From contig CALQYT010000002.1 of the NCBI GenBank assembly GCA_943348815.1, forward strand, positions 37,129 through 101,128: a stretch of 64,000 bases of DNA, given 5' to 3'. This DNA is from Candidatus Nomurabacteria bacterium. Lineage in GTDB: Bacteria; Patescibacteriota; Minisyncoccia; Phycocordibacterales; SBAW01. Positions 1-64,000 of this stretch are shown one piece after another. The notes under the pieces were generated by a model. It made no database searches. It saw only the letters and a program-made list of their open reading frames with translations, and had not been told where the DNA came from. Numbering within the stretch: the stretch's first letter is position 1; every line of letters starts with the position of its first letter. The position numbers and the translations under genes were made by a program.

Positions 1-623
1 CGAGCGTGGAGTATGAAGTACAACAGGCTCTGAGCGGGAACTACGCGTTTATTCTCCCGAGGGATAATATTTTCTTATACCCGCGGCAGTATCTGGCCAC
101 CAAGCTCGTGCGTAATTATCCCGTGTTGGGAAGCGTGGATGTCCATGCGGCAGATTTTCATACCGTGGTGGTCAATCTCGTTGAGCGACAGCCACGAGCG
201 CTTTGGTGTTTGGATGAACCGCATTGTTTTTTTATGGACGAGAGCGGGATGATCTACGCGCCGGCGCCCACCTTTTCTACCGCCGTCTATGTAAGCTATT
301 TTGGCACTACCACACACGGTGAATATTTTTGGCGATTTTTAACGCCCGAACAATTTCCAACCCTCTCGGCTTTAGTTGATGCACTGGCTCAAAAAGTCCC
401 AACCGAAAAAGTTTTGCAAGTGGTGGTTGATGCCAACAGCGATGTATCGGTGGTGTTTGCTGAAAGTTTTACGCTCAAGTTTGGGTTACACGACCAAGGT
501 GGCGATGTGTTTGAGCGTTTTTCGCTCGCCCTTACCTCTGCCGTAATCTCCGCCCACAAACTCTCCGACTTCGACTACATCGACCTGCGCTTTGGCGACA
601 AGCTGTACTATAAGTTGAAATAA
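1..623 (+). CDS. ftsQ: Cell division protein FtsQ/DivIB, C-terminal part. The gene start lies upstream of the window.
   Basis: The C-terminal region resembles the FtsQ beta domain, including the motif 'YIDLRFGDKLYYK'. The ORF is open to the window edge. Confidence 0.55.
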   Translation, partial: SVEYEVQQALSGNYAFILPRDNIFLYPRQYLATKLVRNYPVLGSVDVHAADFHTVVVNLVERQPRALWCLDEPHCFFMDESGMIYAPAPTFSTAVYVSYFGTTTHGEYFWRFLTPEQFPTLSALVDALAQKVPTEKVLQVVVDANSDVSVVFAESFTLKFGLHDQGGDVFERFSLALTSAVISAHKLSDFDYIDLRFGDKLYYKLK

Positions 624-928
624 AAAAAGGCCGCTCAGTGAGCGTCCTTCTACTTGGTGGTCTGCGGCGGCGGATGAACTTGGCCGGCGGGTTTCAAACA
701 AAAACGCTTGTGCATGCCCACCCGTTCAAGAAATCTACGGGTGTTCGGTTCGAGGCTGGCCCTCTCCGACATCCGCCAGTGGATCGCCCTTTCGGCGAGC
801 CTGACTGCTTGCTGCAGACTGCGATAGTCGCCGTAGAGGTACGCTCCTGGTCCGTGACTGCTCATGGGTGTGGTCCTCGCGATCTTCCCGTTGACTACTG
901 TGCATTTTTAAAATAAAGTTGTCAAATA

Positions 929-1909
929 ATGTCGTCTGATAACTTTTGGGCAGAGCTGAAGAAACCCTTTTTTGTATTGGCGCCGATGGCGGATGTTACC
1001 GATGGGGCTTTTCGGCGCGTCATAGCAAAATATTCCAAACCCACTCAGTTTGTAACCTACACCGAGTTTGTGTCAGCAGATGGCTTGGCTTTGGCGCCTG
1101 AGGAGGGGCGAAAAAAGTTGCTGCGCGATTTGGTGTTTACCGATGCGGAGCGGCCGATTGTCGCGCAGTTTTTTACGAGCACGCCCGAGTATATGGAAAA
1201 GGCCGCGGCCCTGGCGCAAGAAATGGGGTTTGATGGCGTTGATATCAACATGGGTTGCCCCGCCGATGCGGTAGAGAAGCAAGGCGCTGGGGCAAAGTTG
1301 ATTTTAAACCCGGAGCGTGCGCAAGAACTTATTGCCGCGGCAAAGCGCGGCGCGCCCAACTTGCCCGTGTCGGTTAAGACGCGCCTTGGTTTTAACACCG
1401 ATATTTTAGAAGAATGGTTGCCCCAGCTGCTTGTGGCAGAGCCGGTCATGGTGGCTATCCACGCGCGCACGCGCAAAGAAATGTCGGCTGTACCTGCACG
1501 CTGGGAGCGTGTCAAGCGAGCGGTCGAAATCCGCAACGAGTTGGGAAGCAAAACTTTGATTGTTGGGAATGGTGACTTAAAAGATGTCGCAGATGCCGAA
1601 CAAAAAATAAAAGAGACGGGGGCCGATGGCGCGATGTTGGGGCGAGCTATTTTTGGTAAGCCCTGGCTATTCTCTTATTCTCACGAATTAGAGAATGAAG
1701 AAGCGCGGCTCAGGATACTGGTAGAACATACAAAGTCATTTGAAGAACTTCTGGGCGACATTAAAAGCTTTGCGATTATGAAAAAGCATTTTAAGGCGTA
1801 TGTAGAGGGCTTTACGGGTGCCAAAGAATTGCGGATGCAGTTGATGGAGGCAGAAAATGCGAGCCAAGTTGAGAAAATAATCGAGGAGTTTCTAAAAATG
1901 GAGTTATAG
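929..1909 (+). CDS. dus: tRNA-dihydrouridine synthase (Dus family)
   Basis: The N-terminus carries 'VLAPMADVTDGAFRRV', a Dus signature. Length 326 aa. The conserved 'MGCP' FMN/active-site region is present. Confidence 0.85.
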   Translation: MSSDNFWAELKKPFFVLAPMADVTDGAFRRVIAKYSKPTQFVTYTEFVSADGLALAPEEGRKKLLRDLVFTDAERPIVAQFFTSTPEYMEKAAALAQEMGFDGVDINMGCPADAVEKQGAGAKLILNPERAQELIAAAKRGAPNLPVSVKTRLGFNTDILEEWLPQLLVAEPVMVAIHARTRKEMSAVPARWERVKRAVEIRNELGSKTLIVGNGDLKDVADAEQKIKETGADGAMLGRAIFGKPWLFSYSHELENEEARLRILVEHTKSFEELLGDIKSFAIMKKHFKAYVEGFTGAKELRMQLMEAENASQVEKIIEEFLKMEL

Positions 1910-1941
1910 TTTAATAGGCAGCACATTCGCAATCCCTGTGG

Positions 1942-2772
1942 ATGGCCAGCCTCGATATTTTTGGAGGTCCCATGAAGGACGACGTAGCGGCTGATGTCGC
2001 AGACGACTCGTGGGAACCAACACGAGGAAAAGACGGCAAAATCCAAGTTGGTGTCAATCACAACGATACCAACTTTGGTCGGTATCAGTTCGATACCGTG
2101 GACTTGCCACGCTATATCGAACTTCACAAAAAAGGTGCTTTGGATTTTCAAGATCCAGACAAACACAAGTCCAGACCCTCTCACTTGCCGACTCTGGAGT
2201 GTGCCGAGGCGGAGTTGAAAAAGGAAAGTGGAGTAGTTATTGCACCACCAAAACCTGATTTAGTGGAACCTGAACCCGCACCTCGGCGTCCCAATCCCGT
2301 CCGTAAGCCGAAACCGCCTGCCCCAGCTCCAACGCCTCCAACCGAAGGAGCGGAAGGAGATTCTGAGACAGAGTCGGACGACTTGTTGATTCGGGCGGAG
2401 TACCAGCGGGTTGCGGTCATTCTGCCGCAACGTACTCCGGAAGCTTTTGGGGTGGCACTCAGACTGGACCCCTCGATAGTGAGGAAGTTCTTCGGGGATA
2501 ATCCTGTCTTTGCCCGAAGCCTTGAAGTTGTCGAGGCACCCAAGCCATTGCCGGCACCTCCTAAGCCGCCGGTAATCAAGCGCGCTAAGGCGAAGGTGAA
2601 GAAACCAAAGCCCAAGCCTCAACGTGCATTGGCTAAAAAGCCCGTCGAGAAGCGTACCCGAGCTAGGCCAAAACGTCGGAAAATGTCGCATGACGAGCAG
2701 CAGTTCCATAACTTGAAGTCCCAGCTAGTTGCCAAGATCAAAGCGACATTGGCCAAGATCAAACGAGGATGA
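1942..2772 (+). CDS. Hypothetical Pro/Lys-rich protein
   Basis: A 276-aa ORF with low-complexity PKP/PAP repeats and a highly basic C-terminus. No recognizable catalytic motif. Confidence 0.4.
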   Translation: MASLDIFGGPMKDDVAADVADDSWEPTRGKDGKIQVGVNHNDTNFGRYQFDTVDLPRYIELHKKGALDFQDPDKHKSRPSHLPTLECAEAELKKESGVVIAPPKPDLVEPEPAPRRPNPVRKPKPPAPAPTPPTEGAEGDSETESDDLLIRAEYQRVAVILPQRTPEAFGVALRLDPSIVRKFFGDNPVFARSLEVVEAPKPLPAPPKPPVIKRAKAKVKKPKPKPQRALAKKPVEKRTRARPKRRKMSHDEQQFHNLKSQLVAKIKATLAKIKRG

Positions 2773-2817
2773 GCCGACGAGAATACCGCCGGCTTTTTAA
2801 TTTGTTACACTAAGCCC

Positions 2818-3894
2818 ATGGCATCCTACTCCGCCAAGGCTACGCAGGATAAAAAAGGGGCTACTGAACGCACGCCTATGGCTTTGTATCGCAAGTACCG
2901 CCCCAGCGTATTTGGCGAGGTGCGCGGGCAAGAAGAGGTGGTGTCGGTGCTGCAAGCTGCGGTTAAAGATCGCACTATTGCGCACGCGTATTTGTTTGCG
3001 GGCGGGCGCGGCACGGGCAAAACATCGATGGCGCGCATTTTGGCCAAAGCGGTGGGCACGAACGACGAAGATGTTTATGAAATGGATGCGGCGAGCAATC
3101 GCGGCATCGACGAAGTGCGGCAGCTGCGCGAGGGTGTATCGACGCTGCCGTTTAGCTCGACCTACAAATTTTACATAATCGACGAAGCGCATGCGCTGAC
3201 GCGCGATGCGTGGGGCGCACTGCTAAAAACTCTTGAAGAGCCGCCCGAGCACGCTATTTTTGTATTGGCCACGACCGAACTTGATAAGGTGCCCGAAACG
3301 ATAGTCTCGCGCTGCCAGGTGTTTAGTTTTAAAAAGCCTTCGCACGCAACGCTCAAAAAGTTGGTGCTCGATGTCGCCAAAAAAGAAGGGGCAACGATAG
3401 AGCCCGCGGCCGCCGAACTTATTGCGCTCATGGGCGACGGCTCCTTCCGCGATACGCACGGGATTTTGCAAAAGGTGCTCACGGTCTCTGCTGATAGCAA
3501 ACTCACCGAAGCAGAAGTTGCCAAAGTGGTGGGCGCGCCCAAAGGTGCACTCGTGAATCAATTTGTCGAAGCGATGGGAGCCAAAAACACCGATACTGCG
3601 CTTAGCGTGCTGCAGCAGGCCACCCAGGGCGGGGTAGAGCCGCGTGTTTTTTGCCTCTTGGCGGTCGCCAAAGTGCGAGCAATCTTGCTGCTGCGCTTTG
3701 CCCCCAAACAAAAGGAGGCGCTGCTCGAGGAGTTTGGCCAAGATGACGTTAAATTTTTAGAGACGCTCGCCAAAGGAGCCCCGGCAATAAACGCCGCCCT
3801 GTTGGCCGAGCTTTTGACCGCACTTATCGAGATTCCGCGCTCGCCGCTACCGCAATTACCGCTCGAGTTGGCCCTCTACCGGGCCCTTGCGTAA
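2818..3894 (+). CDS. dnaX: DNA polymerase III subunit gamma/tau, compact form
   Basis: Contains 'YRPSVFGEVRGQEEVV...FAGGRGTGKTSMARILAKAV' (AAA+ clamp-loader Walker A) and 'YIIDEAHALT'. Only 358 aa, so the tau C-terminal domains are absent. The true start may be the internal Met at about 2878. Confidence 0.85.
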   Translation: MASYSAKATQDKKGATERTPMALYRKYRPSVFGEVRGQEEVVSVLQAAVKDRTIAHAYLFAGGRGTGKTSMARILAKAVGTNDEDVYEMDAASNRGIDEVRQLREGVSTLPFSSTYKFYIIDEAHALTRDAWGALLKTLEEPPEHAIFVLATTELDKVPETIVSRCQVFSFKKPSHATLKKLVLDVAKKEGATIEPAAAELIALMGDGSFRDTHGILQKVLTVSADSKLTEAEVAKVVGAPKGALVNQFVEAMGAKNTDTALSVLQQATQGGVEPRVFCLLAVAKVRAILLLRFAPKQKEALLEEFGQDDVKFLETLAKGAPAINAALLAELLTALIEIPRSPLPQLPLELALYRALA

Positions 3895-3951
3895 GGCTTC
3901 ACAAACGGGTGTATACTAGGGGCGTTCATTATTACTATAATTTTTTAGACT

Positions 3952-4341
3952 ATGGGAAAGACTTTATTGTGGATCTTCGGTGTTGTGTTTGTAGTGGTCG
4001 GCCTTTTGGGCTGGGTGGACAACCCGCTCGTAGGCGCTAACGGCCTCTTCCAGACCAACACCATGCACGACCTTGTGCACCTGGTCATTGGAGTCATCTT
4101 TATCCTCGTTGCGCTCTTTGCGGCAGACAGCGGTCCGATGGCCTTCAAGGTTATTGGCGTTGTCTACCTCTTGGTGGCAGTGCTTGGCTTTGTAATGACG
4201 CCGAATGGCGGCGCGTTGCTTGGCTTGGTGCAAACTAACATGGCGGACCATTGGTTGCACGTGGTCTTGGGCGTAGTCTTGCTTGCCATCGGCTTCCTGA
4301 TGCCGGCAGACGACGCATCCTCGGGCTCCGCGATGGCGTAA
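3952..4341 (+). CDS. Small polytopic membrane protein with an internal tandem duplication
   Basis: Two hydrophobic halves share a motif: 'LLGWVDNPLVGANGLFQTNTMHDLVHLVIGVI' and 'LGFVMTPNGGALLGLVQTNMADHWLHVVLGVV'. Confidence 0.5.
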   Translation: MGKTLLWIFGVVFVVVGLLGWVDNPLVGANGLFQTNTMHDLVHLVIGVIFILVALFAADSGPMAFKVIGVVYLLVAVLGFVMTPNGGALLGLVQTNMADHWLHVVLGVVLLAIGFLMPADDASSGSAMA

Positions 4342-4401
4342 GCCACGACCTCTGTGTTCTAAACAAACGCCCCGTAAGGGGCGTTTGTTATTTTCAGCAA
4401 G

Positions 4402-5580
4402 GTGGGGTGTTATGATTGGTTCATGACTCCAGAAGGGCTTTCTAAGGTATCCCAAGAAGTATCTTTAAAAGAAAATTTATTTGAAGCTGCTGATCGTGCC
4501 GATACTATACGCAAATGGGGGTTACTTCCAATTGCAACAGCCCTCGCTCTTACGACCATTTCGACTTATAAGGAAGGATCGGCACAGGCAGCGGAAGTGA
4601 CTCCCGGCATGACCTGGGAGGAGGGATTTAACGCTTTGAGAGATGATGTATTTACTAATCCGAACGAGCAGGCAGCATATGTAATTGTCAAAAAAGATGG
4701 CACCGTGTATTGGTCGGGGTCGACGGCTGGACAACGAGGGCGAGTGTTGCCTTCGACGAAGACAATAACCGAAGCGTTGGGGCGCGAGGCCCCCGGTTCC
4801 TTACAAGGACTTTGTTCTTTTCATACACATCCGCCGCGATCAGGTGGTTTGATTTCGATTGATGAGAAACGCGTCCTCGGCAATAGAGCGACCACTTTTT
4901 CGGTACCACCAAGTGGAGGGGATGTTGGTGCTACAAAAGTCGTCGATAGGGAGATCCGCGCGTTACTCGAAAGGAGCAACGCGTATACAGTGGATGTCAT
5001 TTTTGATCCATCTCGGGTGTGGCGTCATCGCATTGCCACCGACTCGGATCTTCAAAAATCTCCAATCGTCTGGAATGAGCTGGCCACCAGACGCGCAAAC
5101 AGCGAGAAATACCGATCTCATATAGAGACACGATTGGCCGCTTTTTCTGAAAGTGAACTCGATCAATTTATTGCGCTTTTAGGACCGGAGGATAGCCGTT
5201 TCATCAAAATGGTCGAATCTAACCGGGGTAAAATCTTTTCTGACAGTGAGGTTATTCAATCCAAAAAATCGGCTGTGCAATACGCACTCATTAAAAATAA
5301 TGTTGCTCTTATTGCTGCATTTTTTAAAAATGATACGAAGGGGGCAGACTTACAGAAGCTATGGTACGACGCTCTGAAAGAAGTTGAAAGAGAGTCGGAT
5401 AGTTGGAATGACGTTGTCTACGGCCAGTGGGTACCCGCTTCGTATGAAGGGAAACTTACGCAAGATTTATACAAAAAGCTACAAGAGGCCTATCTTCGGC
5501 TGGGGGTTGTGCTCGAGTCGTTTACTTATGAAGAAGTTGCCAAAGATCCGTTAAAGCTTTGTAAGTGGCCTGAGAGATAA
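4402..5580 (+). CDS. Hypothetical protein (392 aa)
   Basis: Long ORF with an N-terminal hydrophobic segment and a central 'SFHTHPP...PPSGGD' motif. Otherwise unrecognised. Confidence 0.45.
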   Translation: MGCYDWFMTPEGLSKVSQEVSLKENLFEAADRADTIRKWGLLPIATALALTTISTYKEGSAQAAEVTPGMTWEEGFNALRDDVFTNPNEQAAYVIVKKDGTVYWSGSTAGQRGRVLPSTKTITEALGREAPGSLQGLCSFHTHPPRSGGLISIDEKRVLGNRATTFSVPPSGGDVGATKVVDREIRALLERSNAYTVDVIFDPSRVWRHRIATDSDLQKSPIVWNELATRRANSEKYRSHIETRLAAFSESELDQFIALLGPEDSRFIKMVESNRGKIFSDSEVIQSKKSAVQYALIKNNVALIAAFFKNDTKGADLQKLWYDALKEVERESDSWNDVVYGQWVPASYEGKLTQDLYKKLQEAYLRLGVVLESFTYEEVAKDPLKLCKWPER

Positions 5581-5641
5581 ATCGTGTTTCTATTCAAGAC
5601 CACGTTTTTCTGATATTCTCAAATCGTTATTGGGCATATAT

Positions 5642-5680
5642 TGGGGGATCGTCCCTGGCCGGGCAGGCTAACGGTAGGAC
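5642..5680 (+). repeat. Partial duplicate of the tRNA-Gln 5' half ('tgggggatcgtc'+15-nt insert+'taacggtaggac'), placed directly before the GIY-YIG start codon
   Basis: Compare 5642-5680 with tRNA-Gln 5930-5955. The 12-nt and 13-nt blocks are identical. They are separated by the insert 'cctggccgggcaggc'. Confidence 0.6.
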
Positions 5681-5926
5681 ATGCATTACCTTTATATTCT
5701 TCGAAGTCTTGCGGACAAAAAGCATTACGTGGGAATAACCACTGACTTAGGTAAACGTCTTCGTTATCACAATGCAGGAAGGGTGCGTTCAACGAAAGCA
5801 AGAATCCCCTTTGAGCTTTTGTATAAAGAAGTTTATGCTACAAGAGTTGAGGCCCGGGCTCGTGAGAAGTACTTGAAGAGCTATAAGGGTTCAAAAGAGA
5901 AACTCACAATTCTGGAAAACCTCTAA
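5681..5926 (+). CDS. GIY-YIG nuclease family protein (YhbQ/UPF0213-like, 81 aa)
   Basis: Contains 'MHYLYILRS...KHYVGITTDLGKRLRYHN', the GIY-YIG core. The stop codon lies 3 nt before tRNA-Gln. Confidence 0.8.
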   Translation: MHYLYILRSLADKKHYVGITTDLGKRLRYHNAGRVRSTKARIPFELLYKEVYATRVEARAREKYLKSYKGSKEKLTILENL

Positions 5927-5929
5927 TTT

Positions 5930-6003
5930 TGGGGGATCGTCTAACGGTAGGACAGCGGCCTTTGAAGCCGTGAATCTAGGTTCGATTCCTAGTCCCCCAG
6001 CCA
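5930..6003 (+). tRNA. tRNA-Gln (anticodon UUG), CCA encoded
   Basis: Cloverleaf read by hand. The acceptor stem is TGGGGGA/TCCCCCA with U1:A72. The anticodon loop is CTTTGAA. The T-arm is GGTTCGATTCC. Discriminator G is followed by CCA. Confidence 0.85.
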
Positions 6004-6023
6004 GTTAAAGTAGATTAAAAAAC

Positions 6024-6641
6024 ATGAGCAAAAAACAAATCTTAATGATCCATGGCGGAATGACTTTTAAAAACCAAAAGGATTATTTGCATTACCTAAA
6101 AACAAAAAAAGTTTCCGCAAAGAAGAGGCAGTATTGGGAAGCTGATCTTGAAGAGAGGTTGGAAAAAAAGTTTGAAATCATAAGACCTCGCATGCCTTTG
6201 CAAGATAATGCAAAGTATCGTGACTGGAAGATTCTCTTTGAAAGATACACACCCCTTCTCAAGAAAGACTACATTCTGATAGGTTCTTCGCTCGGGGGAA
6301 TTTTCTTGGCACAATATTTGTCAGAACACAAAATGTCTAAGAAGGCCTTGTCAGTATATCTAGTATGCGCACCTTTCGATAGCGACATTCCGACGGAAGA
6401 TCTTGTCGGCGGTTTCAAACTTAGGGGTGATTTATCTTTGTTGGAAAAGAACTGTAGAAATTTGTACCTGATGTTTTCTAAAGACGACGACGTAGTGCCG
6501 GTCTCGCACGCGGAGAAATATAGAAAGAGACTAAAAAATGCGAAGATCTTGGTCTATAAAGGAAAGAAAGGACATTTCACTGTTTCTAAATTCCCCGAAA
6601 TCATCGGCCTAATTAAAAAAGACGTTTTGCTAAAGGTATAA
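6024..6641 (+). CDS. Alpha/beta hydrolase, serine hydrolase family
   Basis: Contains the 'GSSLGG' nucleophile elbow. The coding sequence is markedly AT-rich compared with its neighbours. Confidence 0.6.
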   Translation: MSKKQILMIHGGMTFKNQKDYLHYLKTKKVSAKKRQYWEADLEERLEKKFEIIRPRMPLQDNAKYRDWKILFERYTPLLKKDYILIGSSLGGIFLAQYLSEHKMSKKALSVYLVCAPFDSDIPTEDLVGGFKLRGDLSLLEKNCRNLYLMFSKDDDVVPVSHAEKYRKRLKNAKILVYKGKKGHFTVSKFPEIIGLIKKDVLLKV

Positions 6642-6648
6642 TCAGAAA

Positions 6649-6972
6649 ATGCCGAGCCAAGTTATTTTTCTCCTCCTATTGTTCGTTGCGGTTGCGTTAG
6701 AAACTATCGCCGACATTTTGTTTAAGGCGTCGTACCTTCAAAATCGTTCAGTCTTAATTGTTGCGGGAGTCGTTTTGTACACTGTAGGGACGGTCATATG
6801 GGCGCTCTCGTTGCGCTATGAGTTTCTGTCAAAAGCAATTTCTATTTTTACGGTCTTAAATCTGATTGCGGTACTCTTAGCGGGCTTTGTTATTTTTAAC
6901 GAACATCTTTCATTACTAAACAAAGTAGGCATTGGTTTGGGGATTATCAGTGTGATTTTGATGCAGCTTTAG
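6649..6972 (+). CDS. Small 4-TM membrane protein, SMR/EamA(DMT)-like
   Basis: 107 aa with four hydrophobic helices. The first helix carries 'ETIADILFK'. Confidence 0.45.
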   Translation: MPSQVIFLLLLFVAVALETIADILFKASYLQNRSVLIVAGVVLYTVGTVIWALSLRYEFLSKAISIFTVLNLIAVLLAGFVIFNEHLSLLNKVGIGLGIISVILMQL

Positions 6973-6983
6973 CTACGTAAATT

Positions 6984-7727
6984 ATGCAAATCATAAAAAC
7001 AAAAAGTTTTGAGATAGCGGTATATGTCAAAGGAGATCCGCGGTCATCCAAACTCGCCATTGTTATACCCGGTAGACTAGATACCAAAGACTACATTCAT
7101 AACACTAGCCTTGTAGATCTTTTGGCAGACAAAAATTATTTTGCCCTGTCTTTTGACCCGCCGGGAACGTGGGAGAGCTCGGGTGATATAGATTTGTATA
7201 CGACAACCAACACTATCAAGGTGGTTGATGAACTTATAGAATATTTTGGTAATAAACCTACGCTGCTTGCGGGTCACAGCAGGGGTGGGACGGTTGCGAT
7301 GCTTGTGGGGCCAACCAATCCGTATGTCACGCACATAATCCCAATTTTTTCGCACCCTGGAGCGCCAAGCGACCCGGAACCCGAGCGTGTAGTGGCTGGA
7401 AAGCTCATAAGTTATCGAGATCTTCCTCCGGGTACAGAAAAGACAAAAGAGCAGAAGAAATTCGAGCTGCCGCTTAGCTACTTTGAAGATGGGGCGCGGT
7501 ATGATGCATTGCCAGGGTTAAAAACTTACACGAAACCAAAACTTTTCTTTTTTGGGGCGCTCGATGTCATGAATACGCCTGATGGGGTAAAAGAAGCTTT
7601 TGATGCAAGCGCAGAACCAAAAGAAATCTGCGGTATAGAGTCTGAACATGATTATCGTCTGAGAGCTGAAGCTGTACGAGAAGTGAATAGCAAAATAGGG
7701 AAGTTTTTAGAAAATTTTACCTGGTAA
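6984..7727 (+). CDS. Alpha/beta-fold hydrolase
   Basis: Contains a 'GHSRGG' nucleophile motif. Length 247 aa. Confidence 0.6.
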   Translation: MQIIKTKSFEIAVYVKGDPRSSKLAIVIPGRLDTKDYIHNTSLVDLLADKNYFALSFDPPGTWESSGDIDLYTTTNTIKVVDELIEYFGNKPTLLAGHSRGGTVAMLVGPTNPYVTHIIPIFSHPGAPSDPEPERVVAGKLISYRDLPPGTEKTKEQKKFELPLSYFEDGARYDALPGLKTYTKPKLFFFGALDVMNTPDGVKEAFDASAEPKEICGIESEHDYRLRAEAVREVNSKIGKFLENFTW

Positions 7728-7740
7728 ACCTCTTTCGTTT

Positions 7741-8232
7741 ATGACCTACCACCCAACTGTAGAAAAAATAAAAAGCCTGCTTATTGAAAACGGGTATTGG
7801 TTTGAGACGTTTGAACATGAGCCGGTGCGCACGAGCGAGGAGGCTGCAAAGATACGGATAGGGTACACCCTCGAACAAGGCGCAAAGGCTATTATTGCCC
7901 GGGTAAAAGAGCTCGGCGTCGGCAAAAAGTTTGTTATGTTGGTAATGCCCGCGAATAAAAAATTTGATCCGGCCAAAATTAAAAGCAATTTAGGATTGAT
8001 TGATATTAGATTTGCCACCGAGCCAGAAGTTACAGAAATTACCAATGGGGTATTACCGGGCGGCGTGCCCCCGTTTGGAAATTTGTTTAACCTGCAAGTA
8101 TTTGCAGACAAAACGCTGTTTGATAACGAAAAAATAGTATTTAACGCCGGCGACCGCAGCTACTCTATTGCGATGAAATCAGCCGACTATCAGAAGATTG
8201 TTGTCCCGACCGTAGCAGACATTTGCCAATAG
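7741..8232 (+). CDS. YbaK/ProX-type aminoacyl-tRNA deacylase domain protein
   Basis: Typical YbaK-like domain. Contains '...GVLPGGVPPFGNLF...'. 163 aa. Confidence 0.7.
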   Translation: MTYHPTVEKIKSLLIENGYWFETFEHEPVRTSEEAAKIRIGYTLEQGAKAIIARVKELGVGKKFVMLVMPANKKFDPAKIKSNLGLIDIRFATEPEVTEITNGVLPGGVPPFGNLFNLQVFADKTLFDNEKIVFNAGDRSYSIAMKSADYQKIVVPTVADICQ

Positions 8233-8261
8233 AAAATTTTGATGTTATAGTTGGCCTATCT

Positions 8262-8594
8262 ATGGCCGACTTTAAACGGGGCGGGTTTGGGAAGGGCAAA
8301 TTTGGCGGTGCGCCGCGGCGCGAGTCGTCGGGCCCGGTGGTGCTGCACCAAGCTATTTGTGCGCAGTGCCAAAAAACCTGCGAGGTGCCTTTTCGCCCCA
8401 ACGGCAAAAAGCCGGTCCTCTGCCGCGACTGCTTTGGCGGCGCTAAGTTTGAAGGCTCTCAGCGCAAAGAGCGCCATGTGCCTCGTCCAAACTCTCATTT
8501 CGACTCTCGCCCCGACAATGTAGCCGCACAGATTGCCGAACTCAACGCAAAAATTGATGTGCTTACCCGCTTGGTCAAAGACCTCGCCAACTAG
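8262..8594 (+). CDS. CxxC-x17-CxxC zinc-ribbon protein
   Basis: The sequence 'CAQC' + 17 residues + 'CRDC' is an exact C-x2-C-x17-C-x2-C arrangement. The N-terminus is Gly-rich and basic. The Met at 8262 is preferred over the 8223 start, which overlaps the upstream gene. Confidence 0.55.
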   Translation: MADFKRGGFGKGKFGGAPRRESSGPVVLHQAICAQCQKTCEVPFRPNGKKPVLCRDCFGGAKFEGSQRKERHVPRPNSHFDSRPDNVAAQIAELNAKIDVLTRLVKDLAN

Positions 8595-8614
8595 CTTTTC
8601 CGCTGATTGCGGTT

Positions 8615-9859
8615 ATGTACGACCTCATAGTTATTGGCGGTGGTGCATCGGGGCTCATGGCGGCAGGGCGCGCGGCCGAGCTGGGAGCGCGCGTATTGGT
8701 GCTCGAAAAAAATAAACGCGTCGGCGAAAAGTTGCGTATATCGGGTGGCGGGCGGTGCAATATTACTAACGCCGAGCCCGACCCGCGGGTGCTGCTTCGT
8801 GCCTACGGCAAAGCCGAGCAATTTTTGTATTCGCTCTTTGCACAATTTGGCGTCAAAGATACGTTTACTTTTTTTGAGTCGCGCGGTTTGCCATTGGTGG
8901 TGCAAGCTAGGCAGCGCGCCTTCCCCAAAAGCGAAAAGGCTGCCGATGTGGTCAATACCTTGCTCGCGTACACGAAGAAGGGGAATGTAACTATCAAAAC
9001 CAGTGCGGCCGTAACACGGGTACATTCGGGCCCCAGCGGCATCGAGGGTGTGTCGGTGGGTGCCGAAACCTATCAGGCCAAAAACTATTTGTTTGCAACC
9101 GGCAGTGTCTCGCACCCGGAGACCGGTTCGAGTGGCGACGGCTTTGCCTGGCTGCGTACGCTTGGCCACACGGTGCGCAAGCCAACGCCAACGATAGTGC
9201 CGCTGTCGGTTAAAGAGGAGTGGGTCAAGCGGCTTGCGGGCGTGTCGATGGCGGGGATGAAAATAACTTTTTTTGTTGAGGGGGTAAAAGCGTTTGCCGA
9301 GAGCGGCAAAGTATTATTTACGCACTTTGGGGTTTCGGGCCCACTCATTTTAAATAGTGCACACAAAGTTGCCGATCTTTTGCACGATGGGGCCGTGACG
9401 GCAACTATCGATGCGTACCCCAAAGTTGATTTGGGTGCTCTTGAAAAAAAGATACTCGCTACGTTTGATGCCAATAAAAATAAAACACTGAAAAATGTGC
9501 TCAAAGAGTTTATCCCCGAGGGTACGACCGCCGGGATTGCCCATTTGGTCGGTGCCGAGATAGATATAAATAAAAAAGTACACTTGGTAAGCAAAGAGGA
9601 GCGTAAACGCCTGGCCTCTTTGCTCAAAGCGCTCCCACTTACGATTAATGGGCTTATGGGCTTTGACCGCGCGGTGGTTGCCGATGGTGGCGTGCCACTA
9701 AGCGAAGTGGACATGCGCACCATGCAGTCAAAAAAAATCCCCAACTTATATCTCACCGGTGACCTCCTCGACATAAACCGCCCCTCAGGCGGCTACTCAC
9801 TGCAGCTGTGCTGGTCATCGGGTTTTGTCGCAGGGACGCATAGTGCAAAGCAAAATTGA
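8615..9859 (+). CDS. HI0933/BaiN-family FAD-dependent flavoprotein
   Basis: Contains 'MYDLIVIGGGASGLMAAGRAAELG' (Rossmann fold) followed by 'RISGGGRCNITN'. Confidence 0.8.
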   Translation: MYDLIVIGGGASGLMAAGRAAELGARVLVLEKNKRVGEKLRISGGGRCNITNAEPDPRVLLRAYGKAEQFLYSLFAQFGVKDTFTFFESRGLPLVVQARQRAFPKSEKAADVVNTLLAYTKKGNVTIKTSAAVTRVHSGPSGIEGVSVGAETYQAKNYLFATGSVSHPETGSSGDGFAWLRTLGHTVRKPTPTIVPLSVKEEWVKRLAGVSMAGMKITFFVEGVKAFAESGKVLFTHFGVSGPLILNSAHKVADLLHDGAVTATIDAYPKVDLGALEKKILATFDANKNKTLKNVLKEFIPEGTTAGIAHLVGAEIDINKKVHLVSKEERKRLASLLKALPLTINGLMGFDRAVVADGGVPLSEVDMRTMQSKKIPNLYLTGDLLDINRPSGGYSLQLCWSSGFVAGTHSAKQN

Positions 9860-9867
9860 GATAAACA

Positions 9868-9898
9868 AAAAACCGGATGCATTTTAGCGCTTCCGGTT
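9868..9898 (+). terminator. Hairpin terminator after the flavoprotein gene
   Basis: AACCGGA...TCCGGTT stem immediately after the stop codon. Only a weak U-tract follows. Confidence 0.4.
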
Positions 9899-10150
9899 GA
9901 ATTTATTGAACACAGTCGGGCATCATCGCAACATAATTTTCCTTCTTACCGTCGAGGATGATCAGGCCCTGTTTGCTGGAACGGGGAGGGAATCCGACTC
10001 GCGTCTCACCAAAATCCGCAGCAGCAACGGCGCCTCGGCGGTGTGATGGGAAGCATGTATCCTCCTGCCGCATATTGCGGCTCTAGCAGAGACTCACCAG
10101 GGTCGAATATAGCACAAAACAAATGGCTGTTTTGTACGTCCGGGAGTATT

Positions 10151-10178
10151 AAAAAGAGCACCCCCGAAAAGGTGCTCT
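10151..10178 (-). terminator. Rho-independent terminator for the minus-strand gene ending at 10183
   Basis: Read on the minus strand, GAGCACC-loop-GGTGCTC is followed by TTTTT. Confidence 0.6.
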
Positions 10179-10182
10179 GAAG

Positions 10183-10695
10183 CTAGCGCGGCTCTACGAT
10201 GATGCGGATCATTCCTTCGTCTAGATCGCGCTCAAGCATTGCCCGCATCCACCTCTCGAAGCCGGTGTTGTACTCCCGGCGGCGACCGGCCACCATGAGA
10301 CAGCCATAGGTTGCGGCTGCACCAAAGTGGATTTGGATATTCTGTCGCGGGGTTTCGCTCGCACCGATGATGGTGTAATCGTTTCCGCATTTCTCTTCGT
10401 ACAGCTGGATGCGGAAGCCGACCGGTCCATCTTCGCGTATCCTGCCAAAGTAGGGTAGATCTCCACTCGCCGGGCACTCTCCCTTCTCGCCAAATGGGTT
10501 CTCCGGCATTATTTCGCGGAAGGCGTGGTCCGAAGAGTCCCGCACCACCGCAAAGTTGAAACGCTCGCCACTGGGCAGAAGTTGAGCGAAGGCGGCGTAG
10601 GTGCGGACAAACTTGCGTCTACCTTGCTTGCGGGGCAGCTCATAGAGAAGGGCTTTTCTCATAGTGAGCTTACGGGTGATGTTTATCACAATCAC
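10183..10695 (-). CDS. Hypothetical protein (possible L,D-transpeptidase-like fold)
   Basis: 170 aa. Contains 'IQIHFGAAATYGCLMV', a His...Gly-Cys arrangement reminiscent of YkuD/Tlde1. Not a confident match. Confidence 0.4.
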   Translation of the reverse strand: MIVINITRKLTMRKALLYELPRKQGRRKFVRTYAAFAQLLPSGERFNFAVVRDSSDHAFREIMPENPFGEKGECPASGDLPYFGRIREDGPVGFRIQLYEEKCGNDYTIIGASETPRQNIQIHFGAAATYGCLMVAGRRREYNTGFERWMRAMLERDLDEGMIRIIVEPR

Positions 10696-10779
10696 GGGTC
10701 GCTCCCTGGCTGGAGTGTTGAAGAGCTAGTTACTTCGTCACCACTGTATACGAAATAGGTACTTTGGTATACTGTCTCT

Positions 10780-11127
10780 ATGAAAAAATTTGTGGTTATC
10801 TATCGCGTGCCGGCCGAGACCATGCAGGAGTGGAAGAGCAAGACCCCGCCCGAGGAGATGAAAAAGCAGGGCGAAGAGTTGGGAGTCAAGATGATGGCCT
10901 GGACGAAGAAGAACGAGAAGTCGTTTGTTGGCCAAGGTCTGCCGCTTGGCAAAAACACTCGGGTCACGAGCGCGGGTGCACAAGCGGTGACCAACGATCT
11001 TAACTATATGTGTGTAGTCGAGGCAGAGTCGGCCGATGCGGTAGTGGCGATGTTTAAAGATAACCCGCACTTCGATATACCAACCTCTTACGTCGATATT
11101 ATGGAAGTCCCACACATGGGGATGTAG
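10780..11127 (+). CDS. Hypothetical small protein
   Basis: 115-aa ORF with a consensus-like -10/-35 and an RBS upstream. No motif recognised. Confidence 0.4.
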   Translation: MKKFVVIYRVPAETMQEWKSKTPPEEMKKQGEELGVKMMAWTKKNEKSFVGQGLPLGKNTRVTSAGAQAVTNDLNYMCVVEAESADAVVAMFKDNPHFDIPTSYVDIMEVPHMGM

Positions 11128-11129
11128 GC

Positions 11130-11546
11130 ATGAAAATAATGATTATTGGGAGCATGCGGTTTGCTAAAGAAATGCTCGAGACAAAAGAAAAACTCGAGCA
11201 ACTAGGGCATACGGCCGAAGTTCCGTGTGATACCGATTTGCACGTGCAAGATCCAAATTTGCGCAACGATTTTGAGCGCGACGCCGCCCATGTCAAAGAA
11301 AATAACATTATGCACCGTTGTTTTGAGTTGGTGGCTGAGAGCGATGCGGTGTTGGTACTCAACCACAAACATAATAACGTTGATGGGTATGTTGGCGCTT
11401 CAGCACTTATGGAGGCAGGACTCGCGGCCTACTTGGGCAAGAAACTGTTTTTACTCAACCCAATCGCTTCTACCGAGCGATACCGCCATGAGTTCGATGT
11501 GTTAGGGGGCGTATGTATCAACGGTGATCTGATCAAAATTGCTTAA
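11130..11546 (+). CDS. Nucleoside 2-deoxyribosyltransferase-like protein
   Basis: 'MKIMIIGSMRFA' at the start and 'DAVLVLNHKHNNVDGYVGASALMEAGLAAYLGKKLFLL' resemble the NDT/PF05014 fold pattern. Confidence 0.45.
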   Translation: MKIMIIGSMRFAKEMLETKEKLEQLGHTAEVPCDTDLHVQDPNLRNDFERDAAHVKENNIMHRCFELVAESDAVLVLNHKHNNVDGYVGASALMEAGLAAYLGKKLFLLNPIASTERYRHEFDVLGGVCINGDLIKIA

Positions 11547-12282
11547 TATGAAACAAAAAAAGATTTTTATTTATGGCAAACACGCGGTGAGCGAAGCCTT
11601 GCGGCATGCACCACAGTTGCTGCGCACCGTGTACCTATCGCCTTTGATGAAAGACAAAGAGATTTTGTCGCTCATTAATCGTGCAAATATAAAAACCGAA
11701 AAGCTCGACCCCCGCAAAGCAACCTCGCAGGTGGAGGGCAACGCGCCGCACCAGGGGATTATTGCGCTCATGTCGGTGTTTGGATTGGCGCTCCCGTTTG
11801 AGGATTTTATAAAAGACTTCAATCCTGCCGGCTCGCTGCTTGTCTACTTAGACGGAATACAAGACCCACACAATGTTGGTGCGATTATCCGCGCCGCAGC
11901 AGCCTTTGGTGCCAGCGGGGTACTCTTGCCCGGGCATGGCCAGTCGCCGATAACCGCCGCCGTGATAAAAGCTTCTGCGGGTGCGGTGTTTAGCGTCCCG
12001 CTTGTTAGCGTCACTAACACACAGCAAACACTCGCCGAATTGCGCCGCAAAGGAGTTGCAGTATACGGTCTTGCGGGAGGGGGCTCGAGCATTGTTAAAG
12101 AAGAATTTACAAAACCAACGTTGTTTATTTTGGGTAATGAATCCACCGGCATTTCACCTGCAGCGCGCGCGGTGTGCGACAAAATGTTGGAGATTCCTAT
12201 TTCTAAAAAAGTAGAGTCACTCAATGTGGCAAGTGCCGCCACCGCGGCGCTCTATGCCTGGAGCAGCAAAAACTCCTCTTAA
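11539..12282 (+). CDS. rlmB: 23S rRNA 2'-O-ribose methyltransferase, SpoU/TrmH family (RlmB-like)
   Basis: Contains 'GIQDPHNVGAIIRAAAAFGASGVLLP', the SPOUT motif. Length 247 aa. Confidence 0.8.
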   Translation: MLNMKQKKIFIYGKHAVSEALRHAPQLLRTVYLSPLMKDKEILSLINRANIKTEKLDPRKATSQVEGNAPHQGIIALMSVFGLALPFEDFIKDFNPAGSLLVYLDGIQDPHNVGAIIRAAAAFGASGVLLPGHGQSPITAAVIKASAGAVFSVPLVSVTNTQQTLAELRRKGVAVYGLAGGGSSIVKEEFTKPTLFILGNESTGISPAARAVCDKMLEIPISKKVESLNVASAATAALYAWSSKNSS

Positions 12283-12349
12283 TGCTGAGTTCAGGCTCAT
12301 CTGTTAGCCTAAATCTCGGTCGAGCATTATCCAAATATCACTGAGATAT

Positions 12350-12484
12350 ATGGACTACAACAACGACAAAGATAAGAAGAAAGACGCTCAGGGCACGACT
12401 CAAGTAGAGGAGAAAGTTGAAAAAAAGGAAGATGGTGAGAAAACACAGCACGATAAAGCAGCCGACAAAATAGGTAAGTTCTAG
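12350..12484 (+). CDS. Tiny highly charged ORF (44 aa). Absent from the ORF track.
   Basis: 'MDYNNDKDKKKDAQGTTQVEEKVEKKEDGEKTQHDKAADKIGKF' is followed by a hairpin (AACGGCCC...GGGGCCGTT). Confidence 0.25.
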   Translation: MDYNNDKDKKKDAQGTTQVEEKVEKKEDGEKTQHDKAADKIGKF

Positions 12485-12559
12485 CGAACCGCAAACGGCC
12501 CTGTCTTCCGGGGCCGTTATGCGCTCAGAGTGTAGTATTATCACTTAACCAAAATTTTT

Positions 12560-12712
12560 ATGTTAGTAACCATCGCGGCAGTATTGGTAGTTCTTTGGCT
12601 GTTGGGGCTCGTTACGTCCTACACCATCGGTGGTTTTATCCACATCCTCCTGGTCGTGGCCATCATTATGGTGTTGGTGCGGCTCATCCAGGGTAGAAAC
12701 CCCATAGCGTAA
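12560..12712 (+). CDS. lmo0937-family micro-membrane protein (50 aa). Absent from the ORF track.
   Basis: 'MLVTIAAVLVVLWLLGLVTSYTIGGFIHILLVVAIIMVLVRLIQGR' matches the lmo0937 family pattern. Confidence 0.55.
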   Translation: MLVTIAAVLVVLWLLGLVTSYTIGGFIHILLVVAIIMVLVRLIQGRNPIA

Positions 12713-12731
12713 CGAGAGTTATAGTGAGTGC

Positions 12732-13337
12732 ATGAAAGTATTTTGGTTGTGGCTCTACGCAGCAGTGCCCATTACGGCCTTGTGTGTGGGTATTTACTGC
12801 GCCGGGCAGCAAATGTACCGGCAGTTGGCTAACGACCCGCAGATTCAACTTGCCGAAGACGGCGCGGCGCGTCTCAATGGCGGCGAGATGCCAGCGGCAT
12901 TAGTGGAGCGGGGGGTACCACCGATAGATATTGGCAGCAGCCTTTCGCCATGGATTGCGGTGTATGACTCAGCAGGCACGGTGCTTGAGGCTTCGGCAGT
13001 GTTCGATAACGCGCCACCCAAACTTCCTGCGGGCGTGTTTGATACCACCAACGCTTCGGCGCAGGTTGATGACCCTATTTGGATTAAGGGTGAATACAAA
13101 GTCACTTGGCAGCCGCGCGCGGATGTTCGGCAAGCCGTGGTAGTTGTGCAAACAAAAGATAAAAAATATTTTGTAGCGGCGGGTCGGAGTTTGCGGTTGA
13201 GCGAGGAGCGCACCCAGTTGCTTGGCGGAAGTATGATTTTTGGTTGGTTTGTCACGCTTGTTGGACTTTTGGTTGTATTATTAGGGTATGGCTACGTTAG
13301 CGGAAGAACTCAAAAAGATACTCAAGGGCGAGGTTGA
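12732..13337 (+). CDS. Hypothetical membrane-anchored protein
   Basis: N-terminal and C-terminal hydrophobic helices. 201 aa. Confidence 0.4.
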   Translation: MKVFWLWLYAAVPITALCVGIYCAGQQMYRQLANDPQIQLAEDGAARLNGGEMPAALVERGVPPIDIGSSLSPWIAVYDSAGTVLEASAVFDNAPPKLPAGVFDTTNASAQVDDPIWIKGEYKVTWQPRADVRQAVVVVQTKDKKYFVAAGRSLRLSEERTQLLGGSMIFGWFVTLVGLLVVLLGYGYVSGRTQKDTQGRG

Positions 13338-14982
13338 GGATAGTGTGGAGGCACGCGAGAAGGTAAGTCGGGATGCGAGCCTCTTTAAGGTGCTCCCCGA
13401 GGTGGTCGTGCGGCCTATTGACGCGCAAGATGTCTGCAAAGTAGTGCAGTTTGTCACCGAGCAAAAAACCAAAAGCCCAAAATCCACTATTTCGCTCACG
13501 GCACGCTCGGCGGGGACCGACATGTCGGGTGGGCCGCTTAACGACTCGATTATTTTGGATATGACGGCACACCTCAACAAGCTTGTTGAGATGGTGGAGT
13601 AAGACGCGGTGGTGGAACCGGGGATGTATTTTAGAGATTTTGATAAAGAAACGAAGAAAAAAAACTTAGAGTTGCCGAGCTACACCGCAAGCAGGGAGCT
13701 AAACACGGTGGGTGGGATGGCCGCCAACAACTCGGGTGGCGAAAAAAACTTAAAATACGGTAAGACTGCGCGCTACGTTGAGGGGCTTGAGGTGGTTTTG
13801 AGCGATGGGCAGGTACATACTTTGGTGTCACTTGAGGGCGAGGTGTTACAGAAAAAACTACAGGAGCAAAGTTTTGAGGGAGAGTTATACCGAAAAGTTG
13901 CCGCGCTGGTGGGGACTCCGGCACATGCCAAAGTGATCGAAAAAAATAAACCCCAAGTAGAAAAAAATTCTTCGGGCTATGCGGTATGGGATATTGGGGA
14001 TGGAAAAACTAAACTAAACCTCGCGCGGCTTATGGTGGGGGCGCAAGGCACACTCGGCATAATCACCAAAATACATTTTAAGTTGGTGCATCCCAAGCCC
14101 TACGCTTCGATGGCGGTGATTTTTGTTAAAAATCTTTCACAACTCGGCGAGCTGGTGCCTGAGGTGTTGAAGTATCAGCCCGACTCATTTGAGTCGTATG
14201 ACGACCACACCTTTAGTATTGCGATGAAGTACTTACCCGAGCTCGCAACGCAGATGAAGTCGGGGCTCTTGTCGCTCGGTATCTCATTTTTGCCGGAGTT
14301 ATGGATGGCCCTTACTGGTGGCATCCCTAAGCTCGTACTTATTGTCGAATTTAGGGGCGACACTCAGGCCGAGGCTCTGCAAAAGGCCCAAAAACTTGCG
14401 GGAGAGGTGGCTCATAATAAAGACCACGTGTCGGTCCGGGTGGCTAAAACCGAGGCACAGGCGCGCAAATATTGGGCCGTACGTCGTGAGAGCTTTAATT
14501 TGTTGCGCAAAAAGGTGCGGGGCAAGCGTACCGCGCCGTTTATCGACGATTTTGTGGTGCCGCCGCACACCCTGCCGGAGTTTTTGCCCAAATTGCAAAA
14601 AGTTATGGCAGAGTACCCCAGCCTCACCTACACGATTGCGGGCCATGTGGGGGACGGCAACTTTCACATTATCCCCTTGGTCGACCCCAACGATCCAACC
14701 ATCCGCACTACGATCGACGAGTTGAGCCACAAAGTGTATGACTTAGTGGTGCAATACCACGGCTCAATCAGTGGCGAGCATAACGATGGTCTTATCCGCA
14801 CGCCGTATGTCGAAAAGATGTTTGGCCCCGAAATGTACGGATTGTTTATGGAAGTAAAAAAGATCTTTGATCCGCAAAATATCTTTAATCCGGGTAAAAA
14901 AGTCGGTACGACTTTTAGCGATGCGCTCGCAAAGTTGGATTTACCGCCGCAACCTTCAGTCAAAACTCAGCAAGGCAAATGA
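13288..14982 (+). pseudogene. FAD-linked oxidase (GlcD/D-lactate dehydrogenase family) interrupted by an in-frame TAA at 13600-13602
   Basis: The two ORFs 13288-13602 and 13609-14982 are in the same frame. Read across the stop the sequence is '...LNKLVEMVE*DAVVEPGMYF...'. This is the conserved V-x-V-E-P-G-V stretch of the FAD-binding PCMH domain. The C-terminal part carries 'GGMAANNSGGEKNLKYG'. Confidence 0.6.
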
Positions 14983-14994
14983 TATAGTAGTGCA

Positions 14995-15639
14995 ATGAAG
15001 ATAACGAAGTTGGGGCACTGCGCGATGATTGTAGAGCACGAGGGGGTGCGGCTGCTTACCGACCCGGGTAGCTTTACCGCTGACGCGCAAGATAAGCTTA
15101 CTGGCCTGCACGGTGTTTTAATTACGCACGAGCATCAAGACCATCTGCATATCGACTCGCTCAAACAAATAATCGCCAACAATCCGACGGCGATTATTGT
15201 CGGCAACAGCGCGGTGGCAAAGTTGGTGGAAGAAGCTATTGCCGATACGGTGGTAACGGTAGTGGGGGATGGCCAACAAACTGAGGTAAACGGGGTGGTG
15301 ATTGAAGGTTTTGGGAAAAATCATGAACCAATTTATGGCACGATGGGGTTGGTAGAAAACACGAGTTATTTTGTGGGCGACCAATTTTATTTCCCGGGCG
15401 ACGCCTTCAACAATCCGGGCAAAAAAGTTGACGTATTGGCGCTCCCCGTTGCAGGTCCGTGGATGAAGATGTCGCAATGCATTGATTATGCTAAAGAAAT
15501 GCAGGCTAAGCGTGCGTTTGGCGTGCACGACGGCATGATACAGCCGTTCTTCCGCGGATTTGTTTATAAGGCGCTACAAATGTTTGTCCCGGGCACCGAA
15601 TTTATCGAAATCAAAGACGGCGAGTCTAAGGAGTTTTAA
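14995..15639 (+). CDS. MBL-fold metallo-hydrolase
   Basis: Contains the 'ITHEHQDH' metal-binding motif. Confidence 0.75.
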   Translation: MKITKLGHCAMIVEHEGVRLLTDPGSFTADAQDKLTGLHGVLITHEHQDHLHIDSLKQIIANNPTAIIVGNSAVAKLVEEAIADTVVTVVGDGQQTEVNGVVIEGFGKNHEPIYGTMGLVENTSYFVGDQFYFPGDAFNNPGKKVDVLALPVAGPWMKMSQCIDYAKEMQAKRAFGVHDGMIQPFFRGFVYKALQMFVPGTEFIEIKDGESKEF

Positions 15640-16697
15640 GCGGCCTCGCGCTCCTGGAAGCGGAAGGTCACGGTGGCGAGGGTAATAAGGATTACTCCCC
15701 ACACCGCCATGCCCAAAAGGTCGGGCCACAGCGTGGCGAGACCAGCGCCTTTGGTCATAATCTCGCGGAGCGAATCGGCAAAATAGGTGAGCGGCAGGAG
15801 TTTGGCTACAACCTGCAGCCAGCCCGGCATATTGGAGATCGCAAAGAAGGTCCCACCCAAGAACATCATCGGGAAGACAATAATGTTGGCAAACACGGGC
15901 ACGACATCGACCGTCTTAGCGAGCCCCGAGATAGTAAAGCCGAGCCCCAAAAACATCGAGGCACCGAGTATGACGCACAGCAGGAGTAGTGCGTACGAGC
16001 CAACGACGTGGATGTGAAAGAGCAATATGCCCATCACAATAAAGATGACTGCTTGCACGACGCTCACCATGAGCCGCGTAATGGCGTTGGCTGCGACAAA
16101 TTGGATTGGCTTCATCGGCGTGGCAAGCAAGCGTTTGAGCACGCCGTTTTGTTTGTACTGCGTAAACATAAACGAGACCGAGAATACCGACATTTGCATA
16201 ATCGAGAGCGCCAAGATGCCCGGCAGTAAGAATTCGATGTAGCGCAAGTTGTGGGCGTTTACTTCGTGACTCTCTACTTTAACGAGGGGAGTGACGTGTG
16301 CTGATTGTAGCGTGGCCGAAGAAATAAATTGATTGAGGATAGACACTACTGCCTGACTTTCGGGCTTGCTGGCATTAGTGTAGGCCACGATGCTACTACC
16401 GCTAAAATCCAACACCGCCGCGCGATTGCCTTGATTTAGCTGTTCTTGTTCGTCGGCCAGCGTTCCTTCGTGGATGGTGAGGTTGGGGAACTTTTTTATC
16501 TGCTCGGCTAGAGCAGCGGTTTGAGGCGTTGGTTTCTCAGACGACACACCCACATCAATAAGTTGCGGCCTATCAAACCCGATGTAGCCGAAGATGAGCA
16601 TAATAAACACCGGCATAACGAGGGTAAAGAAAAATGCTTGCCGGTTGCGCGTCAGCATCTTGATTGCGGCGATGGTGAGTTTGTAGGTGGTATACAT
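15636..16697 (-). CDS. ABC-2 type exporter permease
   Basis: Six TM helices. Overlaps and follows the ATPase gene. Confidence 0.7.
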   Translation of the reverse strand: MYTTYKLTIAAIKMLTRNRQAFFFTLVMPVFIMLIFGYIGFDRPQLIDVGVSSEKPTPQTAALAEQIKKFPNLTIHEGTLADEQEQLNQGNRAAVLDFSGSSIVAYTNASKPESQAVVSILNQFISSATLQSAHVTPLVKVESHEVNAHNLRYIEFLLPGILALSIMQMSVFSVSFMFTQYKQNGVLKRLLATPMKPIQFVAANAITRLMVSVVQAVIFIVMGILLFHIHVVGSYALLLLCVILGASMFLGLGFTISGLAKTVDVVPVFANIIVFPMMFLGGTFFAISNMPGWLQVVAKLLPLTYFADSLREIMTKGAGLATLWPDLLGMAVWGVILITLATVTFRFQEREAA

Positions 16698-16698
16698 A

Positions 16699-17454
16699 TT
16701 ATTCGCGCAGGGCGTGGCCGGTGGTTGCCAAAAATACATCCTCTAAATTTGCTTTTTGTTGCAGTACTGGTTTGCTAAAGCCTTTTGCAAGCAGTTGTTC
16801 GATCAGCATGCGGGGAGTATCAAGCGAAACAATCTTTCCGTGATCCATAATCGCGACGCGCTCGCAAAGTACCTCGGCCTCATCCATGTAGTGGGTGGTG
16901 AGCACCACCGTGGTGCCTTTTTTGCGTACCTGCAAAATGAGGTCCCACAAATTGTGCCGGGCTTGCGGGTCGAGCCCGGTAGTCGGTTCGTCCAAAAAGA
17001 GCACGCGCGGGTTGTTGACCATGCCTATCGCAATAGAGAGGCGCTGGCGTTGGCCGCCCGAAAGTTCTTTGGCTTGTGCCTTGGCTTTGTCGGTAAGTTG
17101 CACCTCCTCTAAAAGTTCCATAGGGTCGACGCGGCGGTTATACATCGCGCCAAAGGTGTCGAGTAGTTCGGTAAGGGTAAGCGCCTCAAAAAAGCTTGAC
17201 GATTGCAGCTGTACGCCAATAACTGCCTTAACCGCCTCGGTCTCGCGCTCCACATCCTTACCGTCGAGCATAATACTGCCGCTGCTGGGGCGTTTGAGCC
17301 CTTCGATCATCTCGAGGGTCGTGGTTTTGCCGGCACCGTTGGGGCCCAAGATGCCAAAAATTTCCCCCTCTTTTACGGAGAAAGAAATATGGTCAACCGC
17401 CAATAACTCGCCGTATTTTTTGGTGAGGTCTTTAACTTCGATGATATTGGGCAT
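16699..17454 (-). CDS. ABC transporter ATP-binding protein
   Basis: Walker A 'GPNGAGKTTT', signature 'LSGGQRQRL', Walker B 'LFLDEP'. Confidence 0.9.
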   Translation of the reverse strand: MPNIIEVKDLTKKYGELLAVDHISFSVKEGEIFGILGPNGAGKTTTLEMIEGLKRPSSGSIMLDGKDVERETEAVKAVIGVQLQSSSFFEALTLTELLDTFGAMYNRRVDPMELLEEVQLTDKAKAQAKELSGGQRQRLSIAIGMVNNPRVLFLDEPTTGLDPQARHNLWDLILQVRKKGTTVVLTTHYMDEAEVLCERVAIMDHGKIVSLDTPRMLIEQLLAKGFSKPVLQQKANLEDVFLATTGHALRE

Positions 17455-17528
17455 GAAGCATCCATTATACTCTTTTCTTCTCTATGTTTTAAGTGAATTA
17501 AAAAAGCGACGCTCGGGTGAGTGTCGCT

Positions 17529-18119
17529 CTATTCTGCTGCTACCGGAACCAGAGTTTCGATCTCCACCTTCGGTCGTGGGATCATCCCCCAATTCTCCCG
17601 GTGTAGTTCGAAGTCGAGAGGGGGATTTGAGGGTTTGTAGTTGATAGCAATCCGCACTGCCGCCGTGTTGTCAAGACGGTTTGCAGGGAAGTACGCCGAC
17701 AACATATCTTCCGAAGCCACCAGGAAGTAGGTTTCTCCATATCCGGCCACTGCCTGGTAGAAGCAGTGACCGACGGTGACCCCCAATACCTCCCGATGGG
17801 TTTTGCTATCCATGTAGAGGTGGTTTTTATTCCCCCAACTCGTGTGACTGTTGTACAGCAGATGGAAGAGCCAAAGGCCCCCGTCCACGGTAAATCCACG
17901 CAAATTGGTTTTTGGGCACCGCAGCCTGGTAGCTGCCAGCGACAAAACCTTAACCTTGAACCCAGCTTTCCTGCCCGCCTCCCAAACCTTTTCTATTTTT
18001 GGACAGGTGGGACGATCGATGATCGGTTCCTCACATCGCTCGACCCATGCACCGAAACCTGACGGTGCACCAAGAATGCCGGTAGTCATCTTTTTACCCC
18101 CTTTGTACGTACCCAGCAA
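17529..18119 (-). CDS. Hypothetical protein
   Basis: 196-aa ORF with no recognised motif. Confidence 0.35.
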   Translation of the reverse strand: MLGTYKGGKKMTTGILGAPSGFGAWVERCEEPIIDRPTCPKIEKVWEAGRKAGFKVKVLSLAATRLRCPKTNLRGFTVDGGLWLFHLLYNSHTSWGNKNHLYMDSKTHREVLGVTVGHCFYQAVAGYGETYFLVASEDMLSAYFPANRLDNTAAVRIAINYKPSNPPLDFELHRENWGMIPRPKVEIETLVPVAAE

Positions 18120-18204
18120 AGATACCTCCGTTTAAGCTTGGAAAGCAAGGTCAATTTTCCACCTTTTTATTTGTGTACCTTGTGTACGGGCAAAAGAGTA
18201 TAGT

Positions 18205-19374
18205 GTGGGTATGGAGCCTCTCGCTAATAAAATACGTCCAACAACCCTCGACGACTTTGTTGGTCAAGAGCACTTGGTAGGCGAGGGCAAACCTTTGCGC
18301 GAGGCAATAGAGCAAAAGCATCTTTTTAGTTTTTTGTTGTGGGGGCCGCCGGGGAGCGGCAAAACAACGCTTGCCCGGATTTATGCCAACGCGCTCGATG
18401 CCGAATTTCATGAACTCTCGGCGGTCGATGCGGGTAAAGAGGATATCAAAGAGATTCTAGGTCGCGGGAAGGTCAGACCTTCCCAAAAAGGGCTAAATTT
18501 CCCACAGAAGCCAAAGATAGTGTTTGTCGACGAAATCCATCGGTTTAATAAAGCGCAGCAAGATTTTTTGCTGCCGTTTGTAGAGCGGGGTGATTTGACG
18601 CTCGTTGGTGCAACGACCGAGAATCCCAGTTTTGAGGTCATTGGCGCACTCCTTTCGCGGGCGCGAGTATTTGTGCTTAACGAACTTTCAGAAAAAGATA
18701 TGGAAAAAATCATTGCGCGTACTAAGTTGAAGGTGCCCAAAGATGCTAAAGAGTGGTTGATACAACTGTCGCAGGGCGATGCACGGCAAGCAATAGGGGT
18801 TTTGGAAAATGCGCAAAAGTTATACGGCAAAATTTCGCTTGAGACGCTCAAGGAAACCGTGCAAAGCAAGCACTTGCGCTACGACAAAAAAGGCGAGGAA
18901 CATTACAACACTATCTCGGCATTTATAAAATCTATGCGCGCCTCGCAGCCGGATGCCGCGCTTTACTATTTGGCCCGCATGGTAGAGAGCGGGGAGGATC
19001 CGCTGTTTATTGCTCGCCGCATGGTGGTGTTTGCGAGCGAAGACGTTGGCTTGGCCGCGCCGACCGCGCTCGTAGTTGCCAATGCCGTGTTTGAGGCCTG
19101 CGAAAAAATTGGTTATCCGGAATGTGCGATCAATTTGGCGCATGGCGTGGCCTACTTGGCCGAATGCAAAAAATCCCGCAAAAGTTACGACGCGTATTTC
19201 GAAGCGGTAGATGATGTCAAAAAATTCGGCAATCTCCCCATCCCCATGCGTGTGCGCAACGCACCGACTAAATTGATGAAAGAGCTTGGCTATCACAAGG
19301 GCTACAAGTTGTATGACAAAGAGTCGTATTTGCCGGATAAATTAAAAGGGAAGAAGTATTTGAAAGAAAAATAA
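18205..19374 (+). CDS. rarA: Replication-associated recombination protein A (MgsA/RarA AAA+ ATPase)
   Basis: Contains 'LLWGPPGSGKTTLARIYAN', 'VDEIHRFNKAQQD' and the C-terminal MgsA helical domain. Confidence 0.85.
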   Translation: MGMEPLANKIRPTTLDDFVGQEHLVGEGKPLREAIEQKHLFSFLLWGPPGSGKTTLARIYANALDAEFHELSAVDAGKEDIKEILGRGKVRPSQKGLNFPQKPKIVFVDEIHRFNKAQQDFLLPFVERGDLTLVGATTENPSFEVIGALLSRARVFVLNELSEKDMEKIIARTKLKVPKDAKEWLIQLSQGDARQAIGVLENAQKLYGKISLETLKETVQSKHLRYDKKGEEHYNTISAFIKSMRASQPDAALYYLARMVESGEDPLFIARRMVVFASEDVGLAAPTALVVANAVFEACEKIGYPECAINLAHGVAYLAECKKSRKSYDAYFEAVDDVKKFGNLPIPMRVRNAPTKLMKELGYHKGYKLYDKESYLPDKLKGKKYLKEK

Positions 19375-19375
19375 A

Positions 19376-19395
19376 AACAGGCCGTTAGGCCTGCT
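19376..19395. terminator. Bidirectional hairpin between convergent genes
   Basis: CAGGCC-GTTA-GGCCTG. Confidence 0.45.
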
Positions 19396-20065
19396 ATAGA
19401 ACACGGTTTCGATAGGCTGGTGTGCCAACTTGGCTATTGGACCGGTTTAGAAAGTGCCACCGAAGTAGCGGTTCCTTATAAGGTCCATTGAGATAGATTG
19501 CCGGAACGGCTTTTTCGCCGGGAGGAGCTACCAAACGGTAGCGAGACTTTGCGGCGACAACCCCGTGTCGAGTAAGCACCGAAGTATGCGTACATAGGGC
19601 GATGATCTCGTAGAGATTCATTACCCAGCGTCCTTGGTTGGCGATCCCGTCGGCCGCAACCGACGGAGGCATGCCACAGATGGTATCGCCATCCGTTGGG
19701 CGCACAAGATAGTACGGTGTGGACGGTACCATTGCCCCAACTTCTGGTATTAGCATTTTCGGGTTGAAGTCAGTTGTCCCAGTTTTACCAGTGAAGCTCA
19801 CCACCAATTGCATCTGTTGGACGCTGCTGAGCAATGAGGGTGGGATAACCGGAATAAATGGGACGACGTCTGGACGGTCATGTCTCATACGGACATTGGC
19901 CGCACTAGTGAGCACCGCCGTTTTTTTAACCGCCAGCAGTTCAAGAAGATTTTTCGGCGCCCCTCTTCTTTCTAATGTTTCCAATTGTCCGTCGAATAGT
20001 TGGTCGTAGCGACTATGTCGCGCCGATTGGGTTGGCAAGGTGGTCGTGCCATAGGTTTGGGCCAT
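19394..20065 (-). CDS. Hypothetical protein
   Basis: 223-aa ORF with no motif recognised. Confidence 0.35.
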   Translation of the reverse strand: MAQTYGTTTLPTQSARHSRYDQLFDGQLETLERRGAPKNLLELLAVKKTAVLTSAANVRMRHDRPDVVPFIPVIPPSLLSSVQQMQLVVSFTGKTGTTDFNPKMLIPEVGAMVPSTPYYLVRPTDGDTICGMPPSVAADGIANQGRWVMNLYEIIALCTHTSVLTRHGVVAAKSRYRLVAPPGEKAVPAIYLNGPYKEPLLRWHFLNRSNSQVGTPAYRNRVL

Positions 20066-20130
20066 AGAAAGCTCCTGAGGCCGTTTGAGTGGTTACGATA
20101 GGAACTACTTAAATGCTAAAATAGCATGGT

Positions 20131-20613
20131 ATGGACCGGGAAACCATAGTTTTTGGCGGGGGATGTTTTTGGTGCACTGAGACCGTATTTTTGATGATCA
20201 GAGGTGTCGAGAGTGTAGAGCCAGGATATGCAGGCTCGCCGAAGGCCGAGGTGGTAGAAATAAAATACGATCCCGATGTAATTTCATTTGAGGAACTACT
20301 ACAAATTTATTTTTCGACCCACGACGCCACTTTGCTTAATCGCCAAGGGGCTGATGTAGGGACACAATATCGCTCGATAATTTTGTATACCACCGAGCGA
20401 CAGCGCGAAAAGGCTCAACATTATATTGACGTAATAAATAAATCTGCAACTCAGCGTTTGGTTACCGAAGTGCAAAAACTTGACCGGTTTATACCTGCAG
20501 AGGAATATCACAAAAACTTTTACCAAAGCGGCCAACGTCCTGATTATTGCGAGCTTGTTATAGACCCAAAAATAGATAAAGTGCGGGCAAAGTTTAAACA
20601 TCTTTTAAAATAA
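20131..20613 (+). CDS. msrA: Peptide-methionine (S)-S-oxide reductase
   Basis: Contains the 'GGGCFWC' active site. 160 aa. Confidence 0.85.
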   Translation: MDRETIVFGGGCFWCTETVFLMIRGVESVEPGYAGSPKAEVVEIKYDPDVISFEELLQIYFSTHDATLLNRQGADVGTQYRSIILYTTERQREKAQHYIDVINKSATQRLVTEVQKLDRFIPAEEYHKNFYQSGQRPDYCELVIDPKIDKVRAKFKHLLK

Positions 20614-20975
20614 TGACCCGCGAGGAGTTTGAAAAAATAATCGAGCAGGAGTTTGAGCAGGCTATACCGGAGAAATTTCGGCCACATATTAAAAACGTTG
20701 CTTTTTTGGTAGAGGACGAAGCATCGGGCAAAGATTTGCTTGGGTTTTATCACGGTGTCCCCACCCCCGAACGTGGCGATTGGTACGGCATGGGTACCAC
20801 GATGCCCGACACGATTACCCTCTACCAAAAAACTATCGAGGAGCACGCGCGCGAAACAGGCACTCCGGTAGCCCAGGTAATCCGCGAAACCATCTGGCAC
20901 GAAGTGGCCCATTTGTTTGGGATGGACGAACACGAAGTTAGGCAGCGCGAAAGCAAAAGGGATCTGCTAGAATAG
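20613..20975 (+). CDS. Zincin-like metallopeptidase family protein
   Basis: Contains 'HEVAHLFG' (HExxH). 120 aa. Confidence 0.6.
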   Translation: MTREEFEKIIEQEFEQAIPEKFRPHIKNVAFLVEDEASGKDLLGFYHGVPTPERGDWYGMGTTMPDTITLYQKTIEEHARETGTPVAQVIRETIWHEVAHLFGMDEHEVRQRESKRDLLE

Positions 20976-20980
20976 GGGGC

Positions 20981-21547
20981 ATGAAATGGCTTGCAGCGGT
21001 TGTGATACTACTTGCGGTTGCGGTTGCAGCCTATGCTATTTCGGTTAATAAAACCCGCTATAACGTGCCTAGCGACACAACCACCACCGTGCCGGGACAA
21101 AGTTATTTCTCCTCCGAACCGCTCCACTTAAGTTTTTCGTACCCCTCTCTATATGAGGCGACAACTACTCAATTGAATAATGGAAAAGATTCGTGGGATG
21201 TCGTGACCCTGGTACCCAAAGGTTATGTTGCTCCCGAAAATGGTGATGGTCCGGCGGCGATAAGTGTGCAGGTGATCCCCAATAATAAAAAACTTTCGGT
21301 CGAGCAGTGGATTATGAAAGATGCGCGTTCAAACTGGAAGTTGGCCACCGACCCAGGCGGCTTGGGCTCTACAACGGTGGGTGGCGAGGCGGGGATGGCA
21401 TACAAATACTCAGGCCTCTATAACACTTCGGCGGTAGTGGTGGCACACGGCGGCTCGATCTACTTCTTTACGGGTGAGTGGAACTCATCGGAAGATAGAT
21501 TGTATGCGGATTTCCAAACGACGCTGCAGTCGGTTAAATTTAATTAA
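20981..21547 (+). CDS. Hypothetical exported protein
   Basis: N-terminal signal/anchor helix. 188 aa. Confidence 0.4.
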   Translation: MKWLAAVVILLAVAVAAYAISVNKTRYNVPSDTTTTVPGQSYFSSEPLHLSFSYPSLYEATTTQLNNGKDSWDVVTLVPKGYVAPENGDGPAAISVQVIPNNKKLSVEQWIMKDARSNWKLATDPGGLGSTTVGGEAGMAYKYSGLYNTSAVVVAHGGSIYFFTGEWNSSEDRLYADFQTTLQSVKFN

Positions 21548-21558
21548 CTGAAATTAGT

Positions 21559-21996
21559 ATGGATAATAAAATTTCTATCACTCCTTATATTTTGCTTGCG
21601 CTTGCCATGATTGGTCTCGGCGACACCCTTTATCTTTCGTACTTTCAATATTTAAATTTGGTTCCGACCTGTGCGATAAGCGGCTGCGAGATAGTGCTCA
21701 CCAGCGCACAGTCAAAGTTTTTTGGTGTGCCATGGAGCTACCTTGGGTTGGTCTACTACGCCTATATGTTTTGTCTTGCCCTGCTGCTGTGCATCGAACC
21801 GCGCTCGTGGGCGCTCCGGTTTGGAACGTTGGTCTATGCCGGGATAGGATTGCTGTACTCGATTTGGGCGATTTTTTATATCGAACTTATGGTGATTCAT
21901 GCACTCTGTCAGTACTGCGCAATCTCGGCAGTCACCACGTTGCTATTGTTTGCAGTAGCGGTATGGCATTGGCGCGCTAGTACGCAGGGCGTCTAA
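21559..21996 (+). CDS. Vitamin K epoxide reductase (VKOR) family protein
   Basis: Contains a loop CxxC 'CAISGC' and the active-site 'CQYC' inside a 4-TM core. Confidence 0.7.
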   Translation: MDNKISITPYILLALAMIGLGDTLYLSYFQYLNLVPTCAISGCEIVLTSAQSKFFGVPWSYLGLVYYAYMFCLALLLCIEPRSWALRFGTLVYAGIGLLYSIWAIFYIELMVIHALCQYCAISAVTTLLLFAVAVWHWRASTQGV

Positions 21997-22621
21997 AGCG
22001 CCGCACGATTCGCCAGAGCACGTACAAAAATATAATCGCGATCAGCGGATAAAACACCGCGGCGCTGCCGACAATAAACCGCAAGAGAGTTAGAAGGTAT
22101 AGGTAAAGTGTTTGCAAGATATACCAAAACGTACCCATCGGATCTGAGGCGGCATTTTTAGTTTGTTGGGCGCTCAAGACGTCGCCTACATTCCCGGCAC
22201 TGGGGCCCAGGCGTGTTTTGGTTTGAACAATCTGATTGTCGAGCGCATCGGCAGTCGCGTTGCGTCCGCCGTCGACCATCACAAAAAACGGCGCCACGGT
22301 GCTGGCTGCCGTGGGGGAGAAGCTCGCAATACCTTGCTGTATCGGTTGTGATGATTCCACGGCGGCCGGTTGGCTAGCCGGGGGAGGCGGAGGAGGCGGC
22401 TTTGGTGAGACGTAAAAGGTAATGGTGACTGGCACAGCTCCTGCAGTTTTGGTTTCGCTCAACTGAAAATCCTCACTATTTTTTGCCGATACCGCGGCAG
22501 TGACCGGCACCCTCGTGCCATTAACCGTAGCGGTTTGGGACAGCGTCAGTTCGGTCGAGGTGCTGGCTGCGAGCGCAAACGCGGGCAGGAACAACAAGGC
22601 AAGAACCGGGGCCAACTTCAT
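21977..22621 (-). CDS. Hypothetical Pro-rich exported protein with a C-terminal membrane anchor
   Basis: Signal peptide, a PPPPPPPP tract, and a C-terminal TM helix followed by an RRFRR stop-transfer sequence. Confidence 0.4.
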   Translation of the reverse strand: MKLAPVLALLFLPAFALAASTSTELTLSQTATVNGTRVPVTAAVSAKNSEDFQLSETKTAGAVPVTITFYVSPKPPPPPPPASQPAAVESSQPIQQGIASFSPTAASTVAPFFVMVDGGRNATADALDNQIVQTKTRLGPSAGNVGDVLSAQQTKNAASDPMGTFWYILQTLYLYLLTLLRFIVGSAAVFYPLIAIIFLYVLWRIVRRFRRPAY

Positions 22622-22635
22622 GCTAAAATTTTACC

Positions 22636-23535
22636 ATGTCATTTTGGAGCAAGGGCCCTCTTGTACCCTCGCGCGACAACGCCTACCGACCCCACTTGTT
22701 GCGCCGCGGGCCGCTCCTGTGCCTACTCGGCTTAGCCCTGTTGACCGAGGCGCTATTGGTGGGTAATTTGCTGCTGCGCCCCGGGCACGACTTTTTGGCC
22801 GCCGTAGTACAGAGCGAAATTTTGACCCTCACTAACACCGAGCGGGTCGACAACCATGTTGGTATGCTCACCGAAAGTGAGCTCTTGGACAAATCGGCGC
22901 AAGCCAAAGCCGACGACATGGCGGCCAAGGGATACTTCGCGCATGTGAGCCCCGACGGCAAACAACCGTGGGATTTTATTACCAACGCCGGATATGACTA
23001 CCACTATGCGGGCGAAAATTTGGCCGTGCGTTTTGTCGATTCTAAAGATGTCGTGGATGCGTGGATGGCATCGCCCTCGCACAAAGCCAATATTGTTAAG
23101 GGGGCGTATCGCGAAATAGGCGTTGGCGTTGCGCAAGGGACCTACAAAGGCGAGCCGGCGACCTTTGTCGTTGAGCATTTTGCCAGCCCTTCGGGTGTAG
23201 TGCTTGGGGCGCAAGTGGCGCAACTCAACAACTCGATTGTGCGACAAGTTGGCCGATTGTTTGCCGAGCCGCGCACCACGACCGCATGGGTATTGGGCGG
23301 CATTGCAGTCCTCCTGCTGGTCGCGTTGGCGTTTGCCTTCTTTCATCACATACAAATTCAGGCATACGATCTGCTTGTCCCCGGCGGGGTAGTGGCCGCA
23401 GTGGTGCTTGTCCTGCTGGTGCTTAATGCTAATGCGCTTTCAGCCCCAGCTACCCAGACTGCCAGCGTGGCCGGGAGTGTCGATACATCCGCCGCGGTGG
23501 TTATCAACGCGGCAGCGGCGAGCACTTTGCGGTAG
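22636..23535 (+). CDS. CAP/SCP (PR-1-like) domain protein with C-terminal TM helices
   Basis: Contains 'YFAHVSPDGKQPWDFITNAGYDYHYAGENLA'. Confidence 0.7.
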   Translation: MSFWSKGPLVPSRDNAYRPHLLRRGPLLCLLGLALLTEALLVGNLLLRPGHDFLAAVVQSEILTLTNTERVDNHVGMLTESELLDKSAQAKADDMAAKGYFAHVSPDGKQPWDFITNAGYDYHYAGENLAVRFVDSKDVVDAWMASPSHKANIVKGAYREIGVGVAQGTYKGEPATFVVEHFASPSGVVLGAQVAQLNNSIVRQVGRLFAEPRTTTAWVLGGIAVLLLVALAFAFFHHIQIQAYDLLVPGGVVAAVVLVLLVLNANALSAPATQTASVAGSVDTSAAVVINAAAASTLR

Positions 23536-23550
23536 TGCTATACTCTTGCT

Positions 23551-23994
23551 ATGTCAAAACAGTTACAAGTTGGGATAGCGATTGCCGCGGGTCTTGCGGT
23601 GGTTGGGTTTTTCTTTTTATATCAGCAATTTAATGTAGGCAGCATGTTGACCCCTAGTTCCTCCGCAGATAATTCTTCGCTTGTGGTCCAAGACGAGGCA
23701 GCGGGTTCTGGTTCTGAGGCACAGGTTGGCGATACGGTTACGGTCAATTACACCGGTAAATTTGAAAACGGCACGGTCTTTGACACTTCGGTGGGCAAAC
23801 AACCGTTTAGCTTTCAGCTTGGCGCGGGGAACGTAATCCCCGGTTGGGATCAAGGCTTAGTGGGCATGAAAGTTGGCGGCAAGCGCATGCTCATTGTGCC
23901 GCCCTCGCTCGCGTATGGCTCTCAAGATTATGGCCCGATTCCGGCTAACTCCACATTGATTTTTGAGGTAGAGTTGGTGAGTGTCAAAAAGTAA
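23551..23994 (+). CDS. FKBP-type peptidyl-prolyl cis-trans isomerase
   Basis: Contains 'GDTVTVNYTGKFENGTVFDTS...FQLGAGNVIPGWDQGLVGMKVGGKRMLIVPPSLAYG'. Confidence 0.85.
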   Translation: MSKQLQVGIAIAAGLAVVGFFFLYQQFNVGSMLTPSSSADNSSLVVQDEAAGSGSEAQVGDTVTVNYTGKFENGTVFDTSVGKQPFSFQLGAGNVIPGWDQGLVGMKVGGKRMLIVPPSLAYGSQDYGPIPANSTLIFEVELVSVKK

Positions 23995-25192
23995 ATTAGC
24001 AATTTTGCATCGCGGACCGGGGCTTGCCCGGGCTGGCGTGCTGCATACCCCGCACGGTGACATACAGACGCCGGCGTTTGTTGCCGTATCCACCAAGGCC
24101 GATGTTAAAGGCGTGCCCGCGACGCGTTTTGGCGAGCTGGGGATACAAACGATTATTGCTAACACGTACCACCTCTACCTTTCGGGGTTAGAGGCGATAG
24201 AGAAAGCGGGCGGGGTCGCCAAGTTTATGGGCTTTAATGGCCCTACGATGACCGACTCGGGCGGGTTTCAGGTATTTTCGCTCGGTGCCGGGTTTGGTAA
24301 AAAACTTTCTAAATTTTTGCCCGAGCAAGCTTCGCCCGAAGAGGCGATAAGCGTGTACGACGAAGAATTGGCAACCAGCCACGGCAAGCTCGCAATAATC
24401 GACGAAGAAGGGGTTTCGTTTACCTCGCATCTCGACGGCTCGCTGCATCGCTTTACTCCCGAGCGTTCGATAGAAATCCAGCACCAACTTGGCGCCGATA
24501 TTATTTTTGCGTTCGACGAATGCACGTCGCCCACGGCCGATCATGCCTACCAAAAAGAGGCAATGGACAGGACACACCGTTGGGCCGACCGGAGTTTAAA
24601 AGCGCACCGGCAAAATATTGAAAAAGATTCAGAGCAGGCGCTCTACGGGATAGTACAGGGTGGACGTTTTGAAGATTTGCGATTGGAGAGTGCACAGTAT
24701 TTAGCGGCAAAAGATTTCGATGGTTACGGCATCGGCGGTTCGTTTTCTAAAGATGATATTTTGGGAATTTTAGATAAGGTTAACCGCGAGTTGCCCGAAG
24801 ATAAACCGCGTCACTTGTTGGGCATTGGCGAGCCGGAGGATTTGTTTATTGGTGTCGCGGCAGGCGTCGACACCTTTGATTGCGTGCTGCCAACGCGCAA
24901 TGGTCGCACGGGTGGGATTTATACGAAACGCGGCAAAATCCAGATCCCCAATGCGGGATATCAATATGATTTTGGGCCACTAGACGAAGGGTGCGAGTGT
25001 TCGGTATGTCAAAATCATACGCGCGCCTATGTACACCACTTGTTTAGAACGCACGAAATGCTTGGGCCAATTTTGGCGAGCATGCACAACCTCTACTTTC
25101 TCACCACCCTCACCAAAAATATTAGAGAGAGTATTCTTAAGGGGAATTTCGAGGTGTTTCGTGATGACTTCTTGTCAAAGTATAAGAAATAA
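23981..25192 (+). CDS. tgt: Queuine tRNA-ribosyltransferase
   Basis: Contains 'PRHLLGIGEPEDL' and the zinc site 'CECSVCQNHTRAYVHHLF'. Confidence 0.9.
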   Translation: MSKSKLAILHRGPGLARAGVLHTPHGDIQTPAFVAVSTKADVKGVPATRFGELGIQTIIANTYHLYLSGLEAIEKAGGVAKFMGFNGPTMTDSGGFQVFSLGAGFGKKLSKFLPEQASPEEAISVYDEELATSHGKLAIIDEEGVSFTSHLDGSLHRFTPERSIEIQHQLGADIIFAFDECTSPTADHAYQKEAMDRTHRWADRSLKAHRQNIEKDSEQALYGIVQGGRFEDLRLESAQYLAAKDFDGYGIGGSFSKDDILGILDKVNRELPEDKPRHLLGIGEPEDLFIGVAAGVDTFDCVLPTRNGRTGGIYTKRGKIQIPNAGYQYDFGPLDEGCECSVCQNHTRAYVHHLFRTHEMLGPILASMHNLYFLTTLTKNIRESILKGNFEVFRDDFLSKYKK

Positions 25193-25203
25193 GATTTAGT
25201 GAG

Positions 25204-25662
25204 GTGGGGAGAAAGCGAGGTGTTGACGTGGATCTTTCAAAGATCATGACTCCTAGCATGATTGTATTACGATTCGAACGTGGCCGGAAAGATGCCAAAC
25301 TGTTTGGACTTCGTTATCTTTGGAAACGAGGAGATGGTGAGGCAACCTACGACGCAGTCGAATTCGAGACCGGGAAAGACTGTCAGGTGACTTTGAAAAC
25401 CGAAGGTCCTGCCGTAGTTGTCGGCGACGAAGACATTGCCGGCGAATATTCCGAAGCAGTCTATCCGTGGGAAGAACGCCTCATGGTGCAAGACTTTGCT
25501 AGCGGATGGGGTGCACGGCAGCGTGCAGTCGAAAAGGCCAATCAAGGCCTCCGGGACTATATCCGGAATGCCCGTAACTTTTGCTCCGCAATGAACCTCA
25601 CCCCTAGCCCTTTCATGGAAAAAGAGTACAAGGAGAAGTGTTTGGGGAAAGGTCGAGTTTAG
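25204..25662 (+). CDS. Hypothetical protein
   Basis: 152 aa. Lies between tgt and the transposase. Confidence 0.35.
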   Translation: MGRKRGVDVDLSKIMTPSMIVLRFERGRKDAKLFGLRYLWKRGDGEATYDAVEFETGKDCQVTLKTEGPAVVVGDEDIAGEYSEAVYPWEERLMVQDFASGWGARQRAVEKANQGLRDYIRNARNFCSAMNLTPSPFMEKEYKEKCLGKGRV

Positions 25663-25688
25663 CCGATGACTATGTCGTCGGCTTTTTG
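25661..25688 (+). terminator. Rho-independent terminator
   Basis: AGCCGATGAC...GTCGTCGGCT followed by TTTTTG. Confidence 0.55.
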
Positions 25689-25700
25689 TTCTCGGGTTGC

Positions 25701-26357
25701 TCATTTGAGCGAGGTCGAACCTCGCTCACTTCCGTAACCTATCCATCCTTGTATTTCTTTTTTGAACTCTTTGGGCGTAGGAAAATAATTCGGCAACACA
25801 GTTTTGTTTAATATTTTTCCTTGGGGACGCAATATGCCAGCAAGATCTGAGTAGCTTGAATATGGATAGTCGTCTAAAGTAACCCTTTCCTTTGGATTAA
25901 TTGGATTAAGGTGTATGTAAGCAATTAAATATTTTAAATATCGATCTTCTCCTGCATGTACAGATTTAAATTTTCCTTGAAACAATGCGCCAGTACGTTC
26001 GTTTTTGGTATTGAAATACATGGTGTATGCTGTTACAAGTTTTTGCATAAATCGACTGATACCGTTATCAACTTGTTGATGTAGTAAAAGATGGAAATGG
26101 TTAGGCATAAGACAGTAGCTAACAATAGCGACCAAAGGCTCGTTTCGGTCAACTTCGAGCGCACGAGTGAGTAAGGTCGAGCCTCGTTCAGAGCGGCGGA
26201 TATTTTCTATCTTTATAGATTCGGAACTGTTGGCTAAATACAAGAGGGAAAGAAAACGTTCGTAATCAGTTTTTGTAAGAAAAATTTTGCGTTTTTCGGT
26301 GCCGCGATTATAGATGTGGTAAAACTCGCCCTTACTTAGAGGAGGTCTATTTCCCAT
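25701..26357 (-). CDS. Y1 HUH transposase, IS200/IS605 TnpA / REP-associated tyrosine transposase (RAYT)-like
   Basis: Contains 'GEFYHIYNRG', the HUH motif 'YCLMPNHFHLLL', and a catalytic Tyr region 'IAYIHLNPINP'. Confidence 0.75.
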   Translation of the reverse strand: MGNRPPLSKGEFYHIYNRGTEKRKIFLTKTDYERFLSLLYLANSSESIKIENIRRSERGSTLLTRALEVDRNEPLVAIVSYCLMPNHFHLLLHQQVDNGISRFMQKLVTAYTMYFNTKNERTGALFQGKFKSVHAGEDRYLKYLIAYIHLNPINPKERVTLDDYPYSSYSDLAGILRPQGKILNKTVLPNYFPTPKEFKKEIQGWIGYGSERGSTSLK

Positions 26358-26395
26358 ATCAATACTTTACCATGAGCGAGGTCGAACCTCGCTCA
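25706..26395. mobile_element. IS200/RAYT-type mini-element: transposase gene bracketed by two identical 23-bp palindromic hairpins
   Basis: The palindrome TGAGCGAGGTCGAACCTCGCTCA occurs at 25706-25728 and at 26373-26395. The two copies lie 3 bp and 15 bp from the ends of the transposase ORF. Confidence 0.6.
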
Positions 26396-26439
26396 AATAT
26401 AACACCCGAATTATATGAAATATGCTAAAGTAGTTTTTC

Positions 26440-28443
26440 ATGGGGAAGTTTAAACTTAAAACACCACACCGGCCGGCGGGGGATCAGCCCAAGGCTATTG
26501 AGGCTTTGGTTAAGGGGCTCGAGCGCGGCGAGCGGCACCAAACGCTGCTGGGCGTCACCGGCTCGGGCAAGACCTTCACCGTGGCCAATGTTATAGAAGC
26601 GGTACAAAAGCCGACCCTCGTTATTGCGCACAACAAAACGCTCGCGGCACAGTTGGCGCAGGAATACCGCGAGTTTTTCCCCGATGCAGCCGTGCATTAT
26701 TTTGTTTCCTACTACGATTACTACCAACCCGAGGCCTACATCGCGCACTCGGATACGTATATAGAGAAGGAGGCGCAGATTAACGAAGAGATCGAGCGCC
26801 TGCGCCATGCCTCTACCCAAGCCCTGCTCACGCGTAACGATGTCATCGTGGTCGCGTCGGTGTCCTGCATTTATGGTTTAGGGAGCCCGGATGAATATCG
26901 CAAAGTGCATTTGGAATTAAAGGCGGGTGTGGCAAAAAATCGTTCAGAATTAATTCGCGAACTCATTGGCGTGTACTTTGAGCGCACCAATGCCGACCTT
27001 ACGCCGGGCACCTTTCGTGCAATCGGCAACAGTGTGGAGATTATGCCGACCGGCGAGCGGGTTTTGTATCGTGTCGAGTTTTTGGGGGAGAAGATAGAAA
27101 AGTTGCGCGTTATTGATGCTATTACGCGCGAGGAAAAATCTGCGCCAGACTCGATATTTTTGTTCCCCGCCAAACATTATGTAACCCCCGAAGATGAGCG
27201 CGACCGCGCTATTGCCGACATTCGTGCCGAGCTTAAGGAGCAGCTGGCAAAGCTTGAGCGTAAAGGCAAATTGCTAGAGGCCGAACGTCTGAAGCGCCGC
27301 ACCAACTACGACTTGGCGATGATACGCGAGCTTGGCTACTGCAACGGGATCGAAAATTACTCGCGCCACTTTGACGGTCGCAAACCGGGCGAACCGCCCT
27401 ACACCTTGTTGAGTTATTTCCCCGAAGGATTTTTGACGGTGATAGACGAAAGTCATGTAACCGTGCCGCAGATTGGCGGTATGTATAATGGCGATCGCGC
27501 ACGCAAAGAAACGTTGATCGACTTTGGATTCCGTTTGCCGAGCGCCGTCGACAACCGCCCCCTGCAGTTTGAAGAGTTTGAAGAGCGGGTGGGACAGGTG
27601 ATTTATACTTCGGCGACACCCAGCACCTACGAAAAAGAAAAATCGGGCAAAAATATTGTCGAGCAGATTGTGCGCCCCACCGGACTTTTAGATCCGATTA
27701 TAGACATCCGTCCGGTTATTGCGCAAAAAAATTATCCGGGCCAGGTGCAAGATGCGATAGAAGAAATTACAAAAGTTGTTAAAAATGGCAACCGCGTGTT
27801 GGTCACGACACTCACTAAAAAAATGGCCGAAGATTTGAATGACTATTTGAAAGAACGCAAGATCAAATCAACCTACTTGCATAGCGATGTTGAAACGCTT
27901 GAGCGTATCGAGATACTCACGAGCTTGCGTCGCGGCGAGTACGATGTGTTGGTGGGGGTTAACTTGTTGCGCGAGGGGCTCGACTTGCCCGAGGTTGAGT
28001 TGGTGGCGATTTTAGATGCCGACAAATCCGGATTTTTGCGCAGCGAAGTCTCGCTGATACAAACGATTGGCCGCGCCGCGCGCAACTCGGCCGGCCGCGT
28101 GGTGTTGTATGCCGATGAAGAAACGCCCGCGCTCAAAGTAGCGGTGAGCGAAACACGCCGCCGCCGCGCTGCACAAGAGTTGTATAACAAAGAGCACGGC
28201 ATCACGCCCACGACGATCAAGAAAAATATCAAAGATATTACCGAGGAGTTGCGTAGCGAACATAGCAAGGCGGTGGTGGGGATGTTGGAGGTAGACAAAC
28301 AACTGTACAAAGAAAATCCAAAGAAATTTATTACCGCGAAGCGCCGCGAGATGGCCGATGCGGTCAAAGAGCTTGACTTCGAAACCGCAGCGCTAATCCG
28401 CGATGAGCTGTATGCTTTAACAGGCGGGAAGAAAAAGAAATGA
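26440..28443 (+). CDS. uvrB: Excinuclease ABC subunit B
   Basis: 667 aa. Walker A 'GVTGSGKTFT'. Helicase motifs and the C-terminal UVR domain are present. Confidence 0.95.
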   Translation: MGKFKLKTPHRPAGDQPKAIEALVKGLERGERHQTLLGVTGSGKTFTVANVIEAVQKPTLVIAHNKTLAAQLAQEYREFFPDAAVHYFVSYYDYYQPEAYIAHSDTYIEKEAQINEEIERLRHASTQALLTRNDVIVVASVSCIYGLGSPDEYRKVHLELKAGVAKNRSELIRELIGVYFERTNADLTPGTFRAIGNSVEIMPTGERVLYRVEFLGEKIEKLRVIDAITREEKSAPDSIFLFPAKHYVTPEDERDRAIADIRAELKEQLAKLERKGKLLEAERLKRRTNYDLAMIRELGYCNGIENYSRHFDGRKPGEPPYTLLSYFPEGFLTVIDESHVTVPQIGGMYNGDRARKETLIDFGFRLPSAVDNRPLQFEEFEERVGQVIYTSATPSTYEKEKSGKNIVEQIVRPTGLLDPIIDIRPVIAQKNYPGQVQDAIEEITKVVKNGNRVLVTTLTKKMAEDLNDYLKERKIKSTYLHSDVETLERIEILTSLRRGEYDVLVGVNLLREGLDLPEVELVAILDADKSGFLRSEVSLIQTIGRAARNSAGRVVLYADEETPALKVAVSETRRRRAAQELYNKEHGITPTTIKKNIKDITEELRSEHSKAVVGMLEVDKQLYKENPKKFITAKRREMADAVKELDFETAALIRDELYALTGGKKKK

Positions 28444-28450
28444 AAAACAA

Positions 28451-28476
28451 AAAGACTACGATATATCGTAGTCTTT
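28451..28476. terminator. Bidirectional hairpin terminator
   Basis: AAAGACTACGATAT/ATCGTAGTCTTT is a perfect palindrome flanked by A- and T-runs. Confidence 0.6.
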
Positions 28477-28496
28477 TTGTTTGTTGAACGGAATAC

Positions 28497-28691
28497 TTAT
28501 CTCCAGTGGCGGTAGCCGGAGTAGGCCAAGAAGAGCGCCACTATCGCGACAACCCAAGACACCTCAACCGGCACCACCCAGCCCATAAGGTTTACCGGGA
28601 GCGAGTAAAATGCGCGATACAAATGCACGAGACCAACAATAGTAAAGATGACCGTTGCCACCTGCACAAAAGTACTTTTATCCATATGCAC
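28497..28691 (-). CDS. Small membrane protein (64 aa)
   Basis: Two hydrophobic helices. A terminator hairpin (ACAGACGG...CCGTCTGT, 28755-28775) follows the next gene. Confidence 0.3.
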   Translation of the reverse strand: MHMDKSTFVQVATVIFTIVGLVHLYRAFYSLPVNLMGWVVPVEVSWVVAIVALFLAYSGYRHWR

Positions 28692-28774
28692 TATAGTGTA
28701 CCGCTCATAATTTTTTTGAAGTGCGTGGTTGTGTATAAGTCAAAAACAAAAAAAACAGACGGAGTCACCGTCTG

Positions 28775-29248
28775 TTAAGGGTATACAAGCTCAAACTGGC
28801 CAGTCACACAATCAAGAAGCCAGGCTTGAGAGTACTCAAGCGCACCATGCCTAATATTTTGTCCCAGCACGGCAGAGGCATATTGCCCGGGCAACCCCGA
28901 CCAGTCGCCGGTCAGCTCAAGATGGCCAACAACAATCACCGTGTCGGCCTCTTCGGCGAGGTCCATGGTAGGACCGAGGTATGGTGTATTTATTGCTCTG
29001 CTGAGCAAAGGGTCTTCCTCTGCTTGAGTGCCAAACTCCTCGGCGATAATCTTTGCGCTCAACCGACCTCTTGCCATATCGGAGCATTTTACTCGCACCA
29101 GAAGATTTTGCGGAATACGGGCACGGAGTTTCTTTGCAACCGAGCGAGTTTCCGCCTCTCCTTTTTCGGTGATCCCCTCCGGTGCGGGGGAGATCGTTGG
29201 TTCAGCGTGGCGAGTGACCACGATAAACCGGGCTCTTCGTTTTATCAT
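28775..29248 (-). CDS. Histidine phosphatase family protein (SixA-like)
   Basis: 'FIVVTRHAEP' is the RHG-type catalytic motif. A start at MIKRR is preferred. Confidence 0.6.
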   Translation of the reverse strand: MIKRRARFIVVTRHAEPTISPAPEGITEKGEAETRSVAKKLRARIPQNLLVRVKCSDMARGRLSAKIIAEEFGTQAEEDPLLSRAINTPYLGPTMDLAEEADTVIVVGHLELTGDWSGLPGQYASAVLGQNIRHGALEYSQAWLLDCVTGQFELVYP

Positions 29249-29419
29249 GCACGATCTCCCTTTTTGTGCTTTGAAAGAAAAATAACATTGCCTCAATGAT
29301 TGTCAATTTTTTAACACGATATGCTATACTCGTCCGTACCAACCCCCTGGAATAGCCGCGGGGGCTGTTTGCGTGGAAGGAAAAGTTGTGTACCCGTTCG
29401 GCAAGCTCAGGGTAAATCT

Positions 29420-32008
29420 ATGGAAGAGCATATTCATATCAAGGGGGCAAAGACCCACAACCTAAAAAACATCGACCTTAAAATCCCCAGAAATAAAATG
29501 GTGGTTTTTACGGGTTTGTCTGGCTCGGGCAAATCATCGCTCGCGTTTGATACTATTTTTGCCGAAGGGCAGCGCCGCTATATCGAAAGTTTGTCAGCCT
29601 ACGCGCGACAATTTTTGCGCCAGATGCAAAAACCCGATGTCGAGGAGATCACCGGACTTTCGCCCGCAATTTCTATCGATCAAAAATCGCGCAGCAATAA
29701 CCCACGCTCAACCGTGGCGACGATTACCGAAATTTATGACTACCTGCGCATTTTGTACGCGCGCGTGGGCAAGCCGCATTGTTTAATTTGCGGCCGCGAA
29801 ATACGCAAGCACTCGAACGAAGAAATAATCCAAAGTGTAGTTGAGACCGTTTCTTCTCATGTTCCTAAAAAAATCAAAAAAGTGATGGGGGTCGAGATCA
29901 GCGACGATGTGGTGCGGGTGTATGCGCCCGTGGTTGTCGGTCGCAAGGGCGAGTACTATCAATTACTTTACGATTTGTTGGGCAAGGGTTTTGAGCGTGC
30001 CAAAGTAGACGGCAAGCTTATTTCTTTGCGCGAGCGGGTTGAACTTTCGCGCCACAAAAAACACAGTATTGATGTGTTGGTAGATGAGCTTTTGATTTCT
30101 GAATTCCAGCGCGAAAAAAAGCCGGCAATCGAGCGTTTGTCCGAAGCCGTTGAACGTGCGCTGCAAGAGGCGGACGGCTTGGTCAAAATAGAGGAGGCAG
30201 GACAAGAGCGGATTATCTCGAGCAAATTCATGTGCGCCTATGACGGATTTTCTTTCCCCGAAGTTGAACCTCGTCTGTTTTCGTTTAACTCGCCGTATGG
30301 CGCATGCCCCCACTGTAACGGCTTGGGTACTAAACACTTTTGGTCCGATGAGCCGTGTCCGGAGTGTAAAGGCAAACGTCTGCGCCCCGAAGCGCTGCAT
30401 GTGTTTGTAAGCACGAAATCCGAAGCACGAAATCCGAAAAATATTGTAGACGTTACGAGTCAATCGATTAAAGAGGCGTATGATTTTTTTGAAGGACTTG
30501 AGCTTTCTAAAAAAGATCAAGAAATTTCTAAAACGGTCGTCAAAGAAATCTGTGCGCGGCTTAAATTTATGCTCGATGTGGGTCTCGACTACCTGACGCT
30601 CGATCGCAAGGCCAACACGCTCTCCGGCGGCGAGGCGCAGCGCATACGGCTGGCATCGCAGTTGGGGAGTGGGCTGGTGGGCGCTCTCTACGTGCTCGAC
30701 GAGCCGACGATCGGCTTGCACCAGCGTGACAACGAGCGGCTGATTAAAACACTGCTCAACCTGCGCGACTTAGGTAACACGATTATTGTGGTCGAACACG
30801 ACGAGGATACTATCTATTCTTCGGACTACATTGTCGACATTGGCCCGGGCGCCGGCGTGCACGGGGGCGAAATTGTAGTGGACGGTTGGCTCGAAAAATT
30901 ATTGACCGCTAAAAAGAATGACAGCGGCTCGGTCACGTTGTCCTACTTGCGCGGTGAAAAGGCAATAGAGGTGCCCGAGGAACGCCGCGAAAAAGATAAA
31001 GGCAGCCTCAAAATTAAAGGTGGCAACGCGCACAATATAAAAAACTTGGATGTCGAAGTGCCGCTCGGCCGACTATCGGTAATCACGGGTGTTTCCGGCT
31101 CGGGTAAATCGACCTTTTTGTACGACCTGGTGTATGAAAATTTGCGCGCGCGATTCGACAAAAGCCATCGCACCAACAAAGTGCACAACGCGGCTAAGTT
31201 TGAGGGTACCGAGCATCTGTCACGGGCAATACTTATCGACCAAAGTCCTATAGGCCGTACACCACGCTCTAACCCGGCAACCTACACGGGCGCGTTTTCG
31301 TTTGTGCGCGAGTTGTTTGCAGAGAGTTCGGAAGCTCGCGCTCGCGGATGGAAGGCGTCGCGCTTTTCGTTTAACGTCCCGCAGGCGCGCGGTGGCGGGC
31401 GTTGTGAGGCCTGCGAGGGCAACGGCATGATTGCCGTCGAAATGCACTTTTTGCCAACCGTCTACGTTACCTGCGATGTTTGCAATGGCAAACGGTTTAT
31501 GAAGGAGACGCTCGAGATTAAGTACAACAAAAAGAGCATTCACGACATACTCGAGATGACGATAGAGGAGGCCATCAAATTCTTTGGCGATATCCCGGCG
31601 ATCTATGATCGGCTCAAAACCTTGGAAGAGGTTGGTTTGGGGTATTTAAAACTGGGTCAATCGGCAACAACGCTCTCGGGTGGCGAGGCACAGCGCGTCA
31701 AAATCTCTGCGGAGTTGTATCGTCCTCACTTGCAAAAAACTATCTACTTGCTCGATGAGCCCACCGTTGGGTTGCACTACGAAGATGTCCGCAAACTCAT
31801 CGATATTCTCAATCGCCTGGTGGCAGCGGGGAATACGGTGCTCTTGATTGAGCACAATATGGACATCATCAAATCATCTGACTATGTGTTGGACTTTGGA
31901 CCCGAAGGCGGTGTGGGGGGCGGCAAATTGGTCGCCAAAGGCACCCCTGAGGATGTGGCTAACAATAAGAACTCCCACACAGGCAAATACTTGCGCAAAG
32001 TGTTATAA
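29420..32008 (+). CDS. uvrA: Excinuclease ABC subunit A
   Basis: Two ABC modules with '[14 protein letters not shown]' and '[10 protein letters not shown]', zinc-finger cysteines, and the motif 'LDEPT(I/V)GLH'. The start is set at the '[10 protein letters not shown]' Met. Confidence 0.95.
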
Positions 32009-32017
32009 AAAGAGCGC

Positions 32018-33271
32018 ATGACGCTCGAGCAATTTAAGAAGAAGGCCAAGCAAATACCCGACTCGCCGGGAGTGTATTTCTTTCTTGGCCCGCCGAAGCC
32101 TCGGCGAAGGGGGCTTGGGCATACTAGAGAGATTCTCTACATTGGCAAGGCCACCAGTTTGCGCGACCGCGTGCGTAGCTACTTTGCTAACGATTTGGCC
32201 GAGACACGCGGGGCGCTGATTGTGCAAATGCTGGAGAAGGCAGTGTCTATTGATTTTAGAAAGACCGATTCGGTACTCGAAGCACTGTTGCTTGAATCGT
32301 CGCTGATACACTCGCACAAACCACCGCACAACACCGACTCCAAAGATGATAAGAGTTGGAATCATGTACTTATAACTGATGAAAATTTTCCCCAAGTGTT
32401 GGTAGTGCGGACGACCAATCTTGGGGAGTACAAGGCCAAAAAAATATTCGGTCCCTTCCCACATGGGCTCCAACTACGCGAGGCGATGAAATTAATCCGC
32501 CGAATATTTCCGTATCGCGATGAAAAATGCAAGCCAGGTCAAAAGAGGCCGTGCTTTAATCGCCAAATTGGTTTATGTCCCGGGGTCTGCACCGGCGAAA
32601 TTTCTGCAAAAGAATACCGCAAGACCGTGCGACACATTGTGTTGTTGTTTGAGGGCAAGAAAAAGCAACTCCTTAAGAGCTTGGCCAAAGAGATGCGCGC
32701 CGCCGCAAAAGAAGAAAATTTTGAACAAGCAAAAGAGCTTCACCGGCAACTATACGCACTGCAACATATCCAGGACATTTCGCTGATAAAATCCGAATAT
32801 CGAAATCCGAAATTTGATGGTTTAGCATATCGGATTGAGGCGTACGATATCGCACATCTGCAGGGTTCGGCTCATGTCGGAGTAATGACCGTAGTCGAGG
32901 GCGGGGAGGCGGCCAAAAGTCAGTATCGTAAGTTTAAAATCAAAACCGCCAAGCAGGGTGACGATCCGGGCGCCTTGCGCGAGGTGTTGAGTCGCCGCCT
33001 GGGGCACGACGAGTGGCCACTACCACGATTGATAGTGGTAGACGGCTCGACCGCGCAGATTAATGCCGCCCAAACGGTGCTTGCTGAGTACGGTATGAGT
33101 ATCCCGGTGGTCGGTGTAGTGAAGGACGAAAAGCATCGACCGCGCAATATTTTAGGTGGTCGCGAACTTATTAAAACTAAAGAACGCGAGATTTTGCTTG
33201 CCAATGCCGAAGCCCATCGGTTTGCTATTGGGTATCATCGCAACAAAAGTCGTAAGAATCTCGTTATATAA
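32018..33271 (+). CDS. uvrC: Excinuclease ABC subunit C, compact form (417 aa)
   Basis: The N-terminal GIY-YIG domain carries 'GVYFFLG...ILYIGKATSLRDRVRSYF'. A UVR motif follows. The C-terminal endonuclease domain carries 'YDIAHLQGSAHVGVM...VVDGSTAQ'. There is no C-terminal (HhH)2 region. Confidence 0.85.
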   Translation: MTLEQFKKKAKQIPDSPGVYFFLGPPKPRRRGLGHTREILYIGKATSLRDRVRSYFANDLAETRGALIVQMLEKAVSIDFRKTDSVLEALLLESSLIHSHKPPHNTDSKDDKSWNHVLITDENFPQVLVVRTTNLGEYKAKKIFGPFPHGLQLREAMKLIRRIFPYRDEKCKPGQKRPCFNRQIGLCPGVCTGEISAKEYRKTVRHIVLLFEGKKKQLLKSLAKEMRAAAKEENFEQAKELHRQLYALQHIQDISLIKSEYRNPKFDGLAYRIEAYDIAHLQGSAHVGVMTVVEGGEAAKSQYRKFKIKTAKQGDDPGALREVLSRRLGHDEWPLPRLIVVDGSTAQINAAQTVLAEYGMSIPVVGVVKDEKHRPRNILGGRELIKTKEREILLANAEAHRFAIGYHRNKSRKNLVI

Positions 33272-33280
33272 TTAACGGAT

Positions 33281-34243
33281 ATGCGCACAGTCGTAGCGGT
33301 AGTTCGCGGTGGCCCAAGCTCGGAGTACGGCGTGTCTCTAAAAACCGGCGCCTCGGTACTGGAATCGCTGGATAGAGAAAAGTACGAGCCGCGCGATATT
33401 TTTATTGATCGCATGGGCAATTGGCACTTGCACGGAGTGTTGGTACCACCCGAAAAGGCTCTTTTTGGCACCGATGTAGCGTTTAATGCCCTGCATGGCG
33501 AGTTTGGCGAGGATGGCGGCGTACAGCGACTTTTTGAGCGCCTAGGCATGCCTTATACGGGCTCTGGCCCGGTTTCATCGGCGACGGCCTTTAACAAACA
33601 TCTGACCAAAGAGCAGGCGCGGAGGTTTGGCGTCAAAGTGGCTCATGGGGTAGTGGCAGACCGCTCGGATGATATCGAGGCCCTCAGTCATCAGCTATTC
33701 CGTAGTATGCCGCACCCGGTGATTGTAAAGCCGGTCGCGGGCGGATCGTCGGTAGCAACGACAATCGCTCATAATTTTCAACAACTACAAAATGCGCTCG
33801 GTACGGCATTTGATCACTCGCCGCAGGCATTGGTTGAGGAATTTATCAAAGGTCGCGAGGCGACGGTTGGTGTGATTGATAATTTTAGGAATCAAAAGAC
33901 CTACGCGCTTATGCCGGTCGAAATAATCCCGCCCTCGCATCAGCCTTTCTTTTCGTACGATGCGAAATACGGCGGCGAAACTATCGAGCGCGTGCCGGGC
34001 AACTTTTCGCATGCAGAAACTACTGAGTTAGAAAAGATAGCAAAGTTGGTGCACGAAGGTCTCAACCTCAGCCACTACTCACGCTCTGACTTTATTATTT
34101 CGCGTCGGGGTATTTATTTTCTCGAAGTTAATACGTTGCCGGGTCTTACCTCTGAGTCTCTGCTGCCTAAAGCATTGCGTGCAGTAGGCTCTTCTCTCGG
34201 ACAATTCATCGACCATGTGATACAGTTGGCCCGCCGTCGCTAA
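33281..34243 (+). CDS. ddl: D-alanine--D-alanine ligase
   Basis: ATP-grasp protein. Contains 'VVRGGPSSEYGVSLKTG', 'LHGEFGEDGGVQRLFE' and 'FLEVNTLPG'. Confidence 0.9.
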   Translation: MRTVVAVVRGGPSSEYGVSLKTGASVLESLDREKYEPRDIFIDRMGNWHLHGVLVPPEKALFGTDVAFNALHGEFGEDGGVQRLFERLGMPYTGSGPVSSATAFNKHLTKEQARRFGVKVAHGVVADRSDDIEALSHQLFRSMPHPVIVKPVAGGSSVATTIAHNFQQLQNALGTAFDHSPQALVEEFIKGREATVGVIDNFRNQKTYALMPVEIIPPSHQPFFSYDAKYGGETIERVPGNFSHAETTELEKIAKLVHEGLNLSHYSRSDFIISRRGIYFLEVNTLPGLTSESLLPKALRAVGSSLGQFIDHVIQLARRR

Positions 34244-34273
34244 AGCTATGGCGGGGCAAGCCCGCAAAACGAA

Positions 34274-34606
34274 ATGAGTAAATTATCTAAGAAAAAATGT
34301 ATACCGTGCGAGGGTGGGGTAGTGCCGCTGACTGAAGCGCAGGCCAAGACCATGATGCCCGAGCTCGATCAGGGTTGGATGCTTATCGATGGCGGCCGCA
34401 TGTTGGCTAAAAGTTTTAATTTTAAAAACTTTGTCGAGACGATGAAGTTTGTAAATAAAATTGCTGACGTTGCCGAAGAAGAAAATCATCACCCGATGAT
34501 GACGGTTACGTATAACATGCTTTCGATCGAGCTTATGACCGACGCCATTCAGGGTCTTTCAGAAAACGATTTTATTTTGGCGGCGAAGATTGATGAGTTG
34601 AATTAA
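34274..34606 (+). CDS. Pterin-4a-carbinolamine dehydratase (PCD/DCoH)
   Basis: Contains 'EENHHPMMTVTYNMLSIELMT'. Confidence 0.75.
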   Translation: MSKLSKKKCIPCEGGVVPLTEAQAKTMMPELDQGWMLIDGGRMLAKSFNFKNFVETMKFVNKIADVAEEENHHPMMTVTYNMLSIELMTDAIQGLSENDFILAAKIDELN

Positions 34607-35679
34607 TGGAAAGGAAGTCAAAAATTGTTTGGAACAAACCTGACGACGACACCTTAGGCAGGCCAAAGTCCCTACCTGCAACTGAGTCGATAGACAAAGT
34701 TCAAGAGGCCCGAGAAAAAATGGCCAAGATGCCCGAAGGTGTCATGACGAAAAGACTGTTGGGACATTTTGCACCCGTATCGACCATAGAGACAATTCTC
34801 TCGGAGGGTATATTATCTCCAGCAGAACAGAAACGACAATACGGACGCGTTGCTAAAGGAGTAGATCCTGCTTTGCAAAGGATTTTATGTGCTTGGGATT
34901 ATATTTCTGTCTTAGACCCGTGGACAGGATACGGCACTAATCCCCAAGTTATTGCTAACCTGAAAAAGGCACTCCCTCAAATCAGCGCAAAATTACGACC
35001 ATACGCAGCATCAACCCTACCGCGCTATGAAGATACAAAAGCCCTGATTGCGTATATAGACAATAATTTCGTTCATTTCCAGGGAAATGCACTGGAATGG
35101 AATCTCGCACGTTTAACAGGAAATACAAAAAATTTGAGGATTGAGACGACGTTTGAGCATGCAGTAGATCCGCAGTATCGAGATGTCGTTGCGGAGGTCA
35201 ACCAAATATTTGAAGAAGCAGCAATGTATGTTGGCGACTTACCTGATTACTCCAAGGACTATCTGCCAGTTAGTGAATATGGAACAAAAGCCTTTCCTCC
35301 CCACCTATATGGAAAAGATGGCGAGATAAATCCTGCAGAGGTTTTCCATGACTTTAAAACGATGCTTTTGATAGATCCTGCAAAAGAACGGTTTGCGGGA
35401 CCAAGTGCGTGGCCTGCACCGGAGTCTCTAGTGAAAAACAAAATCTCCCCTAAAGATATCGTCGGAATTATTATGGCAGATCCGCACCCAAATTCGAAGG
35501 ATCATCCAAAATTTCGTCTCCCAGATAACTATGAAAAACATATTTTAAATCTTGCACAAAAGTCGGGTACACCACTGTATCGTTGGAAGGAAGAAGTAAG
35601 GAATTGGAAGCAGCGTGCACAGGCTAGCGATTTGGAGTTGATTTGGCCAAAAAACGACGGATCGAGTTCCATCTCCTGA
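34606..35679 (+). CDS. Hypothetical protein (357 aa)
   Basis: AT-richer ORF with no recognised motif. Ends 8 nt before tRNA-Ala(UGC). Confidence 0.4.
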   Translation: MERKSKIVWNKPDDDTLGRPKSLPATESIDKVQEAREKMAKMPEGVMTKRLLGHFAPVSTIETILSEGILSPAEQKRQYGRVAKGVDPALQRILCAWDYISVLDPWTGYGTNPQVIANLKKALPQISAKLRPYAASTLPRYEDTKALIAYIDNNFVHFQGNALEWNLARLTGNTKNLRIETTFEHAVDPQYRDVVAEVNQIFEEAAMYVGDLPDYSKDYLPVSEYGTKAFPPHLYGKDGEINPAEVFHDFKTMLLIDPAKERFAGPSAWPAPESLVKNKISPKDIVGIIMADPHPNSKDHPKFRLPDNYEKHILNLAQKSGTPLYRWKEEVRNWKQRAQASDLELIWPKNDGSSSIS

Positions 35680-35686
35680 AACGTTG

Positions 35687-35759
35687 TGGACCCGACCGGG
35701 ATCGAACCGGTTACCTCCTCATTGCAAATGAGGCGCTCTACCAAGTGAGCTACGGGCCC
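35687..35759 (-). tRNA. tRNA-Ala (anticodon UGC), no encoded CCA
   Basis: The reverse complement reads GGGCCCGTAGCTCA...anticodon loop TTTGCAA...GGTTCGATCCCGG...GGGTCCA. A G3:U70 pair is present. Confidence 0.85.
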
Positions 35760-35815
35760 GTAGGGGCGTCGCTCATACTGTACAGCAAATCTTTTTTCTC
35801 TGCTACTATTGAAGT

Positions 35816-36109
35816 ATGAAATCCGTGCTCGGTGTTGCGATTATGTTGGCGCTCCTTACGGGAGGTTTTGTGCACGCTGTGGTGCCGCACGACGATGGAG
35901 ACGACCACCACACGGCCACGGGCGTAGTGTGGGGGAGCTTGCACGCTGCTATACAACACGAGGACAAGCAAGTTGCCGCGCTACCCGCGATGTTTTTCTT
36001 GGCGATTTTGTCGGTACTATTTGTTGAACTCTGTTTTGTATCATTTCGTTTAATCCCCGCGCGCGACGAGCTGCGCAGAGGCATAGCAGCATATAGGCGG
36101 TTTGGCTAA
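35816..36109 (+). CDS. Small His-rich exported/membrane protein
   Basis: Signal-like N-terminus, then 'HAVVPHDDGDDHHTATG', then a C-terminal TM helix. Confidence 0.4.
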   Translation: MKSVLGVAIMLALLTGGFVHAVVPHDDGDDHHTATGVVWGSLHAAIQHEDKQVAALPAMFFLAILSVLFVELCFVSFRLIPARDELRRGIAAYRRFG

Positions 36110-36148
36110 CGAAGAGACCTTTCTCTTATTTGCGTTAGCTAAGCAAAA

Positions 36149-36829
36149 ATGAAAAAAATTCTGTTTGTTTGTTCGGCACTGTTTTTGTGCGCGCCTTTTT
36201 TGGCGAGTGCGCATCAGCATGGGACGTTTACCTTCGGCGGTTCAACCTACAGCTTTGTGGTGGGCTCGCTCAACGAGCCGGTCGCCGTTGATGACAAAAC
36301 CGGTGTCGACCTCACGGTTACCAAAGGTGCGGGGACGCCGACGATGTCAGCTGACGGTGACATGGATGGTATGCCAAAAAGTTCGACCCCGGTAACCGGT
36401 TTGGAGAAGACGCTGCAGGTTGAGCTTTCTGCCGGAGGAAAGACCAAAGTTCTCGCGCTCTCTCCCGCCTATGGCAAACCGGGTTCTTACACCGCGCCGT
36501 TTTATCCGACCGTTGCGACCTCTCTTTCGTACCGTTTTTTCGGCACGATTGATGGTACGAAAGTAAATATTACTTTTGTTTGCCGGCCAGAAGGTGCAAC
36601 CGCAATCGACGAAGGACAAAAAGATCTCGGCGGTGGCGTGATGCAAGTGTCCAAAATGGGTGGGTTTGGCTGCCCGATGGATAAAGCGTCGATGGGCTTC
36701 CCTGAACAGTCAGCGTCGGTCATCTCATTGAGTAGCGACAGCAATAGCGCGCGCACCTACTCATACGCAGGCATCGTGCTTGGCGCGGTCGCGTTGGTGT
36801 TTGGGTTGATGTGCCGCCGCAGCAACTAA
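36149..36829 (+). CDS. YcnI-like (DUF1775-type) exported copper-binding protein with a C-terminal TM anchor
   Basis: Signal peptide cleavage at 'ASA|HQHG' would expose an N-terminal His. Mono-topic C-terminal anchor 'YAGIVLGAVALVFGLMCRR'. Sits directly upstream of the CopC-CopD gene, as ycnI does with ycnJ. Confidence 0.4.
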   Translation: MKKILFVCSALFLCAPFLASAHQHGTFTFGGSTYSFVVGSLNEPVAVDDKTGVDLTVTKGAGTPTMSADGDMDGMPKSSTPVTGLEKTLQVELSAGGKTKVLALSPAYGKPGSYTAPFYPTVATSLSYRFFGTIDGTKVNITFVCRPEGATAIDEGQKDLGGGVMQVSKMGGFGCPMDKASMGFPEQSASVISLSSDSNSARTYSYAGIVLGAVALVFGLMCRRSN

Positions 36830-36834
36830 GCACG

Positions 36835-39582
36835 ATGCGGAAGATTGCAGCCATAGTGCTCGTGCTTGCCTGCGCGCCGCTCTTAGCGAGCGCGCACGCC
36901 ACACCCGTCTCATACGAGCCGGCGTCTTCTGCCGTGCTCACAAACCCTCCTAAAGAGGTTTCGATCCACTTTAGCGAAAGGGCAGATGCGGCAGCCAGTT
37001 CGTTGCAAGTACTTGCGCCGGATGGCGAGGTGGTGTCGCAGGGGAGTCCGCGCGTCGCACAGGGCGACGCGCGAGTGCTCTCTGTGTCTATCGTTGCAAC
37101 GACGAGCGGTACCTACGTGGTTAATTGGAGCGTCGTGTCGGCAGATGACGGGCACTTTACCAAAGGAGGTTACTTGTTTGCCGTTGGACAAGCGGTTGAT
37201 GCCTCTAAACAAACGTCCTCGTTTGAGTTAGTGACCACCAACAACATTCCCGAAGCACTCGGCATGACGGTCGAGTTAATGGGGCATGGGTTACTGTGGG
37301 CAATCCTATTATTTTTTGTATTCGCATTACGGCCGGTCTTAGGGCGTTTTATTGCTGAAAAACCCCTGTTGCGTCGATTGCATGCACGAGTGCTTTTTGG
37401 CGCCATCGCACTCGTCATACTGGGCGGACTGTTGCAGCTTTACACCAAGTCGTCTGATCTTTCGAGCTTGCATAGTGTTGGATTGCTCTCCGCCTTTTGG
37501 CTGTATCTCGGCACTTCGGCTGGGTTAGCCACACTCGTTCGTATGGGAGCCGCCACAATTATTGCGATCGTTTTTGCTTTTGCAAGAAAAAAGATTTTTG
37601 ATTCTGCGCATTTTACGCTGTGGGAGGGAATAATTTTTGGACTACTCTGTATTTTTGCTTTCGCGCGGGCAGTTATTAGCCACGCTACCGCAAACCCTTT
37701 TCATCCGTATTTTTCTATCCTCGTTAACTTTTTCCACGTAATAGAGAAGGACGTGTGGGCCGGTCTGCTATTTATTCTGCTCTTGCTACTGCTTATGCCG
37801 CGCCTGCGCGGGGTCTTTAGTGCGGTCGTGCAACGGGTGTTTGTGATGCTTTTGTGGGATGCAGCGGCTGTTGCGGTAACGGCAAGCTACATCGTATGGC
37901 TGCATCTAAAAAGTTTTAACAATCTCTTTTCGACCGAATGGGGGACCGCGTTTTTATACTTGCTTTGCGCCGCAGTGGTGTTGGTGCTGGTGCGGACTTG
38001 GAGCACGTGGGCACTTTGGCGCGGCCATGCCAAACAGCTCCCACTGGCGCTTGGTACAGAATTTATTTTTGCGGTGTTCGTAATCTACTTCTCGAGCATC
38101 GTTATTATTACCTCACCGCCGCTGTTAACGCCGCCAACTAAAGTTTTTAGCACCACGAGCCAAGGGATGACGATTAATCTTGGGCGCGACACTTCAGATG
38201 ATTCCGCGCTTTTGTTGCGCGCGGGCGGTGCGCCAACGGTTAGGATCGACTCACTCTCGGTCGACGCACACGCCCGTTATCCGGGTGCCTACGACATTCC
38301 TTTGGCCTTGCTTACCGGGACTACTACACACACAGTTTCGATCACCGTGCCACAGCAGAGGAGCTATGATGCGCACGCTGAGTTTGAAGTTACAAAAAGT
38401 GATTTTGTGCCACCGGCAGGATGGGAGTCGCAGCGACCGTTCGACTTTTTTACCATCGCGATAATCGTACTGGCTTTGTTGGCACTCTTATACTCCTTTG
38501 GTCTTTTGTGGATTTTGCGGCACACAAACGCACCTCCTATGTTGGTGGGCGCTACGACGCTTCAGGTCGCTGGCGCTGTGGTAGCGGCAAGTGTGGTTGG
38601 TATAGGATTTTTTGCCATCGTCATGAGTCTGGGCCTGGCAAATCCCTTTAAGGCGCTCTGCGAGAGCGACGGTAACAGGTGGCACACGATGCCGCCCAGC
38701 ATAGCGGGTGTCGCGACCAGTATGACCCCGCGCGAGGGCTGCATGTGGGGGATGGGTAGTTACACTTATCTTTTTGCCGATCAACAAGAATATAAATATT
38801 ATGAATCATTGCCACACGCAGAAGTTTCGCTCGCGGCGTCGCCAAAAATATTGGTTGCCGGAGTGCCCACCACGCTTACCGTATCGCTCACAAATGCAGA
38901 CGGGACTCCGGCGACGCTGTTTGTCGATATGGAAAAGTTGGTGCACTTGGTAATTGTCAGCAAAGACGAAACTACGTTTGCGCATATTCATGCCGCGCAA
39001 ACTGGCGACGAAATTGCGGCGTCGACTTATCACTTTACATACACCTTCCCCAAAGCGGGGGAATACTTAGTGTCAGCCGACTATGCACATGGACTGACAT
39101 TCGAATCAAAACAATTTGTAGTTATGGTCAGAGGTGCTCCGACACAAACAGTACAAGCAAAAGAGTATCCATCGCCCGGCGCTTTTGGCGGTTACCAAGT
39201 TGCGCTTAAATACGCGCTGCCGCTTGCCGGCAAAGTAGCAACGCTGCAATACACGATTACTAAAGATGACAAACCAATTACTACGATTGAGCCGTATCTT
39301 TCGGCTGCAGCGCATGTATCGATAGTAAAAAATGATTTCTCAACTTTTATTCATACGCACGGTGAGTTGCATCCGCCCGGCGTGCCGCTGCCGCCTATCG
39401 TCGTTAAAAACGGCCAAGTAGTGCACACGATGGCACAAATGATGAATGTGCCCGAGCATTTTGGCCCGCTGGTGGAAACGCATCTTATTTTCGGAACGGC
39501 GGGGCTGTATACGGTTTGGGCAGAGTTTAAAGTAAACGGTACGGTAATTCCTACCGCATTTACGGTGCGGGTGGAAGAGTAG
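36835..39582 (+). CDS. CopC-CopD fusion copper transport/resistance protein (YcnJ-like) with an extra TM segment and a duplicated C-terminal extracytoplasmic domain
   Basis: The N-terminus after 'ASA|HATPVSYEPAS...' has a CopC fold with 'WSVVSADDGHFTKGGYLFAV'. A polytopic CopD-like core follows. The C-terminal ~330 aa has two similar halves carrying 'FAHIHAAQTGDE' and 'FIHTHGELHPPG'. Confidence 0.7.
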   Translation: MRKIAAIVLVLACAPLLASAHATPVSYEPASSAVLTNPPKEVSIHFSERADAAASSLQVLAPDGEVVSQGSPRVAQGDARVLSVSIVATTSGTYVVNWSVVSADDGHFTKGGYLFAVGQAVDASKQTSSFELVTTNNIPEALGMTVELMGHGLLWAILLFFVFALRPVLGRFIAEKPLLRRLHARVLFGAIALVILGGLLQLYTKSSDLSSLHSVGLLSAFWLYLGTSAGLATLVRMGAATIIAIVFAFARKKIFDSAHFTLWEGIIFGLLCIFAFARAVISHATANPFHPYFSILVNFFHVIEKDVWAGLLFILLLLLLMPRLRGVFSAVVQRVFVMLLWDAAAVAVTASYIVWLHLKSFNNLFSTEWGTAFLYLLCAAVVLVLVRTWSTWALWRGHAKQLPLALGTEFIFAVFVIYFSSIVIITSPPLLTPPTKVFSTTSQGMTINLGRDTSDDSALLLRAGGAPTVRIDSLSVDAHARYPGAYDIPLALLTGTTTHTVSITVPQQRSYDAHAEFEVTKSDFVPPAGWESQRPFDFFTIAIIVLALLALLYSFGLLWILRHTNAPPMLVGATTLQVAGAVVAASVVGIGFFAIVMSLGLANPFKALCESDGNRWHTMPPSIAGVATSMTPREGCMWGMGSYTYLFADQQEYKYYESLPHAEVSLAASPKILVAGVPTTLTVSLTNADGTPATLFVDMEKLVHLVIVSKDETTFAHIHAAQTGDEIAASTYHFTYTFPKAGEYLVSADYAHGLTFESKQFVVMVRGAPTQTVQAKEYPSPGAFGGYQVALKYALPLAGKVATLQYTITKDDKPITTIEPYLSAAAHVSIVKNDFSTFIHTHGELHPPGVPLPPIVVKNGQVVHTMAQMMNVPEHFGPLVETHLIFGTAGLYTVWAEFKVNGTVIPTAFTVRVEE

Positions 39583-39628
39583 CTTTTTATTTTGACTAAT
39601 TTCCGCTATAGTTTCCGTGCGCACCCTT

Positions 39629-39672
39629 AGTCCCGACGCTTGGGTCGGGATCCCGACAGAATCGTCGGGACT
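39629..39672. repeat. Nested palindrome, a potential cruciform or double hairpin
   Basis: Outer stem AGTCCCGACG (39629-38) pairs with CGTCGGGACT (39663-72). The inner perfect palindrome is GTCGGGATCCCGAC (39644-57). Confidence 0.45.
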
Positions 39673-39695
39673 CAGAGATAGGAAGTGTGCCAAAG

Positions 39696-39769
39696 GCACC
39701 CTTAGCTCAGTTGGTTAGAGCGCACCCTTCACACGGGTGAGGTCGGGAGTTCGAGCCTCTCAGGGTGCA
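39696..39769 (+). tRNA. tRNA-Val (anticodon CAC), no encoded CCA
   Basis: Acceptor GCACCCT/AGGGTGC, D-arm TAGCTCAGTTGGTTAGAGC, anticodon loop TTCACAC, T-loop TTCGAGC. Confidence 0.85.
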
Positions 39770-39794
39770 CTGCTTCGCCAAGGCTTCGCAGTGC
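39770..39794 (+). repeat. 25-nt tRNA-trailer repeat, copy 1 (CTGCTTCGCCAAGGCTTCGCAGTGC)
   Basis: Begins immediately after the tRNA-Val discriminator. Together with the tRNA 3' end it forms GCACTGC...GCAGTGC. Confidence 0.6.
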
Positions 39795-39812
39795 GAGCAC
39801 AGGCAAGCGATT

Positions 39813-39883
39813 CGGGCTGTAGTATACCGGTAGTACGCGCGCTTCGGGTGCGTGAAGACTGGGTTCGATTCCCAGCAGCCCGA
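39813..39883 (+). tRNA. tRNA-Pro (anticodon CGG), no encoded CCA
   Basis: C1:G72 acceptor CGGGCTG/CAGCCCG, anticodon loop TTCGGGT, T-loop TTCGATT. Confidence 0.8.
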
Positions 39884-39909
39884 CAAAGTGATATAGTTTT
39901 TTGGCTTAA

Positions 39910-39980
39910 GGGCCCATAGTAAAGTGGTATTACGCGTCATTCGCATTGACGAGGCTCGAGTCCGATTCTCGATGGGTCCA
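39910..39980 (+). tRNA. tRNA-Ala (anticodon CGC), no encoded CCA
   Basis: Acceptor GGGCCCA/TGGGTCC with G3:U70. Anticodon loop TTCGCAT. Confidence 0.8.
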
Positions 39981-40005
39981 CTGCTTCGCCAAGGCTTCGC
40001 AGTGC
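39981..40005 (+). repeat. 25-nt tRNA-trailer repeat, copy 2
   Basis: Identical to copy 1. Begins right after the tRNA-Ala(CGC) discriminator. Confidence 0.6.
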
Positions 40006-40020
40006 AGGCACAAGAAGCCA

Positions 40021-40050
40021 GCAAAACTCCCCAAATGGGGAGTTTTGCTT
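40021..40050 (+). terminator. Rho-independent terminator
   Basis: AAAACTCCCC-AAAT-GGGGAGTTTT perfect hairpin followed by GCTTT. Confidence 0.6.
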
Positions 40051-40106
40051 TAAGTGGAGAAGCAGTGTCCTGCGTAGCTTTAGCGGAGCAGGGCTATAAT
40101 CGAATC

Positions 40107-40346
40107 ATGCACTATGTGTATATTCTCCAAAGTCAGGTGGATGGAAGTTTATATGTGGGTGTCACCGAGGATATAAAACGTCGTTTTGTCGAACACAATA
40201 ATGGTAATGCTAAATATTCAAGCTCGAAACGGCCTTATAAACTGAAATGGTTTTGTGCATTCCCAACGAAACAAAAGGCACTTATCTTCGAAAGATATCT
40301 AAAACACGGTTCCGGTTTTGCTTTTGCACGAAAACATTTAATTTAA
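40107..40346 (+). CDS. GIY-YIG nuclease family protein (YhbQ/UPF0213-like, 80 aa)
   Basis: 'MHYVYILQSQVDGSLYVGVTEDIKRRFVEHNNG'. The ORF-track call 39924-40346 runs through tRNA-Ala. The real start is the Met at 40107. Confidence 0.8.
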   Translation: MHYVYILQSQVDGSLYVGVTEDIKRRFVEHNNGNAKYSSSKRPYKLKWFCAFPTKQKALIFERYLKHGSGFAFARKHLI

Positions 40347-40616
40347 AAATAAAAAACAGACATCGTTAGTTAGTGTCTGTCAGCTTGCGGCATGAATTTG
40401 CCGATCTTCGCCAGAATTTCCCCGGCGATCGATGTGGATCAGATCACCTTCTTTCGGGTAGGTTCTGGGTATATCGAATTTGATCTGGAAGCTCGGGGCT
40501 TCCAGGACCCGTTCGGTGACGTCTAGCCGCCATACCATTTGTCGTGCCCTTTTGTGCGTACCCTACTAGAAACTACAGAAGATTAAGAAAAGATACAATC
40601 GCGTTATACTAGGGAT

Positions 40617-41162
40617 ATGGGGGGTTCAGAAACGATAAGCATTGCGGTGGCGCTGTTGGCGCTGTTTTTGGTGTTGAGTACGGCGCTCAAGTATGCCGTG
40701 CGCGATAACTTTCATCGCACGAGGCTTATCATGACGCTGTTTTTCTTTTTCATTATCATCACGCTCACGATGGCGTTTTGGCGCTACACGCTCGCCTCGT
40801 TGCCCTCTACCATCCCTGCGGCGCTTGCAGGCGTGGCGCTTGGCTATGTGGCGGGAGTGCGCGAGGCGCAACGCAAATTAATGGAGCAAGGAGTTGAGTT
40901 TTATCGCGAGCACTTCCATCACGTGCACTTTATGGATATCCAAAACCTCAGTTGGTGGAGCGTTATTAACTTTTACTCCGTGATGGGCGCATTAGTGTTG
41001 ATTAACCTGGTAGGATTGAGCACCGTATTTTTTGTTGGGCGCGAGTCGTGGGCTATTGCGAGCTGTGTGGTGGGCGCCCTCCTTTTAGGATCCTTGGTGC
41101 CGTATCTCGTGCACCTGTGGAGCCTGCCTGCCGGCAAGGCAGGTATTAAAGCAGCGGACTAG
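40617..41162 (+). CDS. Hypothetical polytopic membrane protein
   Basis: 181 aa with five predicted TM helices. Confidence 0.4.
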   Translation: MGGSETISIAVALLALFLVLSTALKYAVRDNFHRTRLIMTLFFFFIIITLTMAFWRYTLASLPSTIPAALAGVALGYVAGVREAQRKLMEQGVEFYREHFHHVHFMDIQNLSWWSVINFYSVMGALVLINLVGLSTVFFVGRESWAIASCVVGALLLGSLVPYLVHLWSLPAGKAGIKAAD

Positions 41163-41847
41163 CAATAAGCGCTGCACAAGCAAACAAAAGTACGATAAGC
41201 GAGCTGTGGAATATGCGGCGCGCGATCTGGCGTGTGTGGTTGCTTGGTGTTTGGTGGACAAATAACGGCACTCCGGCTGCTTGGTATTCTTCGTAGCGAT
41301 AATACGCAATTGCCATAAAGTGCGGTATCTGCCATAAAAATAGCGCCGCAAAAAGTATGAACGCATACCAATCGAGCAGGTTGGTTGCTGCAACATATCC
41401 GACGACCGGCGGCATGGCACCGGCGAGTGCTCCAACCCAAAGCGCGTGCGGGGTTTTTGGTTTAAGGGGGGTGTAAACGAAGACGTAAATCACAAATCCC
41501 AACAAACCAAATACCAAACTTAAAAGGTTAATCTTCCACAAAAGGACAATACCCAGAGTTAAAAATGCTGAAGCAAAGAGTATCGCGTGCCGTACACTGA
41601 TGCGCCCTGCAGCGATGGCGCGGTTGTTGGTGCGCGCCATTTTGGCATCCATGTAGCGATCGGAGACGTTATTGCAAACACAGGCGGCGGCGACTACGCA
41701 CGACAACCCGATCAACAGTTCCCAAAAAGGAATACTTGCGCTGAGCGTAGTCGAACCAAAAAAGAATCCCGCTACTGCCGCGAGCGCGTTGCCCGCCACC
41801 ATGCGGGGTTTGGCGAGTTCGAAATAATCACGGAGCGTCCTAGTCAA
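41146..41847 (-). CDS. cyoE: Protoheme IX farnesyltransferase (heme O synthase)
   Basis: UbiA-family topology and motifs ('NNVSDRYMDAKMARTNNR'). It is the last gene of the cyo operon. Confidence 0.85.
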   Translation of the reverse strand: MTRTLRDYFELAKPRMVAGNALAAVAGFFFGSTTLSASIPFWELLIGLSCVVAAACVCNNVSDRYMDAKMARTNNRAIAAGRISVRHAILFASAFLTLGIVLLWKINLLSLVFGLLGFVIYVFVYTPLKPKTPHALWVGALAGAMPPVVGYVAATNLLDWYAFILFAALFLWQIPHFMAIAYYRYEEYQAAGVPLFVHQTPSNHTRQIARRIFHSSLIVLLFACAALIASPLL

Positions 41848-42175
41848 GTTGGTGTTCGGGGGATGGCTCGCCTATAAACATTTCGGATTGATTGTGTTGG
41901 AGATTGCTCATGATCCATAGCGAGCCACCAACCACGAGCACGACTATCAAGATTGCAAAACCATAGACAAATTTGTTCCACCCATTGCCTTGAGGTAGGT
42001 GCAAGAAATACACGGTTTGTACCAACAGTTGAGCCACCGCAAACAGCGGTAATACAACATAGAGCAGCTCGTGAGGAATTGCCGTGTGATTCATATGCAC
42101 ATGCATCCCCACCAATCCAAAACTCAAAAGAGTAAATAAGAGCGAGAGGATCAGGCCGTCAAAATAGTGCTTCAT
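41840..42175 (-). CDS. cyoD: Cytochrome o quinol oxidase subunit IV
   Basis: Roughly 110-aa 3-TM protein directly after cyoC. The start is taken at 'MKHYFDGL', which overlaps the cyoC stop as ATGA. Confidence 0.55.
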   Translation of the reverse strand: MKHYFDGLILSLLFTLLSFGLVGMHVHMNHTAIPHELLYVVLPLFAVAQLLVQTVYFLHLPQGNGWNKFVYGFAILIVVLVVGGSLWIMSNLQHNQSEMFIGEPSPEHQLD

Positions 42176-42666
42176 ATAATTCCAAAGAGATACACAAAGG
42201 TGAAGATAAAGATCCAGATGATGTCGAGGAAGTGCCAAAAGAGCACGAGACGCTGCAGTTGATAAAACCGTTGGGTGACGAGCATCACCAGCATCCACAA
42301 ACATCCTGCGGCAACATGCAGGCCGTGCGTGCCGACGAGGGCAAAAAATGAGGAGAGGTAGGCCGAGTGAGAAGGTCCAAAACCCTCGAGCATTAAATTT
42401 TTAAATTCGTAGACTTCCAACCCAAGAAAGCCCAAGCCAAGCAGAAGGGTCAGTATTAGAAAAGTATTTTGTTTTTTAGTGACAAAAGCGAGCCCGACCG
42501 TAAAACTTGAGATAAGCAGGGCGAGGGTTTGGACAAAGACGAACGGTAACGAAAAAATATCTTCGCTGCCGCGCAACACCGCAAACGTAGCAAAGAGGCT
42601 CGCAAAGAGCACGCAATCGCTCATGATATAGAGCCAGAATCCCAGCGTTGTTTTGTCAGTCGGCAT
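42172..42666 (-). CDS. cyoC: Cytochrome o quinol oxidase subunit III
   Basis: Five TM helices, '[21 protein letters not shown]'. Heme-copper oxidase subunit III family. Confidence 0.8.
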
Positions 42667-44467
42667 ATTCTGGTTTAGGGAGAGTGATGAGGGACAACAA
42701 AATACCGATCAAAGCCAGCGCAGCGAGCCACCAAATGTGCCAGATGAGTCCAAAACCAAAGAGTGCGGCGACCGCGCCTATGGCGACGCCGCGTGCGCTG
42801 CGCTCATGCAATGGTTCGGCCGGTTCTTGCCACTCAGGGCCCTGCGAGCGCCACGGATTTTCGCCCACATGATGTTTATGTTTATTCCAAATGCTCACGA
42901 TTATTTGAATTATTTGGAATAGGACCGCGAGCGCTATTACGGCTGCACCAGCCGCTGCGATATCAAATAACCAATGTGCCCACGGTTGTGTGTACAAGCC
43001 ACTTGCAACGTCGATATGGTCGAGCCGGCGGGTGACGCCCATTAACCCAAGCGCGTAGAGCGGCATAAAGGCCATAAGGAAGCCCACGATCCATGCCCAA
43101 AACGCAGCTTTGCCCCAGCGCTCATTTAACATAATCCCCGTAAATTTGGGGAACCAGTAGGTAAACCCGGCAAAGAATCCAAACACCACGCCGCCGATAA
43201 TCATGTTGTGAAAGTGCGCGACCAAAAACAAACTGTTGTGAAGCTGAAAGTCGGCTGCGGGGATAGACATTAAGACGCCCGTCATTCCGCCAATGGTAAA
43301 CGTGGTGAGGAAGCCTATAAACCACAGCATCGGTGTGGCAAAAATAATCCGTCCGCGGAACATCGTGAAGAGCCAGTTAAATACTTTAACCCCGGTGGGG
43401 ATAGCGATAGCCATCGTCATGATGCCAAAAAAGGCGTTGACATCGGCACCGGCGCCCATGGTGAAGAAGTGGTGCACCCACACCATAAACGACAACACCA
43501 CAATGAGCATGGTGGCGACGACCATGGAGGTGTAGCCAAAAAGTTTTTTCTGCGAAAAGGTCGCGACCACTTCAGAAAATATGCCAAACGCGGGGAGTAC
43601 CAAAATATACACCTCTGGGTGGCCCCACGCCCAAATGAGGTTGACGTACATCATCGCGTTGCCGCCCAGATCGGTGGTAAAAAAGTGGAAGCCGAGCGTG
43701 CGGTCAAGTGCAAGCAGTGCCAACGTGACCGTGAGTATGGGGAAGGCAAAAATAACCAACAACATCGAGCCGAGGGTTGTCCACGTAAACATTGGCATTT
43801 GCATGAGCCGCAGGTGGCCACGCATGGTGGCAATGGTGGTAAGAAAGTTGATGCCCGAAAGTAAAGTACCAATACCCGCAATTTGGAGGGCCCAAATATA
43901 ATAGTCGACACCAACCCCCGGGGAGTAGGCAAGTTCGGAGAGCGGCGGGTAGGCAAGCCAGCCCGTTGCCGCAAATTGTCCGACGACGAGCGAAAGGTTT
44001 AAAAGCAACGCGCCGGTTGCGGTGAGCCAAAAGCTAATCGAGTTGAGGAGGGGGAAGGCGACGTCTTTGCTACCTAGTTGGAGCGGCAACACCAGGTTTA
44101 TGATGCCAAACATAAACGCCATTGCCGCAAAAAAGATCATAATGACACCGTGCGCGGTAAAGAGTTGGGCAAAATGGTCGGGTGAAATATAGCCTGGCGC
44201 GCCAACGGCAAGCGCTTGCTGCGATTTCATCATCAGTGCATCGACAAAGCCGCGGCCAAACATCACAAACGACAGCAGAATGTACATGATGCCAATGCGT
44301 TTTGGGTCAAGCGAGGTGAGCCACTGTTGCCAGAGCCATCGCCAACGACCTAAGTAGGTGATCGCGAGTACGGTGACGAGCACTGCGACAATAACGATGA
44401 TTTGCGCGCCCGTTTCGATAGGGCCGTGGATGAATGCTTGCGGAGTTAGGAGTCCAAAGAGCGACAT
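42656..44467 (-). CDS. cyoB: Cytochrome bo3-type quinol oxidase subunit I (heme-copper oxidase catalytic subunit)
   Basis: Contains '[23 protein letters not shown]' and '[16 protein letters not shown]'. The His ligands for heme and CuB are conserved. Confidence 0.9.
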
Positions 44468-44468
44468 G

Positions 44469-45230
44469 TTAGTGGCCGAATTGTTTCAGTATCGCATGGT
44501 AGAGGTCGATGCGATATGCATACGTGCGTTCTTGTTCGGTACTTGGTGCGCGTAGCGCGCTGTAAGTTGCCTGATCGAGCACGGGCGAGGTAGAGGCAGT
44601 TGCAGCTACCCACGCTTCAAAATCTTTTTGAGCGACCGCGTGCACCACAAAGTGCATACCGGCAAAACCCGCGCCGCTGTAGTTGGCCGAGTAGCCGGGA
44701 TAATCACCGGGTTTGTCGGCCATCAAGTTGAGCCTATTATCCATCCCGGTCATCGCATAAATTTGCCCGCCTAACTGTGGCACCCAAAACGAATTCATGG
44801 GCGCATCGGCGGTAATGTGGAACTCAACCGGTATGTTGGCCGGAATTTCTAGCGTGTTAAGGCTGGCAACCCCAAGAGAGGGGTATAAAAAGAGCCATTT
44901 CCACGGCAGTGCGACGACCTCGACTTGTAATGCGGGGACGGTCGAGGGGAGGGGTTTACGGGGATCGAGTGCATGCGTGCTGCCCCAGGTGAGTGCGCCG
45001 AGTACCAAAATAATTTCGAGCGGGATCGCCCACCAAATAAGCTCGTCCATCTTAGCGTGCTCCCAGTTAGGAGAGTAGCGAGCTTTGTGGTTACCAGCGC
45101 GATAGTAGTAGGCAAAGAAAAAAAGCAGCACAAACACCGGTACCACGACAATAAGCATAAGAAGCGTCGCTTGGATAATAAGCGACGCTTCTTGGCTCGC
45201 GATGATGCCGCTGCTCTGCAGCAAGTACAT
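44469..45230 (-). CDS. cyoA: Quinol oxidase subunit II (CyoA-type, CuA site absent)
   Basis: '[52 protein letters not shown]' aligns to E. coli CyoA. The CuA Cys/His ligands are missing. Confidence 0.85.
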
Positions 45231-45237
45231 CGCTACA

Positions 45238-45897
45238 TTATATGCCGACTTTTATACCGGTCTCGTGATCGGTCTTAATTCCGCCCTCGCCACCCTTAAC
45301 ACTCGTGCCGGTTTGCACCTGTACGTTTGCGTTGGTGTCTGCGTTGTTGTTAGTAGTTTCGGTTGTTGAAGCTTCAGGATGAGTTGCCGCATCAGCAGTA
45401 GCTTTAGCCGAAAGTTGTGAAGCAACGTCGAGGGTTGCCCGCACGTTGTTGATGACGACACCGAGCGCTGCTTGCGCGTTCGTGTTGGCGTGAGCGCTTG
45501 CTTGGGCAAGCACCTGAATGCGCGAGGCTACTGAGGCTTGAAATTTGGCCGCAACATCGGCGGCGGCTTGGTAGTCGCCATCGGCCTGCAAGTTGGCGAT
45601 GCGCTCAGCAACGCCGCGTGCGTGGGCGTCAAAGTTGCCCTGCAAGTCGGCCTCAAGGTTGGCATCGAGCTTGTTTTCTGCGGCAAGTTTTTGTGCCTCG
45701 TCGAGGCGTGCTTCGGCAAGGGCGATGTCCCAGTTAGCCTTGGCTTCGTCGCCCACGGCGATAGACTCGGCTACGCGTTCGTTAACCTGAGTTTTAAATC
45801 CCCACAAAGCGTCGCCCGGGAGCGCGTTTTGCGCCGCGACGGAAGTACCGCCGCCAATGGCTGCGGCAAGAATGAGTGCTAGTGCAATAAAAGGCAT
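45238..45897 (-). CDS. Hypothetical Ala-rich exported coiled-coil protein heading the cyo operon
   Basis: Signal peptide 'MPFIALALILAAAIGGGTSVAAQ'. The rest is Ala/Gln/Asn-rich low-complexity sequence. Confidence 0.4.
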   Translation of the reverse strand: MPFIALALILAAAIGGGTSVAAQNALPGDALWGFKTQVNERVAESIAVGDEAKANWDIALAEARLDEAQKLAAENKLDANLEADLQGNFDAHARGVAERIANLQADGDYQAAADVAAKFQASVASRIQVLAQASAHANTNAQAALGVVINNVRATLDVASQLSAKATADAATHPEASTTETTNNNADTNANVQVQTGTSVKGGEGGIKTDHETGIKVGI

Positions 45898-46020
45898 GGT
45901 ATTAGTTTTTAGTTACTAATCTATACGAACAGTATATATGACGAGCTCAGCTATGAGGACTTACACGTAGACAATAGAGTCTTTTTTCTTGGCCAAATAT
46001 AGGCTAAAATACCTTTATCT

Positions 46021-46987
<967 letters not shown>

Positions 46988-46993
46988 ACGTTT

Positions 46994-47434
46994 GTGCAGG
47001 CAATTCTTACCACATTCGGGATAGATTGGCGGCTCTTGCTCGTCAACATCATTAACTTCGGGCTCTTGCTCGCGGCGTTGTGGTACTTTTTGTACGGTCC
47101 GGTTACCAAAATGTTAGAGGAGCGTCGGCAGCGAGTCGCACAAGGGGTTGCCGACGCTGAAGCGGCTGCGCAAAAACTTGCCGAGGTAGAAGTAAAGCGC
47201 CGCGAGGTGCTAGGTGCCGCCGGCAAAGAGGCCGACGAAATACTATTGGGTGCGCGCTCTGCGGGTTCTGCAAAAGAACGCGAGTTGGTCAAGAAGGGAG
47301 AGTCGTCTGCGGCAGCGGTATTACGCGAGGCAGAGGCTCAAGCCGCCGAACTAAAGACCCGCGCTATCGACGAAAGTCGCCAGGAGGTCGCCAAACTGAT
47401 TGTCTTGGGGATAGAAAAGGCTTTAAAACAATGA
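46994..47434 (+). CDS. atpF: F0F1 ATP synthase subunit b
   Basis: N-terminal TM helix plus a long charged helix. Confidence 0.8.
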   Translation: MQAILTTFGIDWRLLLVNIINFGLLLAALWYFLYGPVTKMLEERRQRVAQGVADAEAAAQKLAEVEVKRREVLGAAGKEADEILLGARSAGSAKERELVKKGESSAAAVLREAEAQAAELKTRAIDESRQEVAKLIVLGIEKALKQ

Positions 47435-47667
47435 TAGAAGCTGATTACGCAAAAGCGCTATATGCACTCGGGGATAAGGCATCTATGCCGGCTTTTCTTG
47501 TCACACTTAAGCGTCATCGGCACCAAAAGCTCTTATCAAAAATTTTTTCTGAATATCAAAAACTTATTTTGCAAGGACAACGATTGGCGATGCACAAAAA
47601 AGTAACTCCTGAACAAGAACAAACACGGGTGCTGTTGGAGTTGTATAGAAAACTAACCCATGTCTAA
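47431..47667 (+). CDS. atpH: F0F1 ATP synthase subunit delta, severely shortened (78 aa)
   Basis: In the delta position between atpF and atpA. 'DYAKALYAL' resembles the OSCP N-terminus. Confidence 0.45.
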   Translation: MIEADYAKALYALGDKASMPAFLVTLKRHRHQKLLSKIFSEYQKLILQGQRLAMHKKVTPEQEQTRVLLELYRKLTHV

Positions 47668-49216
47668 TTTTATCGAACAATTTAAAAAAGAAATTGAAGG
47701 CTTTATCCCGACCGAGCGGCCTAAAAATGGCGGCGTAGTGCTGCGCGTGGGTGACGGTGTTGCCGAGATAGAGGGGCTCGAGGGCGCAGCCATGTCGGAG
47801 ATGGTCAAGTTTGAGGTGTCGCACGGCAAACAACTGAAAGATGCAATCCAAACCCGCGATGTGTTTGGCGTGGTACTTAACCTCGAAGAGACCTCGGTAC
47901 GCGTGATTATTTTAGGCGACAGTTCCACGGTAACAGAGGGGATGGGTGTTACCCCGATGGGTCAGGTACTCTCTATCCCGGTCGGTGATGAGTTGCTTGG
48001 TCGTGTGGTGAGCGCACTTGGCGAGCCGCTTGATGGTTTGGGCGCGATTAAATCGACAAAAAAGAATGCAATCGAACGCGAGGCCTATGGTGTGATGGAC
48101 CGCGAGTCGGTAAAGCAGCCTCTGCACACGGGTATTAAAGCGATCGACTCGATGATCCCCATAGGTCGCGGCCAGCGTGAGTTGATTATCGGCGACCGCT
48201 ATACCGGCAAAACGACCGTTGCTATCGACACCATCCTCAACCAAAAAAGCGAGCCGAAAGAAAGCCGCCCTGTTTGTATTTATGTTTCGGTGGGGCAAAA
48301 AGAAAGTAAAACCGCACGTCTGGTGCAACAACTTAAAGAAGCGGGCGCGATGGAGTACACGATTGTGGTTGATGCCGGTGCTTCGGCTCCGGCGGCGCTG
48401 CAATACCTAGCACCATTTGCGGGTGCCGCTATTGGGGAATTCTTTTTGGACAGCGGTCGCGATGCGCTCGTAATTTATGACGACCTTTCTAAACACGCGG
48501 TAGCGTATCGCCAACTCTCGCTCTTGCTGCGCCGCCCCCCGGGCCGCGAGGCATACCCGGGCGACGTGTTTTATCTCCACTCGCGCTTGCTTGAACGTGC
48601 GGCAAAGCTCAATAAAGAAAAAGGGGGTGGATCACTGACGGCTTTGCCGATTATCGAAACGCAGGAAGGCGACGTCTCGGGTTACATCCCAACGAACGTC
48701 ATCTCTATTACGGACGGACAGATCTTTTTGGAGACTGATTTGTTTAACAAAGGTATGCGCCCGGCAATCAACGCCGGTATCTCAGTGTCACGCGTCGGTT
48801 CATCGGCACAAACCAAAGCGATGAAGAAAGTCTCGGGCCGTATCAAACTCGAGTTGGCGCAATTCCGCGAGTTGGAGGCCTTTATGCAGTTTGCACAAGA
48901 CCTTGATGCGGACACTAAAAAGCGCATCGACTCCGGCCAGCGCATGATGGCAATCTTGCGCCAAAAAAACGGCAACCCGTTGTCGTTTGAGAATCAGGCA
49001 ATCGTCATTTATGCCGCGGTTAATGGCTACTTGGCCAAGGTGCCGGTAGCGCGCGTGCCGGAGTATGAAGAAAAGATGCTGCAATTTATTGAGGCAGAGG
49101 CTAAATCTATCCCTGAGTCTATTGCACGCTCTAAAGAGATTGCCACACAGACCGAAGAGGAGTTGAAGGTGATGCTCAAAAAATTTGAAGAGACACATCC
49201 AGATTTATTTCAATAA
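47660..49216 (+). CDS. atpA: F0F1 ATP synthase subunit alpha
   Basis: P-loop 'GDRYTGKTT'. 518 aa. Confidence 0.95.
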   Translation: MSNFIEQFKKEIEGFIPTERPKNGGVVLRVGDGVAEIEGLEGAAMSEMVKFEVSHGKQLKDAIQTRDVFGVVLNLEETSVRVIILGDSSTVTEGMGVTPMGQVLSIPVGDELLGRVVSALGEPLDGLGAIKSTKKNAIEREAYGVMDRESVKQPLHTGIKAIDSMIPIGRGQRELIIGDRYTGKTTVAIDTILNQKSEPKESRPVCIYVSVGQKESKTARLVQQLKEAGAMEYTIVVDAGASAPAALQYLAPFAGAAIGEFFLDSGRDALVIYDDLSKHAVAYRQLSLLLRRPPGREAYPGDVFYLHSRLLERAAKLNKEKGGGSLTALPIIETQEGDVSGYIPTNVISITDGQIFLETDLFNKGMRPAINAGISVSRVGSSAQTKAMKKVSGRIKLELAQFRELEAFMQFAQDLDADTKKRIDSGQRMMAILRQKNGNPLSFENQAIVIYAAVNGYLAKVPVARVPEYEEKMLQFIEAEAKSIPESIARSKEIATQTEEELKVMLKKFEETHPDLFQ

Positions 49217-49219
49217 TCT

Positions 49220-50137
49220 ATGGCACTTAAACAAATAAAATCTAAGATCCTGGCAATGAAAAAGTCGCAAACCGTCACCAAAGCGATGGAGGCGGTCTCG
49301 GCTGCCAAAATGCGCAAAAGCCAACTCAAAGCTCTGAACGGCCGCGCGTACGCTAAAGCGGCCGTTTCTGTCCTCTCCCGAGTATCCGGGAGCCGGCTTT
49401 TTTCGAGTTTGCCGCTCACGACGGAGCGTAGTGTTACTGCCGCACTCTACATTGTGATCACGAGCGACAAAGGTCTCGCCGGGGCACTCAACTCAGGGGT
49501 GTTGCGGACGGCGGTGGCCGACATACAAGCCTCGGGACTTAAGAAAGATGTCGTTTCGATTATTGCGGTAGGCAAGAAAGCAAGTGACTTTTTTGAGCGG
49601 CGCGGTTTTCATGTCGTACATCACGCCAACACCGACCACATTTCCTCCGAGTTTATCGACACGGTGGTCCGGCAGGCGATACAACGCTTTTTGCTCGGGG
49701 CGGTTGACCTCGTGAAGATCGCATACCCCAACTTAATTTCAACGTTTGAACAGCGCCCAACCATGAGGACGATATTGCCGCTTACGCTCGGCGAATTACA
49801 AAAAGTAGTTAGTGATATTGTTCCGGCTCGTGGTGTAGCAACCTCTGCGTTGGTTGAATCCACAAAAAAAGTAGTACAGTCCTATAGTCTTGAGCCTTCA
49901 GAAGAGGAGATATTAGAAATGATATTGCCCAAACTCGTTTCTATTTTTGTATATCACGCACTGCTCGAGTCGCAAGCATCCGAGCACTCGGCGCGTATGG
50001 TGGCGATGAAGTCGGCCTCGGACAAAGCAGGGGAGATGCAAGAAAGTTTGACGCTGAAGTTTAATAAAGTGCGGCAAGCAGCTATTACGCGCGAGGTGAG
50101 CGAAATTACCGGCGGTATGGAAGCAATGGCGAGCTAA
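49220..50137 (+). CDS. atpG: F0F1 ATP synthase subunit gamma
   Basis: 'MALKQIKSKILAMKKSQTVTKAMEAVSAAKMRK' and the C-terminal helix 'ITREVSEITGG'. Confidence 0.9.
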   Translation: MALKQIKSKILAMKKSQTVTKAMEAVSAAKMRKSQLKALNGRAYAKAAVSVLSRVSGSRLFSSLPLTTERSVTAALYIVITSDKGLAGALNSGVLRTAVADIQASGLKKDVVSIIAVGKKASDFFERRGFHVVHHANTDHISSEFIDTVVRQAIQRFLLGAVDLVKIAYPNLISTFEQRPTMRTILPLTLGELQKVVSDIVPARGVATSALVESTKKVVQSYSLEPSEEEILEMILPKLVSIFVYHALLESQASEHSARMVAMKSASDKAGEMQESLTLKFNKVRQAAITREVSEITGGMEAMAS

Positions 50138-50141
50138 CTAA

Positions 50142-51530
<1,389 letters not shown>

Positions 51531-51626
51531 CAAGTATCAAACAAATATAAAAGTATAAAAACTTAAATATTTAAAATTTGTTACTTATTTGTCACTTGAT
51601 ACCTGATACTTGATACTTACAAAATT
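51531..51626. repeat. AT-rich spacer with short direct repeats (AACAAGT x3, GATAC(C)T x3) arranged as an imperfect inverted repeat
   Basis: Seen between atpD and atpC: '...gtaacaagtaacaaataacaagtatcaaacaaat...atttgttacttatttgtcacttgatacctgatacttgatactt'. Confidence 0.4.
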
Positions 51627-51863
51627 ATGCATTTAGTAATCGCCAAAGTAGATGAAGTTTTATTTGAGGGCGAGGCACACTCGCTGACGGTCCCCGGCAC
51701 AGCTGGCGAGATGACCGTGCTCGGCGAGCATATGCCGCTTATTACGACGCTCAAAGCGGGCGAGTTGCGCGTGCATCTAACCGTGCATGATGAACCAAAA
51801 ATATTTCCGGTCGAAAAGGGTGTCCTCGAAGTCCGCCGCGACGGGGCTACGGTGATTTTGTAA
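51627..51863 (+). CDS. atpC: F0F1 ATP synthase subunit epsilon, beta-sandwich domain only (78 aa)
   Basis: 'MHLVIAKVDEVLFEGEAHSLTVPGTAGEMTVLGEHMPLIT'. The C-terminal helical hairpin is absent. Confidence 0.75.
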   Translation: MHLVIAKVDEVLFEGEAHSLTVPGTAGEMTVLGEHMPLITTLKAGELRVHLTVHDEPKIFPVEKGVLEVRRDGATVIL

Positions 51864-51922
51864 ACAAAAACCCACCCAATAGTTTAGAAGGGTAGGTTTG
51901 TAGCTTTAACCGCCTGATGCGG

Positions 51923-52378
51923 TCAGACGTATTCGGCGCGTTCCTGGCGTTCCTTCTCGACCTTGTTGGTCGGCTTGGCCGGTAGGGTGAGGATGGTCGC
52001 TTCCTGACCAGCGAAGAGCGTGGTGAGCAGCACGATGTTACCGTCAGGGAATTCCAACGCATCGTGGTGGCGATCCTTGTGTTGCTGGTCCACCTGGATG
52101 AACGTCGCGACGCGCTCGGTGGCCTTAGGCGGCACGCCGATGATCCGCTTGGTCGCGCTCACCATCGCTTCGATCGGATTGGTGGTGACGGTACGGATCG
52201 CCTTATCGAAGCTCAGCTCAGTGCCGGGTAACACGCAGATAGCCGTAGCGCTGGCAGCCGCACCCTTGTCGTTGGTGGCGCGAAAGCCGTTGGTGCCGGT
52301 CATGAAGTTATGCGTCGTAATCTTGTCACCGACCACTGCGGGACGGGACTTGACACCCTTGAGGCTGTAATCGCACAT
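51923..52378 (-). CDS. Hypothetical protein (152 aa), high-GC
   Basis: Starts 'MCDYSLKGVKSRPAVVGDKITTHNF'. GC content is markedly above neighbouring genes. Confidence 0.4.
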   Translation of the reverse strand: MCDYSLKGVKSRPAVVGDKITTHNFMTGTNGFRATNDKGAAASATAICVLPGTELSFDKAIRTVTTNPIEAMVSATKRIIGVPPKATERVATFIQVDQQHKDRHHDALEFPDGNIVLLTTLFAGQEATILTLPAKPTNKVEKERQERAEYV

Positions 52379-52573
52379 GGGGGTAGCCTTTCCTGTTGAT
52401 TTCAGACTATGGAGACGCGAACTGAGCCCTCCGTACTTAAGGGTACGCTCCTCTTTTAAAAACGCAAGCAAGAAAAAGCTTTTTGGTTTTATATGGATTT
52501 TCTTTACACCCAGAAACGTTTCTGCAATAGTTGATACGGAAGTCGGATTAACCACCAACCCCAGGGGGTAACC

Positions 52574-53392
52574 ATGGGTGTGATGTCGATCTCGGCAGCA
52601 ACCGTCAAACCAACGGCTGCAGTCGAATTCAAGATTGGCTGGGGCGCGGTGGGCGAGCAGTTTGCCACGGCGCTTTTTGAAGTTGAACCTCAGCTACGAG
52701 AGATCATCGAGCGGCAAGAGGTATCGATCGAGCCCCTGAAGAAGGCGTTTGCAATGGTGTTTCAATATACCACTGCGGTGCAGAGCGTACGCTTGGTCGG
52801 CAAGGCGGACTTCAGATCGTCGATGACTGATGAGACTCGAGGCGCGATCCTCAAGGATCAATCGATAGCAGATAACAGGGTTACTTTGCGAGTGATCCTG
52901 CACAAGAACTTCTATGTCGACCTGCGACTGGAACTTTCCCCGCCGGGAGTGCTCGCGCGTTCGGTGGTTCAGATGAATGACGGAGTGCGGGACTATGCCC
53001 CAGAACCTGAAGTAAATGCACTTCTTAAAGCCGATCAGGAGCGTTTTGATCGCCAAACTGAGGCGCTCAAAGATCTGTTGATTGAGTACTCCGCTACAAC
53101 GCTAGAAGACTATGTGCTAGTGGCGCTTGAGGCGTTCCTCAAGTCTGTCCGCGAAAGCAAAGTAAACGGTAAGCGTCGCACCGCTTTCTCTCGGGCACGT
53201 ATTGCTCAGGTGTTGACGCGAAGCTACAAGGAAATCTGTCCGACCGTCACCGCAGGCGAAAAGGCAGCCGAGCAGCTGATTGAGAAAGGGTTGGTACAGT
53301 CGGTGGAACGCAAGCACTCCAAACACACGCCCTCCAACCTGATTACCTTTACCCCGGCCGGCACGCAACGGCTTTTGGAGTTGAGGAAGTAG
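52574..53392 (+). CDS. Hypothetical protein (272 aa), high-GC, with a possible C-terminal winged-helix region
   Basis: Divergent from 51923-52378. Followed by a strong terminator. Confidence 0.4.
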   Translation: MGVMSISAATVKPTAAVEFKIGWGAVGEQFATALFEVEPQLREIIERQEVSIEPLKKAFAMVFQYTTAVQSVRLVGKADFRSSMTDETRGAILKDQSIADNRVTLRVILHKNFYVDLRLELSPPGVLARSVVQMNDGVRDYAPEPEVNALLKADQERFDRQTEALKDLLIEYSATTLEDYVLVALEAFLKSVRESKVNGKRRTAFSRARIAQVLTRSYKEICPTVTAGEKAAEQLIEKGLVQSVERKHSKHTPSNLITFTPAGTQRLLELRK

Positions 53393-53400
53393 TTCGAGAG

Positions 53401-53422
53401 GCAGCACCGTGCTGCCTTTTTT
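53401..53422 (+). terminator. Rho-independent terminator
   Basis: GCAGCACCGTGCTGC followed by CTTTTTT. Confidence 0.65.
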
Positions 53423-53651
53423 GTTTTATAAAAACAGTGGCGGCGCCCATAAATGGACGCCGCTGGGGTAGATAGGGCATTCGAGGCTGCTCCGCACCTT
53501 GGTAAGAAACCCGCAATGGGTTGCCAACTACATGACACGCTCTCCTTGTGTCTAGGCGGTATATTGTACTCTTTATATTTTATTTGTCAAGTTTAGAAAA
53601 TTATGTAAAATAAGGAGGAAAAAAGGGCCCGCCCGACACACTAGAACGGCC

Positions 53652-53933
53652 TTGCAAGACGACATGTACTACGTCTATTTGTTGAAAAGTAGAAAAGATA
53701 AAAAATTGTACACGGGATACACTGACAACTTGCGTCGTCGTCTTGCAGAACATACCTCTGGTAAAAATATTTCTACCCGTTCACGTTTACCTCTCGATTT
53801 GATATATTACGAAGCGTACTTGTCGAAGGCTGACGCGATATCCCGAGAGCAGCGTCTCAAATCGTCACTTGGTGCTCGAACTGCACTTAATCGCAGAATA
53901 GGGGATAGCCTTCGACTAGGCCGTTCAGTGTGA
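53652..53933 (+). CDS. GIY-YIG nuclease family protein (YhbQ/UPF0213-like)
   Basis: 'MYYVYLLKSRKDKKLYTGYTDNLRRRLAEHTSG'. The stop TGA lies 1 nt before tRNA-Ala(GGC). Confidence 0.8.
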   Translation: MQDDMYYVYLLKSRKDKKLYTGYTDNLRRRLAEHTSGKNISTRSRLPLDLIYYEAYLSKADAISREQRLKSSLGARTALNRRIGDSLRLGRSV

Positions 53934-53934
53934 C

Positions 53935-54007
53935 GGGCCCGTAGCTCACTTGGTAGAGCGCTTCCATGGCATGGAAGAGGTAACCGGTTCGATCCCGGTC
54001 GGGTCCA
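53935..54007 (+). tRNA. tRNA-Ala (anticodon GGC), no encoded CCA
   Basis: Acceptor GGGCCCG/CGGGTCC with G3:U70. D-arm TAGCTCACTTGGTAGAGCG. Anticodon loop ATGGCAT. T-loop TTCGATC. Confidence 0.85.
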
Positions 54008-54073
54008 CAAAGTGCCACATTAATAGGTTTTTGTCTTCTTGTTGCTCATAAGGAACCCATTTATAGTGCCTTC

Positions 54074-57000
54074 ATGTATACCCATAAACTAGGGCTCGGG
54101 GGCACTTTTATTATCTCCGCATTCATTGGCTTTAGTTTATTTTTGGCCATTACCGCACACGCGGCAACGGTCTTGCATGTAGACAATACGGTTACTTGCG
54201 ATAACGCAACCGTAGATTCGTCCGTAACTCCTTTTTGTACGATTAGCGCAGCGGTGACTGCCGCAACTGCCGGCGACACGATCCAAGTTGCCGCAGGAAC
54301 GTATAACGAATCAGTGGTCATTGATAAAACCCTCACGCTGCAGGGTGCACAACAGGGTGTTGATGCGCGCACGCGCTCCGCGTCTGAATCTGTAATTAAT
54401 GGCACCAGCCCTATCGCGATCATGGCAGATAACGTCGTGATAGACGGTTTTACCATCCAAGGTTCAGATAGTAGTAGCTTTATCTCCGGTATTTGGGATA
54501 ACCCAAGTTACTCGGGTACTCATGGTGGGTTTCAGATTCTCAATAACATTATCCAAAACAATGTAAGCGGCATAGGAGTAGGCAATGACGGCACTATTCA
54601 AGCGTTAGTGGAGTACAACCTCATAAAAAACAACAATACCGCTGGCCCAGGAAGCGGCAACGGCTTTTCGGCTGCTTTTGAGACGAAAAACGTCGTGATC
54701 AGCTACAACACGTTTGACAACAACCAACTCTACGTAAACGGTTTTGAGTCATCGGGCAGCACCGGGGTACAGAATGTTACCGTTTCGTACAATGAAGTTG
54801 AAAATGTTTCCTCATCGGGCTTCTTCCTTATGGGTGCTTCGGGAATGACGCTCAGTGATAACGATATCCATGACAACGCAGGAAATGGTCTTTCTATGGC
54901 CGGTGCCGTTGATAGCACCACCATCTCAGGTAGTACGTTTAAAAATAATACCGGGTACGGAGTTAAGGTTTCGGACGACTACACGGTAGGAGCCAATAGC
55001 AATATTTCTGTGCAGACGAGCGACATAGAAGCCAATACTCTTGGGGGTCTTTTGGTTGATGTGGGCACTTATACGGGAACGCTCGATGCGTCTCAAAATT
55101 GGTGGGGAGCACTCTCAGGGCCGGCTAATGCAACTACTAACCTCTCTGGCACCGGTAACTCAGTGTCCGATGGGGTAACTTTTAAGCCCTGGTATATCGA
55201 TAGTGGTCTTACCACCCTCAGTAACGCGGCACCGACCATCGACACCTTTACCATCCTCGGTGATGGCACGGTCGATCAGGGCACCAAAACAGTTGCCGTA
55301 ACGGTAGCGTACGGCACCGATGTTACGGCGCTCACACCAACCTTTACCTTTACTGGTTCATCGGTCTCGCCAAACAGTGGTGTGGTAAACAATTTTTCGA
55401 CTCCGCAAATTTATCCGCGTATTCTATCGACGGCACGGTAACCGAGGCTTACACCGTCACGGTCAAGCAAGCACAAGCGATCTCGCCTATTATTTCTGCA
55501 CCGGCGAGCGCCAACTACAAATCGAGTTTTAATGTCGCGGCTATAGCCAACTCAGGCCTGAGTGTTGCTATCACTACGACCGGCGGTTGCTCGGGCAGCG
55601 GCACGGGTGCAGCAGCTATAACCATGACGAGCGGCACGACCGCTTGCGTGGTGCACTACAACCAAGCCGGCAATGCGTCATACGCTGCAGCCACCGAGGT
55701 AACCGAATCAACCACGGCACAAAAGCTCCCCCTTACGGTCACGGGCGTCACCGCAAACGACAAAGTGTATGATGCCGGCATAGTGGCATCACTCAACACC
55801 GGCAGCGCGGTATTGGTAGGCGTTGCAAGTGGTGACACCGTTAACCTCAATGTCGCAAGTGCCGCGGGAGCCTTTGCCAACAAAAACATAGGTTCTAACA
55901 AAACAGTAACGATTACCGGTATTACGACCGATGCAAACGCCAACAATTACTCACTCTCTCAGCCAAGCACAACTGCTTCTATTACTGCCCGCGCACTCAC
56001 TATTACGGCAAACACGGATACCAAAGGATACGACGGCACCACCAACTCGAGTGTCGCGCCGACGATCACCTCGGGAGTTATACAAGGCAGCGACGCGAAT
56101 GGTTTTTCTCAAGCCTTTAGCACCAAAAACGTTGGCACCGGCAAAACCTTGGTCCCGAGCGGTGTCGTCAACGACGGCAACAGCGGCAACAACTACACCT
56201 ACACGTTTGTTAATAACACCACGGGTGTTGTTACGGCCGCGCCGCTTACGTTGACCGCACAAATTAACACCAAGGTGTACGACAGCACCACCAGCGCTGC
56301 AGCGGTGCCTACGATCTCGGGCCTTCAAACAGGCGACAGCGTAACTAGCCTTACTGAAACCTACAACACGGCAAGCGTTGGTACGGGCAAGTCGCTCTTT
56401 GTCTCGACCTACACGGTTAATGACGGCAACAGTGGCAACAACTACAGTGTTTTGTTGATCTCAACCAACTCTGGTGTCATCACGGCGCGGCCGATTACGG
56501 TTACGGCAGATGCGCAGTCTAAAACGTATGGCTCAAGCGACCCCACGTTGACTTACCAAATTACCTCGGGCGCGTTGCAGGGGAGTGATACGATCTCTGG
56601 CTCGTTGACGCGTACTGTGGGTGAGACAGTCGCCAGCTCGCCGTACGCAATTGCGCAGGGTACGCTCAGCGCGGGTAGCAATTACTCGCTCACCTTTGTT
56701 CCTTCGACTCTGACGATCAATAAAAAGGCGTTGACCGTAAGCGGTATCACCGCAAGCAAGGTTTATGACGCAAGTACGGCAGCTACGCTCGTTACCTCGG
56801 GCGCATCATTTACCGGTGTGGTCGGTAGTGATGCAGTCACTCTGGATAGCTCGGCGGTCTCGGCTGCAACTTACGCTGATAAAAATGTCGGTACCGGCAA
56901 AAGCATCTCTTACAGCGGCTCTTTTGCGCTCGGTGGTGCTGATTCGGGCAACTACACGCTGACGCAACCGGCTATTACGGGCACTATCACGCAGAAGGCG

Positions 57001-58599
57001 CTTACGGTTTCGGCAACGGGTATCAATAAAACCTACGATGCTACGACCGCGGCTACCGTCACACTTTCTGACGACAAAATTTCTGGCGACACCGTCACCG
57101 ACAGCTACACAACGGCGACGTTTGACACCAAAAATGTTGGCAGCGGCAAGACCGTAAGCGTTAGCGGTATATCGATCAGTGGCACGGATGCGGGTAACTA
57201 CTCCTTCAACACCACGGCAGCGACGACCGCCACGATCATCCAAAAAGCCCTCACGATAACGGCACAGACCAACACCAAAACGTACGATGCAACCACCGTT
57301 GCCGCAGCAACGCCGTTAGTATCAGGCTTGCAGGGTAGTGACACGGTAACCGGTCTTGCCGAGACGTATGCCAACGCTAATGTCGGCACTAGCAAAACAC
57401 TCTCGGTTTCGGCATACACGGTTAATGACGGCAACAGTGGCAACAACTACGCGGTCTCGAGTGTTAACGACACGACTGGCGTGATCAGCCAAAAAGCTAT
57501 TACCGTAACTGCTACCGACACCAGCAAAGTCTACGGAAGTTCTGATCCTGCGCTGGCTTACACTGCGAGCACACTTTCGGGCAGTGATACTTATAGCGGC
57601 ACCCTTGCACGTGTTGCGGGCGAGACGGTCGGTACCTACGCCATAGGGCAGGGGACGGTAAATGCGGGTAGCAACTACAACATCACCTTTACTGCCGGCA
57701 CGTTTACCATCACGATCGGTCCTAGCAGCTCGGCGGTTGTTTTGACCACCACAACCAATCTTGATGGCACCAAGTCGGGTACGACCCCAACCTCCAGCAA
57801 TACCTCGACCTCGACCCCAACTGAAGGGAAGAACATCACGGTTAGCATCCCGTCTGGTTTGACGGTCACCGGTCCTTCGACCTGGGACGGCTCGATCAAC
57901 TTCCTCCCCGCTGATGTTGGTGCCGTATCGCCAGTGGCGCCATCGGGCAGCTCGGTAGTTGAGCAAGGTTCCATCAATCTTGGGTTTGGCGACAGCACGC
58001 TGACCTTCGACAAAGGAGTACGCATACTCTTTAGTGGTAAAGCAGGCAACCTGGTGGGTTACTCGCACGGCGCGGGTACCTTTACCGAAATAACCGCCGC
58101 ATGTACGGCTGATACACAGGCCGCGGGCGATGCACTCTCCACAGGTGGTGATTGCAAAATGGACGTAGGTTCCGACCTCGTAGTCTGGACCAAACACTTC
58201 TCGGCCTTTACGCTCTACACCTTAAAATCGACAACCTCTTCGTCGGGCGGGGGTGGTAATGGTCCTGTTGCGGGCGGCGGTGGCGGAGGAGGAGGTTCTA
58301 ACTTCTCCACGCCAGCTTCGGTATCTGCAACCTCAAACGGGGGAGGCGAGGTATTGGGTGCAGAAGGATTCAAATTCACCCTCAATCTCTCGCTCGGTAT
58401 GCACAACAGCGATGTGACCGAACTCCAAAAACTACTGATCGCGCAGGGCTTCCTTAAAGTTGCCGCGCCGACGGGATGGTTTGGTCCGCTCACGCAAGCA
58501 GCGGTAAAGAAATATCAAACGGCGCATAAGATCTCTGCTACCGGTTTTGTTGGTCCGCTCACGCGCGCGCAACTCAATCTGGATATCGCCAAGCAATAA
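54074..58599 (+). pseudogene. Giant surface protein (about 1500 aa if joined) split by a frameshift in a T5 run at about 55393-55397. The ORF-track parts are 54074-55441 and 55624-58599.
   Basis: Frame 2 reads '...SPNSGVVNNFSTPQ'. Frame 1 reads '...FDSANLSAYSIDGTVTEAYTVTVKQA...', continuous with the 55624 ORF. Both look coding. The shift sits at 'caatttttcgac'. Domain layout is an N-terminal right-handed beta-helix, then about 9 MBG(YGX)-type repeats ('YDxTTxA'), then a C-terminal peptidoglycan-binding domain. Confidence 0.55.
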
Positions 58600-58626
58600 A
58601 AAAATCTTTGGTGATACACTGAAGGA

Positions 58627-59538
58627 ATGTCAGGGGGCGAATTGCTGCAGCTAAGCATCTATATTTTTCAGCAAGCGGGCATCATGCTCGGCATTGGCGC
58701 GCAGACCGTAATACTCTGTACGCATTTGCTCGTGCTGCACCGCCATGAAAGTGAGTCGACTGAAGTTACGCTCGAGAGCGCCGCACGCACCACGTTGTGG
58801 ATTAGCTTTGCCCTGATTATATTGTCGGGCTTGGGTGCGGTTGCGCTGCATTGGCAGGCGGTGCAGTTGGAAATTTTGCTCGCGCCCGCGTTCTTGTTTA
58901 AGTGGATACTGATCTTGGTACTCTTGTTTGCCCTCGCGCTCGAAAGCACTCTTGGACATTGGAATGATGCCGCGCGCGGTTTTGTGGGGGCAACCTGGTA
59001 TGCACTTTTTGTGATACATACACTCGGGCTTGCGAGTTCGTGGCTAACGCTCGGCATACTGTATGCGGTGTGGCTTGTCTTTTTTGGCCTCGTGTGGAGT
59101 GTGTTTGTGTGGATGTTGCGCCGACACAATGGGGGAGTTATTCCTGAAATTAAAAAAGAAGTTCCAAAGCCTGTTCCTCCGCCCAAGCCCTTGCCCCCTC
59201 CTCCACCTATACCAAAACCTATACCTCCGCCACCTCCGTCCCCACCTCCCAAACCCATTCCTCCCCCCGCACCTTTACCGATGGTAATACCGCCCCCGCC
59301 TCCTCCTAAACCAGTACCACCACCTGCTCCGGTCGTACCTCCACCTCCTGCCTTGCCCGCCGTAGCCTTGGCGAAGGAGGGACCTAAACCTCTGGTCCCT
59401 CAGCCGATAATCGCCACAACGCCTGCACCTACCACTACAGAGCCTGTCCATAACCCCGACGTCCCCGCATTGCGCATCATGCCGCAGAAGCCTGAGGATA
59501 TCGGCAACGCGACACGCCCTCAGGTGGTAAAATCCTAA
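58627..59538 (+). CDS. Polytopic membrane protein with a poly-proline C-terminal tail
   Basis: Five TM helices followed by 'KPVPPPKPLPPPPPIPKPIPPPPPSPPPKPIPPPAPLP...'. Confidence 0.45.
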   Translation: MSGGELLQLSIYIFQQAGIMLGIGAQTVILCTHLLVLHRHESESTEVTLESAARTTLWISFALIILSGLGAVALHWQAVQLEILLAPAFLFKWILILVLLFALALESTLGHWNDAARGFVGATWYALFVIHTLGLASSWLTLGILYAVWLVFFGLVWSVFVWMLRRHNGGVIPEIKKEVPKPVPPPKPLPPPPPIPKPIPPPPPSPPPKPIPPPAPLPMVIPPPPPPKPVPPPAPVVPPPPALPAVALAKEGPKPLVPQPIIATTPAPTTTEPVHNPDVPALRIMPQKPEDIGNATRPQVVKS

Positions 59539-59542
59539 CAGC

Positions 59543-60157
59543 ATGGGATTTTTTACCGACCACGGAAGGCGCAAGATTGTACTTTTGTTGGGACACCCCA
59601 ATAGCGATCCGACACTCTCGAGCGAGTTAGCGCTTATTTACGAAGCGGCGGCCAAAAAAGCCGGGCACGAGGTTAAGCGGTTTAACTTAACCGATATAAA
59701 GTTTGACCCGATTTTGCACAAAGGATACAAAGCGATCCAAGAGCTCGAGCCCGATATAAAAAATTTGCAGGAGGCAATAAGGTGGTGCGATCATTTTGTA
59801 CTTATTTATCCAAACTGGTGGCAAACCATGCCCGCGCTCTTAAAAGGATTAATCGACCGCCTATGGTTGCCGGGATTTGCGTTTAATATGCGCAAAGATA
59901 AAAACGGCAAGCAAACAATTGGCTGGTACAAACGGCTCAAAGGCAAAACGGCGCGCGTGTTTGTGCTCTCGGGCTCGCACCCGCTGCTTATCTGGCTCTT
60001 TTTTGGCGATTACACTAACGAAATTAAGATGGGGATTTTGTGGTTTGCCGGATTTAAGACAAAAGTTTCGCGCTTTGGCCCGACCGACCAAGCGCCCGAA
60101 TGGAAGAAAAACGAATGGCGCAAAAAAGTGGCACGGCTTGCGACGTTAGGGGAGTAA
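59543..60157 (+). CDS. Flavodoxin-like NAD(P)H-dependent (quinone) oxidoreductase
   Basis: 'KIVLLLGHPNSDPTLSSELA' and 'HFVLIYPNWWQTMPALLKGLIDR' match the Flavodoxin_2/MdaB-like pattern. Confidence 0.65.
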   Translation: MGFFTDHGRRKIVLLLGHPNSDPTLSSELALIYEAAAKKAGHEVKRFNLTDIKFDPILHKGYKAIQELEPDIKNLQEAIRWCDHFVLIYPNWWQTMPALLKGLIDRLWLPGFAFNMRKDKNGKQTIGWYKRLKGKTARVFVLSGSHPLLIWLFFGDYTNEIKMGILWFAGFKTKVSRFGPTDQAPEWKKNEWRKKVARLATLGE

Positions 60158-60269
60158 CCCTTCGACAAGCTCAGGGTAAATTAAAAATCGCCCCGCGCTC
60201 ACTTAGTGAGTAACATCAGGGCGACGATACCAATGCCGATACAGACCCCGCCTAATACAAGGCGCCACA

Positions 60270-60512
60270 TCAATTTCGCGGGATGGGGCCGGGGGAAGTG
60301 ATATTCGGCGCTGGCTCCGAGCTGCGGGGATTCGTGGGCGTATTCGGCCCACGGCCGAAGACGAACACCAGCAGCAGGGCCATCACGATGCCGCCGGCAA
60401 TCCAGCCCCAGACGGCATTGGAATTTTCGAGCTCTTGCATGCGGCGGCGGCGTTCGTCCGCCGAAACTGGTTGGTCAGAAAGGCGCGGGTCGGTGTAGCG
60501 GGGGTCCGACAT
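60270..60512 (-). CDS. Small membrane protein (81 aa)
   Basis: 'MSDPRYTDPRLSDQP...AVWGWIAGGIVMALLLVFVFG'. The start is chosen at MSDPRY rather than the longer ORF-track call. Confidence 0.3.
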   Translation of the reverse strand: MSDPRYTDPRLSDQPVSADERRRRMQELENSNAVWGWIAGGIVMALLLVFVFGRGPNTPTNPRSSEPAPNITSPGPIPRN

Positions 60513-60771
60513 GGTCGGTGCTCCTCTATGGGTGGACCGTGTACTCAGTACGGAAAGAATAATAGGACAAAGTAGAAAATTGTCAAAAGTGTAAATTAAA
60601 AATCGCCGCAGAACAAGTCTACGGCGGAAAACTAACGGATGATCAGTGGTGCGAAGAGGGAGAAGGCTACTATGGGAATCACCACAGCCATACCCAGTCG
60701 AATAGCCCAATCATTCTCCGGCTCGGCGTCTCCGCTCCACTCGAGGTCTTGTTGGTGCATGCGGCAGCTCC

Positions 60772-60918
60772 TTAGCGCGGTTGCGTGGTGACGTAGGTGT
60801 TACTTTTCGGAGTAACTTTTTTAGCACCTCCGAAAAACGGTGACAATAAAACGCCAACTATACCAATCAGAACCCACGTCAGTGGTTTCTGAAGGAGGGT
60901 GTTTATGCGTGAAAACAT
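60772..60918 (-). CDS. Small membrane protein (48 aa)
   Basis: 'MFSRINTLLQKPLTWVLIGIVGVLLSPFFGG'. The longer ORF-track version would overlap ychF. Confidence 0.25.
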   Translation of the reverse strand: MFSRINTLLQKPLTWVLIGIVGVLLSPFFGGAKKVTPKSNTYVTTQPR

Positions 60919-60979
60919 CTTTCCCCCGCGGGTGTTGGTGATTGCGAAACTTGTTCTGACTTGATAATGTAATCCATAC

Positions 60980-61924
60980 ATGAGTTTGTCAATTGGCATT
61001 GTGGGGCTTCCCAACGTGGGGAAGTCGACCCTTTTTCAGGCGCTTACTAAAAAGAGCGTGCTTATTGCTAACTACCCGTTTGCAACAATCGACCCCTCAG
61101 TTGGGGTGGTTGCGGTGCCTGATGAGCGGCGCGAAAAGCTGGCTGCGCTCAGCGAATCCAAAAAAGACATTCCTGCGGCAATAGAGTTTGTCGACATTGC
61201 GGGGTTGGTACGCGGCGCAAGCGAGGGTGAAGGGTTGGGCAACCAGTTTCTCTCGCACATTCGTGCCGTGGATGCTATTGCGCATGTAGTGCGGATTTTT
61301 GAAAACCCAAACATCACCAACACCCAGCAGCTTATAGACCCGCTTGCCGACATCGAGCTTATCAACGCCGAGTTGATGCTTTCTGATATCGAACAAAAGG
61401 ATAAATCCAGATTACTGGCGACCAAACCGGTGTTGTATGTTTTAAATAAAGAAGCAGAGGGTCATAACTTAAGTGACACACCCGACGATGGGCGTTGGAT
61501 ACGGTTGATGGATTTTTTGAAGGATAAAAAGTATGTGATAGTCGATGCCAATGTCGAAAACGAGCTGCGCGAGCTGCACATCGACGACAAACAACAGTTT
61601 CGGCAGGAGTATGGGATGTTTGATGACGGCATTAACGCGCTTATCCGCGCCGGTTATGAGTTGCTGGGGCTTATGTCATTTTTTACAACCGGCAAAGATG
61701 AAACACGCGCTTGGACTATCAAAGTAGGTTCAACGGCCCCGCGTGCGGCTGCAGCCATACACACCGATTTTGAAACTAAGTTTATTCGAGCCGAAGTAAT
61801 TAACTGGCAAAAGCTGCTTGAGGCAAAAAGTTGGTCAAAAGCGCGCGATTTGGGTTGGATAAGAACAGAAGGAAAAGAGTACATTGTCCAGGACGGCGAT
61901 GTGATAGAATTTCTGCATGGATAA
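60980..61924 (+). CDS. ychF: Ribosome-binding ATPase YchF, compact form
   Basis: 'IGIVGLPNVGKSTLFQALT', 'FVDIAGLVRGASEGEGLGNQFL', and a C-terminal TGS-like segment 'KEYIVQDGDVIEF'. Confidence 0.85.
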   Translation: MSLSIGIVGLPNVGKSTLFQALTKKSVLIANYPFATIDPSVGVVAVPDERREKLAALSESKKDIPAAIEFVDIAGLVRGASEGEGLGNQFLSHIRAVDAIAHVVRIFENPNITNTQQLIDPLADIELINAELMLSDIEQKDKSRLLATKPVLYVLNKEAEGHNLSDTPDDGRWIRLMDFLKDKKYVIVDANVENELRELHIDDKQQFRQEYGMFDDGINALIRAGYELLGLMSFFTTGKDETRAWTIKVGSTAPRAAAAIHTDFETKFIRAEVINWQKLLEAKSWSKARDLGWIRTEGKEYIVQDGDVIEFLHG

Positions 61925-62858
61925 ACCTAAAGCAACGCCGAAGGATTTCTTTTTGTGGGTAGGGGCGATGGTTGCTTTATACGTAGGTGTTTTTTCTTTT
62001 ATTGGTCTTTTGTTCGACTATCTTAACTACGTTTTCCCCGACACCGCACTTTCGTACTCGTTTAACCCGTATCAGGGTTCTATCAGCTACGAGATGGCAA
62101 GTTTGATAGTGCTTGCGCCCGTTTTCTTGATACTGATGCGCGTTATCCGCCGCTCTATGCAAACCGACCCGTCTCGACGCGAAATTTGGGTACGCCGTTG
62201 GGTGTTGTTTCTTACACTCTTTGTTGCCGGCGCCACGGTCGTTGTCGACCTGATCGTGCTACTCAATACCTTTCTGCAAGGCGAGGAACTCTCGATGCGG
62301 TTTATCTTGAAAGTTCTGGTAGTACTGTTGGTGATGAGCGCGGGCTTTATGCACTTTATGGCCGACCTCTGGGGTTATTGGGAGCAGTTTCCGCAACGTG
62401 CCAAATCGGTATCGTGGGGAGTTGCGGCGCTCGTGGTGCTTAGCATTGTCGCTGGTTTTGTAATAATTGGCTCGCCGCAGACGCAGCGCAATTATCGTCT
62501 CGACGAGCAGCGGGTTTCTGATCTCCAGGGTATTCAATCGCAGATAATTTATTATTGGCAGCAAAAGGGTTCGTTGCCCGCGCAGCTCGCTGACTTAAGT
62601 GATTCATTATCCTATTACACGATCCCGGTCGATCCGCAGACCAAACAGTCGTATGAGTACAAACGGCAGTCGCCTCTGGACTTTACCTTGTGCGCTACAT
62701 TCGCCACAGAAAACATGACAGATTCGCCGACTGCTGGCCCCGCGTCTTCTCCAAATCGTGTTGGCACTTCGGACAAATGGCAGCATGGCGAAGGACAAGT
62801 CTGTTTTGACCGCTCCATCGACCCGCAACTCTACCCGCCGGTTCCAAAAGGGCGGTAA
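61917..62858 (+). CDS. Membrane protein: an N-terminal 5-TM domain fused to a pseudopilin-like C-terminal domain
   Basis: After the last TM helix, 'PQTQRNYRLDEQRVSDLQGIQSQIIYYWQQKGSLPAQLADL' follows the GspG/type-IV-pilin pattern (RD-x-x-R-x-x-DL...Y...G-x-YP). Confidence 0.4.
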   Translation: MDKPKATPKDFFLWVGAMVALYVGVFSFIGLLFDYLNYVFPDTALSYSFNPYQGSISYEMASLIVLAPVFLILMRVIRRSMQTDPSRREIWVRRWVLFLTLFVAGATVVVDLIVLLNTFLQGEELSMRFILKVLVVLLVMSAGFMHFMADLWGYWEQFPQRAKSVSWGVAALVVLSIVAGFVIIGSPQTQRNYRLDEQRVSDLQGIQSQIIYYWQQKGSLPAQLADLSDSLSYYTIPVDPQTKQSYEYKRQSPLDFTLCATFATENMTDSPTAGPASSPNRVGTSDKWQHGEGQVCFDRSIDPQLYPPVPKGR

Positions 62859-62919
62859 AAAGAATTAAAAAAAGACACCTGCTGACAAAGTGGGTGTTTT
62901 TGTGTTATTTTGATATTCA

Positions 62920-64000
62920 ATGGCTGAGAAGTACGATCATGCAGCGATAGAAAAAAAGTGGCAGGAGCGTTGGGAAAAAAGCAACGCTTTTGCGGCGGAC
63001 GATACTTCTGCTGAACCTAAAAAATATGTACTCGACATGTTCCCGTACCCCTCGGGCGAGGGGCTCCATGTCGGCCACCCAAAGGGTTACATAGCTACTG
63101 ACATATACTCCCGCCATATGCGGATGAAAGGTCACAATGTTTTGCACCCGATGGGCTGGGATGCTTTTGGCTTGCCCGCCGAAAACTACGCGCTGAAAAA
63201 TAAAATTCATCCGCGAGTCGCGGTTGAACAAAACATTGCGACGTTTAAAGCACAATTGGCGCATATTGGGTTTGATTACGACTGGAGCCGTGAGATAAAC
63301 ACTACCGACCCGAGCTACTACAAATGGACACAGTGGATCTTTTTGCAACTGTTTAAAAAGGGTTTGGCTTTTCAATCTAACGAGCCTATTAATTGGTGCC
63401 CGTCTTGCATGACTGGTCTTGCGAATGAAGATTTGGACGGTGCAGCCTGCGAACGTTGCGGCACGGTCGTTGAGAAGAAAAAGCTCCCGCAGTGGGTGCT
63501 TAAAATTACCGCTTATGCCGACCGTATGCTTGCCGACTTGGATGCTTTGCAATGGCCGGAGCATATTAAAGAAGCGCAACGCAACTGGATAGGGAGGAGT
63601 GAGGGTATCAATATTACTTACGAAATTGTTGACTCTAATGAACGTGTAGTTTGTTTTACTACTACCCCGGTAAACTTCGGGGCAACGTTTATCGTACTCG
63701 CTCCGGAACATCCTCTCGTTTTCAAAATAACCACTAAAGATCAATCTGCAGCTGTTGTGGCATATGTTGAGCAAGCTCGAAGTAAAGATGCTATTGAGCG
63801 TGCAGCACAGAAAGAAAAAACAGGAGTATTTACGGGAGCCTATGCCCTTAATCATGTAACCGGAAAACAAATTCCAATTTGGGTTGCAGATTTTGCGTTA
63901 GCAGATGTCGGGACGGGAGCTGTACAAGGTTGCCCGGGCCATGACATGCGAGATTTTGAGTTTGCTAAGAAATATGGCATTGCAATTCCACGAGTGGTGG
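62920..64000 (+). CDS. leuS: Leucine--tRNA ligase, 5' part. Continues beyond the window.
   Basis: 'MAEKYDHAAIEKKWQERWEK...KKYVLDMFPYPSGEGLHVGHPKGYIATDIYSRHMRMKGHNVLHPMGWDAFGLPAENYA' includes the class I HIGH motif. Not in the ORF track because no stop codon falls inside the window. Confidence 0.85.
   Translation, partial: MAEKYDHAAIEKKWQERWEKSNAFAADDTSAEPKKYVLDMFPYPSGEGLHVGHPKGYIATDIYSRHMRMKGHNVLHPMGWDAFGLPAENYALKNKIHPRVAVEQNIATFKAQLAHIGFDYDWSREINTTDPSYYKWTQWIFLQLFKKGLAFQSNEPINWCPSCMTGLANEDLDGAACERCGTVVEKKKLPQWVLKITAYADRMLADLDALQWPEHIKEAQRNWIGRSEGINITYEIVDSNERVVCFTTTPVNFGATFIVLAPEHPLVFKITTKDQSAAVVAYVEQARSKDAIERAAQKEKTGVFTGAYALNHVTGKQIPIWVADFALADVGTGAVQGCPGHDMRDFEFAKKYGIAIPRVV

Follow-up and report, generated by a model that had tools for sequence, protein, structure and literature searches.

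The cyo operon in the window (the whole 64-kb stretch of DNA that was analysed) likely encodes, with a probability of about 62%, a functional and streamlined A-type haem-copper quinol:O2 oxidoreductase, CyoABCD, together with its own haem O synthase, in a small Kaiserbacteria-like genome and acting by the mechanism set out below. The cyoABCDE genes are complete on the minus strand in the E. coli gene order and together with a DUF5667 gene span 41146-45897, as judged from the ORF list and profile searches; the span is exactly that given in the initial annotation, and the family assignments agree with the complete operon described there. The genes of the operon and the neighbouring genes discussed here are the following.

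40617..41162, plus strand: TM181, a 181-aa membrane protein with five TM helices, convergent with cyoE, the 3′ ends overlapping by 17 nt
41146..41847, minus strand: cyoE, haem O synthase, 233 aa, TTG start; TIGR01473 215.6 bits versus a cut-off of 210.3
41840..42175, minus strand: cyoD, subunit IV, 111 aa; PF03626; TIGR02847 74.7 bits
42172..42666, minus strand: cyoC, subunit III, 164 aa; TIGR02842 183 bits
42656..44467, minus strand: cyoB, subunit I, 603 aa; PF00115 E = 9.8e-140; TIGR02843 872 bits
44469..45230, minus strand: cyoA, quinol oxidase subunit II, 253 aa; TIGR01433 283.2 bits versus a cut-off of 266.2
45238..45897, minus strand: DUF5667 protein, 219 aa, 22.8% Ala; PF18915 27.9 bits versus a cut-off of 27
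46021..51863, plus strand: F1Fo ATP synthase operon, divergent from the cyo cluster, identified from ORFs and Pfam labels
59543..60157, plus strand: candidate NAD(P)H:quinone oxidoreductase with a flavodoxin-like fold, 204 aa; PF02525 E = 4.5e-28

All reading frames of the operon are open and free of frameshifts; the public gene call for cyoE is shorter, with 218 aa and a start at 41802. Scans of the operon region for promoters and terminators gave counts no higher than expected by chance. CyoA exceeds its NCBIfam equivalog cut-off (283 versus 266 bits), while CyoB (872 versus 1020), CyoC (183 versus 224) and CyoD (75 versus 81) fall below theirs; despite this, the Cyo models are the best-scoring families for these three subunits by a wide margin, and the reduced scores are consistent with deletions in loops and tails. 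The E. coli bo3 oxidase CyoABCD with CyoE (1FFT, 6WTI, 7CUB, 8F68) has the same gene order and likewise a CuA-less subunit II. CyoA has neither a signal peptide nor a lipobox, unlike the E. coli lipoprotein, and its alignment to E. coli CyoA begins at residue 29 of the latter. CyoB is ~50 aa below the usual length: the greater part of its C-terminal tail is missing, as is the loop found at residues ~548-580 in E. coli. CyoC has 164 aa versus 204 in E. coli, with three short loop deletions found in this genome only, as opposed to a form of 183-187 aa in the relatives.

The residues needed for catalysis are conserved throughout. When the CuA region of CyoA is aligned to E. coli CyoA SASYSGPGFSGMKF, no Cys, His or Met ligands are found, and the CoxB profile scores far lower than TIGR01433, which is above its cut-off. 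The subunit II without CuA marks the enzyme as a predicted quinol oxidase of the bo3 type, as had been proposed before on the same ground. CyoB is 62% identical to its E. coli counterpart, and all 25 functional residues tested in the alignment are kept. These include the His ligands of haem b (H106 and H421), haem o3 (H419) and CuB (H284, H333 and H334), the cross-linked Tyr288, R481 and R482, as well as the D channel (D135, N124, N142 and E286) and the K channel (K362 and T359). The alignment of CyoB suggested in the initial annotation for the Glu-286-type residues therefore finds them intact, and the presence of both channels and Glu-286 suggests that proton pumping would be built into turnover. 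The high-affinity quinol site is likewise complete, with R71, D75, H98 and Q101 all kept (4/4). The aa3-600 oxidase QoxABCD of Bacillus subtilis (6KOB), a menaquinol oxidase, is another A-type enzyme that lacks CuA, and its subunit I matches with E = 5e-174, but the Qox profiles score below the Cyo ones (QoxB 647 versus CyoB 872 bits, QoxA 161 versus CyoA 283 bits), and aa3-600 uses haem A, for which no synthase is seen in the window. In the aa3-600 comparison of ubiquinol versus menaquinol use, the query fragment reached no further than residue 99, short of the position equivalent to Q101.

The haem O synthase CyoE has seven TM helices versus the canonical nine, as the TM7-TM8 hairpin of ~52 residues is missing through an internal deletion. 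Residues 6-201 correspond to positions 2-198 of the canonical HMM and residues 202-228 to positions 251-277, with positions 199-250 absent. The initial annotation was thus right in that a haem O synthase is co-encoded, the TIGR01473 score being above the cut-off, and is to be amended with respect to the missing hairpin. The TIGR01473 coordinates had suggested a C-terminal truncation instead, but this was rejected when the tails were mapped on the canonical HMM; there are at least 111 short-form homologues, and in 111 of 111 the tail maps to TM9. A split or frameshifted cyoE was also rejected, since no continuation is found downstream of the stop codon in the three minus-strand frames. Over 100 sequence clusters, mutually ~50% identical, have the short form; the Asp-rich motif N59xxxD63xxxD67 (N59, N60, D63 and D67) is invariant across 39 short homologues, and the WQxPHF...Y(R)xxEY region is kept as well. 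The AF2 model of CyoE (pLDDT 97.2) has a UbiA-like fold with a TMq of 0.72 to 4TQ3 (range 0.68-0.72). The fold and the first Asp-rich motif are shared with the 9-TM enzymes of the UbiA superfamily (AfUbiA 4TQ3, ApUbiA 4OD5; TIGR01473), from which the window protein differs by the hairpin. Judged by its sequence, CyoE is a putative lineage-wide structural variant of the haem O synthase family and not a pseudogene. The seven-helix form is previously undescribed, and a text search found no paper joining heme O synthase, transmembrane and Patescibacteria; if active, such an enzyme would define a minimal catalytic core of the UbiA fold.

The gene convergent with cyoE encodes TM181, for which profile searches found no Pfam or NCBIfam family and which has no sequence match in the PDB even at E = 10. 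Weak sub-threshold 7TM-7TMR_HD matches in Pfam occur in 13 of 35 members and give no assignment. The TM181 family has 132 members, all source-given taxon names among them being Paceibacterota or Parcubacteria, and its conserved motifs are Y96xxH99FxH102, WWSxINFYS and PYLxH166LW. From the charge distribution and the helix pattern of the AF2 model (pLDDT 81.6), we infer that H99, H102 and H166 would lie on the cytoplasmic face. The position of the gene is identical in all seven loci compared, namely the window, L001, L082, L083, L084, L085 and the P0216 locus. The possibility that TM181 supplies the missing CyoE helices in trans found no support, as hhalign against canonical CyoE gave 0.6% probability (P ~0.1), and in the P0216 locus TM181 stands beside cyoD without a cyoE. 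TM181 may be a new accessory factor of the oxidase. It is a rather doubtful proposal that Paceibacteria which respire or scavenge O2 build the bo3 oxidase with a minimal seven-helix haem O synthase and a dedicated, lineage-restricted TM181 that handles scavenged haem or aids assembly; if true, haem-auxotrophic symbionts would have in TM181 a new factor of their own for assembly or haem handling.

The contig appears by its gene sequences to belong to the CPR/Patescibacteria, class Paceibacteria, and to be Kaiserbacteria-like. Compared with a Ca. Kaiserbacteria MAG and with contigs of 489-534 kb, AtpA, AtpD and UvrA show identities of 83-92%, and the gene order is shared; for the MAG (GCA_009691465.1) the values are 85%, 91% and 85%, respectively, again with shared synteny. 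The closest CyoB homologues come from Kaiserbacteria, Adlerbacteria and Paceibacterota, and the nearest homologues of CyoB, CyoE and TM181 together are named Paceibacterota, Parcubacteria, Kaiserbacteria or Adlerbacteria. No rRNA gene was found in the window and no ribosomal protein among the ORFs scanned. The CPR-like character of the genome proposed earlier is borne out by the housekeeping identities and synteny, which do not place it with typical aerobes, whereas the Saccharibacteria context offered at the same time does not fit, the lineage being Paceibacteria. The neighbourhood of uvrABC, ddl, ATP synthase and cyo recurs in independent assemblies (JGI, NCBI, ENA), and the order of ATP synthase, cyoABCDE and convergent TM181 is kept in five related loci from independent assemblies. 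The P0216 locus has cyoABCD beside a convergent TM181, with the ATP synthase ~3 kb off and no cyoE there. Across the related loci, identity is 67-74% for CyoB, 69-85% for AtpA and 83-85% for UvrA. The Kaiserbacteria-like clade, with its seven-helix CyoE and convergent TM181, is unlike the Saccharibacteria and Chlamydiota loci, which lack a TM181 gene and encode a canonical CyoE of ~285-288 aa together with a CyoB of ~655 aa.

A cyo operon in CPR is itself already published, and the window is a further example from Paceibacteria. Such operons are known from soil and groundwater Saccharibacteria, such as Ca. Teamsevenus rhizospherense, Doudnabacteria and Parcubacteria, in reduced genomes without quinone synthesis, where an oxidoreductase and an F-type ATPase frequently accompany them (Nicolas et al. 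2021, PMC8407418; PMC7507113, PMC9938205, PMC12577380). Both a respiratory and a detoxifying reading of these oxidases are found in the literature. The view of the initial annotation, O2 detoxification with a possibly host-derived quinol, is thus one found in published work.

The ATP synthase operon comprises atpB, atpE, atpF, a short atpH-like gene, atpA, atpG, atpD and a short atpC, and its neighbourhood with cyo is kept in L082, L083, L084, L085 and the P0216 locus. No men, ubi, mqn, NDH-1 or NDH-2 gene was found among the 59 window ORFs scanned and no SDH or bc1 gene in the window, negatives that apply to the 64 kb analysed of a contig of 138 kb. The earlier observation that quinone-synthesis and NADH dehydrogenase genes are missing from the window therefore stands, with the correction that a candidate NQO1-type quinone reductase is encoded at 59543..60157. 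Its NF007280 score ('NAD(P)H oxidoreductase', 62 bits) is below the cut-off, while among solved structures its best matches are without exception quinone reductases, including Smu.1420 of Streptococcus mutans (3LCM/4F8Y), NQO2 and NQO1, with which it shares the PF02525 flavodoxin-like fold at a moderate similarity (E = 1.8e-15). L083 has an orthologue with 72% identity next to its ATP synthase/cyo cluster, and another is found in L084; the conservation of the gene near the cluster makes a candidate quinol donor visible. The role of NQO1-type enzymes is often detoxification and not respiration.

For the physiological role, we infer either energy conservation or O2 scavenging. In the proposed mechanism, quinone would not be made by the cell but taken from a host or the surroundings, and its reduction would fall to the soluble NQO1-type NAD(P)H:quinone reductase encoded nearby, possibly along with other flavoproteins. 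The oxidase would then re-oxidise the quinol, reduce O2 to water and pump protons, so that the cell would regenerate NAD(P)+, remove O2 and build a proton-motive force, on which the F1Fo ATP synthase of the adjacent divergent operon could draw. Haem B would probably be scavenged and turned into haem O by the seven-helix CyoE, and the 5-TM TM181 may act as an accessory or assembly factor. In contrast to E. coli, no quinone or haem synthesis is visible in the 64-kb window, and the assumption that the cell lacks them relies on published work on related genomes and not on the genome of this organism. The locus provides a well-resolved Paceibacteria case of the still puzzling CPR terminal oxidases without the rest of the respiratory chain, and the kept pumping machinery, the coupling to ATP synthase and the quinone reductase candidate turn a chain from NAD(P)H via scavenged quinone to O2 into a testable hypothesis.

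The oxidase could instead be purely an O2 scavenger that shields a fermentative, oxygen-sensitive symbiont without meaningful energy conservation. This is the prevailing reading for CPR in the literature, argued from the missing other respiratory complexes, and the lack of NDH-1, NDH-2, SDH and bc1 genes within the window agrees with it, as does the presence, at another place in the window, of a gene for methionine sulfoxide reductase, which fits an oxidative-stress theme. However, Glu-286 and both proton channels, D and K, are kept in full, the tight linkage to ATP synthase is conserved over the clade, and a cheap scavenger would not need four strictly conserved structural subunits. We therefore regard an exclusive scavenging role as somewhat unlikely, although scavenging is compatible with energy conservation and both roles could coexist.

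Decay of the operon into a remnant whose enzyme has ceased to assemble or to function might be suspected from the CyoE that is two helices short, the private deletions in CyoC, the shortened CyoB, the sub-cut-off scores of CyoB, CyoC and CyoD and the lack of quinone synthesis. Yet the frames are open and all catalytic residues kept, the deletions in CyoB and CyoC are confined to loops and tails, and the short CyoE is widespread, with invariant active-site motifs and a very confident model, all of which points to purifying selection and makes decay very improbable. Even less credible is a non-CPR origin of the oxidase genes, from a chimeric contig or an ordinary aerobe. The identity of CyoB to the E. 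coli protein would fit such an origin, as would the horizontal acquisition of the operon from Proteobacteria that probably took place in the past, but the neighbourhood recurs in independent assemblies, including the Ca. Kaiserbacteria MAG and two ~0.5 Mb contigs, and base composition is uniform over the operon and its flanks, where the CPR-typical families DUF5667 and DUF5671 are found. The GC content of the operon is 0.523 versus 0.508 for the window, and its GC3 is within the range of the housekeeping genes, which together with the conserved locus speaks against a chimeric contig and against transfer in recent times; judged by these sequence features, the operon has long been resident in the Kaiserbacteria-like lineage.

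A CopC-domain membrane protein at 36811..39582 was considered as a conserved copper supplier and rejected, being missing from the flanks of the related loci; it neighbours the operon in this genome only. The Ala-rich DUF5667 protein has a hydrophobic N-terminus that is either a signal or an anchor, and 7 nt separate its stop codon from the start of cyoA downstream. It does head the operon here, as originally described, but its adjacency to cyoA is not constant in the relatives. Homologues are found upstream of cyoA in L001, L082 and L083 and at another place in L084, and the linkage of the DUF5667 protein to the cyo operon is loose.

ORF calling places six tightly packed or overlapping reading frames on the minus strand of 41146-45897, exactly the interval that the initial annotation had described as a cyoABCDE operon with a co-encoded haem O synthase. 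All five cyo genes are assigned by Cyo-family profiles, cyoE scoring above the TIGR01473 cut-off, and for every subunit the Cyo model widely outscores those for Qox and for cytochrome c oxidases in the profile search.

Reading frames of the cyo cluster
45897..45238, minus strand: DUF5667 protein, 219 aa (PF18915, 27.9 bits, cut-off 27)
45230..44469, minus strand: cyoA, 253 aa (TIGR01433, 283 bits, cut-off 266)
44467..42656, minus strand: cyoB, 603 aa (PF00115, E = 1e-139; TIGR02843, 872 bits)
42666..42172, minus strand: cyoC, 164 aa (TIGR02842, 183 bits)
42175..41840, minus strand: cyoD, 111 aa (TIGR02847, 75 bits)
41847..41146, minus strand: cyoE, 233 aa (TIGR01473, 215.6 bits, cut-off 210.3)

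A 345-aa ORF without a Pfam family is inserted between cyoA and cyoB in a different cyo operon of the Paceibacteria (L085:4115-5152).

The CuA region of the window CyoA, aligned against E. coli SASYSGPGFSGMKF, contains no Cys, His or Met ligands, in agreement with the earlier view that a subunit II without CuA ligands marks a quinol oxidase. CyoB is 62% identical to its E. coli counterpart over 542 aligned positions, and its functional residues were read by mapping the E. coli numbering through this alignment. The quinol-site residues R71, D75, H98 and Q101 are all kept, as are the His residues that bind haem b (H106 and H421), haem o3 (H419) and CuB (H284, H333 and H334). Likewise retained are Y288, the proton-channel residue E286 to which the initial annotation had drawn attention, D135, N124 and N142 of the D channel, K362 and T359 of the K channel, and both R481 and R482. 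In contrast to E. coli CyoA, the window protein has no signal peptide or lipobox, with the alignment beginning at E. coli residue 29, whereas CyoB lacks the E. coli loop at approximately 548-580 and the C-terminal tail but retains the last two helices. CyoC carries three short loop deletions which in the alignments are peculiar to this genome.

These differences from the E. coli oxidase are trimmings, and together with the uniformly open reading frames and the conserved catalytic residues they make it unlikely that the operon is a decayed remnant. Judged from its sequence, the operon bears no sign of decay and appears to encode an intact, predicted proton-pumping quinol oxidase. An origin of the oxidase genes outside the CPR is likewise unlikely. 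The window belongs to a metagenomic contig of 137,928 bp (ENA ERZ27280317, k141_121202). The nearest CyoB homologues share 65-74% identity and carry the names Kaiserbacteria, Adlerbacteria, Parcubacteria or Paceibacterota; those of Saccharibacteria and Chlamydiota come next at 53-60%. An order of uvrA-uvrC-ddl-pterin dehydratase followed by cyoABCDE and ATP synthase is common to the window and three related contigs (two from JGI, 534 kb and 489 kb long, and the Ca. Kaiserbacteria MAG GCA_009691465.1), to which the window AtpA, AtpD and UvrA are 77-85%, 85-92% and 83-85% identical, respectively. The operon has a GC content of 0.523, and its GC and GC3 agree with the remainder of the window. No rRNA gene is present in the window and no ribosomal proteins were found among the ORFs scanned. 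Since the CyoB homologues, gene order, housekeeping identity and composition agree, the contig appears to be a bona fide Paceibacteria sequence in which the operon is probably a long-term resident and neither a recent transfer nor an assembly chimera. The earlier description of the genome as CPR-like is thus borne out, with homologues and synteny pointing to Paceibacteria and not to a typical aerobic phylum.

The F1Fo ATP synthase operon is divergent from the cyo cluster, with a 123-nt intergenic region between them, and the linkage is kept across the clade in the related loci compared; the oxidase is genetically coupled to the ATP synthase. The delta-like subunit of the latter (47431-47667, plus strand) is just 78 aa long and has no Pfam match, and the epsilon subunit (51627-51863, plus strand), also of 78 aa, consists of the N-terminal domain only; both short subunits are also found in relatives.

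Among the 59 window ORFs scanned with Pfam and/or NCBIfam, there are no men, ubi or mqn genes, no genes for NDH-1, NDH-2, SDH or bc1, and none for haem synthesis. The initial annotation had correctly noted the lack of quinone-synthesis and NADH dehydrogenase genes in the window but missed a candidate quinone reductase, which heads the list of flavoprotein genes below.

Candidate flavoprotein genes
59543..60157: candidate NQO1-type quinone reductase, 204 aa, flavodoxin-like fold (PF02525, E = 4.5e-28)
13609..14982, plus strand: GlcD/YdiJ-like FAD-linked oxidase, matching only FAD_binding_4 model positions 68-138, at its N-terminus
8615..9859: aminoacetone-oxidase-family flavoprotein (profile search)

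The best solved relatives of the 204-aa protein are all quinone reductases, namely the Smu.1420 NADPH:quinone oxidoreductase, NQO2 and NQO1. In the related Paceibacteria locus L083 a 72% identical orthologue lies immediately past the ATP synthase operon, and in L084 an orthologue occupies the matching place. In the window, approximately 7.7 kb separate atpC from the reductase gene, and this stretch holds surface-protein genes, none of which occur at the corresponding place in L083 and L084. Two of its products (54074-58599, plus strand) look like surface or adhesion proteins: one is a beta-helix protein, the other a YDG/MBG-repeat protein of 991 aa that carries a peptidoglycan-binding domain. 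The reductase may be the "associated oxidoreductase" reported in the literature for CPR cyo loci. As for the FAD-linked oxidase, either its start has perhaps been wrongly placed or its gene may be truncated.

In the proposed scheme, quinone and haem B would be taken up from outside the cell, as suggested by the lack of quinone synthesis in related CPR genomes. The candidate NQO1-type enzyme would then reduce quinone with NAD(P)H and the oxidase would reduce O2 and pump protons, with the net result that NAD(P)+ is regenerated, O2 removed and a proton-motive force built. The published alternative, that the oxidase purely scavenges O2, is partly compatible with this energy-conserving model; the O2-detoxification role given in the initial annotation matches this published view of CPR oxidases, and as the sole function it is plausible, though less likely than the energy-conserving model.

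Operons in the E. coli gene order have been described in CPR without quinone synthesis from Saccharibacteria, Doudnabacteria and Parcubacteria, and cyo operons have also been published for groundwater Patescibacteria, while for single-cell CPR genomes with cyo a horizontal acquisition from Proteobacteria was inferred. The window operon is a further case of this already published type. Modestly novel and previously undescribed are the seven-helix CyoE, the neighboring membrane protein TM181 and the conserved candidate NQO1-type reductase.

CyoE is approximately 233 aa long in the window and in the related loci L001 and L082-L084, in contrast to the canonical 285-288 aa in Saccharibacteria and Chlamydiota cyo loci, and at least 111 short homologues (225-246 aa) are found among the best 120 matches. 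Against a canonical HMM built from 62 sequences, window residues 6-201 correspond to positions 2-198 and residues 202-228 to positions 251-277, and in 111/111 short homologues the final 38 residues map to the last helix. The TM7-TM8 hairpin has thus been excised internally. A truncation was also considered and is ruled out, as the C-terminal residues align to the final helix of the canonical HMM. The first Asp-rich motif (N59, N60, D63, D67) and the WQ.PHF...R..EY region are fully or almost fully conserved. The AlphaFold2 model has seven helices (pLDDT 97.2, pTM 0.92) and resembles UbiA-family structures (TMq 0.72 to 4TQ3). The public cyoE call of 218 aa probably starts 15 codons too late, since the TTG at 41847 gives back the conserved N-terminus. 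A text search of the literature returned no paper dealing jointly with heme O synthase, transmembrane and Patescibacteria. In Paceibacterota GFS_2860 the CyoE frame (L010:3383 onward) is 595 aa long, a canonical-length haem O synthase fused with a C-terminal soluble domain of approximately 300 aa.

The following membrane protein genes lie near the operon.

Neighboring membrane protein genes
40617..41162, plus strand: TM181, 181 aa, convergent with cyoE and overlapping its 3′ end by 17 nt
36811-39582, plus strand: CopC-domain membrane protein, 923 aa, 1.6 kb from the cyo operon

TM181 belongs to no Pfam or NCBIfam family in profile searches, and structure and profile searches returned nothing specific. 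It has 132 homologues, and wherever the sources name a taxon for one of them it is Paceibacterota or Parcubacteria. Invariant or near-invariant motifs are Y96xxH99FxH102, WWSxINFYS and PYLxH166LW; the AF2 model (pLDDT 81.6) comprises five TM helices and an amphipathic helix. The gene occupies the same convergent position at all seven of the seven Paceibacteria loci examined and was not found in the Saccharibacteria and Chlamydiota cyo loci examined. At one related locus (P0216, JGI 3300056388), cyoABCD is followed directly by convergent TM181 with no cyoE between; that genome has either lost cyoE or carries it at another place. That TM181 has an accessory or haem-handling role is put forward as a hypothesis only. 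The CopC-domain protein binds copper, by prediction, through this N-terminal domain, has many TM helices and shows a weak C-terminal match to a Filamin (Ig-like) repeat; it could act as a copper supplier, and it is not conserved beside cyo in the relatives compared.

The Ala-rich protein said to head the operon does lie upstream of cyoA and contains 22.8% Ala and a hydrophobic N-terminal segment, but it falls, with a score at threshold, into DUF5667, and its linkage is not constant. With 7 nt between its stop codon and the start of cyoA, the two genes are likely to be co-transcribed in the window; homologues are found upstream of cyoA in L001, L082 and L083, whereas in L084 the gene is located elsewhere. 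The protein is a loosely linked neighbor and not a defining operon member.

A plus-strand tRNA cluster, Val(CAC), Pro(CGG) and Ala(CGC), occupies 39696-39981, and after it comes a small ORF for a GIY-YIG nuclease (39924-40346, plus strand). The longest frame of this ORF overlaps tRNA-Ala, so that translation probably begins close to residue 62. An IS200-like Y1 transposase gene (25701-26357, minus strand) has tgt and uvrB on either side.
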